Shown here: piece after piece, positions 1-64,000 of the stretch
Position numbering within the stretch: position 1 is the first letter of the stretch
Layout of the letters: the number at the start of each line of letters is the position of its first letter
From: an uncultured Kiritimatiellota bacterium
GTDB taxonomy: Bacteria; Verrucomicrobiota; Kiritimatiellia; RFP12; DVOR01
Assembly (NCBI GenBank): GCA_944391085.1
Contig: CALXSE010000003.1
Location: 54,143 to 118,142 of the forward strand
Length of the DNA: 64,000 nt
Direction: 5' to 3'
The notes under the pieces: model-generated
The model's database searches: none
What the model saw: the letters and a program-made list of their open reading frames with translations, nothing else
Told to the model about the DNA's origin: nothing
Position numbers and translations under genes: made by a program

Positions 1-3000
1 TTGCGGCGGGCGGCCATGGCAGGCGGCGCGTCAGGCCTGTCAGCGCCGGAAGGCTCGCCAACGTAAGGCCTTACGCTGGTGATGACCTGCCCCCCGTCAG
101 TCTCCTGGGAGAGGGCGAACGTGGCGACGGCCTCGGCGGTGAAGCGCACTTCGCCCTCCGTCGTGACGTAGAGCTTGAGCGGGATTTCGATCTGGGTCAA
201 GTCCGAACCGACCGTGACCTCGGCCCAGCCGTCCGCGTCGGGGGCGCCGATGGCGACCCCGACCTGGTCGTCGAGGGCAGGGAGCCCGGCCTCTGTCGCG
301 GCTTGGGTGCCGAGGTAGCTGCCAGAGACGGAATCGCGGAGGCGGATCCGGACGGAGGCGATGTGGTGGTAAGGCAGGGCGTCATAGATGAGGTTGACGT
401 GGGGCGAACCCGCGTTGCCGACCGTCCAGGTGACACCGTCGCGGTCGACGCCGCCGCGGCGGGTGTCGGTGACCTCCGTGGAGGCGGGGTCGGAGCTGTC
501 GAGGATCTCGAGGGTGTGGCGGCCCAGCCCGCCTTCGATGCGGGAGACGACGGCGCAGCGTGAGAGGCCGGTGTAGGGGATCAGCCACTGGTCGAGGTTG
601 ATTTGGCGCGGGGTGACCTGGTAGTTCTTCGTGTCGCCGTCGCCGGCGCGGGCCATCTGGGTGGGGTTGAAGCCGAGGGGATTGCCGGAGGTGAGGTGCG
701 TGAGGTCGGCGACGGAGGCGTCGTTGATCTTGTTGCGGCGGGTGACCCACTTGCCGCCCATGTCGACGGTGGCGATGGAGTTGGCGTAACCGGCGTGGGC
801 GTCGTCGTTGTCCTGGACGTAGGTAGACGTGCCGCCGGTGGGGGCGTAGTCGCCGTTGTCGTCGGCCTGGAAGGTCTCGGCGACGGCCAGGCGGCGGCCG
901 TGCATCTCGGCGGGGGTCGTCTCGGGGCCGATGAGGCCGATGGGGTCATTGGCGGGGGCCCCGTCGACGACGTCGTCGGTGAGGCCGGCGTCGATTTCCG
1001 CCTGCCACGTGGTGTCGAGGAAGGCCTGGGACCACGTGCCGCCGAAGGGCGCGGTGCGGCCGAGGATGTCGTTGTACGTGTCCGCCACGTTCTGGCGCTG
1101 CTGTTCGCCGGAGACGTTCGAGGCCCGGGCGGAGGAGAAGACGACGATGTGCTCGGCGCCGCCGGTGGGGCGGTAAAGGTAGACGGCCACGCCGTAGTTG
1201 GTGCCCGTGAAGCCGATGGTGTTGTCGGTCTTGGCCCAGCCGGCGTTCTTGGCGTCCTCGGTGGTGAAGCTGACGCCGTTGGCGACGGTGTAGAAGGTGC
1301 GGTTGGAGGAGGAATCCGCGGCGCGGCGGGCGGGGACGACGCCGGCATCGGGGTTCATGTCGGCCTGGGCGTCCTCGTCGACGTCGATCGGGACGTAGTT
1401 GCCGTTGGTGATGCCGCCCTGCACGGTGTGGGCGACGCCCCAGCCGTCGATGTCGAGGGTGGCGGGGAAGCAGAGCTCGATGAAGGAGGCGAGGTCGGCG
1501 CCGTCCGCGGGGGTGCCGACGTCGGTGAGGTTGAACTCGTTGATGAAGGCCTCGCCGGGGACGCAGGAGTAGACCCAGTAATAGGGGGAGAAGCCGGCGG
1601 CGGCGTCCCGCGCCTGCATCTCCGCGTTGAGGTTGCGGGGGAAGTACCAGGGGAACTCGGTGTAGTCGGCCTCGTCGATGACGGAGCAGTACCACTCGTT
1701 GGCCTCGGCCTCGCTCTGGCCTTCCTCGGCCTCGGCCTGGTAGATGGCCCAGACGGCGTAACGGACGAGGGAGTTGGGCGGGAGGGTGAGGAGCTCGGGG
1801 AACGGCTGCGCGAGGCTGCCGGTGAAGGTCGTCTCGTCGGCGTCGCCCTCCAGCTCGAGGGTGTTGGGATAAAGCGTGGAGACGTCGGTGGCCGCGGCGA
1901 CGGCGGCGGGGTCGATCTCGCCCAGCCAGCTGCCGATGTCCCACTGCGCGGCGTTCTGGAAGCGGTAGATGGGGCGACTTTCGCCGGCGGCGTTGTCGCC
2001 GCCGAGGGCGTCGGTGTACGTGTAACCGTTGGTGGTGCGAAGGCGATCTGCCTCGGTGGTGGCGAAGGAGTAGAAGACGCGGACGGAGCCGGGCTTGACG
2101 CGCTGTTTGTTGCCGAGGGTGGCCTGGACGCGCAGGTCGGTGGCGCCGGAGACGGGCTGGGAGAGGGGCGATTTGGAGTCGAAGGCGCCGGAGGCGTCGT
2201 TGGAGAAGGCGACGTCGGTCACGCGAAGGGAGGGCGCGACGGGGTCCTCGATGGCGAGGCGGTCGATGAGCACCTGGCCGTAGGAGGCGGGGTGGGCGTC
2301 CGGGATGGCGCCGGCGAAGTCGCGCGGGACGGTCCAGAGGCGCAGGCGCGTGGCCTCCTTGCCCTTGTGCGTCACCGTGTCGTCGGCGGCGTCGGCGAAG
2401 GTGGCGGCGGCGAGGTCAAGGTCATAGACCCGGTAGACGGTGTTGGTGACGTCGAGGGAGGCCAGGACGGTGAAGTCCTCGGCGGTCAGATCCTCGTCCG
2501 TGGAGGTCGTGGCCGAGACGTAGAGGCGGACGGGCGTGGGATTGGAGGCGGCGAGGCGGGCGGCGAAGGTGAGGCGGCCGACGCCGTTCTCCAGCGCGGG
2601 GGATTCGAGATAGGCGTCGGAGACCTGGGTGTTGACGACGGCGTCGTTGAGGTGGAGGGCCTTGGTGAGGCCGGCGCGTTCGGCGAAGGTCTGCTCGACC
2701 TGGTCGGTGAGGCCGGCGGCGGCGCGATCCTTCCAGTACAGCAGGTCGACGGGGGACGTGGTGAGCTTGGCGTTGCCGGCGGCCCAGGAAGCGAGGACGC
2801 CGGACCGGTTGTCGGTGACGGTGACGTCGTCGAGCCAGACGCAGGGGTCGTAGGAGGCGTCGTCCCGGTATTCGTCGGGGATGAGCATGACGAGGCGGAG
2901 GGTGCCGGCGCGGCCGACGAGCTCCTGACCCGACTCGTCGCCCGAGGCGAAGCGGGGGACGACGCTGGCGGTGGCCCAGTCGCCGGAGGTGTCGGAGAGG

Positions 3001-6000
3001 AGGATGGGGGAGGAGACGTCTTCCCAATACTGGTCGCGGGCGTAGCTGCCGAGGTAGTCGTTGGTGTAGTTGCTGTCCTCCCGGAACTGGAGGAGGAGGC
3101 GGACGGCGGAGCCGGAGCCGCCGTTGGCGGCCTGCGGGATGCGGTAGCGGAAGGAGACGGAGCCGAAGCCGCGCCCGCGGTTGTGGGGCGTGTAGAGGGC
3201 GAGCGAGGCGCCGGTGACCCAGTAGGAGCCCATGCCGCCGTCGCTCCGGCCCTCGGAGAACTCGCCGCCGTTGGTGTTCTTGCGGGAGCGCTGCATGACG
3301 AGGACCTGCCGGCCTTCGTAGGCGTCCTTGGAGACGGTGAGCTGGGCGTCGTCCTCGGGGCGGACCCAGACGCCGACGGCCGCGAAGCCGTTCGCGTCCT
3401 CGCCGCCGCCGCCGTCGGGGTTCGAGAAGCCGAGGTCGGTGAAGTCGGGGACGTTTTCGCCGTTGCGCTGGGTGTCGTCGCCGCACCAGGAGGTGACGGT
3501 GACGTTGTCGAGGTAGACGCCGGAGGCGCCGCTTTCGATGAGGAGGGAGACCGTGGCGTTGGCCTGGCCGACGGTGAAGCTGCCCGTCTGCGTGGCGCCG
3601 CTACTGGCATAGAAGGGATAGTCCACGCGGGCGCCGCTCTCGGGCTGGACGCGGAGGACGAAGCGCCCGGCGGTGTCGGAGGGCGGGTTCACGCGGGTCA
3701 GGGTGATGGCGGTGCGGTCGTTCTCGGTGCCGAGCGTCCACGCGCCCGAGGTGGCCCATCCCGGGCGATTGGACTCGCGCTTGGCCACGCCGTCAAGGAG
3801 GAGGGTGGTGGGGGAATTGCCCGAGGCGGAGGCATAGGCGACGTAACGGAAGGTGGGGCGGCATTCGGCGCTGTTCAGCGCCAGCCGGAAGCCCCCGCTC
3901 GGCACGGAGACCGTCTCCTGCGAGTACTTCGTGGCGGTGATCGCGGAGCCCGTCGCGGAATCGGAGACGCCCACGACAAGTCGGTGATCCGCATTCACCC
4001 AGAGGCCATAGCGATGGCCGGCCAAATGGCTGTGGTTCAGCTGCGCCGCGTAGCCGTCCCCGGAATCCTGGAACCGCAGCCGCGTGGCAGTGGAGCCGTT
4101 CCACCGGTAGAGCTCGGCGTAGACGCGGGAGGTGGGCTCGGCCTCGAAGTCGGCCGACGGGAAGTCGACCACCTCGGTGAGGCGAAGCTCGTAGGCTCGG
4201 TCGCCCCAGACGTCCTCGAGATAGTAGGAGACGGAGACGCCGGAGGGCGAGTAGGTCTGCGAGGCGTTGGAGGGGATGCCGGCGGCGATGCCGTAGCCCG
4301 CGCCGGGGAAGGCGCCGGGAGTCTCCGTTTGGACGAGCTGGACGCGGCCGGAGAAATCGTAGGGGATGGAGAGGGTATAGTCGAAGGAGACGGTGCCCAC
4401 GCCGTTGAGCTTGACGGACGCGCTGGGCTCGATGGAGGCGGTGGGCGTCAGGCGGATGGCCGCGTCGGGCATCATGGTGCCGTCGCCCAGGGTGGAATAG
4501 GTGCGGCGGAGGACGACCTCGGCGCCGCCGTCCAGGTCGAAGTATTGCGATCGGCCGTCCTCGCCATAGTCATCCGCGCGCAGGAGCCCGGGGTCGGCGG
4601 GGTCGGACGCGGCGCCCCACTGGGCGAACTGCCCGTTGATGGCGTCTGAGGTGTCGCGGTAATAGAAGGCGTAATCGGCTGTCTGCTCGGTGCGGCGGGC
4701 GACCCCGAAGGCGTCGGTGATGGAGGTGGTGCGGGCGAAGGGGCCTTCGTCGGGCATCCAGCCGGCGGCGATGGTGCGCTCGTCGGTGGCGGAATCGTGC
4801 CCCCAGTCGCGGACGTCGAAGCCGGCCGTGACGGAGGCGACGTTCTCGCGGAAGTCGGTGTTGGAGAAGTCGGAGTCCGCCTCCTCGGAGACGGCGAACC
4901 AGGAGTTGAAGTCCTGCCAGTAGGAGCCGCGCAGGACGATCGCGGGCGCGGCGTCGGCGAGGGTGACCTCGACGGCGACGTGGGAGTTGGCGATGTTGAG
5001 CGGGACGGCGAGGGGCGAGAGGCGCCCGGGGGCGTCCGCCGAGGCGAGGGTGGCGGTGGAGGAGGGGACGGCGGTGAGGGTGGGCGGGAGGGTGGCCGAG
5101 GCCTGCTGGAGCGTCTGGCCATAGTAGGTGACGGAGCCGTCGGGCGCGGTGGCGCGGATGCGGAAGCTGAGGATGTTCTCCTCGCCGGCCTGGTCGGTGG
5201 GGTCCTCCTGGCCGATGAGGTCGTCCGGGGCCCAGGCCCAGACGGCGGTCTCGTCCTCCTCCAGGCGCAGGACGCGCTGGACGTCGACGCGCCAGACGTT
5301 GGGGTCGGCGGAGGATGGGAGCATCTCCACCTCGCGGGTGAAGAAGGCATACTCGTTGCGGCCCTCGCCGTCGACGCGGTAGGTGGCCTCGAGGACGACG
5401 CCGGCGTGGGCGGTCTCCCGCTCGCGGAGATCAACGACGAAGGGGTGGGTCTCGACGACCTGCTGGCCGTCGTCGTCCGTCTGCGTGACGTCATAGGTGG
5501 CGCGTTCGACGCGGACGGTCTCGTGCTCGTCGATGTTCTCGCGGCCGGCGGCGAAGGAGCCGAGGACGTCGCAGGTGAGGCGGAGGTCGTAGACGCCGGG
5601 GAGGAGGCCGGTGACGGCGCCCGAGGAATCGGTGAAGAAGGCGCCCTCGACGGCGTTGACCGCGCCGGTGGAGTAGGTCTCGAGGGTGCCGGGGAGGAAG
5701 GAGGCGGTCAGTTCGGCCGTGTCGCCGGCGGTCTTCCTGTCCACGGAGACGTCGGCGGCGGCGTGCCATTGGGCGGTGTCGTCGCCGTCGGCGCGGCGGC
5801 GGAGGGCGATCTCGGGGCTGTAGCCGCGGGCGTCGTCGCTCGTGGCCTGGAAGACGACCTGCCAGCCGCCGTCGCGCGGGTAGAGGGGATCCGGCGAGAA
5901 GCCGGGGGTGGAGAAGTCGGCGGTGGGCGAGGCGGAGCGCACGAGCAGGTCGTTGATGGCGATGGCGCCGGTGTGCGTGTTGCCGCCGGGGGTGGCGCGG

Positions 6001-7085
6001 ACAATGCGGAAGCGGCCGTTGGAGCCGGCGGGGAGGGCGTCGCCGAGGCTGACGGTGAAGGTTTGGTGGGTGTTGGTGAGGCCCGTGACGCTGGCGACGG
6101 TCGTCCAGGCCTCGGCGCCGGAGGAGGTGTCGAGGACCTGGACGTCGAGGCGCGGCGTCTCGCCCGCGGCGGCGCCGGAGCCGAGGGAGGCCTTGAAGGT
6201 GACGGCGGAGACGCCGTCCGGATAGACGGGGGAGACGAGGCGGGGGAGGGCGCCCCCGTCCTCATCGACGATGCCGAGGAGGTGGACGCCGTCCACGCCG
6301 CGGTTGTTCACGTTGACGACGCCGCCGTGGATTTCCCAGGGCGCGCCCTTCATCGAGACGGACTGCCAGTCGTAGACGGCGCCCCAGCGGCTCCTGGTGG
6401 CGTCGTCGACCGCGCCGGCCCAGTCGTAAGTCTCGGAGGCCTCCGCCCAGAGGCGGGCGTCGCGGAAGGTTTGCTTGCGCCCGGCGTCCTGGATGTCTGA
6501 GATTCGGGTGAAGGAGCCGATGCCGTATCGGCTGGCGGCGTACCATTCATGCGTGGCCTGGCCCTCCAGGAGGGAGGCGAGCAGGGCGTTGGCCGCGGCG
6601 GTGCCGGTGGAATCGTACCAGTCGCTGGCGTAGACGGCCTCCCAGCGGAGGGGGTCGGTGGCGGGGGCGGCGACGGCGCCGTCGTCGAGGGCGGCAAGGT
6701 CGTCGGCGTCGCCGCTCTTGACGCCGTCGGTATTGAGCGTGTCGCCGCTTTGCGGCATGGGGTAGAGGAGCCTGGCGTCCGCGGGGAGCAGGCGGGAGAG
6801 GAGGATGGAGCCGTCGAAGGCGGTGACGTCGCCCTTGTGGGCGCGGAACATGAGGCGGGAGGGGACGGCGGCGACGGGGATGCCGTAGTCCGCGCCCTCG
6901 CGGGGGATGGAGACGGTGACGCGGAAGCGCCACTGCCCGGCGGCGTCCGGGTTTTCCTCGAGCGCGAGGGCATAGCGGACGGGGTCCGTCTGCACGGTGC
7001 GGGTCGTCTGCGCCCAAGCGGCGGACCCGCCGAGCAGGCCCGCCGCGAGCGCCGCGAGCGCCCAGTAGCGGAGGCGTGAGATCAT
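1..7085 (-). CDS. Very large secreted protein (>2360 aa, C-terminus beyond window start); product unknown, likely a surface/extracellular protein
   Basis: ATG at 7083-7085 on the minus strand; revcomp reads ATGATCTCACGCCTCCGCTACTGG..., giving MISRLRYWALAALAAGLLGGSAAWAQTTRTVQTD. This is a classic signal peptide with an AWA-Q cleavage site. The frame (end mod 3 = 2) has no ORF boundary anywhere in 1..7085, and every listed minus-strand ORF there is in the other two frames. The long plus-strand ORFs 603..4649, 4797..6500 and 6549..7079 are low-complexity G/A/V/D antisense shadows. The gene is absent from the track only because it runs off the window edge. Hand translation found no in-frame stops but is not fully rigorous. 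Confidence 0.7.
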   Translation of the reverse strand, partial: MISRLRYWALAALAAGLLGGSAAWAQTTRTVQTDPVRYALALEENPDAAGQWRFRVTVSIPREGADYGIPVAAVPSRLMFRAHKGDVTAFDGSILLSRLLPADARLLYPMPQSGDTLNTDGVKSGDADDLAALDDGAVAAPATDPLRWEAVYASDWYDSTGTAAANALLASLLEGQATHEWYAASRYGIGSFTRISDIQDAGRKQTFRDARLWAEASETYDWAGAVDDATRSRWGAVYDWQSVSMKGAPWEIHGGVVNVNNRGVDGVHLLGIVDEDGGALPRLVSPVYPDGVSAVTFKASLGSGAAAGETPRLDVQVLDTSSGAEAWTTVASVTGLTNTHQTFTVSLGDALPAGSNGRFRIVRATPGGNTHTGAIAINDLLVRSASPTADFSTPGFSPDPLYPRDGGWQVVFQATSDDARGYSPEIALRRRADGDDTAQWHAAADVSVDRKTAGDTAELTASFLPGTLETYSTGAVNAVEGAFFTDSSGAVTGLLPGVYDLRLTCDVLGSFAAGRENIDEHETVRVERATYDVTQTDDDGQQVVETHPFVVDLRERETAHAGVVLEATYRVDGEGRNEYAFFTREVEMLPSSADPNVWRVDVQRVLRLEEDETAVWAWAPDDLIGQEDPTDQAGEENILSFRIRATAPDGSVTYYGQTLQQASATLPPTLTAVPSSTATLASADAPGRLSPLAVPLNIANSHVAVEVTLADAAPAIVLRGSYWQDFNSWFAVSEEADSDFSNTDFRENVASVTAGFDVRDWGHDSATDERTIAAGWMPDEGPFARTTSITDAFGVARRTEQTADYAFYYRDTSDAINGQFAQWGAASDPADPGLLRADDYGEDGRSQYFDLDGGAEVVLRRTYSTLGDGTMMPDAAIRLTPTASIEPSASVKLNGVGTVSFDYTLSIPYDFSGRVQLVQTETPGAFPGAGYGIAAGIPSNASQTYSPSGVSVSYYLEDVWGDRAYELRLTEVVDFPSADFEAEPTSRVYAELYRWNGSTATRLRFQDSGDGYAAQLNHSHLAGHRYGLWVNADHRLVVGVSDSATGSAITATKYSQETVSVPSGGFRLALNSAECRPTFRYVAYASASGNSPTTLLLDGVAKRESNRPGWATSGAWTLGTENDRTAITLTRVNPPSDTAGRFVLRVQPESGARVDYPFYASSGATQTGSFTVGQANATVSLLIESGASGVYLDNVTVTSWCGDDTQRNGENVPDFTDLGFSNPDGGGGEDANGFAAVGVWVRPEDDAQLTVSKDAYEGRQVLVMQRSRKNTNGGEFSEGRSDGGMGSYWVTGASLALYTPHNRGRGFGSVSFRYRIPQAANGGSGSAVRLLLQFREDSNYTNDYLGSYARDQYWEDVSSPILLSDTSGDWATASVVPRFASGDESGQELVGRAGTLRLVMLIPDEYRDDASYDPCVWLDDVTVTDNRSGVLASWAAGNAKLTTSPVDLLYWKDRAAAGLTDQVEQTFAERAGLTKALHLNDAVVNTQVSDAYLESPALENGVGRLTFAARLAASNPTPVRLYVSATTSTDEDLTAEDFTVLASLDVTNTVYRVYDLDLAAATFADAADDTVTHKGKEATRLRLWTVPRDFAGAIPDAHPASYGQVLIDRLAIEDPVAPSLRVTDVAFSNDASGAFDSKSPLSQPVSGATDLRVQATLGNKQRVKPGSVRVFYSFATTEADRLRTTNGYTYTDALGGDNAAGESRPIYRFQNAAQWDIGSWLGEIDPAAVAAATDVSTLYPNTLELEGDADETTFTGSLAQPFPELLTLPPNSLVRYAVWAIYQAEAEEGQSEAEANEWYCSVIDEADYTEFPWYFPRNLNAEMQARDAAAGFSPYYWVYSCVPGEAFINEFNLTDVGTPADGADLASFIELCFPATLDIDGWGVAHTVQGGITNGNYVPIDVDEDAQADMNPDAGVVPARRAADSSSNRTFYTVANGVSFTTEDAKNAGWAKTDNTIGFTGTNYGVAVYLYRPTGGAEHIVVFSSARASNVSGEQQRQNVADTYNDILGRTAPFGGTWSQAFLDTTWQAEIDAGLTDDVVDGAPANDPIGLIGPETTPAEMHGRRLAVAETFQADDNGDYAPTGGTSTYVQDNDDAHAGYANSIATVDMGGKWVTRRNKINDASVADLTHLTSGNPLGFNPTQMARAGDGDTKNYQVTPRQINLDQWLIPYTGLSRCAVVSRIEGGLGRHTLEILDSSDPASTEVTDTRRGGVDRDGVTWTVGNAGSPHVNLIYDALPYHHIASVRIRLRDSVSGSYLGTQAATEAGLPALDDQVGVAIGAPDADGWAEVTVGSDLTQIEIPLKLYVTTEGEVRFTAEAVATFALSQETDGGQVITSVRPYVGEPSGADRPDAPPAMAARR

Positions 7086-7088
7086 ACT

Positions 7089-8222
7089 TCAGTCCCCATT
7101 TTTCGATCCATTTCGGTTTATCCCACCGGATCCGTACCATTTTGAGACTTTTTCCCGCTTGCCGAGATCCGGGTCGTCCGGGTCTGACGAGGGGTCATAG
7201 AGGGTCTCGACGCGGCCGTCGGCGAAGCAGACGTAGGCCATCCATCCGCCGTCGAAGTGGTTGAAGCCGATGCGCTCGTCGCCGTCGTCCCAGTCCCAGA
7301 CCTGGTCGCCGGCGAGGTCGTTCTGGCTTTTGACGTTGCTTTCGTCGAGGTCGAGCTCGACGAAGAGGACGGTTTGCGCGGGGGAGGCGGCCTTGCGCTC
7401 GTTGTTGCCTTCGCCGGTGCGGGCCTTGAGGGAGGCGGGGCCGAGGCGGATGGCGCCGTGGCCGGCGGCGTTGTTGGGGCAGCAGTAGTCCTTTTCGTAG
7501 CCGGCGTCGAGGTAGTGGTCGTTGTCGTAGAGGTCGGCGTCGGCGCTGGCGGCGATGTTCATGGCGTAGGCGCGGCAGATGGCGTCGCGTTGGGCGAGGC
7601 CGAGCTCGGCGGCGCGTTTCTCGAAGCCGGGGTTGGTGAAGACGTCGAGCTTCTGGTTGACGTAGTCGTAGAGGGCGCCGTTCATGATGGCGACCTCGCC
7701 CCGGGAGAAGGCGCCGCCGGAGGTTTTGTCGGCCCAGGCGGCGGGCTGGGCGTTGATGCCGCCCTCGCGCTGCTTGGTGTTGAAGCAGGTGCAGCAGCCG
7801 GCCTCGTTGGCGAAGTCCCCGGTGACGTTGCCGTCGGCGTCTTTCTCGCCGACACCGTAGCTGTCGTGGTTGCCGTCGCCGACGTTTTCGGAGGGGTTGT
7901 TGGCGCGGGGGCAGTCGTGCTCGAAGTAGACCCAGCCGCGGGAGCGGCCGTAGCGTTCTTCGCGTTGCTTGCCGGAGGAGACGGTGTATTCGGTGAAGAC
8001 GCCGCCGGCGCTGGGCCAGCAGCCGCCGTGTTCCTGGCGGTAGGCCAGGGCGGCCTGCCCCAGGAGGCGCAGGTTGTTGACGGCCACGGCGTTGTCGCCG
8101 AAGCCGAGGGCGCGCCCGATCACCGGCATCAGCGTGCCGGCGAGGACGCCTATGATCACGATGACCACCAGAAGCTCGATCAGCGTGAAGCCGCATTTGC
8201 GCGCAAGACGTGTCATCTGCAA
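7089..8222 (-). CDS. Prepilin-type N-terminal cleavage/methylation domain protein with C-terminal DUF1559 (H-X9-DG) domain; type II secretion/type IV pilin-like pseudopilin
   Basis: N-terminus MQMTRLARKCGFTLIELLVVIVIIGVLAGTL is a class III (prepilin peptidase) signal. The C-terminus has NHFDGGWMAYVCFADG, typical of the H-X9-DG family that is expanded in the PVC superphylum. Only 3 nt separate it from the start of the downstream giant gene, implying an operon. Confidence 0.85.
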   Translation of the reverse strand: MQMTRLARKCGFTLIELLVVIVIIGVLAGTLMPVIGRALGFGDNAVAVNNLRLLGQAALAYRQEHGGCWPSAGGVFTEYTVSSGKQREERYGRSRGWVYFEHDCPRANNPSENVGDGNHDSYGVGEKDADGNVTGDFANEAGCCTCFNTKQREGGINAQPAAWADKTSGGAFSRGEVAIMNGALYDYVNQKLDVFTNPGFEKRAAELGLAQRDAICRAYAMNIAASADADLYDNDHYLDAGYEKDYCCPNNAAGHGAIRLGPASLKARTGEGNNERKAASPAQTVLFVELDLDESNVKSQNDLAGDQVWDWDDGDERIGFNHFDGGWMAYVCFADGRVETLYDPSSDPDDPDLGKREKVSKWYGSGGINRNGSKNGD

Positions 8223-8291
8223 ACCTCGTACGTTGCCATTAGTATAGAGGAAAGCGGGGCGCTTGGGAAGTGGTTTTTTGCGGTCTGCCGC

Positions 8292-9698
8292 TCAGAGGCC
8301 TTTGTAGATGGCCCCGGGGGCGGGGGCGACGGGGTCTTGGTAGCCTTCCTCGCGGAGGATTTGGCACATGGCGGCGACCTTTTCGTCCTCGCCGTGGACG
8401 GCGAAGGCCTTTCTGACGGTCTTCTTTTCGTTGACGGCGCGGACCCAGTCGCGCAGGGCGGTGCGGTCGGCGTGGGCGGAGAGGGCGTTGATGGTGTGGA
8501 CGCGGGCGCGGAGCTCGAAGGTGTCGCCGAGGATTTTGAGGGGGCTCTGGCAGGCGACGATACGTCGGCCGAGGGTGCCTTCGGCCTGGTAGCCGACGAT
8601 GAGGATGATGTTGCGCGGGTCGCCGACGCCGTTCTGGAGGTGGTGGAGGATGCGCCCGCCCTCGCACATGCCGCTGGCGGCGATGATGACCATGGGGCCC
8701 TCGGCGCGGTTGAGGGCCTTGGATTGCTCGGCGGTCTCGAGGAATTGGAGGCCGGGCATCCGGAAGAGCTCGATGCCCCGGCGGAGGAGGTCGCTGGCGG
8801 CCTGGCCGTAGCAATCGGTGTGCCGGGCGTAGATCTTGGTGGCCTTGAGGGAGAGGGGGGAGTCGACGTAAAGGGGCACCTGGGGGATTTTCCGCTGGCG
8901 GAGCAGCTCGTTGAGGAAGAAGAGGATCTGCTGGGTGCGGCCGACGCTGAAGGCCGGGATGATGAGCTTGGCGCGCTGCTGGACGATGTCGTCGATGTAG
9001 TCGCGCAGGCGCCCGGCGACGTTGGCGCGGGGGGGGTGCTCGCGGTCGGCGTAGGTCGATTCCACCACCAGCACGTCCGCGCCGACGGGCGGGTCCGGCG
9101 GGGGGAGGATGGGGGCGCCGGGCTGGCCGACGTCGCCGGAGAAGAGGAGGCGGCGGTAGGCGCCGTTGGGCTGGCGGGCGAAGAGCTCGACGTGGGCGGA
9201 GCCGAGGATGTGGCCGGCGTTGTGGAAGACGGCCCCCACCCCGTTGCCCAGGTCGATGGCGCGTTTGTAGGGCCAGCCCTGCATGAGCGAGAGGGTACGC
9301 TCGACGTCCTCGTCGCCGTAGAGCGGCTCGAAGGGGGTGCGGCCCTCGGCGATGCGGCGGCGGTTGACGATCTCGACGTCGTGGCGGGTGATGAAGGCGC
9401 AGTCGCGGAGCATCGGGTCGCAGAGGTCGCGCGTGGCCTCGGTGGTGTGGATGGGGCCGCGCCAGCCCGCGCGGATGAGGGAGGGGAGGTTGCCGCTGTG
9501 GTCGATGTGCGCGTGGGAGAGGAGGACGCAGTCGACCGTCCCGGGGTCCACCATCAGCCGCCGGTTGCGCTCGAAGGCCTCCTTGCGGTGGCCCTGGTAC
9601 AGGCCGCAGTCGAGCAGGATGCGCAGGCCGTTCACGTCCACGATGTGCATCGAGCCGGTGGTCGTGTGCGCCGCCCCCTGGAAAGTGATCGTATACAT
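8292..9698 (-). CDS. MBL-fold beta-CASP family RNA-metabolising metallo-hydrolase (CPSF73/RNase J-like)
   Basis: HxHxDH motif LLSHAHIDHSGNLPSL and the beta-CASP layout. The likely start is the internal Met MYTITFQGAAH at 9698, preceded by AAGGAGAGG 6 nt upstream. The 52-codon upstream extension in the track is R/G-rich junk. Confidence 0.8.
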   Translation of the reverse strand: MYTITFQGAAHTTTGSMHIVDVNGLRILLDCGLYQGHRKEAFERNRRLMVDPGTVDCVLLSHAHIDHSGNLPSLIRAGWRGPIHTTEATRDLCDPMLRDCAFITRHDVEIVNRRRIAEGRTPFEPLYGDEDVERTLSLMQGWPYKRAIDLGNGVGAVFHNAGHILGSAHVELFARQPNGAYRRLLFSGDVGQPGAPILPPPDPPVGADVLVVESTYADREHPPRANVAGRLRDYIDDIVQQRAKLIIPAFSVGRTQQILFFLNELLRQRKIPQVPLYVDSPLSLKATKIYARHTDCYGQAASDLLRRGIELFRMPGLQFLETAEQSKALNRAEGPMVIIAASGMCEGGRILHHLQNGVGDPRNIILIVGYQAEGTLGRRIVACQSPLKILGDTFELRARVHTINALSAHADRTALRDWVRAVNEKKTVRKAFAVHGEDEKVAAMCQILREEGYQDPVAPAPGAIYKGL

Positions 9699-9963
9699 GC
9701 CGCCTCTCCTTTCTTCCCTTATTTTTCCAAACCCGCGCGCCCCGGTCAAGCCCCGACTGAGGCGCGTCTTCCTGCGGCGGCGCGGGGCAAAGGCGCAGGG
9801 AAGGGCGCCGCGTGCGGCCGCGCCCCCGTGCTCAGGCGGGGCGGCGCCTGCCAAGTATCGCCGGGCAGGGCTCCCTCGCCGCGCCGCCGCGTTTTTCCTT
9901 TCCGCTTGCGGTTTTGGCGGCGGAGGGGTAAACTAGTGCGTTGTTTTAAGAAAAGGAACGGCC

Positions 9964-11427
9964 ATGGTTTGGTTTATCGGCGGCATCGTCGCGTTGATTG
10001 CGGGTTATTTCACCTATGGGCGCCTCATCGAGCGCCTGCTGCGGCCGGACGACCGGGCGACGCCGTGCTACGCGTTGGCCGACGGGGTGGACTATGTGCC
10101 GCTGCCGATGTGGAAGAACATGCTCATCCAGCTGCTGAACATCGCCGGCGTGGGGCCGGTCATCGGCGTGATCATCGGCATCAAGTTCGGCTGGGAGTGC
10201 TTCTGGATCATCCCGGTGGGGTGCGTCTTCGGCGGGGCGGTGCACGATTGCGTCTCGGGCTTCATGAGCGTGCGGACGCGGGGGGCGAACCTGCCGGTGC
10301 TGACGGAGGGCGCGCTGGGCAAGTGGTACACGCAGGTCTATTCCCTCTTCCTGATGGCGCTGCTGCTGCTGGTGGTGGCCGTCTTCATCAACGTGCCGGC
10401 GAACCTGGCCGCGGGGCTGGCCGCGCCCGTCGCGCCGGGCGTGCCGTGGTTCTGGGTCTTCGTGGGGGTCATCTTCCTGTATTACGTCGTGGCGACGCTT
10501 TTCCCGGTGGACAAGATCATCGGGGCGATCTACCCCTTCTTTGGGGCGGTGCTGCTGGTCGGCTCGCTGGCGATGCTCGCGTCGCTGGTCTGGAACGGCC
10601 TTTCCGAGCCGTGGCTCCTCACCGAGACCGAGGCCTTCAAGGCCGGGATGTTCCACGACCAGCCCATCATCCCCTGCCTCTTCGTCACCATCGCCTGCGG
10701 CATCCTCTCCGGCTTCCACGCCACGCAGTCGCCCATCGTCGCGCGCACGATGAAGAGCGAGCGCCAGGCCCGCGCCACCTACTACGGCATGATGATCGCC
10801 GAGGGCGTCATCGCGATGGTCTGGGCCGGCGCCGGCATGGCCGTCTACAACCTCTCCCCCGAGCTCATGGCCCAGCCGGCCACCCAGGCGCTGATGGAGA
10901 GCACGCGCCGCTTCCTGGGCTCGTGGATGGGCGCCGTCACCGTCCTCTCGGTCATCGTCCTGGCCATCACCAGCGGCGACACCGCGCTGCGCAGCCTGCG
11001 CCTGACGCTGGCCGAGCTCACGCGCGTGCCCCAGCGGCGCTTCGCCGCGCGCCTCTCCCTCTGCCTGCCGCTGATCGCCATCGTCGCCGCGCTCCTCTGG
11101 TGGAGCAACCTCAGCGCCGAGAGCTTCGAGTGGCTGTGGAAATACTTCGCCTGGGGCAACCAGACCCTCGCGGCCAGCACCCTGATGGTCTGCACCGTCT
11201 GGCTCATGCGCCGCGGCGTCGCGCCCTGGTTCACCCTCGTCCCAGGGCTGTTCATGACCTTCGTCGTCGTCAGCTTCATCCTCTGGTCCGACCCCAGCCA
11301 CGCCGGCTGCCCCTACGGCCTCAACCTCCCCATCCGCACCGCCTACGCCATCGCCGGCGTCTTCACCTTCTTCGCCGCCGTCGTCGTCGTCCGCCTCGGC
11401 ACCGCCAAGACGGCCCTGGCCGATTAG
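9964..11427 (+). CDS. cstA: Carbon starvation protein A family peptide/pyruvate transporter
   Basis: 487-aa polytopic membrane protein (MVWFIGGIVALIAGYFTYG..., PLPMWKNMLIQLLNIAGVGPVIG) typical of CstA. SD AAAAGGAAC precedes the ATG. Confidence 0.85.
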   Translation: MVWFIGGIVALIAGYFTYGRLIERLLRPDDRATPCYALADGVDYVPLPMWKNMLIQLLNIAGVGPVIGVIIGIKFGWECFWIIPVGCVFGGAVHDCVSGFMSVRTRGANLPVLTEGALGKWYTQVYSLFLMALLLLVVAVFINVPANLAAGLAAPVAPGVPWFWVFVGVIFLYYVVATLFPVDKIIGAIYPFFGAVLLVGSLAMLASLVWNGLSEPWLLTETEAFKAGMFHDQPIIPCLFVTIACGILSGFHATQSPIVARTMKSERQARATYYGMMIAEGVIAMVWAGAGMAVYNLSPELMAQPATQALMESTRRFLGSWMGAVTVLSVIVLAITSGDTALRSLRLTLAELTRVPQRRFAARLSLCLPLIAIVAALLWWSNLSAESFEWLWKYFAWGNQTLAASTLMVCTVWLMRRGVAPWFTLVPGLFMTFVVVSFILWSDPSHAGCPYGLNLPIRTAYAIAGVFTFFAAVVVVRLGTAKTALAD

Positions 11428-11584
11428 CGGATAGCCATGGGAGGGGCGCCGCCCCTCACGCCCTTCGGGCTCACGGGCGGATTGGGTAATTGGCAGGTTG
11501 GAGGATTGATTGGCGGGCGTGGGGCGCCGCCCCACGCCCCGGCAGGGAAAAGGTCTCCCTGCACCCCCGGCACGTCCGCGCCGC

Positions 11585-11621
11585 GCCTTGAAAGCACGCC
11601 CAGCGGGCGTGCTTTCAAGGC
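11585..11621. repeat. Perfect 17-bp-arm inverted repeat (hairpin) with 3-nt loop
   Basis: GCCTTGAAAGCACGCCC-agc-GGGCGTGCTTTCAAGGC. No flanking T/A tract. Confidence 0.8.
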
Positions 11622-11726
11622 CACCGCAGCCTCCTCTCCTTGGCGCAGACTCGTGCGGCGCGGGCAGACCCACACATGGCCGCGCCCCACCCTCGCGGCC
11701 CCGACAAACAAAATACGTCTTTAGTA

Positions 11727-11752
11727 TTGACGGGGGGGGGAATTGCTATTGT
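11727..11752 (+). promoter_or_regulatory. PEP-CTERM gene promoter containing a G9 homopolymer in the spacer
   Basis: TTGACG (11727-32) is followed immediately by GGGGGGGGG (11732-40), then AATTGC TATTGT with TG at 11744-45 (TGcTATTGT extended -10), 48 nt upstream of the ATG at 11800. Confidence 0.5.
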
Positions 11753-11799
11753 ATGTGCCGTCAAGGGTGCCCAGTGGCGCCCCGGAAAGGTACGTGAAC

Positions 11800-12447
11800 A
11801 TGAAGAAACTGGCAATTGCGGCCTTGATAGCCTGCGTTTTTGGCATCGGGACGGCCTCGGCCGTGACGATGAATTGGACGGACGCTGCGGGTACGCTCAC
11901 GACGACGAACCCGGGTTATGAAGACACCCTCACCGTCTCCCCCTCCACCACCTTCTCGATGTTGGTGACGCTCAACGTCAATAGCTACACGGGAGGAGAA
12001 AGGTGGAACGTCCTGGCGGCCAACAACGCCGATGGCACCGACGGCTTCCGCCTCCGCATCGAAAACCAGTGGATGCTGCTGAAGTACAAAGACGGCAACA
12101 CCGAGCGGGACGCCTCCAACGGCACCAACGGCAATCTCTCCTCCACCCTGACCTCCACCAACGGGACGCTGCGGGTGGCCTTCTCCGTGACCGAAGACGG
12201 CATCCGCGTCGCCATCAACGACAACGACACCATCTACGCCAACACGGCGGCCATCACGTTCGATGAGCTGACGAATTGGACCATCGGCACCCACGTCCCC
12301 GGGGTCGACCTCGTGCAGGTGGACGTCTACGAAGGCGTGGCCTGGACGGACGAGCAGCTCCACGCCGCCGCCATCCCCGAGCCGACCGCCCTGGCGCTCT
12401 TGGCGTTGGGCGTGGCCGGCGTGGCGCTCCGCCGCCGCGTGGCCTAA
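11800..12447 (+). CDS. PEP-CTERM sorting-domain surface protein
   Basis: Signal peptide MKKLAIAALIACVFGIGTASA; C-terminal IPEPTALALLALGVAGVALRRRVA is the PEP motif plus TM helix plus Arg cluster. SD GGAAAGG lies upstream. The track ORF starts 19 codons earlier. Confidence 0.8.
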   Translation: MKKLAIAALIACVFGIGTASAVTMNWTDAAGTLTTTNPGYEDTLTVSPSTTFSMLVTLNVNSYTGGERWNVLAANNADGTDGFRLRIENQWMLLKYKDGNTERDASNGTNGNLSSTLTSTNGTLRVAFSVTEDGIRVAINDNDTIYANTAAITFDELTNWTIGTHVPGVDLVQVDVYEGVAWTDEQLHAAAIPEPTALALLALGVAGVALRRRVA

Positions 12448-12469
12448 GCGGCCCCGCCGCGCTTCCCGC

Positions 12470-12501
12470 AAAGGCCCTTCGACAACCGCCGGAGGGCCTT
12501 T
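12470..12501 (+). terminator. Terminator-like hairpin plus T-tract after the PEP-CTERM gene
   Basis: AAAGGCCCT...AGGGCCTTTT. A second weak hairpin+T5 (GCCcttcgGCGtattttt) lies about 60 nt downstream. Confidence 0.5.
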
Positions 12502-12593
12502 TCATGCCCCCGCACGCGCCGCAACGCTTGCGCCGAAAGTTGCGCCGAGCGGCCAAAACCGCCCTTCGGCGTATTTTTCCGCGCAATTCCATC

Positions 12594-12618
12594 ACACTGA
12601 ACCGCAATCAGAAAACAC
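12594..12618 (+). promoter_or_regulatory. Recurrent motif copy A (CACACT-N5-CGCAAT-c-AGAAAACA), upstream of the first Fic gene
   Basis: catCACACTgaacCGCAATcAGAAAACAcgc. Related copies occur at 28293..28328, 58483..58512 and 58580..58592. Confidence 0.5.
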
Positions 12619-12633
12619 GCTTTTATCCCACTT

Positions 12634-12687
12634 CAACGCAATTTCCAAAAAATTGCGTTGAAATCCGCCCCGAGGTGTTGTATACTA
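12634..12687 (+). promoter_or_regulatory. Fic gene promoter with overlapping 27-bp palindromic operator
   Basis: CAACGCAATTT-ccaaa-AAATTGCGTTG (12634..12662) has perfect 11-bp arms. The right arm overlaps the -35 TTGAAA (12659-64). Seventeen nt on is the -10 TATACT (12682-87). SD and ATG follow at 12711. Confidence 0.55.
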
Positions 12688-12710
12688 GGCGGCGAAAGGA
12701 GGGCAAAGCG

Positions 12711-14045
12711 ATGCGCGCGGCGGTTGCGCCGGAACTCAACAACGCCGCCTTTCTGGCGTGGCTGGCAGGGCCGGGGGCGGCGACGCTCCCGGGGCTCTTG
12801 CGCACGGCCAAGGCCCAACGCGCCTACCTACCGTGGCGGAAGGCGCGTTACTCCGCGCCCGAAGGCCTCCCCGCCGAGGTCTGGTGGCCCATCCTCTGCC
12901 TGGCGCGCGACCTGCGCGTGGTGAATCCGGCGTTGGTCGGCGCGGGCGGGCAGCCCTTCCTGCTCTCGACGACGGACGAAATCCGGCGGTTGCTGCACGA
13001 AATCGACCGCAACGCGCCGGCGGCCATCCGCATGGACAGCGTGCGTGGGCGCGACGATGCCTCGGAACTGCGACGCACCTACCTCCAGCGCGAGCAGATG
13101 TTGGAGGCCATCTCCTCCAGCCAGATGGAGGGCGCCGCCACGACCCGCCAGGTGGCCCAGGAGCTGCTCCTGGCGAACCGCCCGCCCCAGAACGACGGTG
13201 AGCGGATGATCGCCAATAACTACGCCACCATCCGCGCGCTCGAGGGTTGGAGCAAGGAACCGCTCGCTGAAGGCCTCCTCTTCCGGATCCACCGCACGCT
13301 CACCGAAGGCCTCCTGCCCGAGGACGCCCAGGGCCGTTACCGGACGACGGACGACGTCCTCGTGCGCGACCGGGACGGCGAGGTCGTCCACCAACCCCCG
13401 CCGGCCGCGGCCCTGCCCGCGCGTATGGCCGCGCTGATGGCCTTCGCCAACCAAGGCGAGGCGGCGCAGGAGCCCTTCCTGCACCCCGTGCTCAAGGCCA
13501 TTCTCCTGCACACCCTCCTGGCCTACGAGCACCCCTTCCGCGACGGCAATGGCCGCACCGCCCGCGCCCTCTTCTACTGGAGCCTCCTGCGCGACGGCTA
13601 CTGGGTGGCCCCCTACGTCTCCATCTCGCGGATGTTGCGCCAAGAGCGAAAGGCCTACGACGAGGCCTACGTGGACATGGAATGCTGCCATCTCGACGCC
13701 ACCTACTGCGTCCTGGCGAACCTGCGCGTCTTCGCCCGCGGCCTACGCGACCTCAACGCCTACGTCGAGGGGCAGGCCCGGCAGACCGACGCCTGGCGCA
13801 AGGCCCTCCAAGGCCAATTCAACGCCCGCCAACTGGATTTGCTCGGCCACACCCTGCGCCACCCGAATTACCAATACACCGCCGCCGAGCACCAACGCTG
13901 GCACGACGTCTCGGCGAACACCGCCCGCGCCGACCTCGACGGCCTTGAGGCGCGCGGCTTCCTCCGGCGCCGCCAAATCGGGCGCGTGCGCTTCTACACC
14001 GCCACCGGCCTCTTCAAGGCCCTTGCCGAGCGGCCCGGGCCTTAG
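12711..14045 (+). CDS. Fic/DOC family protein (class II, internal inhibitory helix) with C-terminal winged-helix-like domain
   Basis: Fic motif HPFRDGNGRTARAL and inhibitory motif SSQMEGAATT, matching (S/T)xxxE(G/N). Start ATG at 12711 is preceded by GAAAGGAGGG. The upstream 145 codons of the track ORF are R/P-rich junk overlapping the neighbouring gene. Confidence 0.85.
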   Translation: MRAAVAPELNNAAFLAWLAGPGAATLPGLLRTAKAQRAYLPWRKARYSAPEGLPAEVWWPILCLARDLRVVNPALVGAGGQPFLLSTTDEIRRLLHEIDRNAPAAIRMDSVRGRDDASELRRTYLQREQMLEAISSSQMEGAATTRQVAQELLLANRPPQNDGERMIANNYATIRALEGWSKEPLAEGLLFRIHRTLTEGLLPEDAQGRYRTTDDVLVRDRDGEVVHQPPPAAALPARMAALMAFANQGEAAQEPFLHPVLKAILLHTLLAYEHPFRDGNGRTARALFYWSLLRDGYWVAPYVSISRMLRQERKAYDEAYVDMECCHLDATYCVLANLRVFARGLRDLNAYVEGQARQTDAWRKALQGQFNARQLDLLGHTLRHPNYQYTAAEHQRWHDVSANTARADLDGLEARGFLRRRQIGRVRFYTATGLFKALAERPGP

Positions 14046-15976
14046 CCGCCGAGGGCCTCGAGGGCGGTGGCGGCGGCCTCCCAGTCGAGGGTGAGCTTGG
14101 CGAGGTCGAATTGGATGGCGCGGAGGCGGCGGCCGGCGTCGGCGAGGCCCTGGGCGTCCAGCGAGCCGTCGCCGAGGGAGGCGGTGAGGGCGGCCTGCTC
14201 GGCCTCGAGCTTGGCGATGGCGGCCTCGGCCTCGGCGACGCGGCGGCGGAGGCGTTTGACCTCGGGGGCCTTGGCGGCGCGTTCCTGGGCGCGTTGGCGG
14301 CGGAGATCCTTGGAGGTGACCTTGGCCTCCTGGGGCCTGGCGGCGGGTTCGCCGGGGGGGGCCTCGCCGGCGATTTTCTCCTGGTAATAGTCGTAGCCGC
14401 CGTGGAAACGGCGGATGCCGCGGCGGGAGATTTCGAGGATGTTCTCGGCGGTGCCGCGGACGAATTCGACGTCGTGGGAGACGAGGACGACGGTGCCGTC
14501 GTAGTCGCGGACGGCCTGCTGGAGGCGCTCGCGGCCGTCGAGGTCGAGGTGGGTGGTGGGCTCGTCGAGGAGCAGGAGGTTGGGCGGGTTGAGGAAGAGG
14601 CGGAGGAAGGCCAGGCGGATCTTCTCGCCGCCGGAGAGGACTTTGACGGGCTTGGCGCAGTCCTCGGCATCGAAGCCGAAGCCGCCCAGGCGGTTGCGGA
14701 GCTCCTTTTCGGGGAGGGCGCCGGCGGCGGCCTTGGCGACGGCGAAGACGGTGGAATCCGGGTCCATGGTCTCGGCCAGATCCTGGCTTTGGTAGCCGGG
14801 GACGACGTGGTAGCCGAAGACGGCCTTGCCCTCGGTGGGCCTGCGGGCGCCGGCGAGGACGCGCAGGAGGGTGGTCTTGCCCATGCCGTTGTAGCCGACG
14901 ATGGCGATTTTGTCGCCGTTCATGACGCGCAGGTCAAGGCCGCTGAAGATGGGGCGCGCGCCGCCGGGATAGGTGTAGGCCGCGCCTTCGAGGCGGACGA
15001 TCTCGGCGCCGGCGTGGGGGGCCTTTGGCAGGCGGAGGGCGCCGGCGGCGCGGGAACGGGCGGGGAGGCGGATCTCCTCGAGCTTCTCGAGCTGCTTCTC
15101 GCGGCTTTGGGCCTGGGCGGCCTTGGTGGCCTGGGCGCGGAAGCGGTCGATGAAGCGCTGGAGCTGCTCGCGCTTGCGGTCTTGGTTGGCCTTGGCCTGG
15201 AGGAGCTGGCGGTAGCGCGTCTCGCGCTCGGCGAGGTAGGTGTCCAGCGGGGCGTTGTAGCGGGTGACGGCGCCGCCGTCGACCTCCACGGTGACCTTGG
15301 TGATGGCGCGCAGCAGGTAACGGTCGTGCGAGATGAGCGCGAGGGTGCCCTCAAAGCCGCGCAGGAAGCGCTGGAGCCACTCGATGGCCGGCAGGTCAAG
15401 GTAGTTGGAGGGCTCGTCGAGCAGGAGCAGCTCGGGCTTGGAGGCCAGCACGCGCGAGAGCTCGGCGCGCATCCGCCAGCCGCCGGAGAAGGCGGCGAAG
15501 GGGCGGTCGAAATCCTCCGTGGCGTAGCCCAGGCCGCCGAGGGATTCCTTGACGCGGGCCTCGAGGGTGTAGCCGCCCAGCTGCTCGAAGCGGGTGTTGG
15601 CCTCGCCCAGCGCGCGCAGGAGGCGCCCCTTGGCCGCCGGGTCGCGCTCGGTGGCGAGGGCCTCCTCCAGGCGCGCGATGTCGCGCTCGGTGCGCTCGAA
15701 GCCGGGGATGCCTTCCAGGCAATACTGCAGCAGCGTCTGCTCGGGCGAGTCTGGCTCCAAATGCTGGCGGACGAAACCGATGCGCGGGTTGCCTTCGTGG
15801 AGCACCTCGCCGGCGTCGGGCGAGAGGTCGCCGAGGATGAGCTTGAAGAGGGTGGATTTCCCCGATCCGTTCGGCCCCACGATGCCCACGCGCTCGCCCG
15901 CGTTGATCTTGAAGCTGGCGTGCTCGAACAAGGGCTCCGACCCATACCTGACGCTGACGTCCCGAAACTCAATCAT
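14042..15976 (-). CDS. ABC-F family ATPase (EttA/Uup-like, two ABC domains, no TMD)
   Basis: Two Walker A sites, GERVGIVGPNGSGKSTL and GDKIAIVGYNGMGKTTL, joined by a linker/coiled coil. Its stop is convergent with and overlaps the Fic stop by 4 nt. Confidence 0.85.
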   Translation of the reverse strand: MIEFRDVSVRYGSEPLFEHASFKINAGERVGIVGPNGSGKSTLFKLILGDLSPDAGEVLHEGNPRIGFVRQHLEPDSPEQTLLQYCLEGIPGFERTERDIARLEEALATERDPAAKGRLLRALGEANTRFEQLGGYTLEARVKESLGGLGYATEDFDRPFAAFSGGWRMRAELSRVLASKPELLLLDEPSNYLDLPAIEWLQRFLRGFEGTLALISHDRYLLRAITKVTVEVDGGAVTRYNAPLDTYLAERETRYRQLLQAKANQDRKREQLQRFIDRFRAQATKAAQAQSREKQLEKLEEIRLPARSRAAGALRLPKAPHAGAEIVRLEGAAYTYPGGARPIFSGLDLRVMNGDKIAIVGYNGMGKTTLLRVLAGARRPTEGKAVFGYHVVPGYQSQDLAETMDPDSTVFAVAKAAAGALPEKELRNRLGGFGFDAEDCAKPVKVLSGGEKIRLAFLRLFLNPPNLLLLDEPTTHLDLDGRERLQQAVRDYDGTVVLVSHDVEFVRGTAENILEISRRGIRRFHGGYDYYQEKIAGEAPPGEPAARPQEAKVTSKDLRRQRAQERAAKAPEVKRLRRRVAEAEAAIAKLEAEQAALTASLGDGSLDAQGLADAGRRLRAIQFDLAKLTLDWEAAATALEALGG

Positions 15977-16037
15977 GCGCGCATTATAGCAAAGGGGCGG
16001 CTGGGCCGCCCCCGGGAATACAGGCCCCGCGCCCCGC

Positions 16038-17498
16038 TCACCTCAGCCAGGAATAGAGGCAGAGGCAGACGATGGGCAGCAGGAAGAAGACGCAGACGAT
16101 GTAGGCCACGGCCATCGGGCGGCAGTCGCTGGCCAGCTTGGCGAGCGAGCTGGCGCACACCAGCGGCACGCGCCGCAGGGGCGGCAGGCCGTAGATGAGG
16201 ATGACGCCGCACGTGTTGAAGAGCAGGTGCACCAGCGCGATCTGCAGCCCGAAGGACGCCCCCTCCCCGGTGAAGGCCAGCGCCGCCAGCAGCGCCGTCA
16301 CGCACGTGCCGATGTTCGCCCCCAGCGTGAAGGGGAAGGCCTGCTTCAGCCGCATCAGCCCCGCGCCCGCCAGCGGCACGATGAGCGAGGTGGTGGTGCT
16401 GCTGCTCTGCACCAGCGCCGTGATGGCGAACCCGCTGCCGATGGCCGCCACCGGGTTCTTCCCCACCGCCGTGCGGAACACCTGCTCCGCGCGCCCCGTG
16501 AAGAGCATCCGCAGCAGCTGCCCCAGCAGCAGGATCGAACCGAAGATCAGGATCAGCCCGAAGACCACGTAGGCCGCGTTGGCCCACATCGCCCCGGGGA
16601 TCCGCAGGAACAGCCCGTACAGGAACGATTCCACCGGCGCCGTCGCCGCGGCCACGAAGTTGATCGCGTCCATGTTGAACCCGCCCGCCCCGTAAAGCGC
16701 GCCGGAAATCACCCCCGAGAGCCGCTCCAGCCAATGGAACGCCATCTCCGTGGGCAGGAAGAGGACGACGGCGGTGATGTTGAAGAAGTCGTGGATCGTC
16801 GCCGCCGCGAAGGCCCGGCGGAACTCGCGCCGGTGCCCGATGTGCCCCAGCGAGACAAGCGTGTTCGTCACCGACGTGCCGATGTTCGCCCCCATCACCA
16901 TCGGGATCGCCACATGGATCGGCAGCCCGCCCACGCACAGCCCCACAATCACCGACGTCGTCACCGAGCTGCTCTGGATGATCGCCGTCACCAGCAGCCC
17001 CGCCACCAGCCCCACGAACGGGTTCCCCGCGTACGTCTCGAAGAACGCCCGCGCGTGCGCCTCGCCCCCGAACAGCCCGTTGAAGCCCGCCCCCAGCGCC
17101 GCCATCGCCACCAGCAGCACGTACACCAGCGCCAGGCACGCCGCCCACGACGCCCACGGCCGCGCCGTCACCCACGAAAAAGCCCGCGCCAGCAGACCCT
17201 CCTGCTTCCTCGCGGGCTTTTGCTCGGACTTCCTGAGCGCGCCTCTCAACGTCTCCTCCAACGACTGCACCGCCGCCAACAGCCCCTCGCGCAGCCCGCC
17301 CCACGCCTCCTGGCGCGTGTTGTTCTCCGGCGAAACCACCAGGTTGATCAGCTCCGTCTCCAGCTTCGCGCGTTCGTCGACCAGCTTCTGGAGCGTCGCC
17401 CGTAGCGCCTCCGGCTCCTGGTTGGATTTCTTGAGGGCTTTGATCTCGTCGCGCAACTGCAACAGCCGGCTTTCGAGGGAGAGTTGTCGGTCGTCCAT
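16038..17498 (-). CDS. Na+/phosphate cotransporter family protein (NptA/PF02690-like) with N-terminal coiled-coil extension
   Basis: Duplicated QSSS(V/T)TTS(V/L)IV motifs and hydrophobic core typical of Na/Pi-cotransporter II-related proteins. SD AAGGA lies 8 nt upstream. Confidence 0.75.
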   Translation of the reverse strand: MDDRQLSLESRLLQLRDEIKALKKSNQEPEALRATLQKLVDERAKLETELINLVVSPENNTRQEAWGGLREGLLAAVQSLEETLRGALRKSEQKPARKQEGLLARAFSWVTARPWASWAACLALVYVLLVAMAALGAGFNGLFGGEAHARAFFETYAGNPFVGLVAGLLVTAIIQSSSVTTSVIVGLCVGGLPIHVAIPMVMGANIGTSVTNTLVSLGHIGHRREFRRAFAAATIHDFFNITAVVLFLPTEMAFHWLERLSGVISGALYGAGGFNMDAINFVAAATAPVESFLYGLFLRIPGAMWANAAYVVFGLILIFGSILLLGQLLRMLFTGRAEQVFRTAVGKNPVAAIGSGFAITALVQSSSTTTSLIVPLAGAGLMRLKQAFPFTLGANIGTCVTALLAALAFTGEGASFGLQIALVHLLFNTCGVILIYGLPPLRRVPLVCASSLAKLASDCRPMAVAYIVCVFFLLPIVCLCLYSWLR

Positions 17499-17616
17499 GG
17501 ATACATCCTTGCTTTGGAATTGCCCGATAAGATATCAGAAAAATGTTAGCGTTACGTTAGGATGTCAGGAAAAGATAAGAAAACCGTTAGCTCCCGCATC
17601 CGCCCGGGGAGGCCGG

Positions 17617-19125
17617 TCATCGCGCAAGCTCCAGGACGAAGAGCCGATGGATGGCCCGTGAAAACGCGGTGTAACGCGCCGCGCGGTCCCACAACGGGTT
17701 GCCGTCGCACACGTCCAGCACGATGAGCACGGGCGCCTCAAGCCCCTTGAACTTGCGGTACGTGTAATACCGCACCCCCGGGTGGGCCGCGAGCACGCCC
17801 TCCAGCCCCATCCTCGGCCTGGCGTGCGCCCCGATGAGCAGGATGTCCTCCGGCGGCACGCCCTCGGCCCCCAGGCGCGCCCGCAGGGCCGCGCGGTTCT
17901 CGGCGCGGTAAATCTCCGTGGCCTCGCCCTCCGGGGCGCGCGGGTTGGGGCGCGCGTCGCCGGGCGCGTAAGGCGCGAGCGCCTCGAAGACGCCGCGGGT
18001 GTTGCGGCAGTTCACGGTCAGGCAGGCGTCCGGCCACGGGAACTCCGGCAGGGCCGAAAGGTCGCGCTGGAAGATGTTCTGCGCCGGGTCGTAAAAGACC
18101 AGAAACCGCGCGCCCTCCGGCACCAGCGCCTGGACGGCGGCCCACAGGGGCGGCGAGAAATCCTGCCCCTCATCCACGATCACCGCGTCGTAGGCCCGCC
18201 GCGCGGCGAGCCCGCGGGCCGCGGGGAGCGCGTCGCGCTGAAGCCGGTGCCAAAACTCGGGGTCGCCGTCGTCGCGCCGCCCCAACAGCTCGCACAGCAG
18301 CTCGTTCACGGCCACGGCCCGCACCCGCGGCAGGTCGGCCACCAGCGCCCGCAGGCGCTCGGCCAACAGCAGGTTGAAGCACAGCAGCAGCACGCGCCGC
18401 CCCCCGCGGGCCCAGATCGCCGCCTGCCGCAGGGCCAGGAGCGTCTTGCCGCTGCCGGCGCAGCCGCGCACCCGCAGGCGCGGGAAGGCGGCGAAGGCGT
18501 CGAGCGCGCGGCCCTGCTCCTCGGTCAGGCGCGCGATGCGGGCGTCCTGCAAGGCCCGGCGCCGCGCCCAGGCGGGGCGGAACTCAAGCGTAGGCGACAA
18601 CACCCCGGCCACGGCCTCGAGGGGCACCGGCGCGGGCGGGCGGCCCACGCCTTCGAGCACGCGCAGGAGGGCGTGCTCGGGGTCGGCCAGGTCGCCGGCG
18701 TAAAGCGTGAGGCCGGCCAGGTCGAGCGGCTCGCCCGCGGGGCGATCCACGCCGGTGAACCAGACGGCGTGGGCCACGGGGAAGGCGGGCGGCGCGCCGA
18801 AGGCCCCGGCGAGGACGCGGATGAGGGCGTGGGCGTTGCGCGTGGCCTGGTGGGCGGGAGACTCGCGCAGGCGGAGGCCGTCCTGGAACCACTGCCCCCT
18901 GCGGCAGGCGAGGCGCCCGCCCTTGACCTCGATGACGAGCAGGCCGAGCGCGGGGTGCGCGGCCACGAAGTCGGCCTCGCCCTCGGCGCCGCCCCGCGCG
19001 GCGGAATAGGCCACGGCGTGCCAGACGTGCCAGGGGGCGGGGAGACGGTCGCGCAGCGCCTCGAAGACGAGGCGTTCGCTGGCGGGCCCGGCGGGCGGCT
19101 GTTCGGGGGTGAGGCGTGCCATCAA
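17617..19125 (-). CDS. NERD (PD-(D/E)xK-like) nuclease domain fused to UvrD/Rep-type SF1 helicase
   Basis: N-terminal ADFVAAHPALGLLVIEVKGG carries the D..ExK nuclease-related motif. Walker A is GCAGSGKTLLAL, the DExx box is VIVDEGQDF, and the C-terminal YTAFSRAIHRLFVL matches UvrD C-terminal helicase motifs. The start overlaps the pyrD stop (ATGA). Confidence 0.7.
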   Translation of the reverse strand: MMARLTPEQPPAGPASERLVFEALRDRLPAPWHVWHAVAYSAARGGAEGEADFVAAHPALGLLVIEVKGGRLACRRGQWFQDGLRLRESPAHQATRNAHALIRVLAGAFGAPPAFPVAHAVWFTGVDRPAGEPLDLAGLTLYAGDLADPEHALLRVLEGVGRPPAPVPLEAVAGVLSPTLEFRPAWARRRALQDARIARLTEEQGRALDAFAAFPRLRVRGCAGSGKTLLALRQAAIWARGGRRVLLLCFNLLLAERLRALVADLPRVRAVAVNELLCELLGRRDDGDPEFWHRLQRDALPAARGLAARRAYDAVIVDEGQDFSPPLWAAVQALVPEGARFLVFYDPAQNIFQRDLSALPEFPWPDACLTVNCRNTRGVFEALAPYAPGDARPNPRAPEGEATEIYRAENRAALRARLGAEGVPPEDILLIGAHARPRMGLEGVLAAHPGVRYYTYRKFKGLEAPVLIVLDVCDGNPLWDRAARYTAFSRAIHRLFVLELAR

Positions 19126-20033
19126 AGGCGAAGCGCGCCGCGGAAGTCGTTGACGTCGGCGACGCCGTGGTCGTCGAGCCAGCGTTCCATGCCCTCAAGG
19201 ACGCGGACGGGCGCGAGGGGATCCAGGAAGGTGGCGGTGCCCACGGCCACGGCGGTGGCGCCCACGAGGATGAAGTCGAGCGCGTCCTTGGCGTCCATGA
19301 TCCCGCCCATGGCCAGGATCGGCACCTCGGCCACCTGCGCGGCCTCCCAGACGTGCTTGAGGGCGATGGGGTGGATGCCGGGGCCGGAGAGGCCGCCGGT
19401 GCGGTTGGCCAGGATGGGCCGGCGCGCCTCCAAATCCACGGCCATGCCCGGGAGGGTGTTGATGAGGCTGACGGCGTCCGCCCCGGCCTCCTGCGCGGCG
19501 CGGACGAAGGGGCGCACGTCGGGCACGTTCGGGGCCAGCTTGGGCATGATGGGGAGCGTGGTGGCGGCGCGGACGGCGCGGACGACCTCGGCGAAGGTCT
19601 CGACCCGCGTGCCGAAGCTGGCGCCGCCTTCCTTGACGTTGGGGCAGGAGACGTTGAGCTCGAGCATGGCCACGCCGGGCTTGCCCTCGAGCGCGGCGGC
19701 CACCTGGGCGTATTCCTCGGCGCTGGTCCCCCAGACGTTGACGATGGCCGGCACGCCGCGCGCGGCCAGGAAGGGGAGGTCGTCCGCGATGAAGGCCTCG
19801 ACGCCGGGCCCTTGCAGGCCGATGGCGTTGAGCAGGCCGCCTGGGACCTCCGCGTGGCGCGGCAGGGGGTTGCCGGGCCAGGGGCGGGCGCGCACGCCCT
19901 TGACGGTCACCGCGCCCAGGCGCGAGACGTCGAAGAAGGCGTCGTATTCCCGACCGTAGCCGAAAGTGCCGCTCGCCGTGGTGACGGGGTTCTTCATCGC
20001 CACCCCGCCGAGGTTGACCGCCATGCGTGCCAT
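19122..20033 (-). CDS. pyrD: Dihydroorotate dehydrogenase (class 1, catalytic subunit)
   Basis: MARMAVNLGGVAMKNPVTTASGTFGYG...SLINT...GGLSGP motifs. SD AAGGGGGGA sits 6 nt upstream of the Met at 20033. The track ORF carries a junk N-terminal extension. Confidence 0.85.
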   Translation of the reverse strand: MARMAVNLGGVAMKNPVTTASGTFGYGREYDAFFDVSRLGAVTVKGVRARPWPGNPLPRHAEVPGGLLNAIGLQGPGVEAFIADDLPFLAARGVPAIVNVWGTSAEEYAQVAAALEGKPGVAMLELNVSCPNVKEGGASFGTRVETFAEVVRAVRAATTLPIMPKLAPNVPDVRPFVRAAQEAGADAVSLINTLPGMAVDLEARRPILANRTGGLSGPGIHPIALKHVWEAAQVAEVPILAMGGIMDAKDALDFILVGATAVAVGTATFLDPLAPVRVLEGMERWLDDHGVADVNDFRGALRL

Positions 20034-20046
20034 CGCCGTCCCCCCT

Positions 20047-20547
20047 TCAGCCGCGGCGCCCGTGGGCGTGGCGGTCGAGCACGCCGTTGACGAAGGCGCC
20101 GGATTCATCGTTGGCGAAGCGCTTGGCCAGCTCGACGGCCTCGTTGATGACCACCGGCGCGGGCGTGCCGAACCAGTCCATCTCGAAGCAGGCCTGGCGC
20201 AACACGCAGCGCTCGATCACGCCCAGGCGGTCAAGCTCCCAGTTCTCGCAGAGGGCCGAGAGGGTGGCGTCGATTTCCCCGAGGTGGCCGAGGGTGCCGC
20301 GCACGAGGTCCTCGGTGAAGGCCTTGAGCTCGGCGGTGGCGAGGCGCTCCTCGGGGGGGAGGAGGGCCTCGATGGCGTCCATGTCATTGTCCTCTTTGCC
20401 CCTGGCCTCCTGGCGGCAGCTCCACTGCTGCTCCCAGAAATGCGCGAGGATGAGGTTCACGTCGGCGAAGGGGTTGAGGTCGGCCTGCACGATCATCTGC
20501 AGGGCCCATTCGCGGCCTTTGCGGCGCGTTCTGGCGGGTGCGTCCAT
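20047..20547 (-). CDS. nusB: Transcription antitermination factor NusB
   Basis: RRKGREWALQMIVQADL... is a typical NusB fold sequence. It lies immediately downstream of ribH, which is the conserved arrangement. Confidence 0.85.
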   Translation of the reverse strand: MDAPARTRRKGREWALQMIVQADLNPFADVNLILAHFWEQQWSCRQEARGKEDNDMDAIEALLPPEERLATAELKAFTEDLVRGTLGHLGEIDATLSALCENWELDRLGVIERCVLRQACFEMDWFGTPAPVVINEAVELAKRFANDESGAFVNGVLDRHAHGRRG

Positions 20548-20559
20548 GGTGTGTTCCCC

Positions 20560-21021
20560 TTAGAGGCGGCGCAGGACGTTGACGGCCTCGATGGCGGCGC
20601 AGACCGTGTCGAAGCCTTTGTTCCCGGCCTTGGAGCCGGAGCGCTCGATGGCCTGATCCAGGTTGTGCGCGCAGACGATGCCGTTGAGCACGGGCACGCC
20701 CGTCTCCAGGCCGATCTGGCAGAGGGCGCGGGCCACGGCGGTGTTGATGAGCATGGCGTGGTCGGTGGCGCCGTCGATGACCGCGCCCAGGGCCACCACC
20801 GCGTCCACCCCGCCCGCGCGGGCCAGCCTGGCCGCCGCCAGGGGGATCTCGTTCGCCCCGGGCACGCGCACCAGGGTCAGGGCCTCGTCGGCCACGCCGT
20901 GGCGGAGGGCCGCGTCGCGCGCGCCCTTGAGCAACTGTTCGGTGAAGATGGCGTTGAAGCGGCTCACCACGAAGGCCAGCCGCAGGCCCTTGCCCGTCAA
21001 CTCTCCGGTGATTTCGGTCAT
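20560..21021 (-). CDS. ribH: 6,7-dimethyl-8-ribityllumazine synthase
   Basis: MTEITGELTGKGLRLAFVVSRFN...ALGAVIDGATDH lumazine synthase motifs. SD AAAGGA lies upstream of the Met at 21021. Confidence 0.85.
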   Translation of the reverse strand: MTEITGELTGKGLRLAFVVSRFNAIFTEQLLKGARDAALRHGVADEALTLVRVPGANEIPLAAARLARAGGVDAVVALGAVIDGATDHAMLINTAVARALCQIGLETGVPVLNGIVCAHNLDQAIERSGSKAGNKGFDTVCAAIEAVNVLRRL

Positions 21022-21081
21022 GCTACGATCCTTTCGCCCACAGTTTACCAAATCCTTCCGCGCCGCGCCCCGTTGCGGGGC

Positions 21082-22305
21082 TCAGAGCAAGTGGCCCATC
21101 TTCTCGCGCTTGGTCTCCAGGTAATGCGCGTTGAAGGGGCCCGCGTGGGCCACGATGGGCACGCGCTCAACGATTTCCAGCCCGTGGCCGGCCAGGCCCA
21201 CCACCTTCTGCGGGTTGTTCGTCATCAGGCGCAGGCGGCGGACGCCGAGCTCGGAGAGGATCTGCGCGCCGATGCCGTAGTCGCGCAGGTCGGGCGCGAA
21301 GCCCAGGCGCACGTTGGCCTCCACCGTGTCGCACCCCTGTTCCTGGAGGCGATAGGCGTGGAGCTTGTTGGCCAGGCCGATGCCGCGCCCCTCCTGGCGC
21401 ATGTAGAGCAGGCACCCGCGCCCCTCCCGGGCGATGGCCGCCAGGGCCTGGTGGAGCTGCCAGCCGCAGTCGCAGCGCGCGCTCCCGAAGACGTCGCCCG
21501 TCAGGCATTCGCTGTGCACGCGCACCAGGGGCGGCGTCTCGCCGGAGGCAAGGTCGCCCATCGTCAGGGCCAGATGCTCCAGGCCGTCGAGCTTCCCGCG
21601 GAACATCGTCAGGCGGAAGTGCCCGTACGCCGTCGGCAGATCCACGCTCTCGACGCGCTCGACGAGCGTCTCGTGCGCCCGGCGGTAGGCGATGAGCCGC
21701 TCCACCGAGCACAGGCGCAGGCCGTGCTTCTTGGCGAAGGGGATCAGGTCGGGCAGGCGCGCCATCGTCCCGTCCTCCCCCACGATCTCGCAGCAGATGC
21801 CCGCGGGCCGGAGCCCGGCCAGCCGCGCCAGATCCACCGTCGCCTCGGTGTGCCCCGCGCGCCGCAGGACGCCGCCGGGCTGGGGCCGCAGGGGAAAGGT
21901 GTGCCCCGGCGAGACGAAGTCCTGGCCCGTCGCCGCGCCGTCCACCAGCAGGCGCACCGCCTTCGCGCGGTCCGCCGCCGAGATCCCCGTCGTCACGCCC
22001 GTGTGCGGCGCGCCGTCCACGCTCAGCGTGAAGGCGGTGGCGAAGCGGTCGCCCCGGTTCACGCTCGGCGCCAGCGCGATGCCCAGGCGGTCGAGGATGG
22101 CGCCGTCGCACGGGGCGCAGAGCAGGCCGCGGGCCTCGCGGATGCAGAAGTTGACGGCCTCGGGGGTGACCTTCTCGGCGGCCATGATGAGGTCTCCCTC
22201 GTTCTCGCGCTGCGCGTCGTCCACGATGACGACGAACTTCCCCGCCCGGATGTCCGCCAGGCAATCCTCCACCGAATCGAACGCCATTTCCAGATCCTTA
22301 GCCAT
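21082..22305 (-). CDS. ribBA: Bifunctional 3,4-dihydroxy-2-butanone-4-phosphate synthase / GTP cyclohydrolase II
   Basis: DHBP synthase N-terminal half (VVIVDDAQRENEGDLIMAAE) and GTP cyclohydrolase II C-terminal half (CDCGWQ...GRGIGLANKL). Start MAKDLEMAFD at 22305 with SD AAGAAAGGG. The track's N-terminal extension is junk. Confidence 0.85.
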   Translation of the reverse strand: MAKDLEMAFDSVEDCLADIRAGKFVVIVDDAQRENEGDLIMAAEKVTPEAVNFCIREARGLLCAPCDGAILDRLGIALAPSVNRGDRFATAFTLSVDGAPHTGVTTGISAADRAKAVRLLVDGAATGQDFVSPGHTFPLRPQPGGVLRRAGHTEATVDLARLAGLRPAGICCEIVGEDGTMARLPDLIPFAKKHGLRLCSVERLIAYRRAHETLVERVESVDLPTAYGHFRLTMFRGKLDGLEHLALTMGDLASGETPPLVRVHSECLTGDVFGSARCDCGWQLHQALAAIAREGRGCLLYMRQEGRGIGLANKLHAYRLQEQGCDTVEANVRLGFAPDLRDYGIGAQILSELGVRRLRLMTNNPQKVVGLAGHGLEIVERVPIVAHAGPFNAHYLETKREKMGHLL

Positions 22306-22533
22306 CTCTAGCCCTTTCTTGACCCAACAGTATACCACATCCCCGCCGCCACAGGCGCCCGGGAGCGGCAAGCATGGGGCTTGGGCCGTTCCGCCGCGGC
22401 CCCGCGAAGGCACGGGGCGTGCGGCCCGCCGGCGCGGGGCCCTTGCGGGGCTGGCCTTCCGCGGGGCGCGGGAGGGCGTTCCCCGCACGGGGCCGCCTTG
22501 CAGGCCTGCGAAGGCTTCCCGCGGGGCGCGGGG

Positions 22534-22566
22534 CAAAAAAAGGGCCCCCGGGTGCGGGGGCCTTTT
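22534..22566 (-). terminator. Intrinsic terminator downstream of fusA
   Basis: Minus strand reads AAAAGGCCCCCGCACCCGGGGGCCCTTTTTTTG: a 9-bp GC stem followed by T7. Confidence 0.8.
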
Positions 22567-22584
22567 CGGGAAGCCGGGCGCGGC

Positions 22585-24690
22585 TCAGTCGTCGGACTCG
22601 GAGTAGCCGTGGACCTTGCCGGCTTTGCGGCGCTTCTCGACGATCTCGTCCTGGAGGGATTTGGGGACGGGCTCGTAGTGGTCGAACACCATGGTGAAGG
22701 AGCCGCGGCCCTGGGTGAGGGTGCGGATGGTGTTGGAGTAGCCGAACATCTCGCCGAGCGGGACGAAGGCGTGGACGAGGCGGGCGCCGCCGCGCTCTTC
22801 CATGCCCTCGACGCGGCCGCGGCGCTGGGAGAGGGAGCCGGTGGCCGCGCCCATGTAGTCCTCGGGGACGACGACCTCGACCTTCATGATGGGCTCGAGG
22901 AGCTGGGGCTGGCTCTTGAGGAAGACTTCCTTGAAGCACTGGCGGGCGGCCGTCTGGAAGGCGAACTCGGAGGAGTCGACGTCGTGGTAGGAGCCGTAGA
23001 AGAGCGTGGCCTTGATCGGGAGCACGGGGTAGCCGGCGAGGGGGCCGGATTCCATGGCGGCGCGGATGCCCTTTTCGACGGCGGGGATGTATTCGCCGGG
23101 GATGACGCCGCCCTTGATGTCGTTGATGAACTCGAACTCCTTGCCGGGCTCCTGCGGGGCGAACTTCATGCAGACGTGGCCGTACTGGCCGCGGCCGCCG
23201 GACTGCTTTTTGTGCTTGTATTCGCCCTCGCCCTCGACGGCGATGGACTCGCGGTAGGCGACCTCGGGGCGGCCGACCTCGCACTCGACGTTGAACTCGC
23301 GCTTCAGGCGGTCGACGATGATCTCGAGGTGGAGCTCGCCCATGCCGGAGATGATGGTCTCGCTGGTCTCCTGGTCGAAGGCGACGGTGAAGGTGGGGTC
23401 TTCCTGGGCGAGGGTGTGCAGGGCGTTGCCGAGCTTCTCGTTGTCGCCGCGGGAGACGGGCTTCACCGCGATGGAGATGACCGGCGCGGGGAAGTCGATG
23501 GATTCCAGGTGGATGGGGTTCTCGGGGTCGCAGAGGGTGTCGCCGGTGCGGGTGTTGGGCAGGCCGATGACCGCGACGATGTCGCCGGCGTAGGCTTCCT
23601 CGAGCTTCTCCTGGTGGTTGGCGTGCATGCGGAAGAGGCGCGAGATGCGCGCCTTCTTGTTGATGGTGCTGTCGAGGATCTCCTCGCCGGCCTTGAGGGT
23701 GCCGGAGTAGACACGGGTGAAGATGATCTTGCCCATGTTCTTGTCGGCCATGATCTTGAAGGCGAGGGCGGAGAGGGGCTCCTTGTCGTCGGCATGGCGG
23801 ACGATCGAGGCGTCGGCCTCGTCGGTCACCGGGGGGATGTCCAGGGGGCTGGGCAGGTAGCTGACGACGGCGTCGAGGAGGATCTGGATGCCCTTGTTCT
23901 TGAAGGCGGTGCCGCAGAAGGCGGGCATGATGGCGCGGCTGATGCAGCCCTTGCGGATGCCGCGGATGATCTCGTCCTTCGTGAGGGTGCCCTCCTCGAA
24001 GTACTTGTTCATCAGCTCCTCGTCCTGCTCGGCGGCGGCCTCGATCATCTCGTGGCGCATCTCCTCGCACTTGTCCTTGAGCTCGGCGGGGATCTCGGAG
24101 TAGATCTGCTTCATGCCCTGGGAGGCCTTGTCGTAGGTCACCAGGCGCTCCTCGAGCAGGTCGACGACGCCCTCGAAGGTGTCGCCGGCGCCGTAGGGGC
24201 AGACCATCGGGACGGGGCGGGCGCCGAGCTGGTTCTTCACCTGCTCCATCACGGAGAAGAAGTTCGCGCCGATGCGGTCCATCTTGTTCACGAAGATGAG
24301 CTTGGGCACCTTGTACTTCTCGGACTGGCGCCAGACCTGCTCGGACTGGGGCTGGACGCCGCCCACCGCGCAGAAGACGGCGACGGCGCCGTCGAGCACG
24401 CGCAGGGAGCGCTCCACCTCGGCCGTGAAGTCCACGTGGCCGGGGGTGTCGATCAGGGAAATCATGTAGTCGCCCCACATCACCGCGGTGGCGGCGGAGG
24501 TGATGGTGATGCCGCGCTCCTGCTCCTGCACCATCCAGTCCATCGTGGCGCCGCCGTCGTGCACCTCGCCGATCTTGTGGTTCTTGCCGGAATAGAAGAG
24601 GATGCGCTCGGACGTCGTCGTCTTGCCGGCGTCGATGTGGGCCATGATGCCGATGTTGCGGACGTGGTCCAGGGGGATTTTGCGTGCCAT
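22585..24690 (-). CDS. fusA: Translation elongation factor G
   Basis: [33 protein letters not shown]..., full-length EF-G of 701 aa. SD AGGAG upstream. Confidence 0.95.
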
Positions 24691-24770
24691 GTCGCGGACT
24701 CCTAATGTGCCTGAAAAAGAAAAGTCCCGCTACTGTATCACAAAATGCCGCACGCGCGCAAGTGGCCCGC

Positions 24771-24804
24771 GCAAACAAAGCGCCGCCGGCGGGGCCGGCG
24801 GCGC
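24771..24804 (-). terminator. Intrinsic terminator downstream of rplT
   Basis: Minus strand: GCGCCGCCGGC-ccc-GCCGGCGGCGC (11-bp stem) followed by TTTGTTTG. Confidence 0.75.
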
Positions 24805-24827
24805 CTGACGTCTGGCCGTTGGGCGCC

Positions 24828-25190
24828 TCAGAGGGCGGCGGCGGCCTTGGCGACGAGGGCCTTGAAGCCTTCGGCGTCGGCGATCGCGATCTCGGAGAGC
24901 ATCTTGCGGTTGACGGCGACGCCGGCCTTGGTGAGGCCCTCGATGAAGCGCGAGTAGTTGGGCACCTTGGCGTCGGCGAGGGCGCGCACGGCGGCGTTGA
25001 TGCGCGCGATCCAGAGCTGGCGGAAGTCGCGCTTGCGGAGCTTGCGGTGCCAGGTGGAGAGGCGCTGGGCGCGGTCGACGGCCTCGGTGGCGAGGCGGAA
25101 CTGCTTGGAGCGGGCGCCGTAGAAGCCGCGGGCGAGTTTGAGGCGGCGGCGGCGGCGTTCGCGGGAGGCGGGTGCGTTGGTGGCTCTCAT
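24828..25190 (-). CDS. rplT: 50S ribosomal protein L20
   Basis: MRATNAPASRERRRRRLKLARGFYGARSKQFRLATEAVDRAQ... is the L20 signature. Confidence 0.9.
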   Translation of the reverse strand: MRATNAPASRERRRRRLKLARGFYGARSKQFRLATEAVDRAQRLSTWHRKLRKRDFRQLWIARINAAVRALADAKVPNYSRFIEGLTKAGVAVNRKMLSEIAIADAEGFKALVAKAAAAL

Positions 25191-25208
25191 GGGGTGTGTC
25201 CTCCTGGG

Positions 25209-25403
25209 TTAGGCCTGAAGCATGCGGGCGACCATTTTCTGGTTGCCCTCGTAGACGGCGGCGGAACCACGGAGGTTGCGCTTGCGGGCACGGGTCTTGT
25301 AGCCGTTGAGGTGGCGTTTCCCGGCCTGGGTGCGCATGGCCTTGCCCGTGGCCGACAGTTTGAACTTCTTGGTCGCTGCCTTTTTGGTCTTCATCTTAGG
25401 CAT
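25209..25403 (-). CDS. rpmI: 50S ribosomal protein L35
   Basis: MPKMKTKKAATKKFKLSATGKAMRTQAGKRHLN. The start at 25403 has SD AAAGGA 8 nt upstream. The track ORF carries a 47-codon junk extension. Confidence 0.85.
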   Translation of the reverse strand: MPKMKTKKAATKKFKLSATGKAMRTQAGKRHLNGYKTRARKRNLRGSAAVYEGNQKMVARMLQA

Positions 25404-25527
25404 GATCGTGTTCCTTTGTGGGTTGCCCGCTTCGGCGGCCATCGGCCGATAAGCCGTCCTCCGCGGAAAAGTCGCAATAAGATAGCACAAGGGCCGCCCT
25501 TTTGCAAGGGGGCGGCGCCGCGCAAGG

Positions 25528-26577
25528 TCATTTGGCGGTGCCAAGGCGTTCCTCGGCGGCCTTGCGCAGGGGGGCCCACCAGGCCTCGTTGGCGAGGTAC
25601 CAGCGGATGGTGCGGCGGAGCCCGGTGTCGAAGGTCTCTTGGGGCTTCCAGCCGAGCTCGCGCATGATTTTGGAGGGGTCGATGGCGTAGCGCGCGTCGT
25701 GGCCGGGGCGGTCTTTGACGAAGGTGATCTGGTCGGCGTAGGGGCGGGCGTCCGGGCGGGGGCGGAGCTCGTCGAGGATGGCGCAGATGGATTGGACGAC
25801 CTGGAGGTTGGTGCGCTCGTTGTGGCCGCCGACGTTGTAGGTCTCCCCGGGGCGGCCCGTGGTGAGGGCGAGCCAGAGGGCGCGGGCGTGGTCTTCGACG
25901 TAGAGCCAATCGCGGACGTTGTCGCCTTTGCCGTAGATGGGCAGGGGGCGGCCGGCGAGGGCGTTGAGCGTCACCAGCGGGATGAGCTTCTCGGGGAAGT
26001 GATAGGGGCCGTAGTTGTTGGAGCAGTTGGTCTTGAGGGTGGGCAGGCCGTAGGTGTGGAACCACGCGTTCACCAAGTGGTCGGCGCTGGCCTTGGAGGC
26101 GGAATAGGGCGAGCGGGGGGCGTAGGGGGTCTCCTCGGTGAAGAAGCCGGTGGGGCCGAGGGAGCCGTAGACCTCGTCGGTGGAGATGTGGAGGAAGCGG
26201 AAGGCGGCGCGGTCGGCCTCGGGGAGGGCCTTCCAGTAGGCATGGGCGGCCTCGAGCAGCGTGTAGGTGCCCACGACGTTGGTCTGGAGGAAGAGCCCCG
26301 GGCCGTCGATGGAGCGGTCGACGTGGCTTTCGGCGGCCAGGTGCATCACGCCCTGGGGGCGGAACTCGGCGAAGGCGCGGGCCATGGCCGGCGCGTCGCA
26401 GATGTCCGCCTTGAGGAAGTGGTAGTTGGGGAGGTGGGCGACGGGCTCGAGGCTGGAGAGGTTGCCCGCGTAGGTGAGCTTGTCGACGTTCAGGACCTCG
26501 ACGCCCTGCCCGGCGAGCATCCGGCAGACCGCGGACCCGATGAAGCCGGCGCCGCCGGTGACGATGACACGATTCAT
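25528..26577 (-). CDS. rfbB: dTDP-glucose 4,6-dehydratase
   Basis: [15 protein letters not shown]...[11 protein letters not shown]...extended SDR with YxxxK. SD AAAGGAG upstream of the Met at 26577. Confidence 0.9.
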
Positions 26578-26616
26578 TTCCGTTCTCCTTTCGATGGACA
26601 GACGCTGACACATTCC

Positions 26617-27732
26617 TCACACGCGGCGCAGGTCATAGGCCTGCGTGCCCAGGCCGATGGCCTCGGCATGCTCCAGGCAGACGCGCCAGTCGGTACTCGG
26701 CGAGACGGTGCCGAAGTGGTCGACGTGCCGCGCCTTGGCCTCGGAAAGGCGGGTGCCGGGGAGCGGCTCGGCGGCGTTCACCGCGTCGGCGCACGCGCGG
26801 TCGATGGCCACGGGGTCGAACGAGGCGAACATCCCCACGTCCGGCACGATGGGCACGTCGTTCTCGGCGTGGCAGTCGCAGAAGGGCGAGACGTCGATGG
26901 CCAGGGAGACGTGGAAGTGGGGCCGCCCGTGGAGCACGGCCAGCGCGTACTCGGCCATCTTGCGGTTGAGGACGTCGTTGGCCGCGCCGTAATCCGGCGT
27001 GATCGCGTCCTTGGGGCAGACGCCGATGCAGCGGCCGCAGCCGACGCACCGGCCGTGGTCGATCGTCGCCTTGCCCGCCGCGAGGCGGGGCGCGTCGTGG
27101 GCGCAGATCCTGGCGCACCGCCCGCAACCGACGCATTTGGCGGGGTCGACGGTCGGCTTGCCCGCCGCGTGCATCTCCATCTTGCCGGCGCGGCTGCCGC
27201 AGCCCATGCCGATGTTCTTGATGGCGCCGCCGAAGCCCGTGCACTCGTGGCCCTTGAAATGGTTGAGGGAGATGACCGCGTCCGCGTCCATCACCGCGCG
27301 GCCGATCTTGGCGGCATTGACGTACCGCCCGCCGGGCACCGGCACCTCCACGTCGTCCGTGCCCTTGAGGCCGTCGGCGATGAGGGTGTGGCAGCCCAGG
27401 CAGAGGGGGTTGTAACCGTTCAGGTACGCCGTGTCCAGGTGGTCGAGGGCGTTCTTGCGCCCGCCCACGTAGAGCGTGTTGCAGTCCGTCACGAAGGGCC
27501 GCCCGCCCTGTTCCTTCACCAGGTCGCACACCGTCCGCGCCCAGTTCATCCGCAGGAAGGCCAGGTTCCCCGGCTCGCCGAAATGCAGCTTCACCGCCAC
27601 GAACTTATCCTTGAGCCCCAGCTCGCCGAAGCCCGCCGCCAGCATCAGCTTGCGCAGCTTCGCCTGCAGCCCGTCGCCCATCGGCGCCGTGCGCAGGTCA
27701 GAGAACCAAACTTCCGCCTTTTTCCCGTCCAT
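26617..27732 (-). CDS. DUF362 domain protein with two 4Fe-4S ferredoxin-type cluster motifs
   Basis: CVGCGRCARICAHDA and CVGCGRCIGVCPKDA are CxxCxxCxxxCP motifs. Start MDGKKAEVWFSDL at 27732 with SD AGGAGG. The track's N-terminal extension is the antisense of tRNA-Ser. Confidence 0.75.
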   Translation of the reverse strand: MDGKKAEVWFSDLRTAPMGDGLQAKLRKLMLAAGFGELGLKDKFVAVKLHFGEPGNLAFLRMNWARTVCDLVKEQGGRPFVTDCNTLYVGGRKNALDHLDTAYLNGYNPLCLGCHTLIADGLKGTDDVEVPVPGGRYVNAAKIGRAVMDADAVISLNHFKGHECTGFGGAIKNIGMGCGSRAGKMEMHAAGKPTVDPAKCVGCGRCARICAHDAPRLAAGKATIDHGRCVGCGRCIGVCPKDAITPDYGAANDVLNRKMAEYALAVLHGRPHFHVSLAIDVSPFCDCHAENDVPIVPDVGMFASFDPVAIDRACADAVNAAEPLPGTRLSEAKARHVDHFGTVSPSTDWRVCLEHAEAIGLGTQAYDLRRV

Positions 27733-27866
27733 CGCGCCCTCCTGATACAAAAAAACCCACGTCAGGCGGGTTTCGCGAAGGCCAAAAAACCCATCCGTCA
27801 CAGGGGGACGGCTTACCGCCGCATAGGGGACGGTTGACGACGCGTGCCCAAAAGACGTGGGAAAAC

Positions 27867-27957
<91 letters not shown>

Positions 27958-28292
27958 GGAAAAACGCCTCATAGTATGCCATAATCCGCCCCCTCCGCGC
28001 AAGCAAAACTTTCACGCCGGCGGCCAAAGGGAAAGGAACCTCGAGCGGACAGAGGATTATTCCACCCGTTGGGCGCCCAAGACCGGCAAGGCTTCCAAAG
28101 GGAGAGGGCCCAGACGGTCGTCGTCACGTCCCCGCGATATCGTACTCATATATGGCGCGGTCGATGAGGCGCCACGCGCCATCCTCGCGGAGCACAAGGC
28201 CAAGGGGCACGCCGTGCGCTGGCAAATCGCATAACCCGCTTCCCAATTGTTATACCCTATCCGCGGGAATGTCCAGCAAAAACGGACTTGTC

Positions 28293-28328
28293 CACACTGT
28301 AATTGCGCAATCGCAGGAAAGAAGAAAC
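28293..28328 (+). promoter_or_regulatory. Recurrent motif copy B, 160 nt upstream of the serine recombinase gene; contains perfect palindrome ATTGCGCAAT
   Basis: gtcCACACTgtaattGCGCAATcgcAGgAAAgAagaaac. Confidence 0.5.
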
Positions 28329-28488
28329 GAAGAAGAAAAGGGCGCACCAAGGAAACGAAAACAGCGCCGGCCTCACAACGCCTGGGAGCAACGCCACCAC
28401 CGCCTCCTGACACCTGCCATCCCAACTCCCCAAACGCATCCCCCGCCCGCCATCCGCTCCCCCCGCACCCCGAAAGGCCCCCCGACCC

Positions 28489-29076
28489 ATGACTTACGGC
28501 TACATCCGCGTCTCCACCGACAAACAGACCGTCGAGAACCAACGCTTCGAAATCAAGCGCTTCTGCGCCAGCCAGGGCCTCCGCGTCGACAAGTGGATCG
28601 AGGAGACCGTCTCCGGCACCAAGCCCTGGTCCCGCCGCCGCCTGGGCAAGCTCCTGCGCCACGCCCACGGCGGCGACCTCCTGCTCTGCTCCGAGCTGTC
28701 ACGCCTGGGCCGCTCGCTCTTCATGATCCTGGAGGTGCTCAACCACTGCCTCCAGCGCGACATCCGCGTCTGGACCGTCAAGGACAACTACCGCCTGGGC
28801 GACGACATCCCTAGCAAGGTCCTCGCCTTCGCCCTGGGCATCTCCGCCGAGATCGAACGCAACCTGATCTCCCAGCGCACCCGCGAGGCCCTCGCCCGCC
28901 GCCGCGCCGAAGGCCTCCCCCTCGGCCGGCCGCAGGGCACCCGCACGCGGCGCCTTGCCCCCCACCGCGACACCATCCGCCGCCTCCTCGCCCAAGGCAC
29001 CCCAAAGACCCGCATCGCCCGCCGCCTCCGCGTCAACGTCGAGACCCTCCGCCGCTTCCTCAAACTGGAGCCCTAG
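28489..29076 (+). CDS. Serine recombinase (resolvase/DNA invertase family, Hin/Gin/Tn3-res-like) with C-terminal HTH
   Basis: MTYGYIRVSTDKQTVENQRFEIKRF... carries the catalytic Ser-containing YxRVSTxxQ motif. At 195 aa with a C-terminal basic HTH (TRIARRLRVNVETLRRFL) it is typical of small serine recombinases. Confidence 0.85.
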   Translation: MTYGYIRVSTDKQTVENQRFEIKRFCASQGLRVDKWIEETVSGTKPWSRRRLGKLLRHAHGGDLLLCSELSRLGRSLFMILEVLNHCLQRDIRVWTVKDNYRLGDDIPSKVLAFALGISAEIERNLISQRTREALARRRAEGLPLGRPQGTRTRRLAPHRDTIRRLLAQGTPKTRIARRLRVNVETLRRFLKLEP

Positions 29077-29127
29077 GCCCGCTGCGTCCCCGGCGGCCGC
29101 CTTAAGAAACACCTTCTGAGAAAGGCG

Positions 29128-29862
29128 CTAGGGCCGCGGGGTGCGCCAGAGGGCCAGGAACTCAACGTTGCCCTCGGGGCCAAGGAGGGGCGAGGGCGCG
29201 CAGGCCAGCCAGTCCAGCCCCAGCCCGCCCGTGCCGAAGGCGCGGATCTCCGCGACGACGCGCTCACGGACGGCGGGGTCGCGGACGACGCCCCTGGGCG
29301 CGTCCTTGCGCCCGGCCTCGAACTGCGGCTTGATGAGCGAGACCAGGAGGCTCCCGGGGGCCAGGCACGCGGCCATCGGCGGGAGGATGAGGCGCAGGGA
29401 AATGAAGGAGACGTCGGTGCAGCCGAATTGCGGCGTCTCCGGCAGGTCGCCGGGCGTCAGGAAGCGGCAGTTGAAGCGCTCCCTGCTCCAGACGCGCGGG
29501 TCGGTGCGCAGGCGGTAATGCAGCTGGTTGGTGCCCACGTCCAGGGCCAGCACGCGGCGCGCGCCGTGCTGGAGCAGGCAGTCGGTGAAGCCCCCCGTGC
29601 TGGCGCCGACGTCAAGGCAGCAGAGCCCCGCGACGTCCAGCCCAAAGGCCTCGAAGGCGCCCTGGAGCTTCTCGCCGCCGCGGCTGACGAAGCGGGGCCT
29701 GGCCAGCAGGGCCAGGGCGGCGCCCTCGGGCACAGGCTGGCTGGCCTTGGCGGCCTTCTGGCCGTTGACGGTGACCTCGCCGGCCAGGATGAGGCGCTGG
29801 GCGGCCTCGCGGCTTTCCACGAGGCCGGCCTGCACGAGGGCTTGGTCAAGGCGTTGGCGCAT
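29128..29862 (-). CDS. tlyA: TlyA family rRNA (cytidine-2'-O)-methyltransferase
   Basis: S4-like N-terminus (RLDQALVQAGLVESREAAQRLILAGEVTVNG) plus FtsJ-type MTase (LDVGASTGGFTDCLL). Confidence 0.85.
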   Translation of the reverse strand: MRQRLDQALVQAGLVESREAAQRLILAGEVTVNGQKAAKASQPVPEGAALALLARPRFVSRGGEKLQGAFEAFGLDVAGLCCLDVGASTGGFTDCLLQHGARRVLALDVGTNQLHYRLRTDPRVWSRERFNCRFLTPGDLPETPQFGCTDVSFISLRLILPPMAACLAPGSLLVSLIKPQFEAGRKDAPRGVVRDPAVRERVVAEIRAFGTGGLGLDWLACAPSPLLGPEGNVEFLALWRTPRP

Positions 29863-30908
29863 CAGCGGAAAAGGTATTGCGGCGCGGACGCGCCCCGGCT
29901 CAGGAAAGGCTCGGCCAGGCCGCGGCCCAGGGCGGCGGGGAACTCGTCATAGAGGGCCCGGAAGGCGTTGCCGCGGCGGCGCGGCGCGCAAAAGGCCAGG
30001 TCGTCCTCGGCGCAGCCCAGCAGGCGGGCAAGCTCGGCGCCGAGCGTGTCCTCATAGCCCACGTCGTCGGCCAGGCGCAGGTTCACCGCGTCCGAGGCCG
30101 AGAAGACGCGCCCATCCGCCACGGCGCGGACGTCGGCCTCGGTAAGGCCGCGCCCCCTGGCCACGACGGCCACGAAGCGCGCGTGCATCGCCTCCACCAC
30201 GCCGCGCAGGACGGCCGTCCGCGCGGGGTCGGCGGGCTTGAGCGGGTTGCCCAGATCCTTCATCGGGCCGGAGGCGACCGAGGCGTCCGCCACGCCGAGG
30301 CGCCGGGCCAGGGCGGAGGCGTCCAGCCCGGGCAGGATAACGCCGATGGAGCCGGCGACGGTGGTGGGGCTGAGGCGGATCCAATCGGCCTGCATGGCCA
30401 CGTAGTACGCGCCGCTGGCCAGCAGGCCGCCGGCCTGGACGACGACCTTGCGCCCGGGCCTGGCGGCCTTGAAGCGCTCAAGCGCGTGATACAGCGCGTC
30501 GCTGGCGCCGACCGCGCCGCCGGGGCTGTCGATGACCAGGAGGATGGCGTCCACGGACGCGTCGTCGATGGCCCGCTCGATCTCCTCCCGCACCGCCGCC
30601 GCGCAGTCCTCCGGGCGATACCAGCGGCTGGGCGCCGCGTCGGCGATGACGCCGCCCAGCTCCAGGCGCAGCACGCGCCGCGCCCCCTCGCGCGCCGCGT
30701 CGCCGCCCAACGCCCGGTAGCGGGGCGCAGACTCGGCGGACGCCGCGGCGCGGGAAGCCACCGCGACGATGCCCGCCGGCACCCCCACGGCCAGCAGCGC
30801 CAGCAGCAGGACCGAGCCCAGGCACCCGCAGAGGATGCCCGGCAGGCATCCCCCGAAGCGGCGCGGCCTGGGCGGGGGCGGCGGAAAGGCGGCGGTCTCG
30901 TTTTCCAT
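29862..30908 (-). CDS. sppA: Signal peptide peptidase SppA (S49 family, 36K type)
   Basis: N-terminal TM segment followed by an S49 domain (LLVIDSPGGAVGASDALYHAL...AGGLLASGAYYVAMQAD). Confidence 0.8.
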   Translation of the reverse strand: MENETAAFPPPPPRPRRFGGCLPGILCGCLGSVLLLALLAVGVPAGIVAVASRAAASAESAPRYRALGGDAAREGARRVLRLELGGVIADAAPSRWYRPEDCAAAVREEIERAIDDASVDAILLVIDSPGGAVGASDALYHALERFKAARPGRKVVVQAGGLLASGAYYVAMQADWIRLSPTTVAGSIGVILPGLDASALARRLGVADASVASGPMKDLGNPLKPADPARTAVLRGVVEAMHARFVAVVARGRGLTEADVRAVADGRVFSASDAVNLRLADDVGYEDTLGAELARLLGCAEDDLAFCAPRRRGNAFRALYDEFPAALGRGLAEPFLSRGASAPQYLFR

Positions 30909-30911
30909 GGC

Positions 30912-31838
30912 TCACTCCTTGTAGCCGAGTTCCTTGAGGATGAAATGGTTCTTGAACCAGTTGGGCTCCACGCGCACGAAGGGGACGATCGTGCACCCGG
31001 CCAGGCCGTAGGCCTCGGCGATCTCCGGCTCGGCGGCGCGGCGCATGGCGCGCAGCGTGCGGCCCTTGTTGCCGATGACCATGCCCTTCTGCGAGGGGCG
31101 GTTCACCAGCAGCGTGGCGAAGACCTCCCACGTGCCGTCGGGCCGCTCGTCGATGCGCTCCACGCGCACGCCCAGCTGGTGCGGCACCTCCTGGAAGAGG
31201 CGGCGGATGAGCTTCTCGCGGATGATGTCGGCGATGGCCAGCCGCCGCGGGAAGTCGCTCACGATGTCCTCCGGGAAAGGCAGGGCCTCGCAGGCCGGCG
31301 CCAGGCCGAACAGCCGATCCACCAGCGCCCCGCACCCCGCGCCCGTCTCCGCCGAAAGCTCCAGCCACGGGATCTCCCGCCCCACCCCTTTCTCCCGGCT
31401 GATGCGCGCCCACGCGGCCCGGAACGGCGCCGGGTCGAAGCCCGCCGCGTCGGCCTTGTTCAGCGCGAAGAGCGCTGGCGCCTCAGAGAAGGCCGCCCGC
31501 GCCATCCACCCCTCGTCCTCCAGGCGCACCGGCGCCGCGCCGTCGAAGACCACCACCAGCGCGTCCGCCCCCTGCCCCGCCCCGCGGGACATCTTGTTCA
31601 TCAGCGCCCCCAGCTCGTTCTCGGCCTTGTGCGCCCCGGGCGTGTCCAGGAAGACCAGTTGCCCGCGCGCCTCGGTGAGGATGGCGCGGATGCGGTTGCG
31701 CGTCGTCTGCTCCATCCCCGAGACGATCGACACCTTTTCCCCGACCAAGCGGTTCACGAGCGTCGACTTGCCCGAGTTCGTCCGCCCCACCACGGCCACC
31801 ATCGCCGCCCGGGGCCCCTGCTCTTCCTTCGCTTCCAT
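30912..31838 (-). CDS. era: GTPase Era
   Basis: VAVVGRTNSGKSTLVNRLVG...DTPG...NKAD G-motifs plus a KH domain. Start chosen at MEAKEEQG (31838) because a TGGTAGAAT extended -10 lies 7 nt upstream, which fits a leaderless mRNA. An alternative start is 31847. Confidence 0.88.
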   Translation of the reverse strand: MEAKEEQGPRAAMVAVVGRTNSGKSTLVNRLVGEKVSIVSGMEQTTRNRIRAILTEARGQLVFLDTPGAHKAENELGALMNKMSRGAGQGADALVVVFDGAAPVRLEDEGWMARAAFSEAPALFALNKADAAGFDPAPFRAAWARISREKGVGREIPWLELSAETGAGCGALVDRLFGLAPACEALPFPEDIVSDFPRRLAIADIIREKLIRRLFQEVPHQLGVRVERIDERPDGTWEVFATLLVNRPSQKGMVIGNKGRTLRAMRRAAEPEIAEAYGLAGCTIVPFVRVEPNWFKNHFILKELGYKE

Positions 31839-31872
31839 GCTCCCCATTCTACCAAAATGCTATAATGCCCGC
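31839..31872. promoter_or_regulatory. Back-to-back divergent extended -10 promoters for era (minus) and trmH (plus); both genes apparently leaderless
   Basis: Minus strand: TTGGTAGAAT (plus-strand 31846-54), then 7 nt, then era ATG at 31838. Plus strand: TGCTATAAT (31858-66), then 6 nt, then trmH ATG at 31873. No SD is present on either side. Confidence 0.55.
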
Positions 31873-32733
31873 ATGATCACCCCGCTCACCTCCCTGGCCA
31901 ACCCCCGCGTCAAGGCCGCCGTCAAGCTCCGCCAGCGCTCCCACCGCGACGACGCCGGGCTCATGCTCGTCGAAGGCTACCGCGAGATCCGCCGCGCCCT
32001 CGACCACGCCTACCGCCCCACCCAGCTCTTCTACTGCGAGGAACTCTGGCTCAAGCACGAGAACGAGCCCGCCCTCGTCGAGCGCTGCCGCGCCCTCGGC
32101 GCCCACCTCTTCCCCTGCTCCCGCGCCGTCTTCGAGAAGCTCGCCTACCGCGAACGCCCCGACGGCCTCCTCGCCGTCGGCCCCCAGGTCGCCAGGCGCC
32201 TCGAAGACCTCCGCCTCCCCCCCAACCCCCTCCTCCTCGTCTGCGAGGCCATCGAGAAGCCCGGCAACCTCGGCACCATCCTCCGCTCCGCGGACGCCTC
32301 CGGCGCCGCCGCCGTCATCGTCTGCGACCCCTGCACCGACATCCACAACCCCAACGTCGTGCGCGCCTCCACCGGCACCCTCTTCACCCTCCCCGTCGCG
32401 CAGACCACCGCCGCCGAGCTCCTGCCCTGGCTCCGCGCCCGCCGCATCCCCATCCTCGCGGCCTCCCCCCACGCCGAGAAGCTCCACTTCCAGCAATCCC
32501 TCACCGGCCCCGTCGCCCTCTGCCTCGGCAGCGAGCAATACGGCCTCACCGAGGCCTTCATGGACGGCGCCGACCTCCGCGTCCGCATCCCCATGCTCGG
32601 CGTCGCCGACAGCCTCAACGTCTCCGCCGCCGCCACCATCCTCCTCGCCGAGGCCCTCCGCCAACGCATCCTCTCCGGCGCCCTCACCCCCCCGCCCCCC
32701 GAACCCTGGCACGGCCACACCCACGACCAATGA
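31873..32733 (+). CDS. TrmH/SpoU family RNA 2'-O-methyltransferase
   Basis: SPOUT motifs (LLLVCEAIEKPGNLGTILRSADASGA...LGSEQYGL...IPMLGVADSLNVSAAA). ATG at 31873 lies 6 nt after a TGCTATAAT extended -10. The track ORF begins about 830 nt earlier as the antisense of era. Confidence 0.8.
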   Translation: MITPLTSLANPRVKAAVKLRQRSHRDDAGLMLVEGYREIRRALDHAYRPTQLFYCEELWLKHENEPALVERCRALGAHLFPCSRAVFEKLAYRERPDGLLAVGPQVARRLEDLRLPPNPLLLVCEAIEKPGNLGTILRSADASGAAAVIVCDPCTDIHNPNVVRASTGTLFTLPVAQTTAAELLPWLRARRIPILAASPHAEKLHFQQSLTGPVALCLGSEQYGLTEAFMDGADLRVRIPMLGVADSLNVSAAATILLAEALRQRILSGALTPPPPEPWHGHTHDQ

Positions 32734-32817
32734 CCGCCGCCCGCGGCGGCGCGGGGACGGGGGGAAAAGGCTCTCAAGGCAAGTCCCGGCGGGACGCCGC
32801 CGGGGGCTGCGCGGGGA

Positions 32818-33333
32818 TCAGCGGGACCAGGCGAGGGCGCGCTCGGAGGCCGCCGCGCGCTCCGCGTCGAAACGCTCGGGGGCGGCGGCTAGGTAGGCCG
32901 TGCCGCAGCGGACGCAGAAGGCCCCCGGGTTCAGCGCCGCGCCGCACTCGGGGCACGCGCGCTCGAGCACCTCGCCGCACCAGGCGCAGTGGCGCTCGCC
33001 CTCGCGCGCCAGGCGGCCGCGCGGCACCAGGGCCACGGCCTGGCCCACGCGCACGGGCAGGTTGCTGGGGCAGTCGGGGTTCGGGCAGTAGGCGCGCTCG
33101 CCCTGCGCCTGGGGCGCGTCTGCGGCGAGCTCGCCCTCGGCGGGGGGGAGCAGGCCCAGGGCGGCGCACAGGCGCCCGACCGTCTCGGCGGAGAGCGCGG
33201 TGGCGCGGCCAAGCTCGTACATCGAGAGGGCCGATTGCTTGCACCCCACCTGCCGGGCCAGATCGCTCTGGCTCAGGTGGCGGCGCAGGCGCGCCTCGCG
33301 GATTTGGTTGCCCAAGGTCTTCATTCGGCGCAT
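32818..33333 (-). CDS. XRE-family HTH transcriptional regulator with C-terminal double zinc-ribbon (four CxxC pairs)
   Basis: QIREARLRRHLSQSDLARQVGCKQSALSMYELG is a Cro/C1-type HTH. The C-terminal CPNPDC...CAWCG...CPECG...CVRCG supplies the zinc ribbons. Start uncertain between 33333 and 33324. Confidence 0.7.
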   Translation of the reverse strand: MRRMKTLGNQIREARLRRHLSQSDLARQVGCKQSALSMYELGRATALSAETVGRLCAALGLLPPAEGELAADAPQAQGERAYCPNPDCPSNLPVRVGQAVALVPRGRLAREGERHCAWCGEVLERACPECGAALNPGAFCVRCGTAYLAAAPERFDAERAAASERALAWSR

Positions 33334-33357
33334 AGGATAGCCGATTTCCCGTCCCGG

Positions 33358-33374
33358 CGCAAGCGGCGCTTGCG
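33358..33374. promoter_or_regulatory. 17-bp palindrome CGCAAGCG-g-CGCTTGCG in the divergent XRE-regulator/lyase intergenic region (candidate operator)
   Basis: Perfect 8-bp arms around one central nt, sited between the divergent genes 32818..33333 and 33441..34889. Confidence 0.45.
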
Positions 33375-33440
33375 GGGGCGGCGGGGATGCGGTATGATAA
33401 GGGGGTTTTTGACCCCAGACGGAAACGGAAGGAAAACGAC

Positions 33441-34889
33441 ATGGCAAACGTGAAGTTCCACAGCGGCAGGCAGCTCCCCCTTGAGATGCACAAGGTGCGC
33501 ATCGTGCAGAAGCTCTTCCTCCCGCCGGTGGAGGCGCGCCTGCGCCTGATGAACGAGGCGGGGAACAACACCTTCCTGCTGCAGAACAAAGACGTCTTCA
33601 TGGACATGCTGACGGACTCCGGCGTCAACGCGATGAGCGACCTCCAGCAATCGGCCATGCTCCGCGCCGACGACGCCTATGCCGGCTCGGAAACCTACAA
33701 CCGCCTGGCCGCGAAGGTGCGCGAGCTCTTCCACATGGACTATTTCCTGCCCGCCCACCAGGGCCGCGCCGCGGAGAACGTCCTGGCCACCGCCTACCTC
33801 AAGCCCGGCGACGTGGTGCCCATGAACTTCCACTTCACCACCACCAAAGCCCACATCACCCGCCTGGGCGGCGCCGTCGAGGAGCTCATCGTCAAGGAAG
33901 GCCTCGAGGCCGTCAACGATTGCCCCTTCAAGGGCAACTTCGACATCCCCCGCCTCGAGGCCCTCATCGGGAAGGTCGGCGCGGAAAAGATCCCCTTCGT
34001 CCGCGTCGAGGCCGGCACCAACCTCGTCGGCGGCCAGCCCCTCTCCCTCCAAAACATGCGCGAGGTCGCCGCCGTCTGCAACAGGCACGGCATCAAGCTC
34101 GTCCTCGACGCCTCGCTCCTCCAGGACAACCTCTGGTTCATCAAGCAACGCGAGCCGGAGTGCAGGGACTGGCCCATCCGCCGGATCGTCGACGAGGTGG
34201 CCAAGCTCTTCGACATCATCTACTTCTCCGCCCGCAAGCTCGGCTTCGCCCGCGGCGGCGGAATCGCCATCCGCGACAAGGCCGACGAAGTCCGCATGAA
34301 GGAGCTCATCCCCCTCTACGAGGGCTTCCTCACCTACGGCGGCATGTCCGTGCGCGAGATGGAGGCCATCGTCGTCGGCCTCGACGAGACGCTCGACGAG
34401 GACGTCATCAGCCAAGGCCCCCAGTTCATCGAGTACATGGCCGGCGAGCTCCACAGGCGCGGCGTCCCCGTCGTCCTCCCCGCCGGCGGCCTCGGCTGCC
34501 ACATCAACGCCACCGCGTTCCTCGACCACATCCCGCAAAGCCAATACCCCGCCGGCGCCCTCGCCGCCGCCCTCTACATCGCCGGCGGCATCCGCGGCAT
34601 GGAGCGCGGCACCCTCTCCGAGCAGCGCAACGAGGACGGCTCCGAACGCTTCGCCGAGCTCGAGCTCCTGCGCCTGGCCATGCCCCGCCGCGTCTACACC
34701 CTCTCCCAGGTCGAATACGCCATCGACCGCGTCCAATGGCTCTACGAGAACCGCCGCCTCGTCGGCGGCCTCACCTTCGTCGAGGAACCCAGCGTCCTGC
34801 GCTTCTTCTTCGGCCGCCTCGCCCCCGTCGGCGACTGGCAGGAGAAGCTCGTGGCCAAGTTCCGCGCCGACTTCGGCGACTCCCTCTGA
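33441..34889 (+). CDS. Beta-eliminating lyase (tryptophanase / tyrosine phenol-lyase family, PLP-dependent)
   Basis: 482 aa: MANVKFHSGRQLPLEMHKVRIVQKL... and SARKLGFARGGGIAIRD (PLP-Lys region), characteristic of TnaA/TPL. SD GGAAGGAAAA upstream of the ATG at 33441. Confidence 0.85.
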   Translation: MANVKFHSGRQLPLEMHKVRIVQKLFLPPVEARLRLMNEAGNNTFLLQNKDVFMDMLTDSGVNAMSDLQQSAMLRADDAYAGSETYNRLAAKVRELFHMDYFLPAHQGRAAENVLATAYLKPGDVVPMNFHFTTTKAHITRLGGAVEELIVKEGLEAVNDCPFKGNFDIPRLEALIGKVGAEKIPFVRVEAGTNLVGGQPLSLQNMREVAAVCNRHGIKLVLDASLLQDNLWFIKQREPECRDWPIRRIVDEVAKLFDIIYFSARKLGFARGGGIAIRDKADEVRMKELIPLYEGFLTYGGMSVREMEAIVVGLDETLDEDVISQGPQFIEYMAGELHRRGVPVVLPAGGLGCHINATAFLDHIPQSQYPAGALAAALYIAGGIRGMERGTLSEQRNEDGSERFAELELLRLAMPRRVYTLSQVEYAIDRVQWLYENRRLVGGLTFVEEPSVLRFFFGRLAPVGDWQEKLVAKFRADFGDSL

Positions 34890-34944
34890 GCCGGCGCCCG
34901 CGCGGCAAAAAAAGCGCCCCGGCCACGAAGGCCGGGGCGTTTTC

Positions 34945-35697
34945 TCAAAACGCGCAGCGCCCGGAGGCGCGCAGGGAAAGATAGGCGGGCGACAGATCCG
35001 GGCGGCCCAGGATCAGATGGTCGCGCAAAGGGATGCCCAGCGTGCGCCCCGCGCGGATGAGCGCCTCGGTGGCCTCGAGATCCTGCGCGCTGGGGGTGAC
35101 GTCGCCGGAAGGATGGTTGTGCGCCACCACCACGCCCCCGGCGCCCAGCAGGATGGCCCGGCGGAAAAGGGTCGCCGGGTCGATGAGCGTCTGGTCCAGC
35201 AGGCCGGCGGTGATGAGGTCGGGCCCCTCCCCGATGGGGCGGCGGGCCTTGTCCAGGAAGATCGCCCAGAACCCCTCGCGCGTGAAACGGGTGCTCGCGG
35301 TGAAGAAAAGCCCCGCCATCTCCGAGGCCAGCAGGAGCGGCTTGGGGAGCGCCCCCCGCTCACGGGGCGAGAAGACGCGCGCGCCGAACTCGATGGTCGC
35401 CAGGAGCGTGGCGATCTTGTCCTCGCCGATGCCGCTGAGTTCCCCGCGGTGCTGGCGCACGAAGGCGCGGAACTCCTCGCGGTCGTACGTCCGCAGCTGC
35501 GCCAGGCCGCGCGGGCCGAGCGCCGCGATGAAGTTCGCCGCCAGCTGCCCCACGTTGCAGCCCTTGACGCCCGTGCGCAGGACGATGGCCAGCAGCTCGG
35601 CATCGGTGAGGCGCTCCGGGCCATACCGCCACAGCTTCTCGCGCGGGCGCTCGCCCTCAGGCAGGTCCGCGATGCGCACGCCCCCCGCCGCGCTCAT
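34945..35697 (-). CDS. radC: RadC-family JAB/MPN domain protein
   Basis: C-terminal HNHPSGDVTPSAQDLEATEAL (JAMM-like motif) and N-terminal HhH (ERLTDAELLAIVLRTG). The real start MSAAGG lies immediately after the miaA stop. Confidence 0.85.
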   Translation of the reverse strand: MSAAGGVRIADLPEGERPREKLWRYGPERLTDAELLAIVLRTGVKGCNVGQLAANFIAALGPRGLAQLRTYDREEFRAFVRQHRGELSGIGEDKIATLLATIEFGARVFSPRERGALPKPLLLASEMAGLFFTASTRFTREGFWAIFLDKARRPIGEGPDLITAGLLDQTLIDPATLFRRAILLGAGGVVVAHNHPSGDVTPSAQDLEATEALIRAGRTLGIPLRDHLILGRPDLSPAYLSLRASGRCAF

Positions 35698-36569
35698 GCC
35701 GCCCCCCACCGCTCGGCGACGCGCCGCGCCAGGCCCTCCACGCCCTCGCCCGGCCGCGCCGCCACCCAATCCACCTCGAACTGATGGCGCAGGTACGTCT
35801 CCTGCCGCCGGGCCAACTGCCGCGTGCGCACCACCGTCCGCTCCCGCGCCTCCGCCTCCGAGAGCCGCCCGTCCAGCACGCCGAAGGCCTCCGCGTAGCC
35901 GATGGCCTGCGCCGCGGTGCGCGACCAGGCCGGCCAGCGCGCCCGGAGCGCCCGCGCCTCCTCGATCAGCCCCCCGGCGTACATCGCCCCCACCCGCTCG
36001 GCGATCCGCGCGTGCAGCGCCGCGCGCGGCCAGGTCAGGGCCGTGAGGGCAGGCCTTTCGGCGCGGGCCCACCCCCGCGGCAGGTCAAGCCCCTGCTCCA
36101 AAAACTCCAGCGCCCGCACCAAACGCCGCGGGTTCGCCGCGTCGGGCACCGTGCGCCCATGGGCGGCCAGGCGGGCACGGAGGGCCTCGGGGGGGAGCGC
36201 CTCGAGCGCGGCGCGGAGGGCGGGGTTGGGCGGCGGCGCGGGGTCAAGCCCGCGCAGGAGGGCCGAAAAGTAAAGCCCCGTGCCGCCGACAGCGATCAGG
36301 CGCGGCTCGGCGGCACGGGCGCGCCCGGCCTCGTCCAGCCAGCGGGCGGCGGAGAAGGGCTCGCTGGGGGGGATACAGTCGACGCCGTAATAGCGCACGC
36401 CGCCGCGCTCGGCCAGGGTGGGCTTGGCGGTGCCGATGTCCAGCCCCCGGTAGACGAGCATGGCGTCGGCCGAGAGGATGGCCGCGCCGAGGCGTTCGGC
36501 CAAAAGCTGGGCGACGGCGCTTTTGCCCGTGGCCGTAGCCCCCGCCAGGCACCAGCGCGCGGCGTCCAT
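35694..36569 (-). CDS. miaA: tRNA dimethylallyltransferase
   Basis: MDAARWCLAGATATGKSAVAQLLAERLGAAILSADAMLVYRGLDIGTAKP is the P-loop MiaA N-terminus. The 794-aa track ORF 35694..38078 is an artefactual read-through of an R/G-rich frame. Confidence 0.85.
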   Translation of the reverse strand: MDAARWCLAGATATGKSAVAQLLAERLGAAILSADAMLVYRGLDIGTAKPTLAERGGVRYYGVDCIPPSEPFSAARWLDEAGRARAAEPRLIAVGGTGLYFSALLRGLDPAPPPNPALRAALEALPPEALRARLAAHGRTVPDAANPRRLVRALEFLEQGLDLPRGWARAERPALTALTWPRAALHARIAERVGAMYAGGLIEEARALRARWPAWSRTAAQAIGYAEAFGVLDGRLSEAEARERTVVRTRQLARRQETYLRHQFEVDWVAARPGEGVEGLARRVAERWGAA

Positions 36570-37042
36570 CAGGCCCCTTTCCCCCGGCCGCGCCCCTCCC
36601 ACCATTGCAGGGCGATGAGCGCGGCCACGCCCACGCAGATGGCGCTGTCGGCGACGTTGAAGCAGGGGAAATGCCAGGCGCCCCAATGGAAGTCGAGGAA
36701 GTCCACCACGTAGCCCAGGCGCACGCGGTCGATCAGGTTGCCCACGATGCCGCCGAGCAGGAGCCCGCCCAGCGGCGCGGCCCAGGCATGGTCGCCGAAG
36801 ATCCTGCGCCAGAACAGGCAGCAGAGCGCGACGGCCACCGCACCGAAGCCGGCCAGCCAGAGGTGCGCGCCCTGGAAAAGCCCCCACGCGGCGCCCTGGT
36901 TGCGCACGTACGTCAGGGAAAAGAACGGCAGCAGCGGGAGCGTCTCGCCAGGCGCGAAGGCGCCCACCACCCAGAGCTTCGTGCCCTGATCCAGCGCGAC
37001 CACGGCAAGGGCGACGGCGGCCGCGAAGAAGAACCGGCGCAT
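36569..37042 (-). CDS. lspA: Lipoprotein signal peptidase (signal peptidase II)
   Basis: 157-aa membrane protein (LDQGTKLWVV...YVRNQGAAWG...FNVADSAICVG) with conserved LspA motifs. Its stop overlaps the miaA start. Confidence 0.8.
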   Translation of the reverse strand: MRRFFFAAAVALAVVALDQGTKLWVVGAFAPGETLPLLPFFSLTYVRNQGAAWGLFQGAHLWLAGFGAVAVALCCLFWRRIFGDHAWAAPLGGLLLGGIVGNLIDRVRLGYVVDFLDFHWGAWHFPCFNVADSAICVGVAALIALQWWEGRGRGKGA

Positions 37043-37045
37043 GGC

Positions 37046-38188
37046 TCAGCGCACCTTCACGAAGAGGAGGAACAAAATCGGCTGGAGCAGCCCCTGCAGG
37101 AGCAGGAAACGCACCACCACCTGCTGGCCCGACCAGTGCAACACCGTGCGGCAATGGTCGTGCAGCGGGAAGGTGAAGGTGAAGAACAGCCGCTGCAGCG
37201 GCGTCCTGCGCTCCCCCTCGCGCGGCCTCGGCACGGGGTGGCCGGCGGCCTTGAGCAGGCGCAGGCAGGCGAGCTTGACCAACCCCAGCCCGCCGTTGAT
37301 GACGATCATCGGCGCCACCACGAGGATCACGCAGAGGTTCCCCGTGGCCAACGCCGCCACGCCGATCACCATCCCGAACATCCGCGAGCCCGCGTCCCCC
37401 ATCAGCAGGCTCGAGGGATAGCAGTTGTACCACAGGTACGCGCCCATCGTGCCGACGAAGGCGCACACCAGCACCGCCCACTTCGCCGCCGCGTCGCTGT
37501 GCGGGATGATCAGGTAATCGGCCACCGTGCGGTGCCCCACCACCACGTACAGCATCACCACCAGCGCCAGCAGCGAAAGCAGCGTCAGCAGCCCCGCCAG
37601 CCCGTCGATGCCGTCTGAGCAGTTCGTCGTGTTGATCGCCCCGAAGAGCAACGCCCCGGCCACCGGCACGTACGCCCACGCCGGGATCAGCGTCTCCACC
37701 CGCGTGAACGGCCACCACACCGGCACCGCATGACCCTGGCAGAGCAACCACGCGCAGAGCAACGCCACCGCCGCGTCGAAAAGCCCCTTCTTCAGCCCCC
37801 CCCACGGCAGGCGCGAACGGTCGTCCAGCCACCCCGAAAGCATGCACAGGTAAACGCACGCCACCACCCCCAAATCCCACAGCGACTCCCAGGCATACAC
37901 CGGGAAGAAGAGCGCGAGGGCCGGCACCGTCAGCAGCGCCATCGGCATCCCCGCGCCCGTCGGCTTCCCGCCGGCCCTCCCCTCCGCCCCGACGGCCCTC
38001 ACCGTGCCGTCCGGCAACGTCACCGCCTTGCCGCGGTCCACCGGCAGCATCCCCTTCAGGCGCGGCAGGAAAAACCACACCAGGAGCGCCGCCAGGAACG
38101 CCGCCCCGCCCATCATCACCACGTGGGACTGCAGCAGGCGGAACGGCCCCCAGAATCCCTGAAGATACTCGCTCAGAATGTAAAACAT
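37046..38188 (-). CDS. mraY: Phospho-N-acetylmuramoyl-pentapeptide transferase
   Basis: MFYILSEYLQGFWGPFRLLQ..., NTTNCSDGIDGLAG (DDxxD/NxxNxxDGxDGL), WYNCYPSSLLMGDAGS, and C-terminal FLLLQGLLQPILFLLFVKVR all align with E. coli MraY landmarks. A TGGTAGAAT -10 sits 7 nt upstream of the ATG inside the 19-nt gap after mnmE. Confidence 0.85.
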   Translation of the reverse strand: MFYILSEYLQGFWGPFRLLQSHVVMMGGAAFLAALLVWFFLPRLKGMLPVDRGKAVTLPDGTVRAVGAEGRAGGKPTGAGMPMALLTVPALALFFPVYAWESLWDLGVVACVYLCMLSGWLDDRSRLPWGGLKKGLFDAAVALLCAWLLCQGHAVPVWWPFTRVETLIPAWAYVPVAGALLFGAINTTNCSDGIDGLAGLLTLLSLLALVVMLYVVVGHRTVADYLIIPHSDAAAKWAVLVCAFVGTMGAYLWYNCYPSSLLMGDAGSRMFGMVIGVAALATGNLCVILVVAPMIVINGGLGLVKLACLRLLKAAGHPVPRPREGERRTPLQRLFFTFTFPLHDHCRTVLHWSGQQVVVRFLLLQGLLQPILFLLFVKVR

Positions 38189-38207
38189 GGCCCCTATTCT
38201 ACCATAC

Positions 38208-39521
38208 TCACTTGCCCACGCAGAAGGCGGAGAAGACCCGGTCGAGCAAATCCTCCGTGTACGTCCGCCCCAGCACCCGCCCCAACGCCTCCGTCCCGGC
38301 CCGGAGCCACCCCGCCGCCGGCACCAGCCCGGCCTCCCCCCCGGCGAGGGCCTCCCCCGCCGCGTCGAAGGCCGCGCACGCCTCGGCCAACCCCGCGTGT
38401 TGCCGTTCGGTGGCCAGGGTCGCCGCGTCGGGCGCCTCCGCCTGCGCCCCCAAGGCCCCGCGCAGAAGCGCCTCCGCCGCGCGCCGCGCGCCCTCCGGGT
38501 CGGCCGTCGCCGAGATCCCCCCCCGGCCGGGCGCAAGGTCGGCCTTGGTGCGGAGCACAAGCGCCCCCTCCGGCACGTCCGCCGGGAGCGCCTCGCCCGC
38601 CGGCACCAGATAAAGCACCGCGTCCGCGCGGGCGATGAGCCCCCTGGCCCGCGCCACGCCCTCGCGCTCGACCGCCCCGGGCGCCTCACGCAGCCCCGCC
38701 GTGTCCGTCAGGCGCAACGGCACGCCGTCCAGGGAAAAGGCCTCCTCGATCGCGTCGCGCGTCGTCCCGGGCTCGGGGCTGACGATGGCCCGCGCCTCGC
38801 CCAGCAGCAGGTTCATCAGCGTGGACTTCCCCGCGTTCGGCGGCCCCGCGAGCACCACCAGCGCCCCCTCGCGCAGCAGTCTCCCCCGCCGCCACGTGGA
38901 GAGCAGCCCCCGGGCGCGCCCGGCCAAGGCCCCCAGGCGCGCCCGCGCCCCGGCGGCGAAATCGGGCGGCAGCTCGCCCTCGTCGAAGTCCAACAGGTGC
39001 TCCACGTCCGCCGAAAGGGCCAGCGCGTCGTCGTACAGCGGCCCAAGCGCCCCGGCCAGGCGGCCCTCCAGGTTGGCGCGGGCGGCCCGCTCGGCGCGCG
39101 GCGTCTTGGCGGCGATGAGGTCGGCCACGGCCTCGGCCTGCGTCAGGTCGAGCCGCCCGTTGAGGAAGGCGCGGCGCGTGAACTCCCCCGGCCCCGCGGG
39201 GCGCGCCCCCAGCAGGAAGAGCGCGTCGAGGACGCTGCGGGGGACGACCGGCCCACCGTGGACGCACAGCTCCACGGTGTCCTCGCCGGAATACGAATGG
39301 GGCGCGCGGTAAAACAGCAGGATGGCGTCGTCGAGCGCCTCGCCCCCCGGCCCCCGGAGCGTCGCGTAGGCGAAGGTGCCCGCGGGCCGCGCGGAGGGCG
39401 GCGGCCGCAGCCCCGGCGCCAGGCGGTCGGCGATGGCATAGACGCCCTCGCCGCTCAGGCGGATCACCGCCACGCCGCCCAACCCGGGCGCGGAAGCCAG
39501 CGCGGCGATGGGCTCAGCCAT
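38208..39521 (-). CDS. mnmE: tRNA modification GTPase MnmE (TrmE)
   Basis: N-terminal THF-binding domain, G-domain ([16 protein letters not shown]...DTAG...TKADL) and C-terminal FCVGK end motif. Confidence 0.9.
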
Positions 39522-41505
39522 GGAGGCTTTCCCCGAGGCAGACCCGGGCGTAGGCGCGGATGGCGTCCGCCGGCGTCTGGCGCGCGGGGACGGCGGCGGG
39601 CTCGCGGCCCAGGGCGCGGAGCGCGGCGGCGGTGGGCCCGCCCAGGGCGATGACGGGGACGCCCTTGGGCGCGGCGGAGGCGGCCCAGGCGCGGACGGCG
39701 CTGGACGAGGCCAGAAAGACGGCGTCGTGCGGCGGCGGCTCGGTCTCGGGCAGCCCGACGGTGCGGTAGAAAGGCAGATCCTTGACCTTCGCGCCGCGGG
39801 CCTTGAGCGCCTGGGCCAGCGCGGGCCCGGCCTCCTCGCTGCGGACGCGGAGGATCCTCATGCCGCCCAGATCCCCGGGCAGCGCGGCCAGCAGCCCCTC
39901 CGCCGAGAAGTCGCCCTCGGGCACAAGGGTGTCGATGTTCAGGTGCGCCAGCGCGGCGGCGGTGCCGGGGCCGGCGACGGCCAGGCGCTTGGGCAGGTAT
40001 TGGATGGGGCTGACCAGCTGCCGGAGCAGGAAACGCGCGGCGGTGGGGCTGGTCACGACCAACAGGTTGTAGGCCTTGCTCGGGCGGATCTTCACCGCGG
40101 CGGTCGCCTCGAAGCGCACCAGGGGCCGCACGACGGGCACGCCGCCCAGGTCAAGGATGGCCTCGCGCGCCTTCCCGGCCACGGATTCCGATCCGGTGAC
40201 CCAGACCCGCCGGCCGGCCAGCGGCCCAAGCGCGGGGAAGGCATGGCGCGCGGCCTCGCCCACCAGCAGCAGCCCGGGGCGCGACGGCGTCCGGGCGCGG
40301 AGCCCGGCGACCGTCCCGCGCCAGACCTCCTGCCCGGGGCCGAAGGCGTCGAAGACGACGGCGCAGGGGGTGTCCGGGGCGTAACGGCAGGCGACGTCGT
40401 CGGCCTGGCCCAGGGCCATGAACCAGACGTCGGTGGCCTCGGGGCCCGCCGCGCGGGGGGTGCCGACCGTGAAGCCGCGCCCGGCCCCGCGCCGCGTCAG
40501 GAGCATCCCGGTAGCGGCGGGGGCGGCGGCGAGGGCCGAGACGCCCGGCCAGACGCGGAAGGGGATGCCGTCCGCGGCAAGCGCGTCGGTCTCCTCGGCC
40601 AGGCGCCCGAAGATGCCCGGGTCGCCGCCCTTGAGGCGGACGACGCGCTGGCCGCGGCGGGCGCGCTCGCCGATGAGGGCGGTGATCTCGGCCTGGGGCA
40701 GGGCGTGCGCGCCGCTGCGCTTGCCCACGTACAGCCGCTCGGCCCGCAGGCCATCGAGGAGCGAGGCGTCCATGAGCGCGTCGTAGATGACCACGTCGGC
40801 GGCGCGGAGCTCGCGCAGGCCGGCGACCGTGCAGAGCCCGGCGTCGCCCACGCCCGCGCCGACGAAGCGCACGGCCTTGACGTAGAGGCCGCGCAGGGCG
40901 CGGAGGCGTCCGTCGCCGCGGCGGAAGGTCATCGCCAGAAAGCCCTGGCCGGGCGGCGGCGTGAGGGCGTCCAGGGGGATATACTCGGCGATGCGGCCGC
41001 GCAGGCCCAGGCGGTGGAGCGCGGCGGCGGCCACGACGATGGCGTCGTACTCGCCGCGGTCGAGCTTGGCCAGGCGCTCGGGGATGGCGCCGCGGAGGGT
41101 CAGCCGCTCGGCCCCGGGGAAGCGCCTGGCGCACCAGGCGTCGCGCCGGCCGCTGCTGACGCCCACGCGGCGCGGGTGCGCGGCGTCGCCCACAAGGCAG
41201 TCGCGCGGATCTTCGCGCCAGGGCAGCCAGAACCAGTCAAGCCCCTCGGGGAGGCCCCCGGGGGGGAGATCCTTGGCGGAGTGGAGGGCGCAGTCGATGC
41301 GGCCGGCGAGGAGGGCCTCGTCGAGGTCGCGCGTGAAGAAGTCGCCGGGGCTGGCGCGCAGGTCAGTGGCCTGGTCGCGGTCGCCGGGCGAGGAGAAGGG
41401 GATGGCCTCGAAGTCAAGGCCCGTCTCCGCGCGGAGCCTGGCGAGGGCGTCTTCGGTTTGGAGGAGGGAGAGCGCGGAATCGCGCGTGCCGCATCTCAGC
41501 TTCAT
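39514..41505 (-). CDS. Trifunctional fusion: HemC-like N-terminal domains / uroporphyrinogen-III C-methyltransferase (CobA/SUMT) / uroporphyrinogen-III synthase (HemD)
   Basis: Residues about 1-205 resemble HemC domains 1-2 ([51 protein letters not shown]). The middle is SUMT ([30 protein letters not shown]...[12 protein letters not shown]). The C-terminus is HemD-like ([14 protein letters not shown]...). Confidence 0.75.
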
Positions 41506-41517
41506 GCCGGGCTCCTT

Positions 41518-42822
41518 TCAGCGCGCGGGAGGGGGCAGGGCCGCGTAGGCGCGGTCGGCGGCGGCGCGGATGGCCTCGAGCGCGCCGGTGCGGCGGAGGT
41601 AGGCGCCGCGCAGGTCGTCCAGGTCGCGCACGCCCCGGTCGCCGCGGATGTTCCTGGGGGCGCCGAGGTCGAAGGCCGGCACGCCGCCGAGCGCCTCGGC
41701 CTCGAAGCAGGGCGCCTCGACGGTGAGCGCGGCGAGGAAGCGGTCGGCCCCGCGCACGGCCTCGCGCCAGCCGGCCAGGGGGCGGCAGTCCTCGCCGGGG
41801 AGCGGGGTGCGGTGGTAAAGGACGGTGACGGGCAGGCCGCGGGCGTGGGCCTTGGCGACGGCGGCGCGGCCCAGGCGCCCGGTGCCGGCGACGACGACGC
41901 GGCCCTTGGCGCCCTCGAGCGCGAGATCCTCGACCTCGACGTCCGGGATGAGGGGGGCGACGGCGGCGCGGACGGCCTGGGCGCGGCGGAGGGCCTCGGC
42001 GTAGGCGTCCAGCAGGTGGCCGCAGGCCCAGCCCCGCGCGCGGGCCTCCTCGAAGGCGTCGCGCACCTGGCCGACGATGTGGAACTCGCCGACCATCCTG
42101 GCGCGCATCCCCGCGAGCACCATCGTCAGGTGGCGCAGGGCGCCGTCCCCGAAGGCGGCCTTCGCGCCGGGCAGGTGCAGGGCGTGCGCCAGCAGGTCGC
42201 AGGCGACGAGCTCGGGCGCGGCCCAGGCGATGAGCTCGGTGCGGTTGCAGGTGCGCAGGAGGGCCCAGCCGTAGAGGCCGTTGAGGAAGGAGAGGCGCGT
42301 GGCCAGCACGTCCAGCGGCGGCAGCGGCGCGGCCTCCTCGGCGCCCAGCACATAAAGCCCGCCGGGGGAGACGCGCGCGAGGCTCTTGGCCAGGCCCTCG
42401 CGGACTTCCTTGGCGGTGCGGCAGCTGCGGCCGTCGGTGGAGACGGCGAGGGTCAGCCCCTCCAGGCGCAGGGTCGCCGGCACGATGAGGTCGCCCTCGG
42501 CCCAGTTGCCGTCGGCGCAGCAGCAGAGGACGGCGCGGGCGCGGGCGGCGGCCAGGACGGCGCGGTTGGCGCGCTTGTCGTCGGTGCAGGCGAAGGCCAG
42601 GCGGCACCCGGCCACGTCGTCGGGCACGAAGCAGCGCGCCACGCGCTCCACCGGCAGGGCGTCGAACTCGGCCACCGCCTCGGGGCAGACGAGGCGCACG
42701 CGGGCGCCGGCCTCGAGGAGGGCCCGGGCCTTGCGCAGGCCCACGCGGCCACCGCCCACGACGAGCGCCAGGGCGCCCTCGATGAGGAGGTTCGCGGGGA
42801 AGGTCTTGCGCACGGGCCGCAT
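41518..42822 (-). CDS. Fusion: precorrin-2 dehydrogenase/sirohydrochlorin ferrochelatase-like (SirC/CysG-N) domain + glutamyl-tRNA reductase (HemA)-like domain
   Basis: N-terminal Rossmann NLLIEGALALVVGGGRVGLRKARALLEAGARV and LAFACTDDKRANRAV match CysG-N/SirC. The downstream LLRTCNRTELIAW is the HemA catalytic-Cys motif, and VVVAGTGRLGRAAVAKA is the NADPH site. Start taken at MRPVRK (42822), overlapping the bioD stop; alternative start 42855. Confidence 0.65.
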   Translation of the reverse strand: MRPVRKTFPANLLIEGALALVVGGGRVGLRKARALLEAGARVRLVCPEAVAEFDALPVERVARCFVPDDVAGCRLAFACTDDKRANRAVLAAARARAVLCCCADGNWAEGDLIVPATLRLEGLTLAVSTDGRSCRTAKEVREGLAKSLARVSPGGLYVLGAEEAAPLPPLDVLATRLSFLNGLYGWALLRTCNRTELIAWAAPELVACDLLAHALHLPGAKAAFGDGALRHLTMVLAGMRARMVGEFHIVGQVRDAFEEARARGWACGHLLDAYAEALRRAQAVRAAVAPLIPDVEVEDLALEGAKGRVVVAGTGRLGRAAVAKAHARGLPVTVLYHRTPLPGEDCRPLAGWREAVRGADRFLAALTVEAPCFEAEALGGVPAFDLGAPRNIRGDRGVRDLDDLRGAYLRRTGALEAIRAAADRAYAALPPPAR

Positions 42823-43463
42823 CAGAGGCCCTCCAGGATGGGCAGCTCCAGCCACTCGGCGCCGGGGAACATCCCCTCGGCGACTCGCTTCAGGAAGGCG
42901 CGCGAATCCGCGTCGATGACCGGGTCGCGGCGGCCGGGCCAGGCGTTGTAGACGAATTGGGCGACCGTCGCGCCGCGCGCGGCGAGGGCCTCGAGGGAGA
43001 GCAGGGCGTGGTTGACGGAGCCGAGCGCGCCGTGCAGCACGAAGGTGAAGGGCCAGCCCCGCGCCACCGCGAAATCCACCGTCAGCAACCCGGGCCGGAG
43101 GGGCACCATGAGGCCGCCCGCGCCTTCCACGAAGACCTCGTCGTACCGCTCGCCGAGGGCACGGGCGCAGGCCTCCAGGCGCGCCGGGTCGATCTCCGCC
43201 CCGGCCAGGCGCGCGGCGAGGTGGGGCGAGCAGGGATGCGGGAAGATGTAGGGCGCGGTGAGGCCCTCCGCGTCCTCGGGGAGCGGCCCCACGCCCATCA
43301 TGGCGCGGTGGCGGGCGATGTCCTCGGAGGCGCCGGCGTTGCCCGTCTGCGCCAGCTTCATGGTGGCCGCGCGCCGCCCGGCGGCCAGCGCGCGCCGGGC
43401 CAGCCAGCCGGTGGCGACGCTCTTGCCCGCGTCCGTGTCAATCCCGCTCACAAACCGAATCAT
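42822..43463 (-). CDS. bioD: Dethiobiotin synthetase
   Basis: MIRFVSGIDTDAGKSVATGWLA (P-loop), VEGAGGLMVPL and GSVNHALLSLEAL align with E. coli BioD. Confidence 0.8.
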   Translation of the reverse strand: MIRFVSGIDTDAGKSVATGWLARRALAAGRRAATMKLAQTGNAGASEDIARHRAMMGVGPLPEDAEGLTAPYIFPHPCSPHLAARLAGAEIDPARLEACARALGERYDEVFVEGAGGLMVPLRPGLLTVDFAVARGWPFTFVLHGALGSVNHALLSLEALAARGATVAQFVYNAWPGRRDPVIDADSRAFLKRVAEGMFPGAEWLELPILEGL

Positions 43464-43512
43464 GCGTGACCCTTTCCATCGCAAAGGCGCGATTATACCA
43501 AAGCCCGCGCGC

Positions 43513-44397
43513 TCAGCGCCGCCCGCCGGGCCTGGCGAAGATGAGCTGGATACCGTTCCACGCGTTGTGGAAGAAGACGTAGAAGGCCGGCCCGAGCGCC
43601 GCGAAGGGCGCCCCGCACGCCAGCGCCAGGTAGACGGTGTAGGACGTGTTCTTCTGCCCCAGCAGCTGCGAGCACTCGTGCCAGCGCCGCCGCCCGCCCA
43701 AAAGCGCCCCCAGCGCGAAGAGCGCCACGCACAGCGCCAGGTCGATGGCGACCACCCACAGCACGTCCGCCCGCGGGTACTCCGCCGCGTGCTCCTCAAG
43801 CGTGCGCGACGCGCTGGCCGCGATGATGGCCACCAGGACGATCCACACGTAGAGCGTCGAGGGCGTCAGCGCGCGCCCCCACCGCCGCGCCCGCTCCCCA
43901 AAGCGCCGCCGCAGCAGGAGCGCCGCCGCGAAGGGCAGGAGCGTCACGAAGCAGACGCGCCCCGCGATCGCCGGCAGCGCCGCCCACGCGCTCTGGTGCA
44001 GCACCAGCGGGATGGCCGCCGGCAGCGCCGCGCTCACGCACAGCGCCCCCAGCAGAAAGCCCATCGAGCCGAAGGTGACGCTCCCCCCCAGCAGGCTGAT
44101 GATGACCGGCGCCGCGCTCGCCGTCGGCGTGACGGCCGTGAAGAAGGCCGCCTGCGCGAAGCGCTCCGGCACCCCGCACAGCAGCATCCCGGCCCACACC
44201 GCGAAGGCGCTGGCCAGATTCACCGCGATGACCAGCCAGTGCCGCCAGTGGATCGCCCGCGGCGTGAACTCCATCCGCAGGAAGACGGCCACCAGCATGT
44301 AGAAGAGGCACCACGGCATCAGCGGCCGCAACGCCGCGAGCCAGGGGCAGAACCACCCCAGCGCGAAGCACGCCACCAGCAGCACCGTGCGCAGCAC
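43513..44397 (-). CDS. Polytopic membrane transporter (BART/bile-acid:Na+ symporter-like superfamily, uncertain)
   Basis: 294 aa with about 8-10 hydrophobic helices. Family assignment is tentative. Confidence 0.5.
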   Translation of the reverse strand: MLRTVLLVACFALGWFCPWLAALRPLMPWCLFYMLVAVFLRMEFTPRAIHWRHWLVIAVNLASAFAVWAGMLLCGVPERFAQAAFFTAVTPTASAAPVIISLLGGSVTFGSMGFLLGALCVSAALPAAIPLVLHQSAWAALPAIAGRVCFVTLLPFAAALLLRRRFGERARRWGRALTPSTLYVWIVLVAIIAASASRTLEEHAAEYPRADVLWVVAIDLALCVALFALGALLGGRRRWHECSQLLGQKNTSYTVYLALACGAPFAALGPAFYVFFHNAWNGIQLIFARPGGRR

Positions 44398-44398
44398 T

Positions 44399-44698
44399 TC
44401 AGCGCCCCACAGGCCCGGCGTTCTTGCGGAACAGGAAGTAAAGCGTCAGATCCGTGCCCACCAGCGCCATGTCCAGCACGTACAGCCACAGCACGTAGGG
44501 CGCCAGGGCCCCCGCGTCCGCCCCGGGCGGGTTCAGCAGCTTGTGGACGACGCCGCAGAGGTACCCCGCCAGCACGATGACCATGAAGGCCGGGGACTTG
44601 CCGCGCACGAAGCGCGTCCGCAGCGACTTGGCGATGGAGGCCGGCCAGCTGCACCCGAAGGCCAGCAGCATCAGCGCCTCGAAGACCCACGCGCTCAT
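44399..44698 (-). CDS. Small 3-TM membrane protein (PQ-loop/SemiSWEET-like, tentative)
   Basis: 99 aa with three hydrophobic segments and a W-P-x-x-I motif after TM1. Tight spacing with neighbours suggests operon membership with exbBD. Confidence 0.4.
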   Translation of the reverse strand: MSAWVFEALMLLAFGCSWPASIAKSLRTRFVRGKSPAFMVIVLAGYLCGVVHKLLNPPGADAGALAPYVLWLYVLDMALVGTDLTLYFLFRKNAGPVGR

Positions 44699-45153
44699 TC
44701 CAGCCCCTCCCCGAAGGCCCCCGGCGGGGGCGGCGGCGCCTCCGCCTCCGGCGCGGCCGTGGCCAGGGCCACGTTCGAGATGCCCGCCAGGCGGCAGGCG
44801 TCCATCACCGCCATCACCTTGCCGTACGCCGTCCCGGCGTCCGCCCGCAGGGTGATGGGCTGGCCGGGGTTGTACTTCGCCACCTGGCGCAGCGCCGCGT
44901 CGAGCGATGCGCCCGAGAGGACGCGCTGGTTCACCGTCACCGTGCCCTCGCGCGTGACGTTGAGGATGATCTCGCCCGGCACCCGCGTGGAGGATTGGCC
45001 CGAGCGCGCCGTCGGCAGCGTCAGCCCCACCTCATATTCCCACTGCGAGAAGACCGAGCTCGTCACGAAGAAGCACAGCAAGAGGAACACCACGTCCATC
45101 ATCGCCGTCATCTGGAAATGCGGCAGCGCCGCGCGCCTCGACCGGAAGTCCAT
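44695..45153 (-). CDS. exbD: ExbD/TolR family biopolymer transport protein
   Basis: Single N-terminal TM (MTAMMDVVFLLLCFFV) followed by a periplasmic ExbD domain. Downstream of exbB. Confidence 0.8.
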   Translation of the reverse strand: MDFRSRRAALPHFQMTAMMDVVFLLLCFFVTSSVFSQWEYEVGLTLPTARSGQSSTRVPGEIILNVTREGTVTVNQRVLSGASLDAALRQVAKYNPGQPITLRADAGTAYGKVMAVMDACRLAGISNVALATAAPEAEAPPPPPGAFGEGLE

Positions 45154-45159
45154 CGCCGC

Positions 45160-45825
45160 TCACTCCCGCGCGTGCTTGCCGCCCAGCACCGCCACCAGCT
45201 CCGCGCACACGCTCTCGAGCTGGCACACCAGCCGCCCCGCCCGCCTCCGGAAATAGGCGTAGAAGACCATCGCCGGGATGGCCACCGCCAGGCCGAAGAT
45301 CGTCGTCACGATCGCCTGCGCCACCCCCTCGGCCAGCAGCGTCGGCTTCGCCGCCGCCACGTCGCTCGCCACCGCCCCGAACGCCCCCAGCATGCCGACC
45401 ACCGTGCCCAGCAACCCCACCAGCGGCGCGATCGTCGCGATGTCCAGCAGCCACTGCGTCCGCCCCTCGATGGCCTCGGCCTGGCGCCGGCCCTCGCTCT
45501 GGGCCACCTGCGCGATGAGCGCCGCGTCGGCCCGCGGCGCGCTGCGCACCGCGTCGAGCGTCGCCAGCATCACCGCCGCCAGGGGCGAGGGCGAATCCTC
45601 GCACAGCCGCCGCGCCTCCTCGGGGTCGTCCCCCAGCAGGTACGTCGGCAGGTCACGGCGCAGGCGCGGCGGCACGACCGTCCCCTCGCGCAGCGTCGCC
45701 AGGAAGTAGACGCAGGCCGTCACCCCCGCCACGCTCATCGCCAGGAGCACCCACATCAGCCACCCGCCGCAGGCCCACGCCTCCGCCAACGTCATCCCCG
45801 CCGCCGCAAAAAACAATCCGCTCAT
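45160..45825 (-). CDS. exbB: MotA/TolQ/ExbB proton-channel family protein
   Basis: 221 aa, three TM helices, conserved C-terminal LAEGVAQAIVTTIFGLAVAIPAMVFY. Confidence 0.8.
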   Translation of the reverse strand: MSGLFFAAAGMTLAEAWACGGWLMWVLLAMSVAGVTACVYFLATLREGTVVPPRLRRDLPTYLLGDDPEEARRLCEDSPSPLAAVMLATLDAVRSAPRADAALIAQVAQSEGRRQAEAIEGRTQWLLDIATIAPLVGLLGTVVGMLGAFGAVASDVAAAKPTLLAEGVAQAIVTTIFGLAVAIPAMVFYAYFRRRAGRLVCQLESVCAELVAVLGGKHARE

Positions 45826-45922
45826 CCCGAGATCCTTTCAGAAGACAATCCCCGTCAGTATACCACAATCCACGAAAAAGCCCCGGGCGAACCCGGGGCC
45901 CTTTGGGGCGCAGGGCGCCCGC

Positions 45923-46537
45923 TCAGGCCGCGCGGCGGCGAAGCGCCACCCCAGCCACGCCCAGCGCCAGGAGCGCCAGCGCCGTCGGCTCGGGCAGAAC
46001 CGCCGTCTCGTTCGCCGTCAGCCAGCCGATCTGCTCGGTGGTGAGGTTGCCGGAATAGGCGGCGGAACCGACGATGTCCCACGCGTCGTTGTCGTACAGC
46101 CACACGTTCAGGCCGCTCTTGTTGCCGCCTTCGTCGAACGAGGCGTAGAGATCGCCGTCGACGTAGATGTTCACGGTGATCTCGCTCGTTGAGACGGGCT
46201 CATAGTTGATGGCGATGGTGTGGATGCCGGTGCCAAGCGTCGGGCGATCGGCACTGGGCGACCAATTGCCGGCCTGATAACGGAGCGAGCCGTCCGTGTT
46301 CAGCTTCAGGAAGGCGTCGCCGTTCCAGTAGCCGAACTTGACGAGATCCGTGCCGTCCGCCGACACCGCCTGCGTCACGTCGACGGTCACGACGTAGGCG
46401 AAGGGGTTGGTGTAGCCCGTGCCGGAGATGATGCCCTTGTTATCGTAGGCGCCGCTCTCCTGCCAGGTCAGCGTCACCGCGTGCGCGGCGGAGAGGGCCA
46501 GTGCGGCGAAGGCCGCCGCCAGGACTGTTCTTTTCAT
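45923..46537 (-). CDS. PEP-CTERM sorting-domain surface protein (paralog of 11800..12447)
   Basis: Signal peptide MKRTVLAAAFAALALSAAHA; C-terminal LPEPTALALLALGVAGVALRRRAA is identical to the paralog. Real start at 46537. The track ORF has a 72-codon junk extension. Confidence 0.8.
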   Translation of the reverse strand: MKRTVLAAAFAALALSAAHAVTLTWQESGAYDNKGIISGTGYTNPFAYVVTVDVTQAVSADGTDLVKFGYWNGDAFLKLNTDGSLRYQAGNWSPSADRPTLGTGIHTIAINYEPVSTSEITVNIYVDGDLYASFDEGGNKSGLNVWLYDNDAWDIVGSAAYSGNLTTEQIGWLTANETAVLPEPTALALLALGVAGVALRRRAA

Positions 46538-46843
46538 GTGAAGGAATACCTCCCAATCGCCCCTACAACGTGCGGAGGCAGGCCCGGGGACGAAAACGTG
46601 CCCACTTCCGATGCCGCTTGGAGGTCTTAGGAAACCCGAGTCATGACACCAAAAGTGGGCACGCGACGCCGCGTGCTCGCAGTTTGGACACTGACTCTGA
46701 AAGTTCCTAAGTTCCCAAGCATGTCCTTGTGCGTCCGCACAAATCCGTGCCACGGCTCACCCGTGGCGTGCCACTAAGATACCACCGCCCGCCTCCGCGA
46801 CGCAAGCGTTTTCTTCCAAAGCCCCCTTCATTCAAATTGACGC

Positions 46844-46873
46844 TTGACACAAGAAGGCCGGCTGCGCTATCCT
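46844..46873 (+). promoter_or_regulatory. Promoter for HMA-chaperone/P1B-ATPase operon
   Basis: TTGACA (46844-49, overlapping a second TTGACG at 46838-43), 18-nt spacer, TATCCT (46868-73). A CAAACaggcGTTTG dyad lies just downstream. Confidence 0.45.
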
Positions 46874-46934
46874 AAGGCCGTTGTTCAATCAAACAGGCGT
46901 TTGATGCAAAGCCACCATGGAAAGGTTGTCAATC

Positions 46935-47150
46935 ATGAAGCAATCGTTTCGCCTGCAAGGGCTTGACTGCGCGAATTGCGCCGCCAGGCTGGAGCGCGCC
47001 CTCAACAAACTCGAAGGCATGGGCCACGCCTCCGTGAACTTCCTGGCCCAGCGCATGACCCTCGAGGCCGAGGACGCGCGCTGGGACGCCGTCGTCCGCG
47101 ACGCCAGGGCCCTCGTCAAGAAACTCGAGCCCGACGCGGTGGTGGCCTGA
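46935..47150 (+). CDS. Heavy-metal-associated (HMA) domain metallochaperone (CopZ-like)
   Basis: MKQSFRLQGLDCANCAARLERAL carries the GxxCxxC metal-binding motif. SD GGAAAGG lies 8 nt upstream. It immediately precedes the P1B-ATPase. Confidence 0.7.
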   Translation: MKQSFRLQGLDCANCAARLERALNKLEGMGHASVNFLAQRMTLEAEDARWDAVVRDARALVKKLEPDAVVA

Positions 47151-47178
47151 GCCCCCGCCGGCCGGAAAGGAGGACGCC

Positions 47179-49056
47179 ATGACGCGCAAACAACGCAAAG
47201 GGCTCATCCGCATCGCCGCGGGCCTGGCCCTCTTCGCCGCCGGCTGGTGCGTGCCCGGGGGCTGGCTCGGCGGCTGGGCCGCGCGCGCCGTCTTCGCCGC
47301 CGCCTACGCCCTCGCCGGGTGGGACGTGCTCCTGGCCTCGTGCCGGAACATCCTGCGCGGCGAGGTCTTCGACGAAAACTTCCTCATGTCCGTCGCCTCC
47401 ATCGGCGCCATGGCCCTGGGAGACTTCGCCGAGGGCGCGGCCGTCATGCTCTTCTACCAGATCGGCGAATGGTTCCAGGCCTACGCCGTCGGCCGCACGC
47501 GCGGCTCCATCGCCGCCCTGATGGACATCCGCCCGGACTTCGCCGACGTGGTGCGCGGCGGCGAGACCCTCCGCGTCGCCCCCGAGGAGGTGCAAGTCGG
47601 CGAGACGATCCGCGTGCGCCCCGGCGGGCGCGTCCCCCTCGACGGCACCGTCCTCAAAGGCGAATCCGCCCTCGACACCGCCGCCCTCACCGGCGAGTCG
47701 CTCCCCCGCCCCGTCATGCCCGGCGACCCGGCCCCCAGCGGCTGCATCAATCTCTCCGGACTCCTCGAGATCCGCGCGGACCGCCGGTACGGCGACTCCA
47801 CCGTCGCGCGCATCCTCAGCCTGGTCGAGGAAGCCTCCGGGCGCAAGGCCCGCGCCGAGGCCTTCATCACCCGCTTCGCGCGCGTCTACACCCCCTTCGT
47901 CTGCGTCTGCGCCCTTGCCCTGGCGCTGCTGCCGCCGCTCTGCCTGGGCGGCGCGTGGGGCGTCTGGGTCTACCGCGCGCTCACCTTCCTGGTCATCTCC
48001 TGCCCCTGCGCGCTGGTCATCTCCGTGCCCCTGAGCTTCTTCGGGGGAATCGGCGCGGCCAGCCGCCGCGGCGTCCTGCTCAAGGGCGGCAACGCCCTCG
48101 AGACCCTCGCCCACGTCCGCACGGTGGTCTTCGACAAGACCGGCACGCTCACCCGGGGCGTCTTCGCCGTCTCCCGGGTCCTCCCCGCGCCGGGCTTCGG
48201 CCGGGACGCGCTCCTCGACCTCGCCGCGCACGCCGAGAACGCCTCCACCCATCCCCTGGCGCGGGCCGTCGTGGCGGCCGCGCCGGGCCCCGTCGACCCC
48301 GCGGCCGTCTCGGATCTCCGCGAACACGCCGGGCGCGGCGTCTCCGCCACCGTCAGGGGCCGCGCCGTCCTCGCCGGCAGCGCCGGGCTCCTGCGCGCCC
48401 ACGGCGTCGAACCCCCGGCGGACGTCCTCGGCCTCCCGGGCTCGGCCGTCCTGCTCGCCGTCGACGGCGCCTACGCGGGGGCCATCCTCGCGCAGGACCG
48501 GCCCAAGCCCGACGCCAAAGCCGCCGTCGAGGGCCTCCGCCGCGTCGGCGTCCGCCGCACGGTCATGCTCTCCGGGGACAACGAACCCGCCGCGCGCGCC
48601 GTCGCCGACGCGCTGGGGCTGGACGAGTGCCGCGCCAGGCTCCTCCCCGCAGACAAGGTCGCCCACGTCGAGCGCCTCCTTGCCGAGACGCGCGCCGCCG
48701 ACCCCGGGGCCCGCCTGGCCTTCGTCGGCGACGGCATCAACGACGCCCCCGTCCTGGCCCGCGCCGACGTCGGCGTCGCCATGGGGGCCCTCGGCTCCGA
48801 CGCCGCCATCGAGGCCGCCGACGTCGTGCTCATGGACGACCACGTTTCCAAGCTCCCCCTCGCCATCCGCATCGCCCGCGGCACGCTCGCCATCGCCTGG
48901 CAGAACATCGTCTTCGCCATCGGCGTCAAGGCCGCCATCCTCCTGCTTGGCGCGCTCGGCCTCGCGAATCTCTGGCTCGCGGTCTTCGCCGACGTCGGCG
49001 TCGCCTTCCTCGCCATCCTCAACGCCGTCCGCGCCCTCACCCTCGCGCGCCGTTGA
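47179..49056 (+). CDS. Heavy-metal translocating P1B-type ATPase (Cd2+/Zn2+/Co2+ type)
   Basis: CPC motif (ISCPCALVISVP), DKTGTLT phosphorylation site, and GDGINDAP hinge. 625 aa. Confidence 0.9.
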   Translation: MTRKQRKGLIRIAAGLALFAAGWCVPGGWLGGWAARAVFAAAYALAGWDVLLASCRNILRGEVFDENFLMSVASIGAMALGDFAEGAAVMLFYQIGEWFQAYAVGRTRGSIAALMDIRPDFADVVRGGETLRVAPEEVQVGETIRVRPGGRVPLDGTVLKGESALDTAALTGESLPRPVMPGDPAPSGCINLSGLLEIRADRRYGDSTVARILSLVEEASGRKARAEAFITRFARVYTPFVCVCALALALLPPLCLGGAWGVWVYRALTFLVISCPCALVISVPLSFFGGIGAASRRGVLLKGGNALETLAHVRTVVFDKTGTLTRGVFAVSRVLPAPGFGRDALLDLAAHAENASTHPLARAVVAAAPGPVDPAAVSDLREHAGRGVSATVRGRAVLAGSAGLLRAHGVEPPADVLGLPGSAVLLAVDGAYAGAILAQDRPKPDAKAAVEGLRRVGVRRTVMLSGDNEPAARAVADALGLDECRARLLPADKVAHVERLLAETRAADPGARLAFVGDGINDAPVLARADVGVAMGALGSDAAIEAADVVLMDDHVSKLPLAIRIARGTLAIAWQNIVFAIGVKAAILLLGALGLANLWLAVFADVGVAFLAILNAVRALTLARR

Positions 49057-49064
49057 GCCCGCCG

Positions 49065-49376
49065 TCAGGAGACGATGAGGAGGCGGGGGGCCGAGGCGCG
49101 GGGGCCCAGGCAAAGGCGCAGGAGGTAGAGGCCGCGCTTGAGCGTGGGGGGCAGGCGCAGGAGGATCAGGCCCTCTTCGTCGACCTCCTGGGGGCGGAGC
49201 GTCCGGCGGCGGCCCGCGCAGGCCCGGCGGGGACCCAGCGGCAGGGGGCGCAGGCCAAGGCGCGGGGGCGGCGCGCCGCGGGAGAGGGGGTCGGTGCGCA
49301 ACAGAAGAAGCTCGCCCGGGGCGCAGCGCCAGAAACGTCCCTGGCGCACGGAATAGGCGCAAAGCAGTTGTGTCAT
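49065..49376 (-). CDS. Hypothetical small Arg/Leu/Pro-rich protein (103 aa)
   Basis: Strong SD AAAGGAAAGGAAACGAC immediately upstream of the ATG at 49376. Composition is odd (R/P/L-rich) and there is no recognisable domain. Confidence 0.35.
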   Translation of the reverse strand: MTQLLCAYSVRQGRFWRCAPGELLLLRTDPLSRGAPPPRLGLRPLPLGPRRACAGRRRTLRPQEVDEEGLILLRLPPTLKRGLYLLRLCLGPRASAPRLLIVS

Positions 49377-49444
49377 GTCGTTTCCTTTCCTTTAATATGG
49401 GGTTTGGGGCGCCCCGGGGCGGTCTCCCGCCCGCGGGGCGTGGG

Positions 49445-49522
49445 TCAGCCCAAGAGGTTGAGCAGACCGCGCAGGAGGCTCCGCAGAGCCTCGAGCAAGA
49501 CGCCGATCAACGGGTTTTCCAT
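49445..49522 (-). CDS. Putative 25-aa amphipathic/hydrophobic peptide MENPLIGVLLEALRSLLRGLLNLLG
   Basis: Perfect SD AAGGAGGTG 4 nt upstream of the ATG (49520-49522). Below the track's length cut-off. Confidence 0.3.
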   Translation of the reverse strand: MENPLIGVLLEALRSLLRGLLNLLG

Positions 49523-49620
49523 GCGCACCTCCTTTCGTCGGGGCGGCCGCCCGGGGGGGCGGGCCGCTTGCAGGCGCGGGGCCCGGGGCGTCTGCCCCGC
49601 CGGCTTGGCGGGGCGGGGCG

Positions 49621-50382
49621 TCAGTTGGGCACCGCGGTGACGAGGGTGTCCTTGTATTCCACCATGTAGAGCACGTCTCCGCCCATGCGGGTGCGGAAGA
49701 AGAACTGGAGGGGGACGCCGTCGCTGTCGAAGGGCTCGTCGTTGTAGAGGAGGACCTTGGTGGGGTCGCCGGTGGGGTCGCCGTACTGGTCGCAACGGAT
49801 CTCGCGCCCGGCGTAGAGCATGAAGAAGCCCTCGTCCTCGGCCTCGTCGTCCCACGTCAGCTTGGTGCCCTGCACCAGGAAGGGGCCGGGGCCCACGATG
49901 ACGCCGCGCGCGCCGCTGTTCACCAGCTCGGTCACGTCCGTCAGGGTCGGCAGGGTCGGCAGATCCACGCGCCGCACGCCGCTGCCGGAGGCCGCCGTGC
50001 GCAGGCGCGCCCCGACGGTGGCGTTGACGACGAGCCTGTTCTTGCTCGGGTCCCACGCCGCGTCCTCCGCCGCGAAGGTGCCGCGCACCGCCGGGGCGAA
50101 CTTCACCAGCCCGCTGATGTTCACCGCCCGGCCCGCGGAGACCAGCTCCGCCACCAGGTCGGCGAATTCGCCGAGCACCAGGCGGATCGTGCTCTCCTTC
50201 ACCGCGCAGCCTTCCCTGACCATCTGGCGCGCCACGTCCTGCAGGCCATAGGTCTCCTTCACCTCCACGCGCCCCACGAAGGTCTCGGCGCCGGCCTTCT
50301 CGGTGGCCAGCTCGTTGCGCACCAGCCGGTAGTTCACGCTCTTGAGGTCTCCCTCCGAATTGATCACGATGTCCGTGTCCAT
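49621..50382 (-). CDS. HU-like DNA-binding domain protein with DUF4469-like C-terminal domain (tentative)
   Basis: Real start MDTDIVINSEG at 50382 with SD GAAAGGAAC. The N-terminal stretch ESTIRLVLGEFADLVAELVSAGRAVNISGLVKF matches the HU/IHF-like fold. The 47 codons upstream in the track lie inside the 172-bp direct repeat and are identical to the spurious ORF at 54702..58553. Confidence 0.55.
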   Translation of the reverse strand: MDTDIVINSEGDLKSVNYRLVRNELATEKAGAETFVGRVEVKETYGLQDVARQMVREGCAVKESTIRLVLGEFADLVAELVSAGRAVNISGLVKFAPAVRGTFAAEDAAWDPSKNRLVVNATVGARLRTAASGSGVRRVDLPTLPTLTDVTELVNSGARGVIVGPGPFLVQGTKLTWDDEAEDEGFFMLYAGREIRCDQYGDPTGDPTKVLLYNDEPFDSDGVPLQFFFRTRMGGDVLYMVEYKDTLVTAVPN

Positions 50383-50398
50383 GTCCGTGTTCCTTTCA

Positions 50399-50570
50399 CG
50401 CGGCCCCCTTTCCCGCCCCGGGCAACCCGCCCGGCGGCGCCGCACGCCGGGGGCCGCCCCACGTGCGCACCCTCCGCGCACCCCTGACAGGCCGCGCGGG
50501 GAAAACCGCGCAACCCCTTCCAAGCCAACGCCTCCGGGATACTGACACCCCTGACGCGCCCCCTGACGCC
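50399..50570. repeat. 172-bp direct repeat, copy 1 (identical to 58216..58387)
   Basis: CGCGGCCCCCTTTCCCGCCCCGGGCAACCCGCCCGGCGGCGCCGCACGCCGGGGGCCGCCCCACGTGCGCACCCTCCGCGCACCCCTGACAGGCCGCGCGGGGAAAACCGCGCAACCCCTTCCAAGCCAACGCCTCCGGGATACTGACACCCCTGACGCGCCCCCTGACGCC is found identically at both sites by visual alignment. Identical spurious ORF translations in the track confirm the match. Confidence 0.9.
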
Positions 50571-50604
50571 GCGCCGCCCCCTAGGGGGCGCCCCCTCCGG
50601 GGGG

Positions 50605-50643
50605 CAGGAGGACGGGCTACGCCCCTCCTCCTGTTTTGGTTTG
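50605..50643 (+). terminator. Intrinsic-terminator-like hairpin plus T-tract on the plus strand just after repeat copy 1
   Basis: CAGGAGGACGGGC tac GCCCCTCCTCCTG (13-bp stem, 1 mismatch) followed by TTTTGGTTTG. It is preceded by the perfect 14-bp palindrome AGGGGGCGCCCCCT at 50583-50596. Confidence 0.5.
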
Positions 50644-51038
50644 CTCAAGGTCCGTCCATCTTTCCTCTTTCTTCGCTTCGGTCCTACAAGTGCGCAATTA
50701 CATTGTGGACGATTCAGCTTGACAGGGAGGGAACAAGTCTTGTAGCATTGGGGCAGATGGCGCGGGGCGTGCGCTTCGTCGGTTGGCGTTGGGCATGCTT
50801 TTCGGGGCCGGAGCTGATGCGTTTGCGCGTACGTTCGTTTCAGAGGGAACCATGGCCTTTCCAAGCCTGGGCGAAATGTGTCGCGGAGGCGCGCCCAAGG
50901 GGTGCTCCTTGGGGGTGTTTTCTCGCGTTGTGTTTCCAAGCGCGGTTGTGGGTCCTCTGAAGGACTTTGGGGGGAGCCTCACTGGTTGTTGTCTCTCCGT
51001 TTCGTCGTTGGTGTGAAAACAGGGATTGGAGAACGGTC

Positions 51039-54000
51039 ATGAAGCGGTTTGTCTTTTGGATTTGGGCGCTGTGTGCGGCGGCGCCGGGGTTTGCCGATCA
51101 GGTAACCATTGATGGGGTCACGTGGACGTACAGCGTCCGCTCCAGGGAAGGGGCGTCGTATGCGGTGATTGAGGAGGCCAGCGGGGTGCAGGGCGCGGTA
51201 ACCGTGCCGGCAACGCTGGGCGGGGCGCCGGTCACGGAGCTTGAAACCGGATTTTTCGGTATGAGCGGCGTCTTCTACGGATGCACCGACCTGACGGAGG
51301 TCCGCTGGGAGGAGGGGTGCGCGATCGAGAAGATCGGGGGGTATGCTTTCAGGGGGTGCACAAGCCTGACCCAGATCACGATCCCGCCTTCGGTGACGAA
51401 ACTGGGGAACCAGGCCTTCAGAGGGTCGGGGCTGGAGACCGTCACGATTCCGGGCACGGTGAAGACGCTGGGCGCAGAGGTCTTCGCGGAGTGCCCCGAC
51501 CTGAAGACGGCTGTCTTTGAGGAGGGGGAGCTGATAGGGGATAGTACGAGCTCTGTTGATTGGACGAATCTTTTCAGGAAATGTCCGGAGCTGGAGTCGG
51601 TGACGGTGAAACGATTGCCGTACATCAAGGAGGGGATGTTTGCCGATTGTCCGAAGTTGACCTCGGTGTCGTTGCCGGTGACGGTGTCTGAGATCATGGG
51701 AATGGCGTTTTCCCGGAGCCCGAATATCACCTTCACGCTCGATGCCGGGGTGACGAGATTCTCTGTCGAAAACGGAATGCTGCGCTCCGCGACGGGACTC
51801 TATTATGTGCCGGGGGACCCCGAACGACTGGAAATCCCGGACGGGATTACCGATATTCTCGGCGGCATCTGCCGGGGGATGACGAACCTGCGCGAGGTGA
51901 CCGTGCCCGACACGCTGAAATCCATCGGCACGTATGCTTTCTACGGGTGTGCGTCGCTGGAGGAGATCGATCTTTCGGGAACGCAGGTGGCGGCACTGAC
52001 GGAGAGCGCCTTTGCGAATTGCCCCGCGCTGGCATGGGTGCGCCTGCCGGCGACCGTCACGTCGTTCGAGATCGGCAAGACCTTCGACGGTTCGCCGAAT
52101 GTGCGCTTTGAGGTGGCGGAGGGGAGCAAAACCTTTGCCTCGGACGAACAGCACGCGCTTTACAGCAAGGATATGACGATCCTTTTCCTCGGCCCCAATG
52201 CGGCATCCTTCACGGTGCCTGAGACGGTGACGGCTATCGCCCCTTATGCCTTCGACGGCCGCGCCGCGCTGACGTCCATCACCATTCCGGCGAGCGTCAG
52301 AGACTTCGGGTATGATGTCTTCCGCGGGTGCACGAATCTGGCGTCGGCGAACGGGCTCTGGCTTGATGCGGAGCAGACGACCGTGCTCGGGATTGACGCG
52401 GGAGAGACCGCGGTCGCCGCGGAAGATTTCCCGGAGACCGTCTGGCGCGTGGCCGATTACGCCTTTTATGAAAACACGTCTCTGAGCTCTGTTGTCTTCC
52501 CCCAAAAAGTAACCTCCATCGGGGCTTCCGCTTTTTACTATTGCGGCAATCTGGGGAGCGTGACCTTCGCCGAGGGACTTGAGGAGATTCGGGACGGGGC
52601 CTTTTACGGTACCGGCATCGGCGGGGAGCTCAATTTGCCCGCCACGCTGATGCACCTCGGGGATCGGGCGTTCGGCTGGACGTTTATAACAGAGGTGAAG
52701 ATGGGCGGCGAGCCGGGGCTGCGCGATGACCCGAATCTGACGCTCGCGGGAAACCCTTTTTCCGAGTGCGAGTGCCTGCCTGTGGATCCCGAGACATGCA
52801 TCATGTATGAGACTGCCGTCGCGAACGGTCCCCGCGTGGTTGTCGGCGTCGGTGAATATCATGACGAGACCACCGGCTACACGCACTATAATGTCCGGGT
52901 GTCGGATCTTGTCTTTCCGGAGAGCGTTCGCTACATCCTCAGTGGGCTTGACATCAGTGATAGCCCGAGAACCATCACGACCACGGGGCCAATCTACAGC
53001 GTTGGGAGCGCCGCCTTCATAAGTCCGACTGCCAAGGTGCACACCATCACCTTCGGCGGCAATGTGGGCGTGGTGGAATCGAAGGCCTTCTATGAGCTTC
53101 CGTATCTGCAGGTGCTGACTTTCAAAGGAAAAGTCGGTACCATCCGCAGCAATGTCCTCTGGGGGACCCCTCGCAGTCTGACGGAGGAAGGCAGCCTTTC
53201 GATAACCTTTGAAGGGGACGTCGGCACGATTGAGGCAGGCGCCTTCGACGCCACTACCAGCCAGGAATCCAACGTGTACGGATGGTCCCCTTTAAAGGAG
53301 CATCTCACCTCGGTGACCTTCGGCGGAACGATCGGCACTATCGGAGAGGATGCCTTTCGCGGGTGCTCCTCACTGAAGACCCTTGCCGGATGCAAGCCGG
53401 CGAACCTTGGCGCAAGAGCTTTTTACAATTGTCAGGCGCTGACGGAGGCTCCGGACCTGAGCCTTCTGAGCGAGGTGCCGCAGGGCGCTCTGCTGAACTG
53501 CTTGAACATAAAAGCGGTCGACGCCGGTGCGGCGACGGTCATCGGACCCTCAGCTTTTCAGGGATGCGTGTCGCTCGTCTCGGTGAACGCCCCGATGGCG
53601 GCGACGGTGGGAAAGAGCGCCTTCAAGATGCTGCCCAAGAGCGGCGGCGGTTGGGCTACGGCCCTGACGGAGGTGACGCTGGCCGAGACCGTCACGCTCG
53701 GCGCGGAGGCCTTCAGCGGATGTGCCGAGCTGACGGGACTGAAGACCGCTTCCGGCGGTGAGCCGGTGGTGACGTTGGCGACGTCCGTCTTCGGCGGATG
53801 CGCCAAGCTCACCGGTGTCACGCTTAATCCGGCCACGACGGAGATCCCAAGTGGCGCTTTTTCCGGATGCGCGGCCATGACCGCCTTCCCCTGGCCGGCC
53901 AATATCAGAATCATCGGAGGTTCCGCCTTCAGCCGCACCGGCCTTACGGGAGAGCTGAACCTGCCCGCCACGGTGGAGAAGGTCGACTACTATGCCTTTG

Positions 54001-57000
54001 ACGGGTGCAAGGGTCTGACCAAGATTACGCTTAATTCCGCGCCGGAGCTGCTCACGCCCTTCTCCGGGTGCTCCGGCGTCACGGAGGTCGTCTATACGTG
54101 CGATGTGCCGGAGCTTCCGCGGGTGTGGGACGGCCTCACAGGCCTGACTTCCTTCACGGTGAACGGCGATATCGGCACGTCGGCGAATTTTGCGCTCTCG
54201 GATTGCGACAGCCTGGAGACGATGACGGTGAAGGGCAATTGGGGGACCGTCGCGGCCGGAACCTTCTATGACCTTAGCAAGTTCACGACGCTGACCGTCA
54301 CGGGCACCGTCGGCGCCGTCGGCGACTCGGCCTTTATGGGGTGTACGGCGCTGACTTCGGTGCCAACAATCGGCGATGCGTCCCTTGAGGGGGCCATCGG
54401 CAACTCTGCCTTCCAAGACTGCTCGAGCCTGGAATCCGTCACGCTCGACCGCGACATCCGCGCCATCGGCAACTACGCCTTCCGTGACTGCACAGGCCTC
54501 AAGACCGTCTCGATCTTGGGCGATCTCCGCACGATTGGCACCTATGCCTTTTCGGGCTGCACGGCGCTGAACAATCTGACGCTGCCGACCTCGCTGGTCT
54601 CCATCGGCGACTACGCCTTCCAGAACTGCAACGCGCTCCCAAAAGACGCTGACTACATCTACACCTCGGCAGACAAGACGGTTATTCTGAGCCGGGTTTC
54701 GTCATCGCCCAAGCTGACCACGCTCAGCATCCCCGAGGGCGTCACCATGATCGGCCCCAGCGCGTTCGCCTCGGAATACAATCTGACGTCGCTGACGTTG
54801 CCTTCGACCCTGAAGGCCATCGCCAACAGGGCCTTCTATAATTGCAACAAGCTTACGAAGGTCACCATCCCGGCCGGTGTCGTGACCATCGGCGACTATG
54901 CCTTCCAGAGCTGTTCCAAGCTTGCGACGGTGACCTTTGAGCCGGAGAGCCAGCTGGCAACGATGGGCAAGGGAGCCTTTTCCAGTTGCAGTGCGCTCAC
55001 GGGCTTCGCCTTCCAGCCCGGGGTGACGGCCATCGCCGACAGCCTCCTGAGCGGATGCGGCAAGCTGGCGGCGGTGACCTATGAGCCGGGCTTTGCGCCG
55101 GAGTCGATCGGGGCAAGCGCCTTCAGCGGCTGCACGGCGCTCTCCGCGCTGCCTATCCCCGAAAGCGTGACCGTCATCGGCGACTATGCCTTCCAGAACT
55201 GCGACGATTTGACGGAGATGGGCATCCCGGAATTGGTCACGGCCATCCCGGACAACTGCTTCAACAACTGTGACGGCCTCACCGCCGTGACCTTCGGGGC
55301 GCAGGTCACGTCCATCGGAGCCTCCGCCTTCTATGGATGCGCCAAGCTGACCACGCTGCCGGCGGCGGATGCCGATGGCATCGTCATCCCGGAGACGGTG
55401 ACCACCCTCGGCGAAGAGGCCTTTTATAATTGCAAGGCCGTGACGAAGGTTACCTTGCCGGATGTCATCACCGAGATTCCCGAGTCGCTCTTCTATAGGT
55501 GTGCCGCGCTGGACACGGTCAAGCTGGGTTCGACCGTGACAAAGATCGGCGCCTCCGCCTTCCGGAACTGCACGGCGCTGGAAAGCATCGAACTGCCCGA
55601 CACGCTGACCACCTTGGGATCGTCGGCCTTCAGCGACAGCGGACTGACCTCCGTGACCCTGCCGGACGGACTGACGAAGCTGTCCTATTACGGGTTCTCC
55701 GGGTGCAAACGGCTCGCTTCGGTGACGCTGAGCCCGGATACCGTCGCCCTCGACACGGGGACCTTCTACGGGTGTACGGCTCTCACGGCCATCACCCTGC
55801 CCGCGGGGGTCACGGAGATCCCTCAGGCCGCCTTCATGAACTGCACCGCGCTGGAGACCGTCACGCTGGAGGGAGTGTTGACCAAGATCGGCTATCAGGC
55901 TTTCAGCGGTTGCCCATCGCTCCGCTTCGCGATTCCCGAGACGGTTGTCGCCATCGGCGGACAGGCCTTCAAAGGGTGCGCGGCCCTTACGGAGATCAGC
56001 ATCCCGGAGGGCGTCACGGAGCTGGCGGCGAATGTCTTCCAAGATTGCGGCGGCCTGACGGAAGTCACCATCCCGGCCACCGTCGGGAAGTTCAACGCGA
56101 GCGCCTTCGCGGGGTGCGACAGCCTCACGACGGTGACGCTCGGCGGATCGCCCACCGCCGTGCCGAATGCGATGTTCGACGGCTGCACGGCGCTGACCAC
56201 CATCCGTCTGCCGGACTCCGTCACCACCATCGGCGACTCCGCCTTCCGGAACTGCACGGCGCTCACCTCCATCGATATTCCCCCCCGCGTGACCAAGATC
56301 GGGACCTACGCCTTCCAAAAGTCCGGCCTGACCTCTGTCGTCGTGCCCGACACGGTGACCTCGCTGGGGACCTATACCTTCCAGGGCTGCGCGGCGCTGA
56401 CCTCGGCCACCGTCGGCGAGGGCGTCGCCACGATCGGCAACTACACCTTCGGCGACTGCACGGCGCTCACGAAGGTGACGCTGCCGGCCGACCTGAAGGA
56501 GATCGGAAGATCCGCCTTCTACGGATGCACGGTGCTCACGGCCATTGACATTCCCTCCGGCGTGACCAAGGTCGGGAGCAACGCGTTTGAAAAGTCCGGT
56601 CTGATCGCCGCCGTCCTGCCCGACACCGTGACCTCGCTGGGAACCTATGCCTTCCAGAACTGCACGTCGCTGACTTCGGTGGATGTCGGCGCGAGGCTTA
56701 CGAAGCTCGACACCCGCACTTTCTACGGATGCACGGCGCTCGCGGAGGTGACGCTGCCGGCCGGCCTGAAGGAGTTCGGGAGCAGCGCGTTCCAGAACTG
56801 CACGGCGCTTGATGCCATCACAATCCCCGAGGACGTAACCAAAATCGGGAGCAGCGCGTTCCAGGACTGCACGGCGCTCTCGGAAGTGACGCTGCCGGCC
56901 GGTCTGGAGGAGATCGGGAGCAGCGCGTTCCAGAACTGCACGGCGCTCTCGGCCATCATAATCCCCGAGGGTGTGACCACCATCGGAAACTACGCCTTCA

Positions 57001-58181
57001 AGAACACCGGCCTGACGTCCGTCTCGGTGCCCGGCTCGGTGACCTCGCTGGGGACGTATGTCTTCCAGAATTGCACGGCGCTGACCTCGGCCGCCTTCGG
57101 CGAGGGCATCAACGCGATCCCCAATTACACGTTTTACGGATGCACGGCGCTCTCGAAGGTGACGCTGCCGGCGACGCTGACGGAAATCGGCGCTAACGCC
57201 TTCAACGGATGCACGGCGCTCACGGCCGTCACAATCCCCTCCGGCGTGACCAAGATCGGGAATTACGCCTTCCTGAAGTGCGGCCTGACGTCCGTCTTGG
57301 TGCCCGGGTCGGTGACCTCGCTGGGGATGTACGTCTTTCAGAATTGCACGGCGCTGACCTCGGCCACGCTCGGGGAAGGGATCACGGTCATCCCGAGCAG
57401 TACCTTCTACGGGTGCACGGAGCTGGCGGCCGTCACGTTGCCGGACAGCGTGACCACCGTCAATTCCAACGCCTTCGGGAACTGCAGGAAACTGGTCTCG
57501 CTCACCATCCGGGGCGATGTGCCCACTTCGGTGAACAGCTACGCCTTCCCCACGGGGAATTATCTGGCCGAAGGCGCCACGCTTTATTACCCGGCCGCGC
57601 AGGAAGCGGCGTGGAAGGCGGCGGCCGACGCGGACGGCAAATGGAAGGGCTTCACACTGGCCGTGCTCGCGGCCGTGGCCATGCCCAACGTCCCCGACGG
57701 CGCGGCAGGTTACACCGACATGGCCGTGCTCGAACGCCTTCAGGCCGCCGCCTTGGAGGCCGGCATCACCGACGGCACGTTCGACGTCTTCCGCCAGAAC
57801 AGCGACGGCACCGTGGTTCGGGAACTCCTCGCTCCGGCGACCGTGGAGGATGCGCTGAACTGCTTTGCCGGTCTTGAGCCGGTGGCGGTCACGCTTGAGG
57901 ACGGGACGGCCATGGTGGTCCTGCCCTATACCTTCGACGTCTGCGGCATCTCCGTCGAGGCGTCGGAGGTCGTCGTCACGGTCAAGGTCGAAAGCGGCCT
58001 TCCCGAGATGCCCCTGACCTTCGCCGAGGGCATCGCCTATGCCATTGTGCCCACCACGGAGGGCACCGCGCCCGTCGTCACCGTGCGGGAAGTGGCCGGC
58101 GACACCGCCACGCTGGCGTTCACCCCGCCGGAGGGACACTCCACCTACCTCTTCAAGGCGTCGGTTTCGCCTCTTCGGTAA
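51039..58181 (+). CDS. Giant (2380 aa) secreted BspA-type leucine-rich-repeat surface protein
   Basis: Signal peptide MKRFVFWIWALCAAAPGFA. It has dozens of about 22-aa BspA-like LRR units (IPxSVTxIGxxAFxxCxxLTSVTLP), with higher-order near-identical repeats of about 88 aa (264 bp) in the C-terminal half, and a non-repeat C-terminal domain. SD GGAGAA precedes the ATG at 51039. The track ORF starts 24 codons earlier. Confidence 0.85.
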   Translation: MKRFVFWIWALCAAAPGFADQVTIDGVTWTYSVRSREGASYAVIEEASGVQGAVTVPATLGGAPVTELETGFFGMSGVFYGCTDLTEVRWEEGCAIEKIGGYAFRGCTSLTQITIPPSVTKLGNQAFRGSGLETVTIPGTVKTLGAEVFAECPDLKTAVFEEGELIGDSTSSVDWTNLFRKCPELESVTVKRLPYIKEGMFADCPKLTSVSLPVTVSEIMGMAFSRSPNITFTLDAGVTRFSVENGMLRSATGLYYVPGDPERLEIPDGITDILGGICRGMTNLREVTVPDTLKSIGTYAFYGCASLEEIDLSGTQVAALTESAFANCPALAWVRLPATVTSFEIGKTFDGSPNVRFEVAEGSKTFASDEQHALYSKDMTILFLGPNAASFTVPETVTAIAPYAFDGRAALTSITIPASVRDFGYDVFRGCTNLASANGLWLDAEQTTVLGIDAGETAVAAEDFPETVWRVADYAFYENTSLSSVVFPQKVTSIGASAFYYCGNLGSVTFAEGLEEIRDGAFYGTGIGGELNLPATLMHLGDRAFGWTFITEVKMGGEPGLRDDPNLTLAGNPFSECECLPVDPETCIMYETAVANGPRVVVGVGEYHDETTGYTHYNVRVSDLVFPESVRYILSGLDISDSPRTITTTGPIYSVGSAAFISPTAKVHTITFGGNVGVVESKAFYELPYLQVLTFKGKVGTIRSNVLWGTPRSLTEEGSLSITFEGDVGTIEAGAFDATTSQESNVYGWSPLKEHLTSVTFGGTIGTIGEDAFRGCSSLKTLAGCKPANLGARAFYNCQALTEAPDLSLLSEVPQGALLNCLNIKAVDAGAATVIGPSAFQGCVSLVSVNAPMAATVGKSAFKMLPKSGGGWATALTEVTLAETVTLGAEAFSGCAELTGLKTASGGEPVVTLATSVFGGCAKLTGVTLNPATTEIPSGAFSGCAAMTAFPWPANIRIIGGSAFSRTGLTGELNLPATVEKVDYYAFDGCKGLTKITLNSAPELLTPFSGCSGVTEVVYTCDVPELPRVWDGLTGLTSFTVNGDIGTSANFALSDCDSLETMTVKGNWGTVAAGTFYDLSKFTTLTVTGTVGAVGDSAFMGCTALTSVPTIGDASLEGAIGNSAFQDCSSLESVTLDRDIRAIGNYAFRDCTGLKTVSILGDLRTIGTYAFSGCTALNNLTLPTSLVSIGDYAFQNCNALPKDADYIYTSADKTVILSRVSSSPKLTTLSIPEGVTMIGPSAFASEYNLTSLTLPSTLKAIANRAFYNCNKLTKVTIPAGVVTIGDYAFQSCSKLATVTFEPESQLATMGKGAFSSCSALTGFAFQPGVTAIADSLLSGCGKLAAVTYEPGFAPESIGASAFSGCTALSALPIPESVTVIGDYAFQNCDDLTEMGIPELVTAIPDNCFNNCDGLTAVTFGAQVTSIGASAFYGCAKLTTLPAADADGIVIPETVTTLGEEAFYNCKAVTKVTLPDVITEIPESLFYRCAALDTVKLGSTVTKIGASAFRNCTALESIELPDTLTTLGSSAFSDSGLTSVTLPDGLTKLSYYGFSGCKRLASVTLSPDTVALDTGTFYGCTALTAITLPAGVTEIPQAAFMNCTALETVTLEGVLTKIGYQAFSGCPSLRFAIPETVVAIGGQAFKGCAALTEISIPEGVTELAANVFQDCGGLTEVTIPATVGKFNASAFAGCDSLTTVTLGGSPTAVPNAMFDGCTALTTIRLPDSVTTIGDSAFRNCTALTSIDIPPRVTKIGTYAFQKSGLTSVVVPDTVTSLGTYTFQGCAALTSATVGEGVATIGNYTFGDCTALTKVTLPADLKEIGRSAFYGCTVLTAIDIPSGVTKVGSNAFEKSGLIAAVLPDTVTSLGTYAFQNCTSLTSVDVGARLTKLDTRTFYGCTALAEVTLPAGLKEFGSSAFQNCTALDAITIPEDVTKIGSSAFQDCTALSEVTLPAGLEEIGSSAFQNCTALSAIIIPEGVTTIGNYAFKNTGLTSVSVPGSVTSLGTYVFQNCTALTSAAFGEGINAIPNYTFYGCTALSKVTLPATLTEIGANAFNGCTALTAVTIPSGVTKIGNYAFLKCGLTSVLVPGSVTSLGMYVFQNCTALTSATLGEGITVIPSSTFYGCTELAAVTLPDSVTTVNSNAFGNCRKLVSLTIRGDVPTSVNSYAFPTGNYLAEGATLYYPAAQEAAWKAAADADGKWKGFTLAVLAAVAMPNVPDGAAGYTDMAVLERLQAAALEAGITDGTFDVFRQNSDGTVVRELLAPATVEDALNCFAGLEPVAVTLEDGTAMVVLPYTFDVCGISVEASEVVVTVKVESGLPEMPLTFAEGIAYAIVPTTEGTAPVVTVREVAGDTATLAFTPPEGHSTYLFKASVSPLR

Positions 58182-58215
58182 ATCAATGCCGAACCCGCGC
58201 TCCTGGAATCCGGAG

Positions 58216-58387
58216 CGCGGCCCCCTTTCCCGCCCCGGGCAACCCGCCCGGCGGCGCCGCACGCCGGGGGCCGCCCCACGTGCGCACCCTCCGCGCACCC
58301 CTGACAGGCCGCGCGGGGAAAACCGCGCAACCCCTTCCAAGCCAACGCCTCCGGGATACTGACACCCCTGACGCGCCCCCTGACGCC
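58216..58387. repeat. 172-bp direct repeat, copy 2 (identical to 50399..50570)
   Basis: Begins 35 nt after the LRR gene stop. The 3' arm of a hairpin (CCGCGCTCC-tggaatcc-GGAGCGCGG, 58195..58220) overlaps the repeat start. Confidence 0.9.
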
Positions 58388-58482
58388 CCCCACCCCGCCG
58401 CAACCCTTTTTCCGCCAAAACCCGCCTTTCCCCAGACACCCCCCAACAAAATGTAACGATAGCGCAATGAAATCCGCCAAAA

Positions 58483-58592
58483 GTGTGACAATAACGCAAT
58501 ATCCAGAAAACAAGCCTTGAGCCCAACAACGCCAAGCACTCCGGCCCCCCCATAACGCAATGGAATTGCCAAAAAGTGTCACACTAGCGCAA
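58483..58592 (+). promoter_or_regulatory. Recurrent motif copies C' and C upstream of the second Fic gene
   Basis: C' (58483-58512) reads gtgtGACAaTaaCGCAATatccAGAAAACAagc. C (58580-58592) reads gtgtCACACTaGCGCAAcacag. Between them lie GAAATCCGCC (shared with the first Fic gene's upstream region) and GGAATTGCC (revcomp of GCAATTCC there). Confidence 0.5.
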
Positions 58593-58827
58593 CACAGCCT
58601 CTGAACGCTCCCCCCAGGCGCGTTGTTTATGCGGCACACACGATGGGCAGAGAGGCCCGAACGCGCTTCTGCAAGGTCGTCGCGCCGGGTTGCCCCACCA
58701 CCCGCACCCTGCCGGAACACGCCACACCCCCCTCCCAAATCCGTAAGTCTTTTTTCGCCGAAACCCCCATTTGTAACTTTTTTTGCCCGTTTGTAACTGT
58801 TTTCGTTTCCCGCCCAAACGCCCGCTC

Positions 58828-58856
58828 TTGTCGAATTGCCCACGCTGTGGTAAATT
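58828..58856 (+). promoter_or_regulatory. Sigma70-like promoter for second Fic gene
   Basis: TTGTCG (58828-33), 17-nt spacer, TAAATT (58851-56). It lies 50 nt upstream of the proposed ATG at 58906. Confidence 0.45.
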
Positions 58857-58905
58857 GTTGTGCGTTTTGAGGGGCCATTTCCGATCCCTCCCCCGTAAGC
58901 GTTTG

Positions 58906-60414
58906 ATGAAAGCGGAACCGCTAGGCTATCTGTTTTTGATTGAGGCGTTCGACTTGGACGTCCTTGCGCCCTTGTGCCAGACCTTCTGCGGGGAAGGGGC
59001 TCAGCGGCAGGAGCGGGTCGCCGGCGCCACCACCACGCGCTTCCTGCCGCCGAGGGCTTGTCACCCGGCAACCTGGCAGCATCAGCTGGACTTCGCGCTG
59101 AAACAGGAGGGCGTGAACCTCGAGGTGCTGCGGGCCTTCTTCGCCAAGGTGCCCGAGCAGGCGTTAGCCGATTATGTCGCGGCGCGTTCCGTCGGCATCT
59201 ACCGTCGGCGCGTCTGGTTCCTCTATGAGTTCCTCACGGGGCGCGAATTGCCCCTTCCCGCCCTGCGGCAGGGCAACTACGGCTTTGTCTTGGATCCGGA
59301 GGCCTATGTGGCGCGCGCCCGGGAAGATTCCCCCCGCGCCAAGCGCCAGCGCCTCTTCAACAACCTGCCCGGGGTGGCCGATTGCTGCCCCATGGTGCGC
59401 CGGACCGCCAAAATCCGCCACGAGGAGGCCGACGATTTGGCGGCGCAGGTGCGCAAGGCCCTGAATCGTTATCCCGCCGAGCTGTTGGCGCGAGCGAACC
59501 GTTGGCTGCACCTCAAAGAGACCAAGGCTTCCTTCGCCATCGAGCATGCCTCCCCGGATCGACGACGCGAGGCGGCTTTCCTGGAAATCCTGGCGCAAGC
59601 CGGTTCGGAGCCGCTGACCAAGTCCCTTCTCCTGCGTCTGCAGAACGCCATCGTGGACCCGCGTTACCGAGAGGAGGACTACCGCGACGACCAAGTCTAC
59701 GTCGGCGAAACCCTGCGCTCTGGCAACGAGCTTGTCCATTTCGTCGGCGCGCGCCCCGAGGACGTGTCAGGGCTCATGGAGGGCCTTCTCACGGTGGCCG
59801 ACCGCCTCACGCGGGGCGATACGCACCCATTGGTCGCAGCCGCCGCCGTGGCCTTTCTCTTTGTCTTCATCCACCCCTTCAATGACGGGAACGGCCGCCT
59901 TCACCGTTACCTGCTGCAACACATCCTCGTCGCCAAAGGCTTCATCCCCGGTGGCACGGCCTTTCCCCTCTCCGCCGTCCTCCAACGCGACCCCACGCGC
60001 TATGACGCGATGCTGGAGACCTTCTCCAAGCGCCTCATGGGGCGCGTGGACTACGCGCTCGACCCGCAAGGCCGCATGACCGTGCGCAACCCGACTGCGG
60101 ACTACTATCGCCACATCGACCTCACCCCCATCGTCGAAGCGCTCTTCGACGTCGCGCGCGAAACCCTGCGCAAGGAACTGATCCCCGAGCTCAGCCACCT
60201 GATGCTGTGGGACGACATCCAAGCCCGCTTCCGTGCCATCGTCGACATGCCCGACGCCCGCGCCCAACACTTCGCGCGTCTGGCTCTCCAAAACGGCGGC
60301 ACGCTCGCAAAGGCACGCCGAGGCGACTTCCCCGAGCTGACAGACGACGAAGTTGCCACCCTCGAACAAGCCATCGCCCAAGCCCAAGCCACGCTGCCCG
60401 TCCCCGCGCCGTGA
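58906..60414 (+). CDS. Fic/DOC family protein (second copy; different architecture from 12711..14045)
   Basis: Fic motif HPFNDGNGRLHRYL. A putative inhibitory-helix variant is KASFAIEHASPD (E retained, G/N replaced by H). Start placed at MKAEPLGY (58906) because a TTGTCG-17-TAAATT promoter (58828..58856) lies inside the longer track ORF that begins at 58783. Confidence 0.8.
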   Translation: MKAEPLGYLFLIEAFDLDVLAPLCQTFCGEGAQRQERVAGATTTRFLPPRACHPATWQHQLDFALKQEGVNLEVLRAFFAKVPEQALADYVAARSVGIYRRRVWFLYEFLTGRELPLPALRQGNYGFVLDPEAYVARAREDSPRAKRQRLFNNLPGVADCCPMVRRTAKIRHEEADDLAAQVRKALNRYPAELLARANRWLHLKETKASFAIEHASPDRRREAAFLEILAQAGSEPLTKSLLLRLQNAIVDPRYREEDYRDDQVYVGETLRSGNELVHFVGARPEDVSGLMEGLLTVADRLTRGDTHPLVAAAAVAFLFVFIHPFNDGNGRLHRYLLQHILVAKGFIPGGTAFPLSAVLQRDPTRYDAMLETFSKRLMGRVDYALDPQGRMTVRNPTADYYRHIDLTPIVEALFDVARETLRKELIPELSHLMLWDDIQARFRAIVDMPDARAQHFARLALQNGGTLAKARRGDFPELTDDEVATLEQAIAQAQATLPVPAP

Positions 60415-60526
60415 GCCATAAAACACCCTGCCACCCCTGGCACGCACCCCTGGCTTCCCGCCACGCCCACGCTTGCCGGGGGTGGGTTCCTTTGCTATCC
60501 TCTTGGCCAGAAAGGAGACACTCGCC

Positions 60527-60634
60527 ATGAAACCCACCTTCTCCCTCGCCCTCACCCTCCTCGCCGCGCCCCTCCCCGACGCCCTCCAGGCCGCCGCCCG
60601 CCACGCCATCCTCGCCGAGGCCCTCGCCCTCTGA
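60527..60634 (+). CDS. Putative 35-aa small protein MKPTFSLALTLLAAPLPDALQAAARHAILAEALAL
   Basis: Own promoter TTGCCG-17-TGcTATCCT (60473..60501). SD GAAAGGAGA lies 8 nt upstream of the ATG. It is followed by an 11-bp-stem GC hairpin plus TTT (60648..60690). Too short for the track. Confidence 0.4.
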   Translation: MKPTFSLALTLLAAPLPDALQAAARHAILAEALAL

Positions 60635-60773
60635 GGCCCCCGCCCACGCGCCGCCCCGCGGCCCCGTTCGCCGGGGCGGCGCGGCGCTTTCGTCCCGGTG
60701 CGGGGCGGCGGGTTGCAGGGCGGGGGGATTTGTGCGATACTATGAGAAGATTTGTTTCACAAAGGAGTTTGCA

Positions 60774-61748
60774 GTGGCGTTCACACATATCGCAGGAACG
60801 GGCTCGGCGGTGCCGGAGAAGGTGCTGACGAACGACGACATGGCCAAGTTGGTCGACACGAGCGACGAGTGGATCGTCTCGCACACGGGCATCCGCCAGC
60901 GCCACGTGGTGGGGCCGGGCGAGAACGCCGCGACGCTCGGCTGCCAGGCCGCCCGCCGCGCGCTCGAGGACGCGGGCGTCGCGCCGGAGGAGCTGGGCAC
61001 GGTCATCGTCACCACCACCACGCCGGATTACGCGATCTACCCCTCCGTCTCGTGCGAGATCCAGGGGATGCTGGGCGCGAAACACGCGGCGGCGTTCGAC
61101 CTGAGCGCGGCCTGCCCGGGCTTCGTCTACGGCCTTGTCGTCGCGCGCGGCCTGATGCAGGTGGACCCCCGCCCCATCCTGGTCGTCTCCACCGAGATCA
61201 TGAGCCGCACCATCAACTGGTCCGACCGCAACACCTGCTGCCTCTTCGGCGACGGCGCCGGCGCCGTGGTGCTGAAGAACACGGACGAGCCCGGCGGCCT
61301 GGGCTTCCACCTGCTGGGCGCGGACGGCACGGGCGCGCTGGCCATCCACCGCGAGGGCGGCGTCCGCACCGAGGAGACCGCCCGCAGCGCCCCCGGCGAC
61401 CTGAAGATGGACGGCCGCGCGGTCTTCAACTTCGCCGTCCGCTCCTTCTGCGACATCATCGCCCAGACGCTGGGGCATTACGGCTGGACGGAGAAGGACA
61501 TCGCCTGGATCGTCCCCCACCAGGCCAACACCCGCATCATCGACGCGGCCGTCAAGCGCATCGCCGTGCCGCACGAGAAGTTTTACGTGAACATCGACCG
61601 CTTCGCGAACACCTCCAGCGCCTCCATCCCCATCGCGCTGGACGAGATGAAGCAGAAGGGCCTGCTCAAGCGCGGCGACCGCCTGGTCTTCGCCGCCTTC
61701 GGCGCGGGCCTCGTGTACGGCGGCATCGCCGTCGAATGGACCAAGTGA
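60774..61748 (+). CDS. fabH: 3-oxoacyl-ACP synthase III
   Basis: GTG start at 60774 preceded by AAGGAG; the in-frame ATG at 60732 has no SD. Motifs VAFTHIAGTGSAVPEKVLTNDDMAKLVDTSDEWI...CPGFVYGL...HQAN...GDRLVFAAFGAGL are FabH signatures with the Cys-His-Asn triad context. Confidence 0.9.
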   Translation: MAFTHIAGTGSAVPEKVLTNDDMAKLVDTSDEWIVSHTGIRQRHVVGPGENAATLGCQAARRALEDAGVAPEELGTVIVTTTTPDYAIYPSVSCEIQGMLGAKHAAAFDLSAACPGFVYGLVVARGLMQVDPRPILVVSTEIMSRTINWSDRNTCCLFGDGAGAVVLKNTDEPGGLGFHLLGADGTGALAIHREGGVRTEETARSAPGDLKMDGRAVFNFAVRSFCDIIAQTLGHYGWTEKDIAWIVPHQANTRIIDAAVKRIAVPHEKFYVNIDRFANTSSASIPIALDEMKQKGLLKRGDRLVFAAFGAGLVYGGIAVEWTK

Positions 61749-61767
61749 TTTGAGAAAGGACAACGCC

Positions 61768-63054
61768 ATGGACAAGAAGAAAGTCGTCGTCACCGGTTTG
61801 GGCTGCGTCACGCCCCTGGGCAATGACGTGAAGACCTATTGGGAAGGCATCCGCGCCGGGCGCTGCGGCATCAAGACCATCGAGCGTTTCGACACTTCCC
61901 GCCTCAACGTCAAGGTCGCCGGCGAGGTCCGCGATTTCGACGTGGGGCAATACATCGACCCCAAGGAGGCCAAGCGCATCGCCCGCTTCGCCCAATACGC
62001 CGTGGCCGCCGCCAAGCAAGCCTGGGTCGACGCCGGCTACGCCGCGCTGGGCGAGGGCGAGCACCCCTGGCAGGCCGTCGGCACGGAGGCCCCGAAGGGC
62101 GTCGACCCCGAGCGCGTCGGCTGCATCCTGGGCGTGGGCATCGGCGGCAAGGAAGTCGACGGCCCCAGCTACAAGACCCTCTTCGAGAAGGGCCCCCGCC
62201 GCCTCTCGCCCATGACCATCCCCATGCTCATCGCCAACGAGGGCCCCGGCAACGTCTCCATCGCCCTCAAGGCCAAAGGCCCCGTCCTCACCGTCTCCAC
62301 CGCCTGCTCGGCCTCCACCGACGCCATCGGCGTGGCGCTGGACATGATCCGCGCCGGCCGCGCCGACGTCATGATCACCGGCGGCGCCGAGAGCACCATC
62401 GAGGAATACTGCATCGGCGGCTTCCAGGCCATGCACGCGCTCTCCACCAACCCCGACCCCCTCAAGGCCTGCCGCCCCTTCGACAAGGACCGCGACGGCT
62501 TCATCATGTCCGAGGGCGCCGCCATCCTCATCCTCGAGAGCGAGGAGCACGCCAAGGCCCGCGGCGCCAAGATCTACGGCGAGGTGGCCGGCTACGGCGC
62601 CGGCGGCGACGCCTACCACATCGTCGCCCCCGACCCCGAGGCCAGCGGCATCATCCACGCCGAGCGCATGGCCATCGCCGACGCCGGCATCAAGCCCGAG
62701 GACGTCCAGTACATCAACGCCCACGGCACCTCCACCGGCCTCAACGACCCCATGGAGACCCGCGCCGCCAAGGCCGTCTTCGGCGAGCACGCCCACAAGC
62801 TCAGGATGTCCTCCACCAAGTCCATGACCGGCCACCTCCTCGGCGCCACCGGCGCCCTCGAGGCCATGACCTGCCTCCTGGCCATCGGCGACAACTTCTA
62901 CCCGCCGACCATCAACTACCACACCCCAGACCCCGAGTGCGACCTCGACTGCGTCCCGAACGTCGGCGTCGAGGCCCCGCTGGACGTCGCCATGTCCAAC
63001 ACCCTGGGCTTCGGCGGCCACAACTCCTCCCTCATCCTCCGCCGCTACGCCTAA
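61768..63054 (+). CDS. fabF: 3-oxoacyl-ACP synthase II
   Basis: MDKKKVVVTGLGCVTPLGNDV... and TACSASTDAIG active-site Cys, plus the HGTSTGLND His motifs. SD GAGAAAGGA upstream. Confidence 0.9.
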   Translation: MDKKKVVVTGLGCVTPLGNDVKTYWEGIRAGRCGIKTIERFDTSRLNVKVAGEVRDFDVGQYIDPKEAKRIARFAQYAVAAAKQAWVDAGYAALGEGEHPWQAVGTEAPKGVDPERVGCILGVGIGGKEVDGPSYKTLFEKGPRRLSPMTIPMLIANEGPGNVSIALKAKGPVLTVSTACSASTDAIGVALDMIRAGRADVMITGGAESTIEEYCIGGFQAMHALSTNPDPLKACRPFDKDRDGFIMSEGAAILILESEEHAKARGAKIYGEVAGYGAGGDAYHIVAPDPEASGIIHAERMAIADAGIKPEDVQYINAHGTSTGLNDPMETRAAKAVFGEHAHKLRMSSTKSMTGHLLGATGALEAMTCLLAIGDNFYPPTINYHTPDPECDLDCVPNVGVEAPLDVAMSNTLGFGGHNSSLILRRYA

Positions 63055-63064
63055 AGGAGACGCG

Positions 63065-63538
63065 ATGTACGACCAGGAAACCATCAAGACCGTCCTCCCG
63101 CACCGCGACCCCTTCCTCTTCTGCGACCGCATCCTCGAGTGCTCGCCCGAGCGCACCGTCGCGGAGGTGGACTACGGCCCGGACCGCTACTTCTTCAAGG
63201 GCCACTTCCCCGGCCACCCCGTGTGCCCGGGCGTCATCTTGGTGGAATCCATGGCCCAATGCGGCGGCGCCGGCTACCGCCTTTCCGCGACCGCCGAGGG
63301 CGAGCGGAAGCTCTTCCTCTTCGCCAAGCTGATGGAGGTGCGCTTCGTCAACCAGGTCCTCCCCGGCGACACCGTCCGCTACGAGATCGAGACCGTCAAG
63401 GCCACCGGCCGCCGCCTCGAGCAGAAGGGCCGCGGCATCCTCGTCGGCAAGGCCGACAAGAACGGCCGCCCCCTCACCGCCGTCGAGGCCCAATGGTTCT
63501 GCCTCGTCGTCCCCGAAAGCGCCGTCACCGCCCAATAA
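63065..63538 (+). CDS. fabZ: 3-hydroxyacyl-ACP dehydratase
   Basis: LPHRDPFLFCDRILE...GHFPGHPVCPGVILVESMAQ hot-dog fold with catalytic His. Confidence 0.9.
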   Translation: MYDQETIKTVLPHRDPFLFCDRILECSPERTVAEVDYGPDRYFFKGHFPGHPVCPGVILVESMAQCGGAGYRLSATAEGERKLFLFAKLMEVRFVNQVLPGDTVRYEIETVKATGRRLEQKGRGILVGKADKNGRPLTAVEAQWFCLVVPESAVTAQ

Positions 63539-63550
63539 AAGGAGCCCCCC

Positions 63551-64000
63551 ATGCCCGAACAACCCAAAGTCCGCGGCGGCCTCTGCCTCAACGTCGACGG
63601 CGAAGGCTGCAAGCGCTTCGTCGCCCGCGACATCGCCCGCGAAAAGGCCAAGGCCCCCATCCAAAACGGCCCCAAGAGCGTCCTCGTCCTCGGCTGCTCG
63701 GGCGGCTACGGCCTCGCCAGCCGCATCGCCGTCGCCTTCGGCGGCCCCAAGGCCGAGACCCTCGGCGTCTCCTTCGAGCGCGCCCCCACCGAGCGCAAGG
63801 CCGGCAGCCCCGGCTGGTACAACAACGAGGCCTTTGACGCCGCCGCCAGGGCCGAGGGCCTCAAGGCCGTCACCCTCTCCGCCGACGCCTTCGCAGACGC
63901 CACCCGCCAGGCCGTCGCCCAAATCGCCAGGGACAACGGCTTCAAGCCCTTCGACCTGGTCGTCTACTCCCTCGCCTCCCCCCTGCGCACCGACCCCAAG
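63551..64000 (+). CDS. fabV: Enoyl-ACP reductase FabV (trans-2-enoyl-CoA reductase family), N-terminal part; continues past window end
   Basis: ATG at 63551 after AAAGGAG. Hand translation gives MPEQPKVRGGLCLNVDGEGCKRFVARDIAREKAKAPIQNGPKSVLVLGCSGGYGLASRIAVAFG...GWYNNEAF...YSLASPLRTDPK, which matches FabV N-terminal landmarks. Not in the track because it is truncated by the window edge. Confidence 0.75.
   Translation, partial: MPEQPKVRGGLCLNVDGEGCKRFVARDIAREKAKAPIQNGPKSVLVLGCSGGYGLASRIAVAFGGPKAETLGVSFERAPTERKAGSPGWYNNEAFDAAARAEGLKAVTLSADAFADATRQAVAQIARDNGFKPFDLVVYSLASPLRTDPK

Follow-up and report, generated by a model that had tools for sequence, protein, structure and literature searches.

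The locus examined here, part of a 64,000-nucleotide stretch of DNA (the window) from an uncultured Kiritimatiellota bacterium, raises the question of how a giant BspA-type leucine-rich-repeat (LRR) protein gene came to lie between two perfect direct repeats and by what process it is gained and lost. Comparison with related contigs suggests that the locus is probably a strain-variable duplication-insertion, lost or gained by homologous recombination between the repeats. It is a gain/loss polymorphism of the ordinary repeat-mediated type and involves no new class of mobile element.

An LRR gene unit between identical direct repeats

Self-comparison of the window found the two copies of the repeat (R), R1 at 50399-50570 and R2 at 58216-58387, to be identical at 172 of 172 positions (78% GC), with a start-to-start distance of 7,817 bp, as the preliminary description of this DNA had claimed. 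The likeness extends 9 to 10 nt beyond the 172 bp at reduced identity, into tails that read GCGCCGCCCC after R1 and CCCCACCCC after R2. No 14-mer of R was found elsewhere in the window on either strand, and no other repeats of at least 40 nt with high identity were found in positions 1 to 51000. The DNA between the repeats (50571-58215; 7,645 bp) held a single frame with a coding signature, 51039-58181, in agreement with the claim of one cargo gene, and it held no recombinase. The latter had also been reported, as had a serine recombinase elsewhere in the window; both statements stood, with a Resolvase-domain gene (a small serine recombinase) located at 28489-29076, 21 kb from the segment and next to a tRNA-Ser gene. 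The features of the locus are as follows.

49621..50382, minus strand: HU-domain DNA-binding protein gene (253 aa; Pfam HU-DNA_bdg, 9.8e-17; HU-HIG, 5e-7)
50399..50570, no strand: R1, native upstream region of the HU-domain gene, single copy here in all related loci
50571..50580, no strand: R1 tail (10 nt), derived form; the left junction of the insert comes next
50581..58215, plus strand: the insert, an LRR gene unit of 7,635 bp that conspecific and sister-lineage loci lack
50605..50641 (about), plus strand: terminator-like hairpin and U-tract at the left end of the insert (fold of 50571-50650, -48.7 kcal/mol, z -2.5)
50719..50748, plus strand: promoter-like site of the LRR gene (TTGACA-18-TAGCAT, 10/12 matches), conserved in loci L012 and L029
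50749..51038, plus strand: structured 5' leader, about 290 nt, conserved
51039..58181, plus strand: BspA-type LRR protein gene (2380 aa), encoding a signal peptide and, at the C terminus, a non-LRR domain of ~230 aa
58195..58220, plus strand: LRR terminator hairpin; its 3' arm ends in 5 nt (CGCGG) that also begin R2
58216..58387, no strand: R2, identical to R1; this junction is also present in L015 and L021
58388..58396, no strand: R2 tail (9 nt), ancestral form, shared by the sister lineage and the empty-site alleles
58397..60414, plus strand: Fic leader, then the Fic-domain gene at 58906-60414; right-hand neighbor of the insert

The inter-repeat DNA is one insertion, in which a BspA-type LRR gene is accompanied by a promoter, a structured leader, and a terminator of its own. 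Like BspA-type surface proteins (Pfam LRR_5), the encoded protein combines LRR_5 stretches, 21 in number (PF13306; 1515.8 bits against a cutoff of 27.7), with a Sec-type N-terminal signal peptide; no Pfam family matched its C-terminal 230 aa. The leader contains an internal terminator-like hairpin (50894-50923) and a predicted helix that pairs with the ribosome-binding site. No Rfam family was assigned to the leader, and no leader sequence was obtained from locus L040.

Full-length queries were so dominated by distant LRR proteins that pieces from the C terminus and the N terminus were searched in their place, and these recovered protein fragments of 75 to 97% identity from the same sample series. 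Among the protein-database matches listed, full-length relatives reached about 35% identity at most. Close relatives of the LRR unit (93 to 96% at the nucleotide level) occur at other loci, in unrelated contexts without R. A composite transposon was considered for L012 and rejected, since the transposase-like gene on one side is unrelated to that on the other.

Origin of the repeat

R1 lies 16 nt from the ATG of the HU-domain gene, whose exact protein was found on 19 contigs. Judging from its placement in related loci, R is native upstream DNA of this minus-strand gene: each of the 24 single-R loci examined carries one copy, immediately upstream of that gene, 13 of these loci being from the same lineage (L001, L003-L010, L014, L017, L020, and L023) and 11 from a sister lineage (L024 and L030-L039). 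The sister lineage is about 10% divergent and lacked the insert in every locus examined; its R is 82% conserved and retains the GTCAG motifs, of which four (GTCAGGG-type) occur in R1 when read on the minus strand. The hairpin and T-tract that had been noted after R1 are present but are part of the inserted DNA, not of R. The accompanying suggestion that R1 was once the 3' end of a plus-strand gene proved wrong, R being the HU-gene upstream region in every related locus, the sister lineage included. By comparison with L029, where a plus-strand gene precedes the LRR unit in an analogous terminator-to-promoter arrangement, the hairpin probably derives from the gene that preceded the unit at the donor locus.

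A 29-nt core of R had no match in the genome_contigs, JGI metagenome_contigs, or viral contig collections, Rfam assigned no family to R, and no sigma-70-like promoter was detected in it on the HU strand. A riboswitch-like reading of R was dropped because its fold as RNA, taken on the HU strand, was no stabler than that of shuffled sequence (z -1.6).

Occupied and empty alleles

All locus comparisons rest on short-read metagenome assemblies, in which the LRR unit was seen in copy numbers of 0 and 1. The segment had been proposed to be an accessory insertion, and conspecific contigs indeed show an empty site with exactly one repeat. The preliminary description had pointed to related genomes as the place to find such a site, and L014 supplied the clearest form of it: this locus equals the window minus exactly the 7,817-bp unit (one repeat plus cargo), with 0 differences across a left flank of 9,482 bp and a right flank of 3,329 bp (12.8 kb), whereas other strains differ by ~1.2%. 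Since L014 is base-identical over 12.8 kb yet lacks the unit, the same clone was shown, at the level of assembled contigs, to exist both with and without the LRR gene, the empty form retaining exactly one repeat. The occupied right junction is present in L015, which comes from a sibling of the L014 sample, and there the match is 100% across 5,975 bp. Precise excision or duplication through the repeats had been proposed as well; L014 is as expected for repeat-mediated loss or gain, but nothing supports the site-specific recombination offered as one route to it.

The left junction (HU-R-insert) recurs in L002 and the right junction (insert-R-Fic) in L015 and L021, so that three other assemblies cross R from flank into insert. 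These crossings argue against an assembly artefact or episome, in which the chromosome would read HU-R-Fic and R plus the LRR unit would form a separate 7.8-kb circle or lie at another locus, threaded in once via a 172-bp node. An integrated copy and an R-sharing circle would give the same de Bruijn graph topology, assemblers do break here (L016 begins exactly at R and L022 within R), and the exact 2380-aa protein has no record in the contig collection. Nevertheless, no contig carries an LRR-R-LRR junction, in which the 3' end of the unit would run through R into an LRR leader, and the segment contains no replication gene, had no megablast match among plasmids and phages, and has a promoter pattern without a match in viral contigs. 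We regard an artefact or episome as extremely unlikely.

The presence/absence polymorphism might instead be stable, excision not being an ongoing process; L014 would be ancestral, and the window clone would have recently imported an LRR-positive allele by homologous recombination. Such an allele does occur on another haplotype (L002, whose flank and leader diverge from the window to a similar degree, ~1% and ~0.8%, respectively), and lineages actively exchange DNA at this locus: those with 90% identity elsewhere reach 98.8% in the Fic segment, and the recombinant L017 has its crossover inside R, showing that homologous exchange within R does occur here. A donor with 1% divergence should, however, usually bring flanking single-nucleotide polymorphisms, of which the 12.8 kb contained 0, unless both crossovers fell within R. 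In RecA-dependent repeat recombination, moreover, deletion between 172-bp repeats is the more frequent event. We consider import unlikely and favor loss or gain through recombination between the repeats.

Junctions and proposed origin of the insertion

On the right, the junction lies within the LRR terminator stem and has a 5-nt overlap (CGCGG) with R. L012 holds a full-length version of this hairpin and is homologous to the LRR unit from window position 50717 (promoter -35) through 58220, which places the junction inside the terminator stem, with CGCGG common to the unit and R. On the left, the junction adjoins a GC-rich near-palindrome, GCCCCCTAGGGGGC; donor sequence for 50581-50716 was not recovered among the contigs examined. 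Neither a motif common to both junctions nor an att-like core was found, and there were no terminal inverted repeats at the insert ends, the only inverted pair in 48000-61000 being a weak one (34 nt, 74%) with its arms outside those ends.

We infer that the structure formed without a dedicated recombinase. The starting molecule would have been a DNA fragment bearing R and the LRR unit; its source is hypothetical, as the contigs examined included no allele that joins R directly to the LRR unit in the absence of R2. End-joining at CGCGG, a 5-nt microhomology shared by the LRR terminator and R at its left edge, would have closed this fragment into a circle, and one homologous crossover within R would have brought the circle into the chromosome. 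Such a crossover would duplicate R (172 bp, or 182 bp including the diverged 10-nt tail) without disturbing the regulatory regions of HU and Fic. The identical copies, 7.8 kb from each other, would then be a substrate for RecA-type homologous recombination, by which the gene would be deleted precisely and, through unequal sister exchange, could be amplified. The predicted outcome is a population in which some cells carry the gene for a large secreted or surface LRR protein and others do not.

The tails of the repeats bear on a different route, in which the LRR fragment would have entered by capture at a staggered double-strand break or by microhomology-mediated replication template switching, the 172 to 182 bp representing a long target-site duplication. 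In the template-switch version, replication would have departed at the right edge of R and returned at its left edge, with no Campbell-type crossover. The 5-nt overlap inside a GC-rich hairpin on the right and the near-palindrome on the left are in keeping with this route, as are the position of both insert ends at or near stable hairpins able to stall replication and the failure to find a donor in which R adjoins the LRR unit. A simple target duplication, however, predicts equal tails, and those observed (GCGCCGCCCC versus CCCCACCCC) need an extra assumption under it. In addition, the R1 tail is also that of the single-copy alleles L006, L008, L009, and L010, which suggests that the incoming DNA already bore R and its tail. 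The differing tails appear to fit a crossover between two allele types, and we therefore hold capture or template switching to be a rather unlikely origin compared with integration of a circle.

Some of the same observations could be read as R1 and R2 being attachment sites for a site-specific recombinase acting in trans, for example the small serine recombinase described above. Perfect direct repeats around a single cargo, a clone-identical empty site that retains one repeat, and a Resolvase-domain gene within the window are all compatible with such a system, and several distinct rearrangements of the intergenic region break just after R and its tail. R is nonetheless the resident HU-gene upstream region in all strains and in the insert-free sister lineage, its left edge is a fusion inside the LRR terminator stem with no shared core, the two junctions have no motif in common, the Resolvase-domain gene is distant and no recombinase lies in or beside the segment, and relatives of the LRR unit occur in contexts without R. 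Attachment sites thus seem very improbable. Equally little credence is given to a further reading, in which the right edge of R, past the 10-nt tail and by the HU-HIG-type gene, would be a dedicated docking site for cargo units (the LRR unit, an AAA_14/DUF4143 ATPase, and Fic) via an unrecognized site-specific mechanism with R as the attachment site, the HU-domain protein or a recombinase in trans possibly being involved. If it were true, the LRR adhesin would be an on/off cassette whose changes are programmed rather than the accidental result of homologous recombination.

Comparison with known systems

In Helicobacter pylori, cagA is flanked by 462-bp CHA-ud direct repeats and is present in 0 to 4 tandem copies, with dynamics shown in culture (PMC5358911). 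The present locus likewise has a single host-interaction gene between identical direct repeats, forms with and without the gene, a deletion form that retains exactly one repeat (L014, in an identical background), and homologous recombination as the proposed driver. It differs in that 0 and 1 copies are known, from metagenome assemblies only, and in that its shorter repeat is a duplicated putative promoter region of the neighboring gene.

In Escherichia coli, DNA with one-sided homology was mostly integrated as a recircularized molecule through a single crossover, and the integrants had the homologous locus duplicated over 109 to 950 bp (lacZ/pJA2 system; PMC3240628). This Campbell-type insertion-duplication resembles the present case in its duplicated homologous segment (172 to 182 bp here) and would do so, on the route proposed here, in having one novel joint made by illegitimate end-joining with no dedicated recombinase; it was a laboratory conjugation with designed homology (PMC3240628), whereas the donor molecule here is inferred. 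As in a Campbell-type event, the duplicated segment of our locus is resident DNA, present once in the uninserted alleles (24 loci).

Illegitimate joints in homology-facilitated illegitimate recombination (HFIR) use short GC-rich microhomologies, and as in HFIR, one end of the present insert would be homology-anchored and the other joined illegitimately. HFIR was described in naturally competent bacteria and is predicted to delete recipient DNA without duplicating the anchor (PMC3240628). Here, the anchor is duplicated, contrary to that prediction, which points to a circular intermediate or to sister-chromatid involvement.

With genomic islands and integrative elements bounded by att repeats, the locus shares accessory DNA of deviant composition between direct repeats and a one-repeat empty site. 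Unlike them, it has no tyrosine or serine integrase in or beside the element (the neighbors being the HU-domain and Fic genes), its repeat is a putative promoter region and not a tRNA or gene 3' end, and it lacks a conserved junction core, one junction being a fusion inside a terminator hairpin. Nor was it like a transposon or insertion sequence (no transposase, no terminal inverted repeats, and a duplication of 172 to 182 bp versus 2 to 14 bp) or an integron cassette (no integrase and no attC-like imperfect inverted repeats at the cargo ends).

Since the mechanism is already textbook, the value of the locus is descriptive, not conceptual. It provides a nucleotide-resolved case of a giant adhesin-like gene gained or lost inside one clone of an uncultured gut phylum (Kiritimatiellota), a change that requires nothing beyond a duplicated 172-bp segment, the putative promoter region. 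The presence or absence of surface LRR genes in metagenome-assembled genomes can accordingly be real within-clone heterogeneity and not just assembly noise, and the HU-to-fabH intergenic region near the replication origin is flagged as a recombination-prone islet.

Neighboring sequence and gene composition

The Fic segment to the right of the insert is strain-variable in its own right. The motif that forms the R1 tail at 50571-50580 is found again at 60652-60661; a precise deletion between the two motifs was considered as the source of the islet-less alleles L009 and L010 and was rejected because the post-motif sequences disagree.

The LRR gene had been described as deviant in composition, its G-ending codons being set against the C-ending codons of neighboring genes. 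Its GC content (63.1% versus 70.8 ± 3.6% for 41 window genes; z -2.2) and GC3 (82.1% versus 92.7 ± 4.5% for the same genes; z -2.4) do fall in the low tail of the window, but the two Fic genes and the two PEP-CTERM genes lie in this tail as well. Enrichment in G-ending codons is moderate (e.g., ACG, 0.51 versus 0.36); as G3 also exceeds C3 in 7 of the 41 window genes, the codon contrast was overstated and lies within the range of the window. The composition of the LRR gene is low but matches that of other accessory genes in the window.

A duplicated upstream region brackets a single giant LRR gene

Comparison of the window with itself confirmed the direct repeat R of the preliminary description: its two copies, R1 and R2, were identical across exactly 172 bp, with a start-to-start distance of 7,817 bp. 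Similarity ran on for about 10 further positions at reduced identity, the tail being GCGCCGCCCC behind R1 and CCCCACCCC behind R2. The match far exceeds chance expectation. No 14-mer of R was found elsewhere in the window, and the other 51 kb held no further long, high-identity repeats.

Features of the repeat-bracketed locus
49621-50382 (-): HU-domain gene, start codon ATG at 50382
50399-50570: R1
about 50605-50641: hairpin plus U-tract, between the repeat copies
50719-50748: promoter-like site TTGACA-18-TAGCAT, between the repeat copies
50749-51038: leader of 290 nt, between the promoter-like site and the LRR gene
51039-58181 (+): BspA-type LRR gene, the sole gene between the repeat copies; 2380 aa, Sec-type signal peptide, 21 Pfam LRR_5 stretches
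58216-58387: R2
58906-60414 (+): Fic-domain gene

The bracketed DNA was correctly described as a noncoding leader plus one BspA-LRR gene; the C-terminal 230 aa of the encoded protein matched no Pfam family. R1 starts 16 nt upstream of the ATG of the minus-strand gene, which encodes a 253-aa HU-domain protein (HU-DNA_bdg plus HU-HIG). In all lineage contigs spanning the region without the insert, R was present as a single copy at the same position, identical or with a 1-base difference, except in the recombinant L017. A copy 82% identical occupied that position in the sister lineage, and four GTCAG(G/T) motifs in R, read on the HU strand, were conserved between lineages. Because a single R lies at the same place in related strains and in the sister lineage, it is DNA native to the region upstream of the HU-domain gene; the earlier view that R1 was once the 3' end of a plus-strand gene is wrong.

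Occupied and empty sites among related strains

Lookup of the exact HU-domain protein in public assemblies yielded same-species contigs at 98 to 99% nucleotide identity, and lookup with the Fic protein encoded beyond R2 yielded additional contigs. The left junction (HU, R, GCGCCGCCCC, CTAGGGGG, leader) recurred in L002 (sample ERZ24773514), and the right junction (LRR 3' end, R, CCCCACCCC, Fic leader) in L015 (ERZ28613925, an 85.8-kb contig) and L021 (ERZ24773415). L016 opened precisely on base 1 of R; a contig break of this kind is expected where a repeat makes the assembly graph branch. An identical graph would arise from a free 7.8-kb circle that had R in common with the chromosome; however, three assemblies ran from the chromosomal flank across R and on into inserted DNA, none of the contigs linked the LRR 3' end via R to the leader, the segment lacked a replication gene, and nothing similar was found in plasmid, phage, or viral collections.

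In L001, L003-L005, L007, L014, L020, and L023, R was followed by the Fic leader, Fic, and fabH, so that these sites are empty with respect to the LRR segment. L006 and L008 carried an AAA_14/DUF4143 gene and no Fic, while in L009 and L010 R led almost straight into fabH, the whole islet being absent. The sister lineage (about 10% divergent; one record names an uncultured Kiritimatiellaeota MAG) had the order R, AAA_14, usually Fic, fabH, with the LRR segment in 0 of 11 loci.

The empty site with one R, sought in related genomes, was found even in a clone-identical contig. L014 (ERZ28614354, no Ns) showed zero differences from the window over 41089-50570 plus 58216-61544, alignment differences being confined to the 10-nt tail; exactly one repeat and the cargo were missing. 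Along this stretch, divergence from the window was about 1.2% in other strains of the species; L001, for instance, had 127 mismatches in 10.9 kb. L015, whose sample is a sibling of L014's within one project, matched the window at 100% identity across 5,975 bp at the occupied right junction. Within one clone, the LRR unit has been gained or lost very recently. The occupied allele also stood on a second haplotype, L002, whose leader differed from the window at 4 positions in 508 bp, about as diverged as the flank; therefore, the insertion is not brand new.

The HU-to-fabH intergenic region (window 58397-60703; L006, L008-L010, L024, L030-L039) is a hypervariable islet. In some strains the AAA_14/DUF4143 gene stands in place of 13 nt at window 58632/58645, and Fic (about 58811-60456) is present in some and absent in others. 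The Fic segment 58645-60602 was 98.8% identical between lineages that elsewhere share about 90% identity, a sign of recent exchange. With dnaN and dnaA a few kb past the window's right end (in L015 and L016, 8 to 12 kb right of Fic), the variable locus is near the presumed replication origin.

Junctions and mechanism

In L012, which carries a close relative of the LRR gene, the LRR terminator reads GAACCCGCGCTCCGG-ATTC-CCGGAACGCGGGTTC, then TCTT. In the window its stem is shortened, and its closing five bases, CGCGG, double as the start of R2; the right junction is thus an illegitimate fusion at a 5-nt microhomology within the hairpin and no recombinase core. The two insert junctions had no motif in common, the only inverted pair nearby was weak (34 nt, 74%) and outside the insert ends, and no recombinase was present at the insert. 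Site-specific recombination, one of the mechanisms initially proposed, is accordingly unlikely.

What has to be accounted for is resident DNA duplicated on both sides of the insert, with one microhomology joint. The GCGCCGCCCC tail after R1 is the derived form, shared by other single-copy alleles; the CCCCACCCC tail after R2 is the ancestral form, present in the sister lineage. This pattern would be expected if a circle that bore R, GCGCCGCCCC, and the LRR unit, and was closed at CGCGG, had entered a chromosome with R plus CCCCACCCC through a single crossover. In E. coli receiving DNA with one-sided homology, such events dominate and result in duplications of 109 to 950 bp (PMC3240628). The main alternative, a long target duplication through a staggered break or template switching, would require a later exchange to account for the unlike tails.

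Homologous exchange inside R itself is shown by L017, in which the HU-proximal part of R was of window-lineage type and the HU-distal part and right flank were of sister-lineage type; a crossover has therefore taken place within R. Homologous recombination between the repeats would delete the LRR gene precisely, or could amplify it, in parallel with H. pylori cagA and its 462-bp CHA-ud repeats (PMC5358911). More speculatively, the GCGCCGCCCC-tailed single-copy alleles L006 and L008 could be products of such a deletion, resolved towards the right-hand limit of the homology. The main functional idea of the preliminary description, that an accessory adhesin gene is switched on and off precisely through its flanking repeats, is supported by population evidence from contig comparison. 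For a phylum that has received little study, the locus adds a well-documented case of a process already known.

Composition and relatives of the cargo

The LRR gene had 63.1% GC (70.8±3.6% for 41 window genes; z -2.2) and 82.1% GC3 (92.7±4.5%; z -2.4). A/T-ending codons made up 18% of its third positions, above the pooled genes, and G-ending codons were moderately favored. The low GC content described earlier thus stands, but the contrast in G-ending codons was overstated, as G3 exceeded C3 in 7 of the 41 genes. Because both Fic and both PEP-CTERM genes of the window fall in the same low-GC3 class, the LRR gene is compositionally accessory-like and no unique outlier. Contigs with its closest relatives had 62 to 66% GC, which would fit a source either in a lower-GC relative or in a lower-GC accessory compartment. 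Ahead of the window's second Fic-domain gene (12276-14045) stands a PEP-CTERM protein gene (11743-12447); GC3 is low in both, as it is in the Fic and PEP-CTERM genes close to the repeat locus.

No listed relative of the full-length LRR protein exceeded about 35% identity; searches with C-terminal and N-terminal pieces gave fragments from the same sample series. The L012 gene, the closest full-length homologue, was 93 to 96% identical in DNA, with homology from the promoter -35 (window 50717) to 58220, and was flanked by two transposase-like genes unrelated to each other. At least one cargo relative thus resides in IS-rich DNA. Of the flanking genes, 5-1156 (-) and 9539-9787 (-), one had a weak rve match (E 6e-4) and the other only a marginal rve_3 match (E 0.07), the latter with C-terminal motifs that look IS30-transposase-like by eye. 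L011 was 92 to 93% identical to the LRR gene, with glycoside-hydrolase genes following; L013 was 83% identical over the 3' end and 94% over a shorter upstream stretch, among housekeeping genes of a genome of about 57% GC. The paralogues L025-L029 had promoter, leader, and signal peptide in common and other upstream contexts. Because the L029 unit sits after the terminator of a plus-strand gene, the hairpin after R1 was most likely brought along from an L029-like donor context; the L029 terminator-to-promoter stretch showed weak homology to window 50642-50716. In database proteins P0168 and P0184, HU-HIG and Bac_DNA_binding domains are fused to BspA-type LRR_5 repeats, a curious finding as the LRR unit landed beside an HU-HIG-type gene.

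A structured leader

The leader was conserved among paralogues in unrelated contexts (L012 1290-1580, L025 169-462, L027 165-458, L029 8560-8849). Across three effective lineages, RNAalifold predicted 101 pairs, 13 with compensatory changes, and 92.8% of alignment cells were paired, versus 45 to 55% with partners slid. An internal terminator-like hairpin and U-tract (50894-50923) was maintained through compensatory changes, and in the predicted fold a leader helix pairs with the GGAG ribosome-binding site. The leader had no Rfam match. It is a candidate transcription attenuator or cis-regulatory RNA of giant LRR genes, modeled on those three effective lineages, and may be a more original lead than the repeat-flanked insertion.

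Other features of the window

A 195-aa small serine recombinase (28489-29076, +; Resolvase N-terminal domain, 6.9e-35) adjoins tRNA-Ser(GGA) at 27867-27957 (-); no link between it and the R copies was found. At the window start, a giant open frame (3-7088, -; 2362 aa or more), native-like in GC3 (0.94) and without a Pfam domain, runs off the edge. The 101-nt "tRNA-Asp" called by ARAGORN inside it (1957-2057) was without Rfam confirmation and is probably a false positive. At the stop-codon end of this frame, the protein encoded by 7089-8222 (-) has a pilin-like N-terminal methylation motif.
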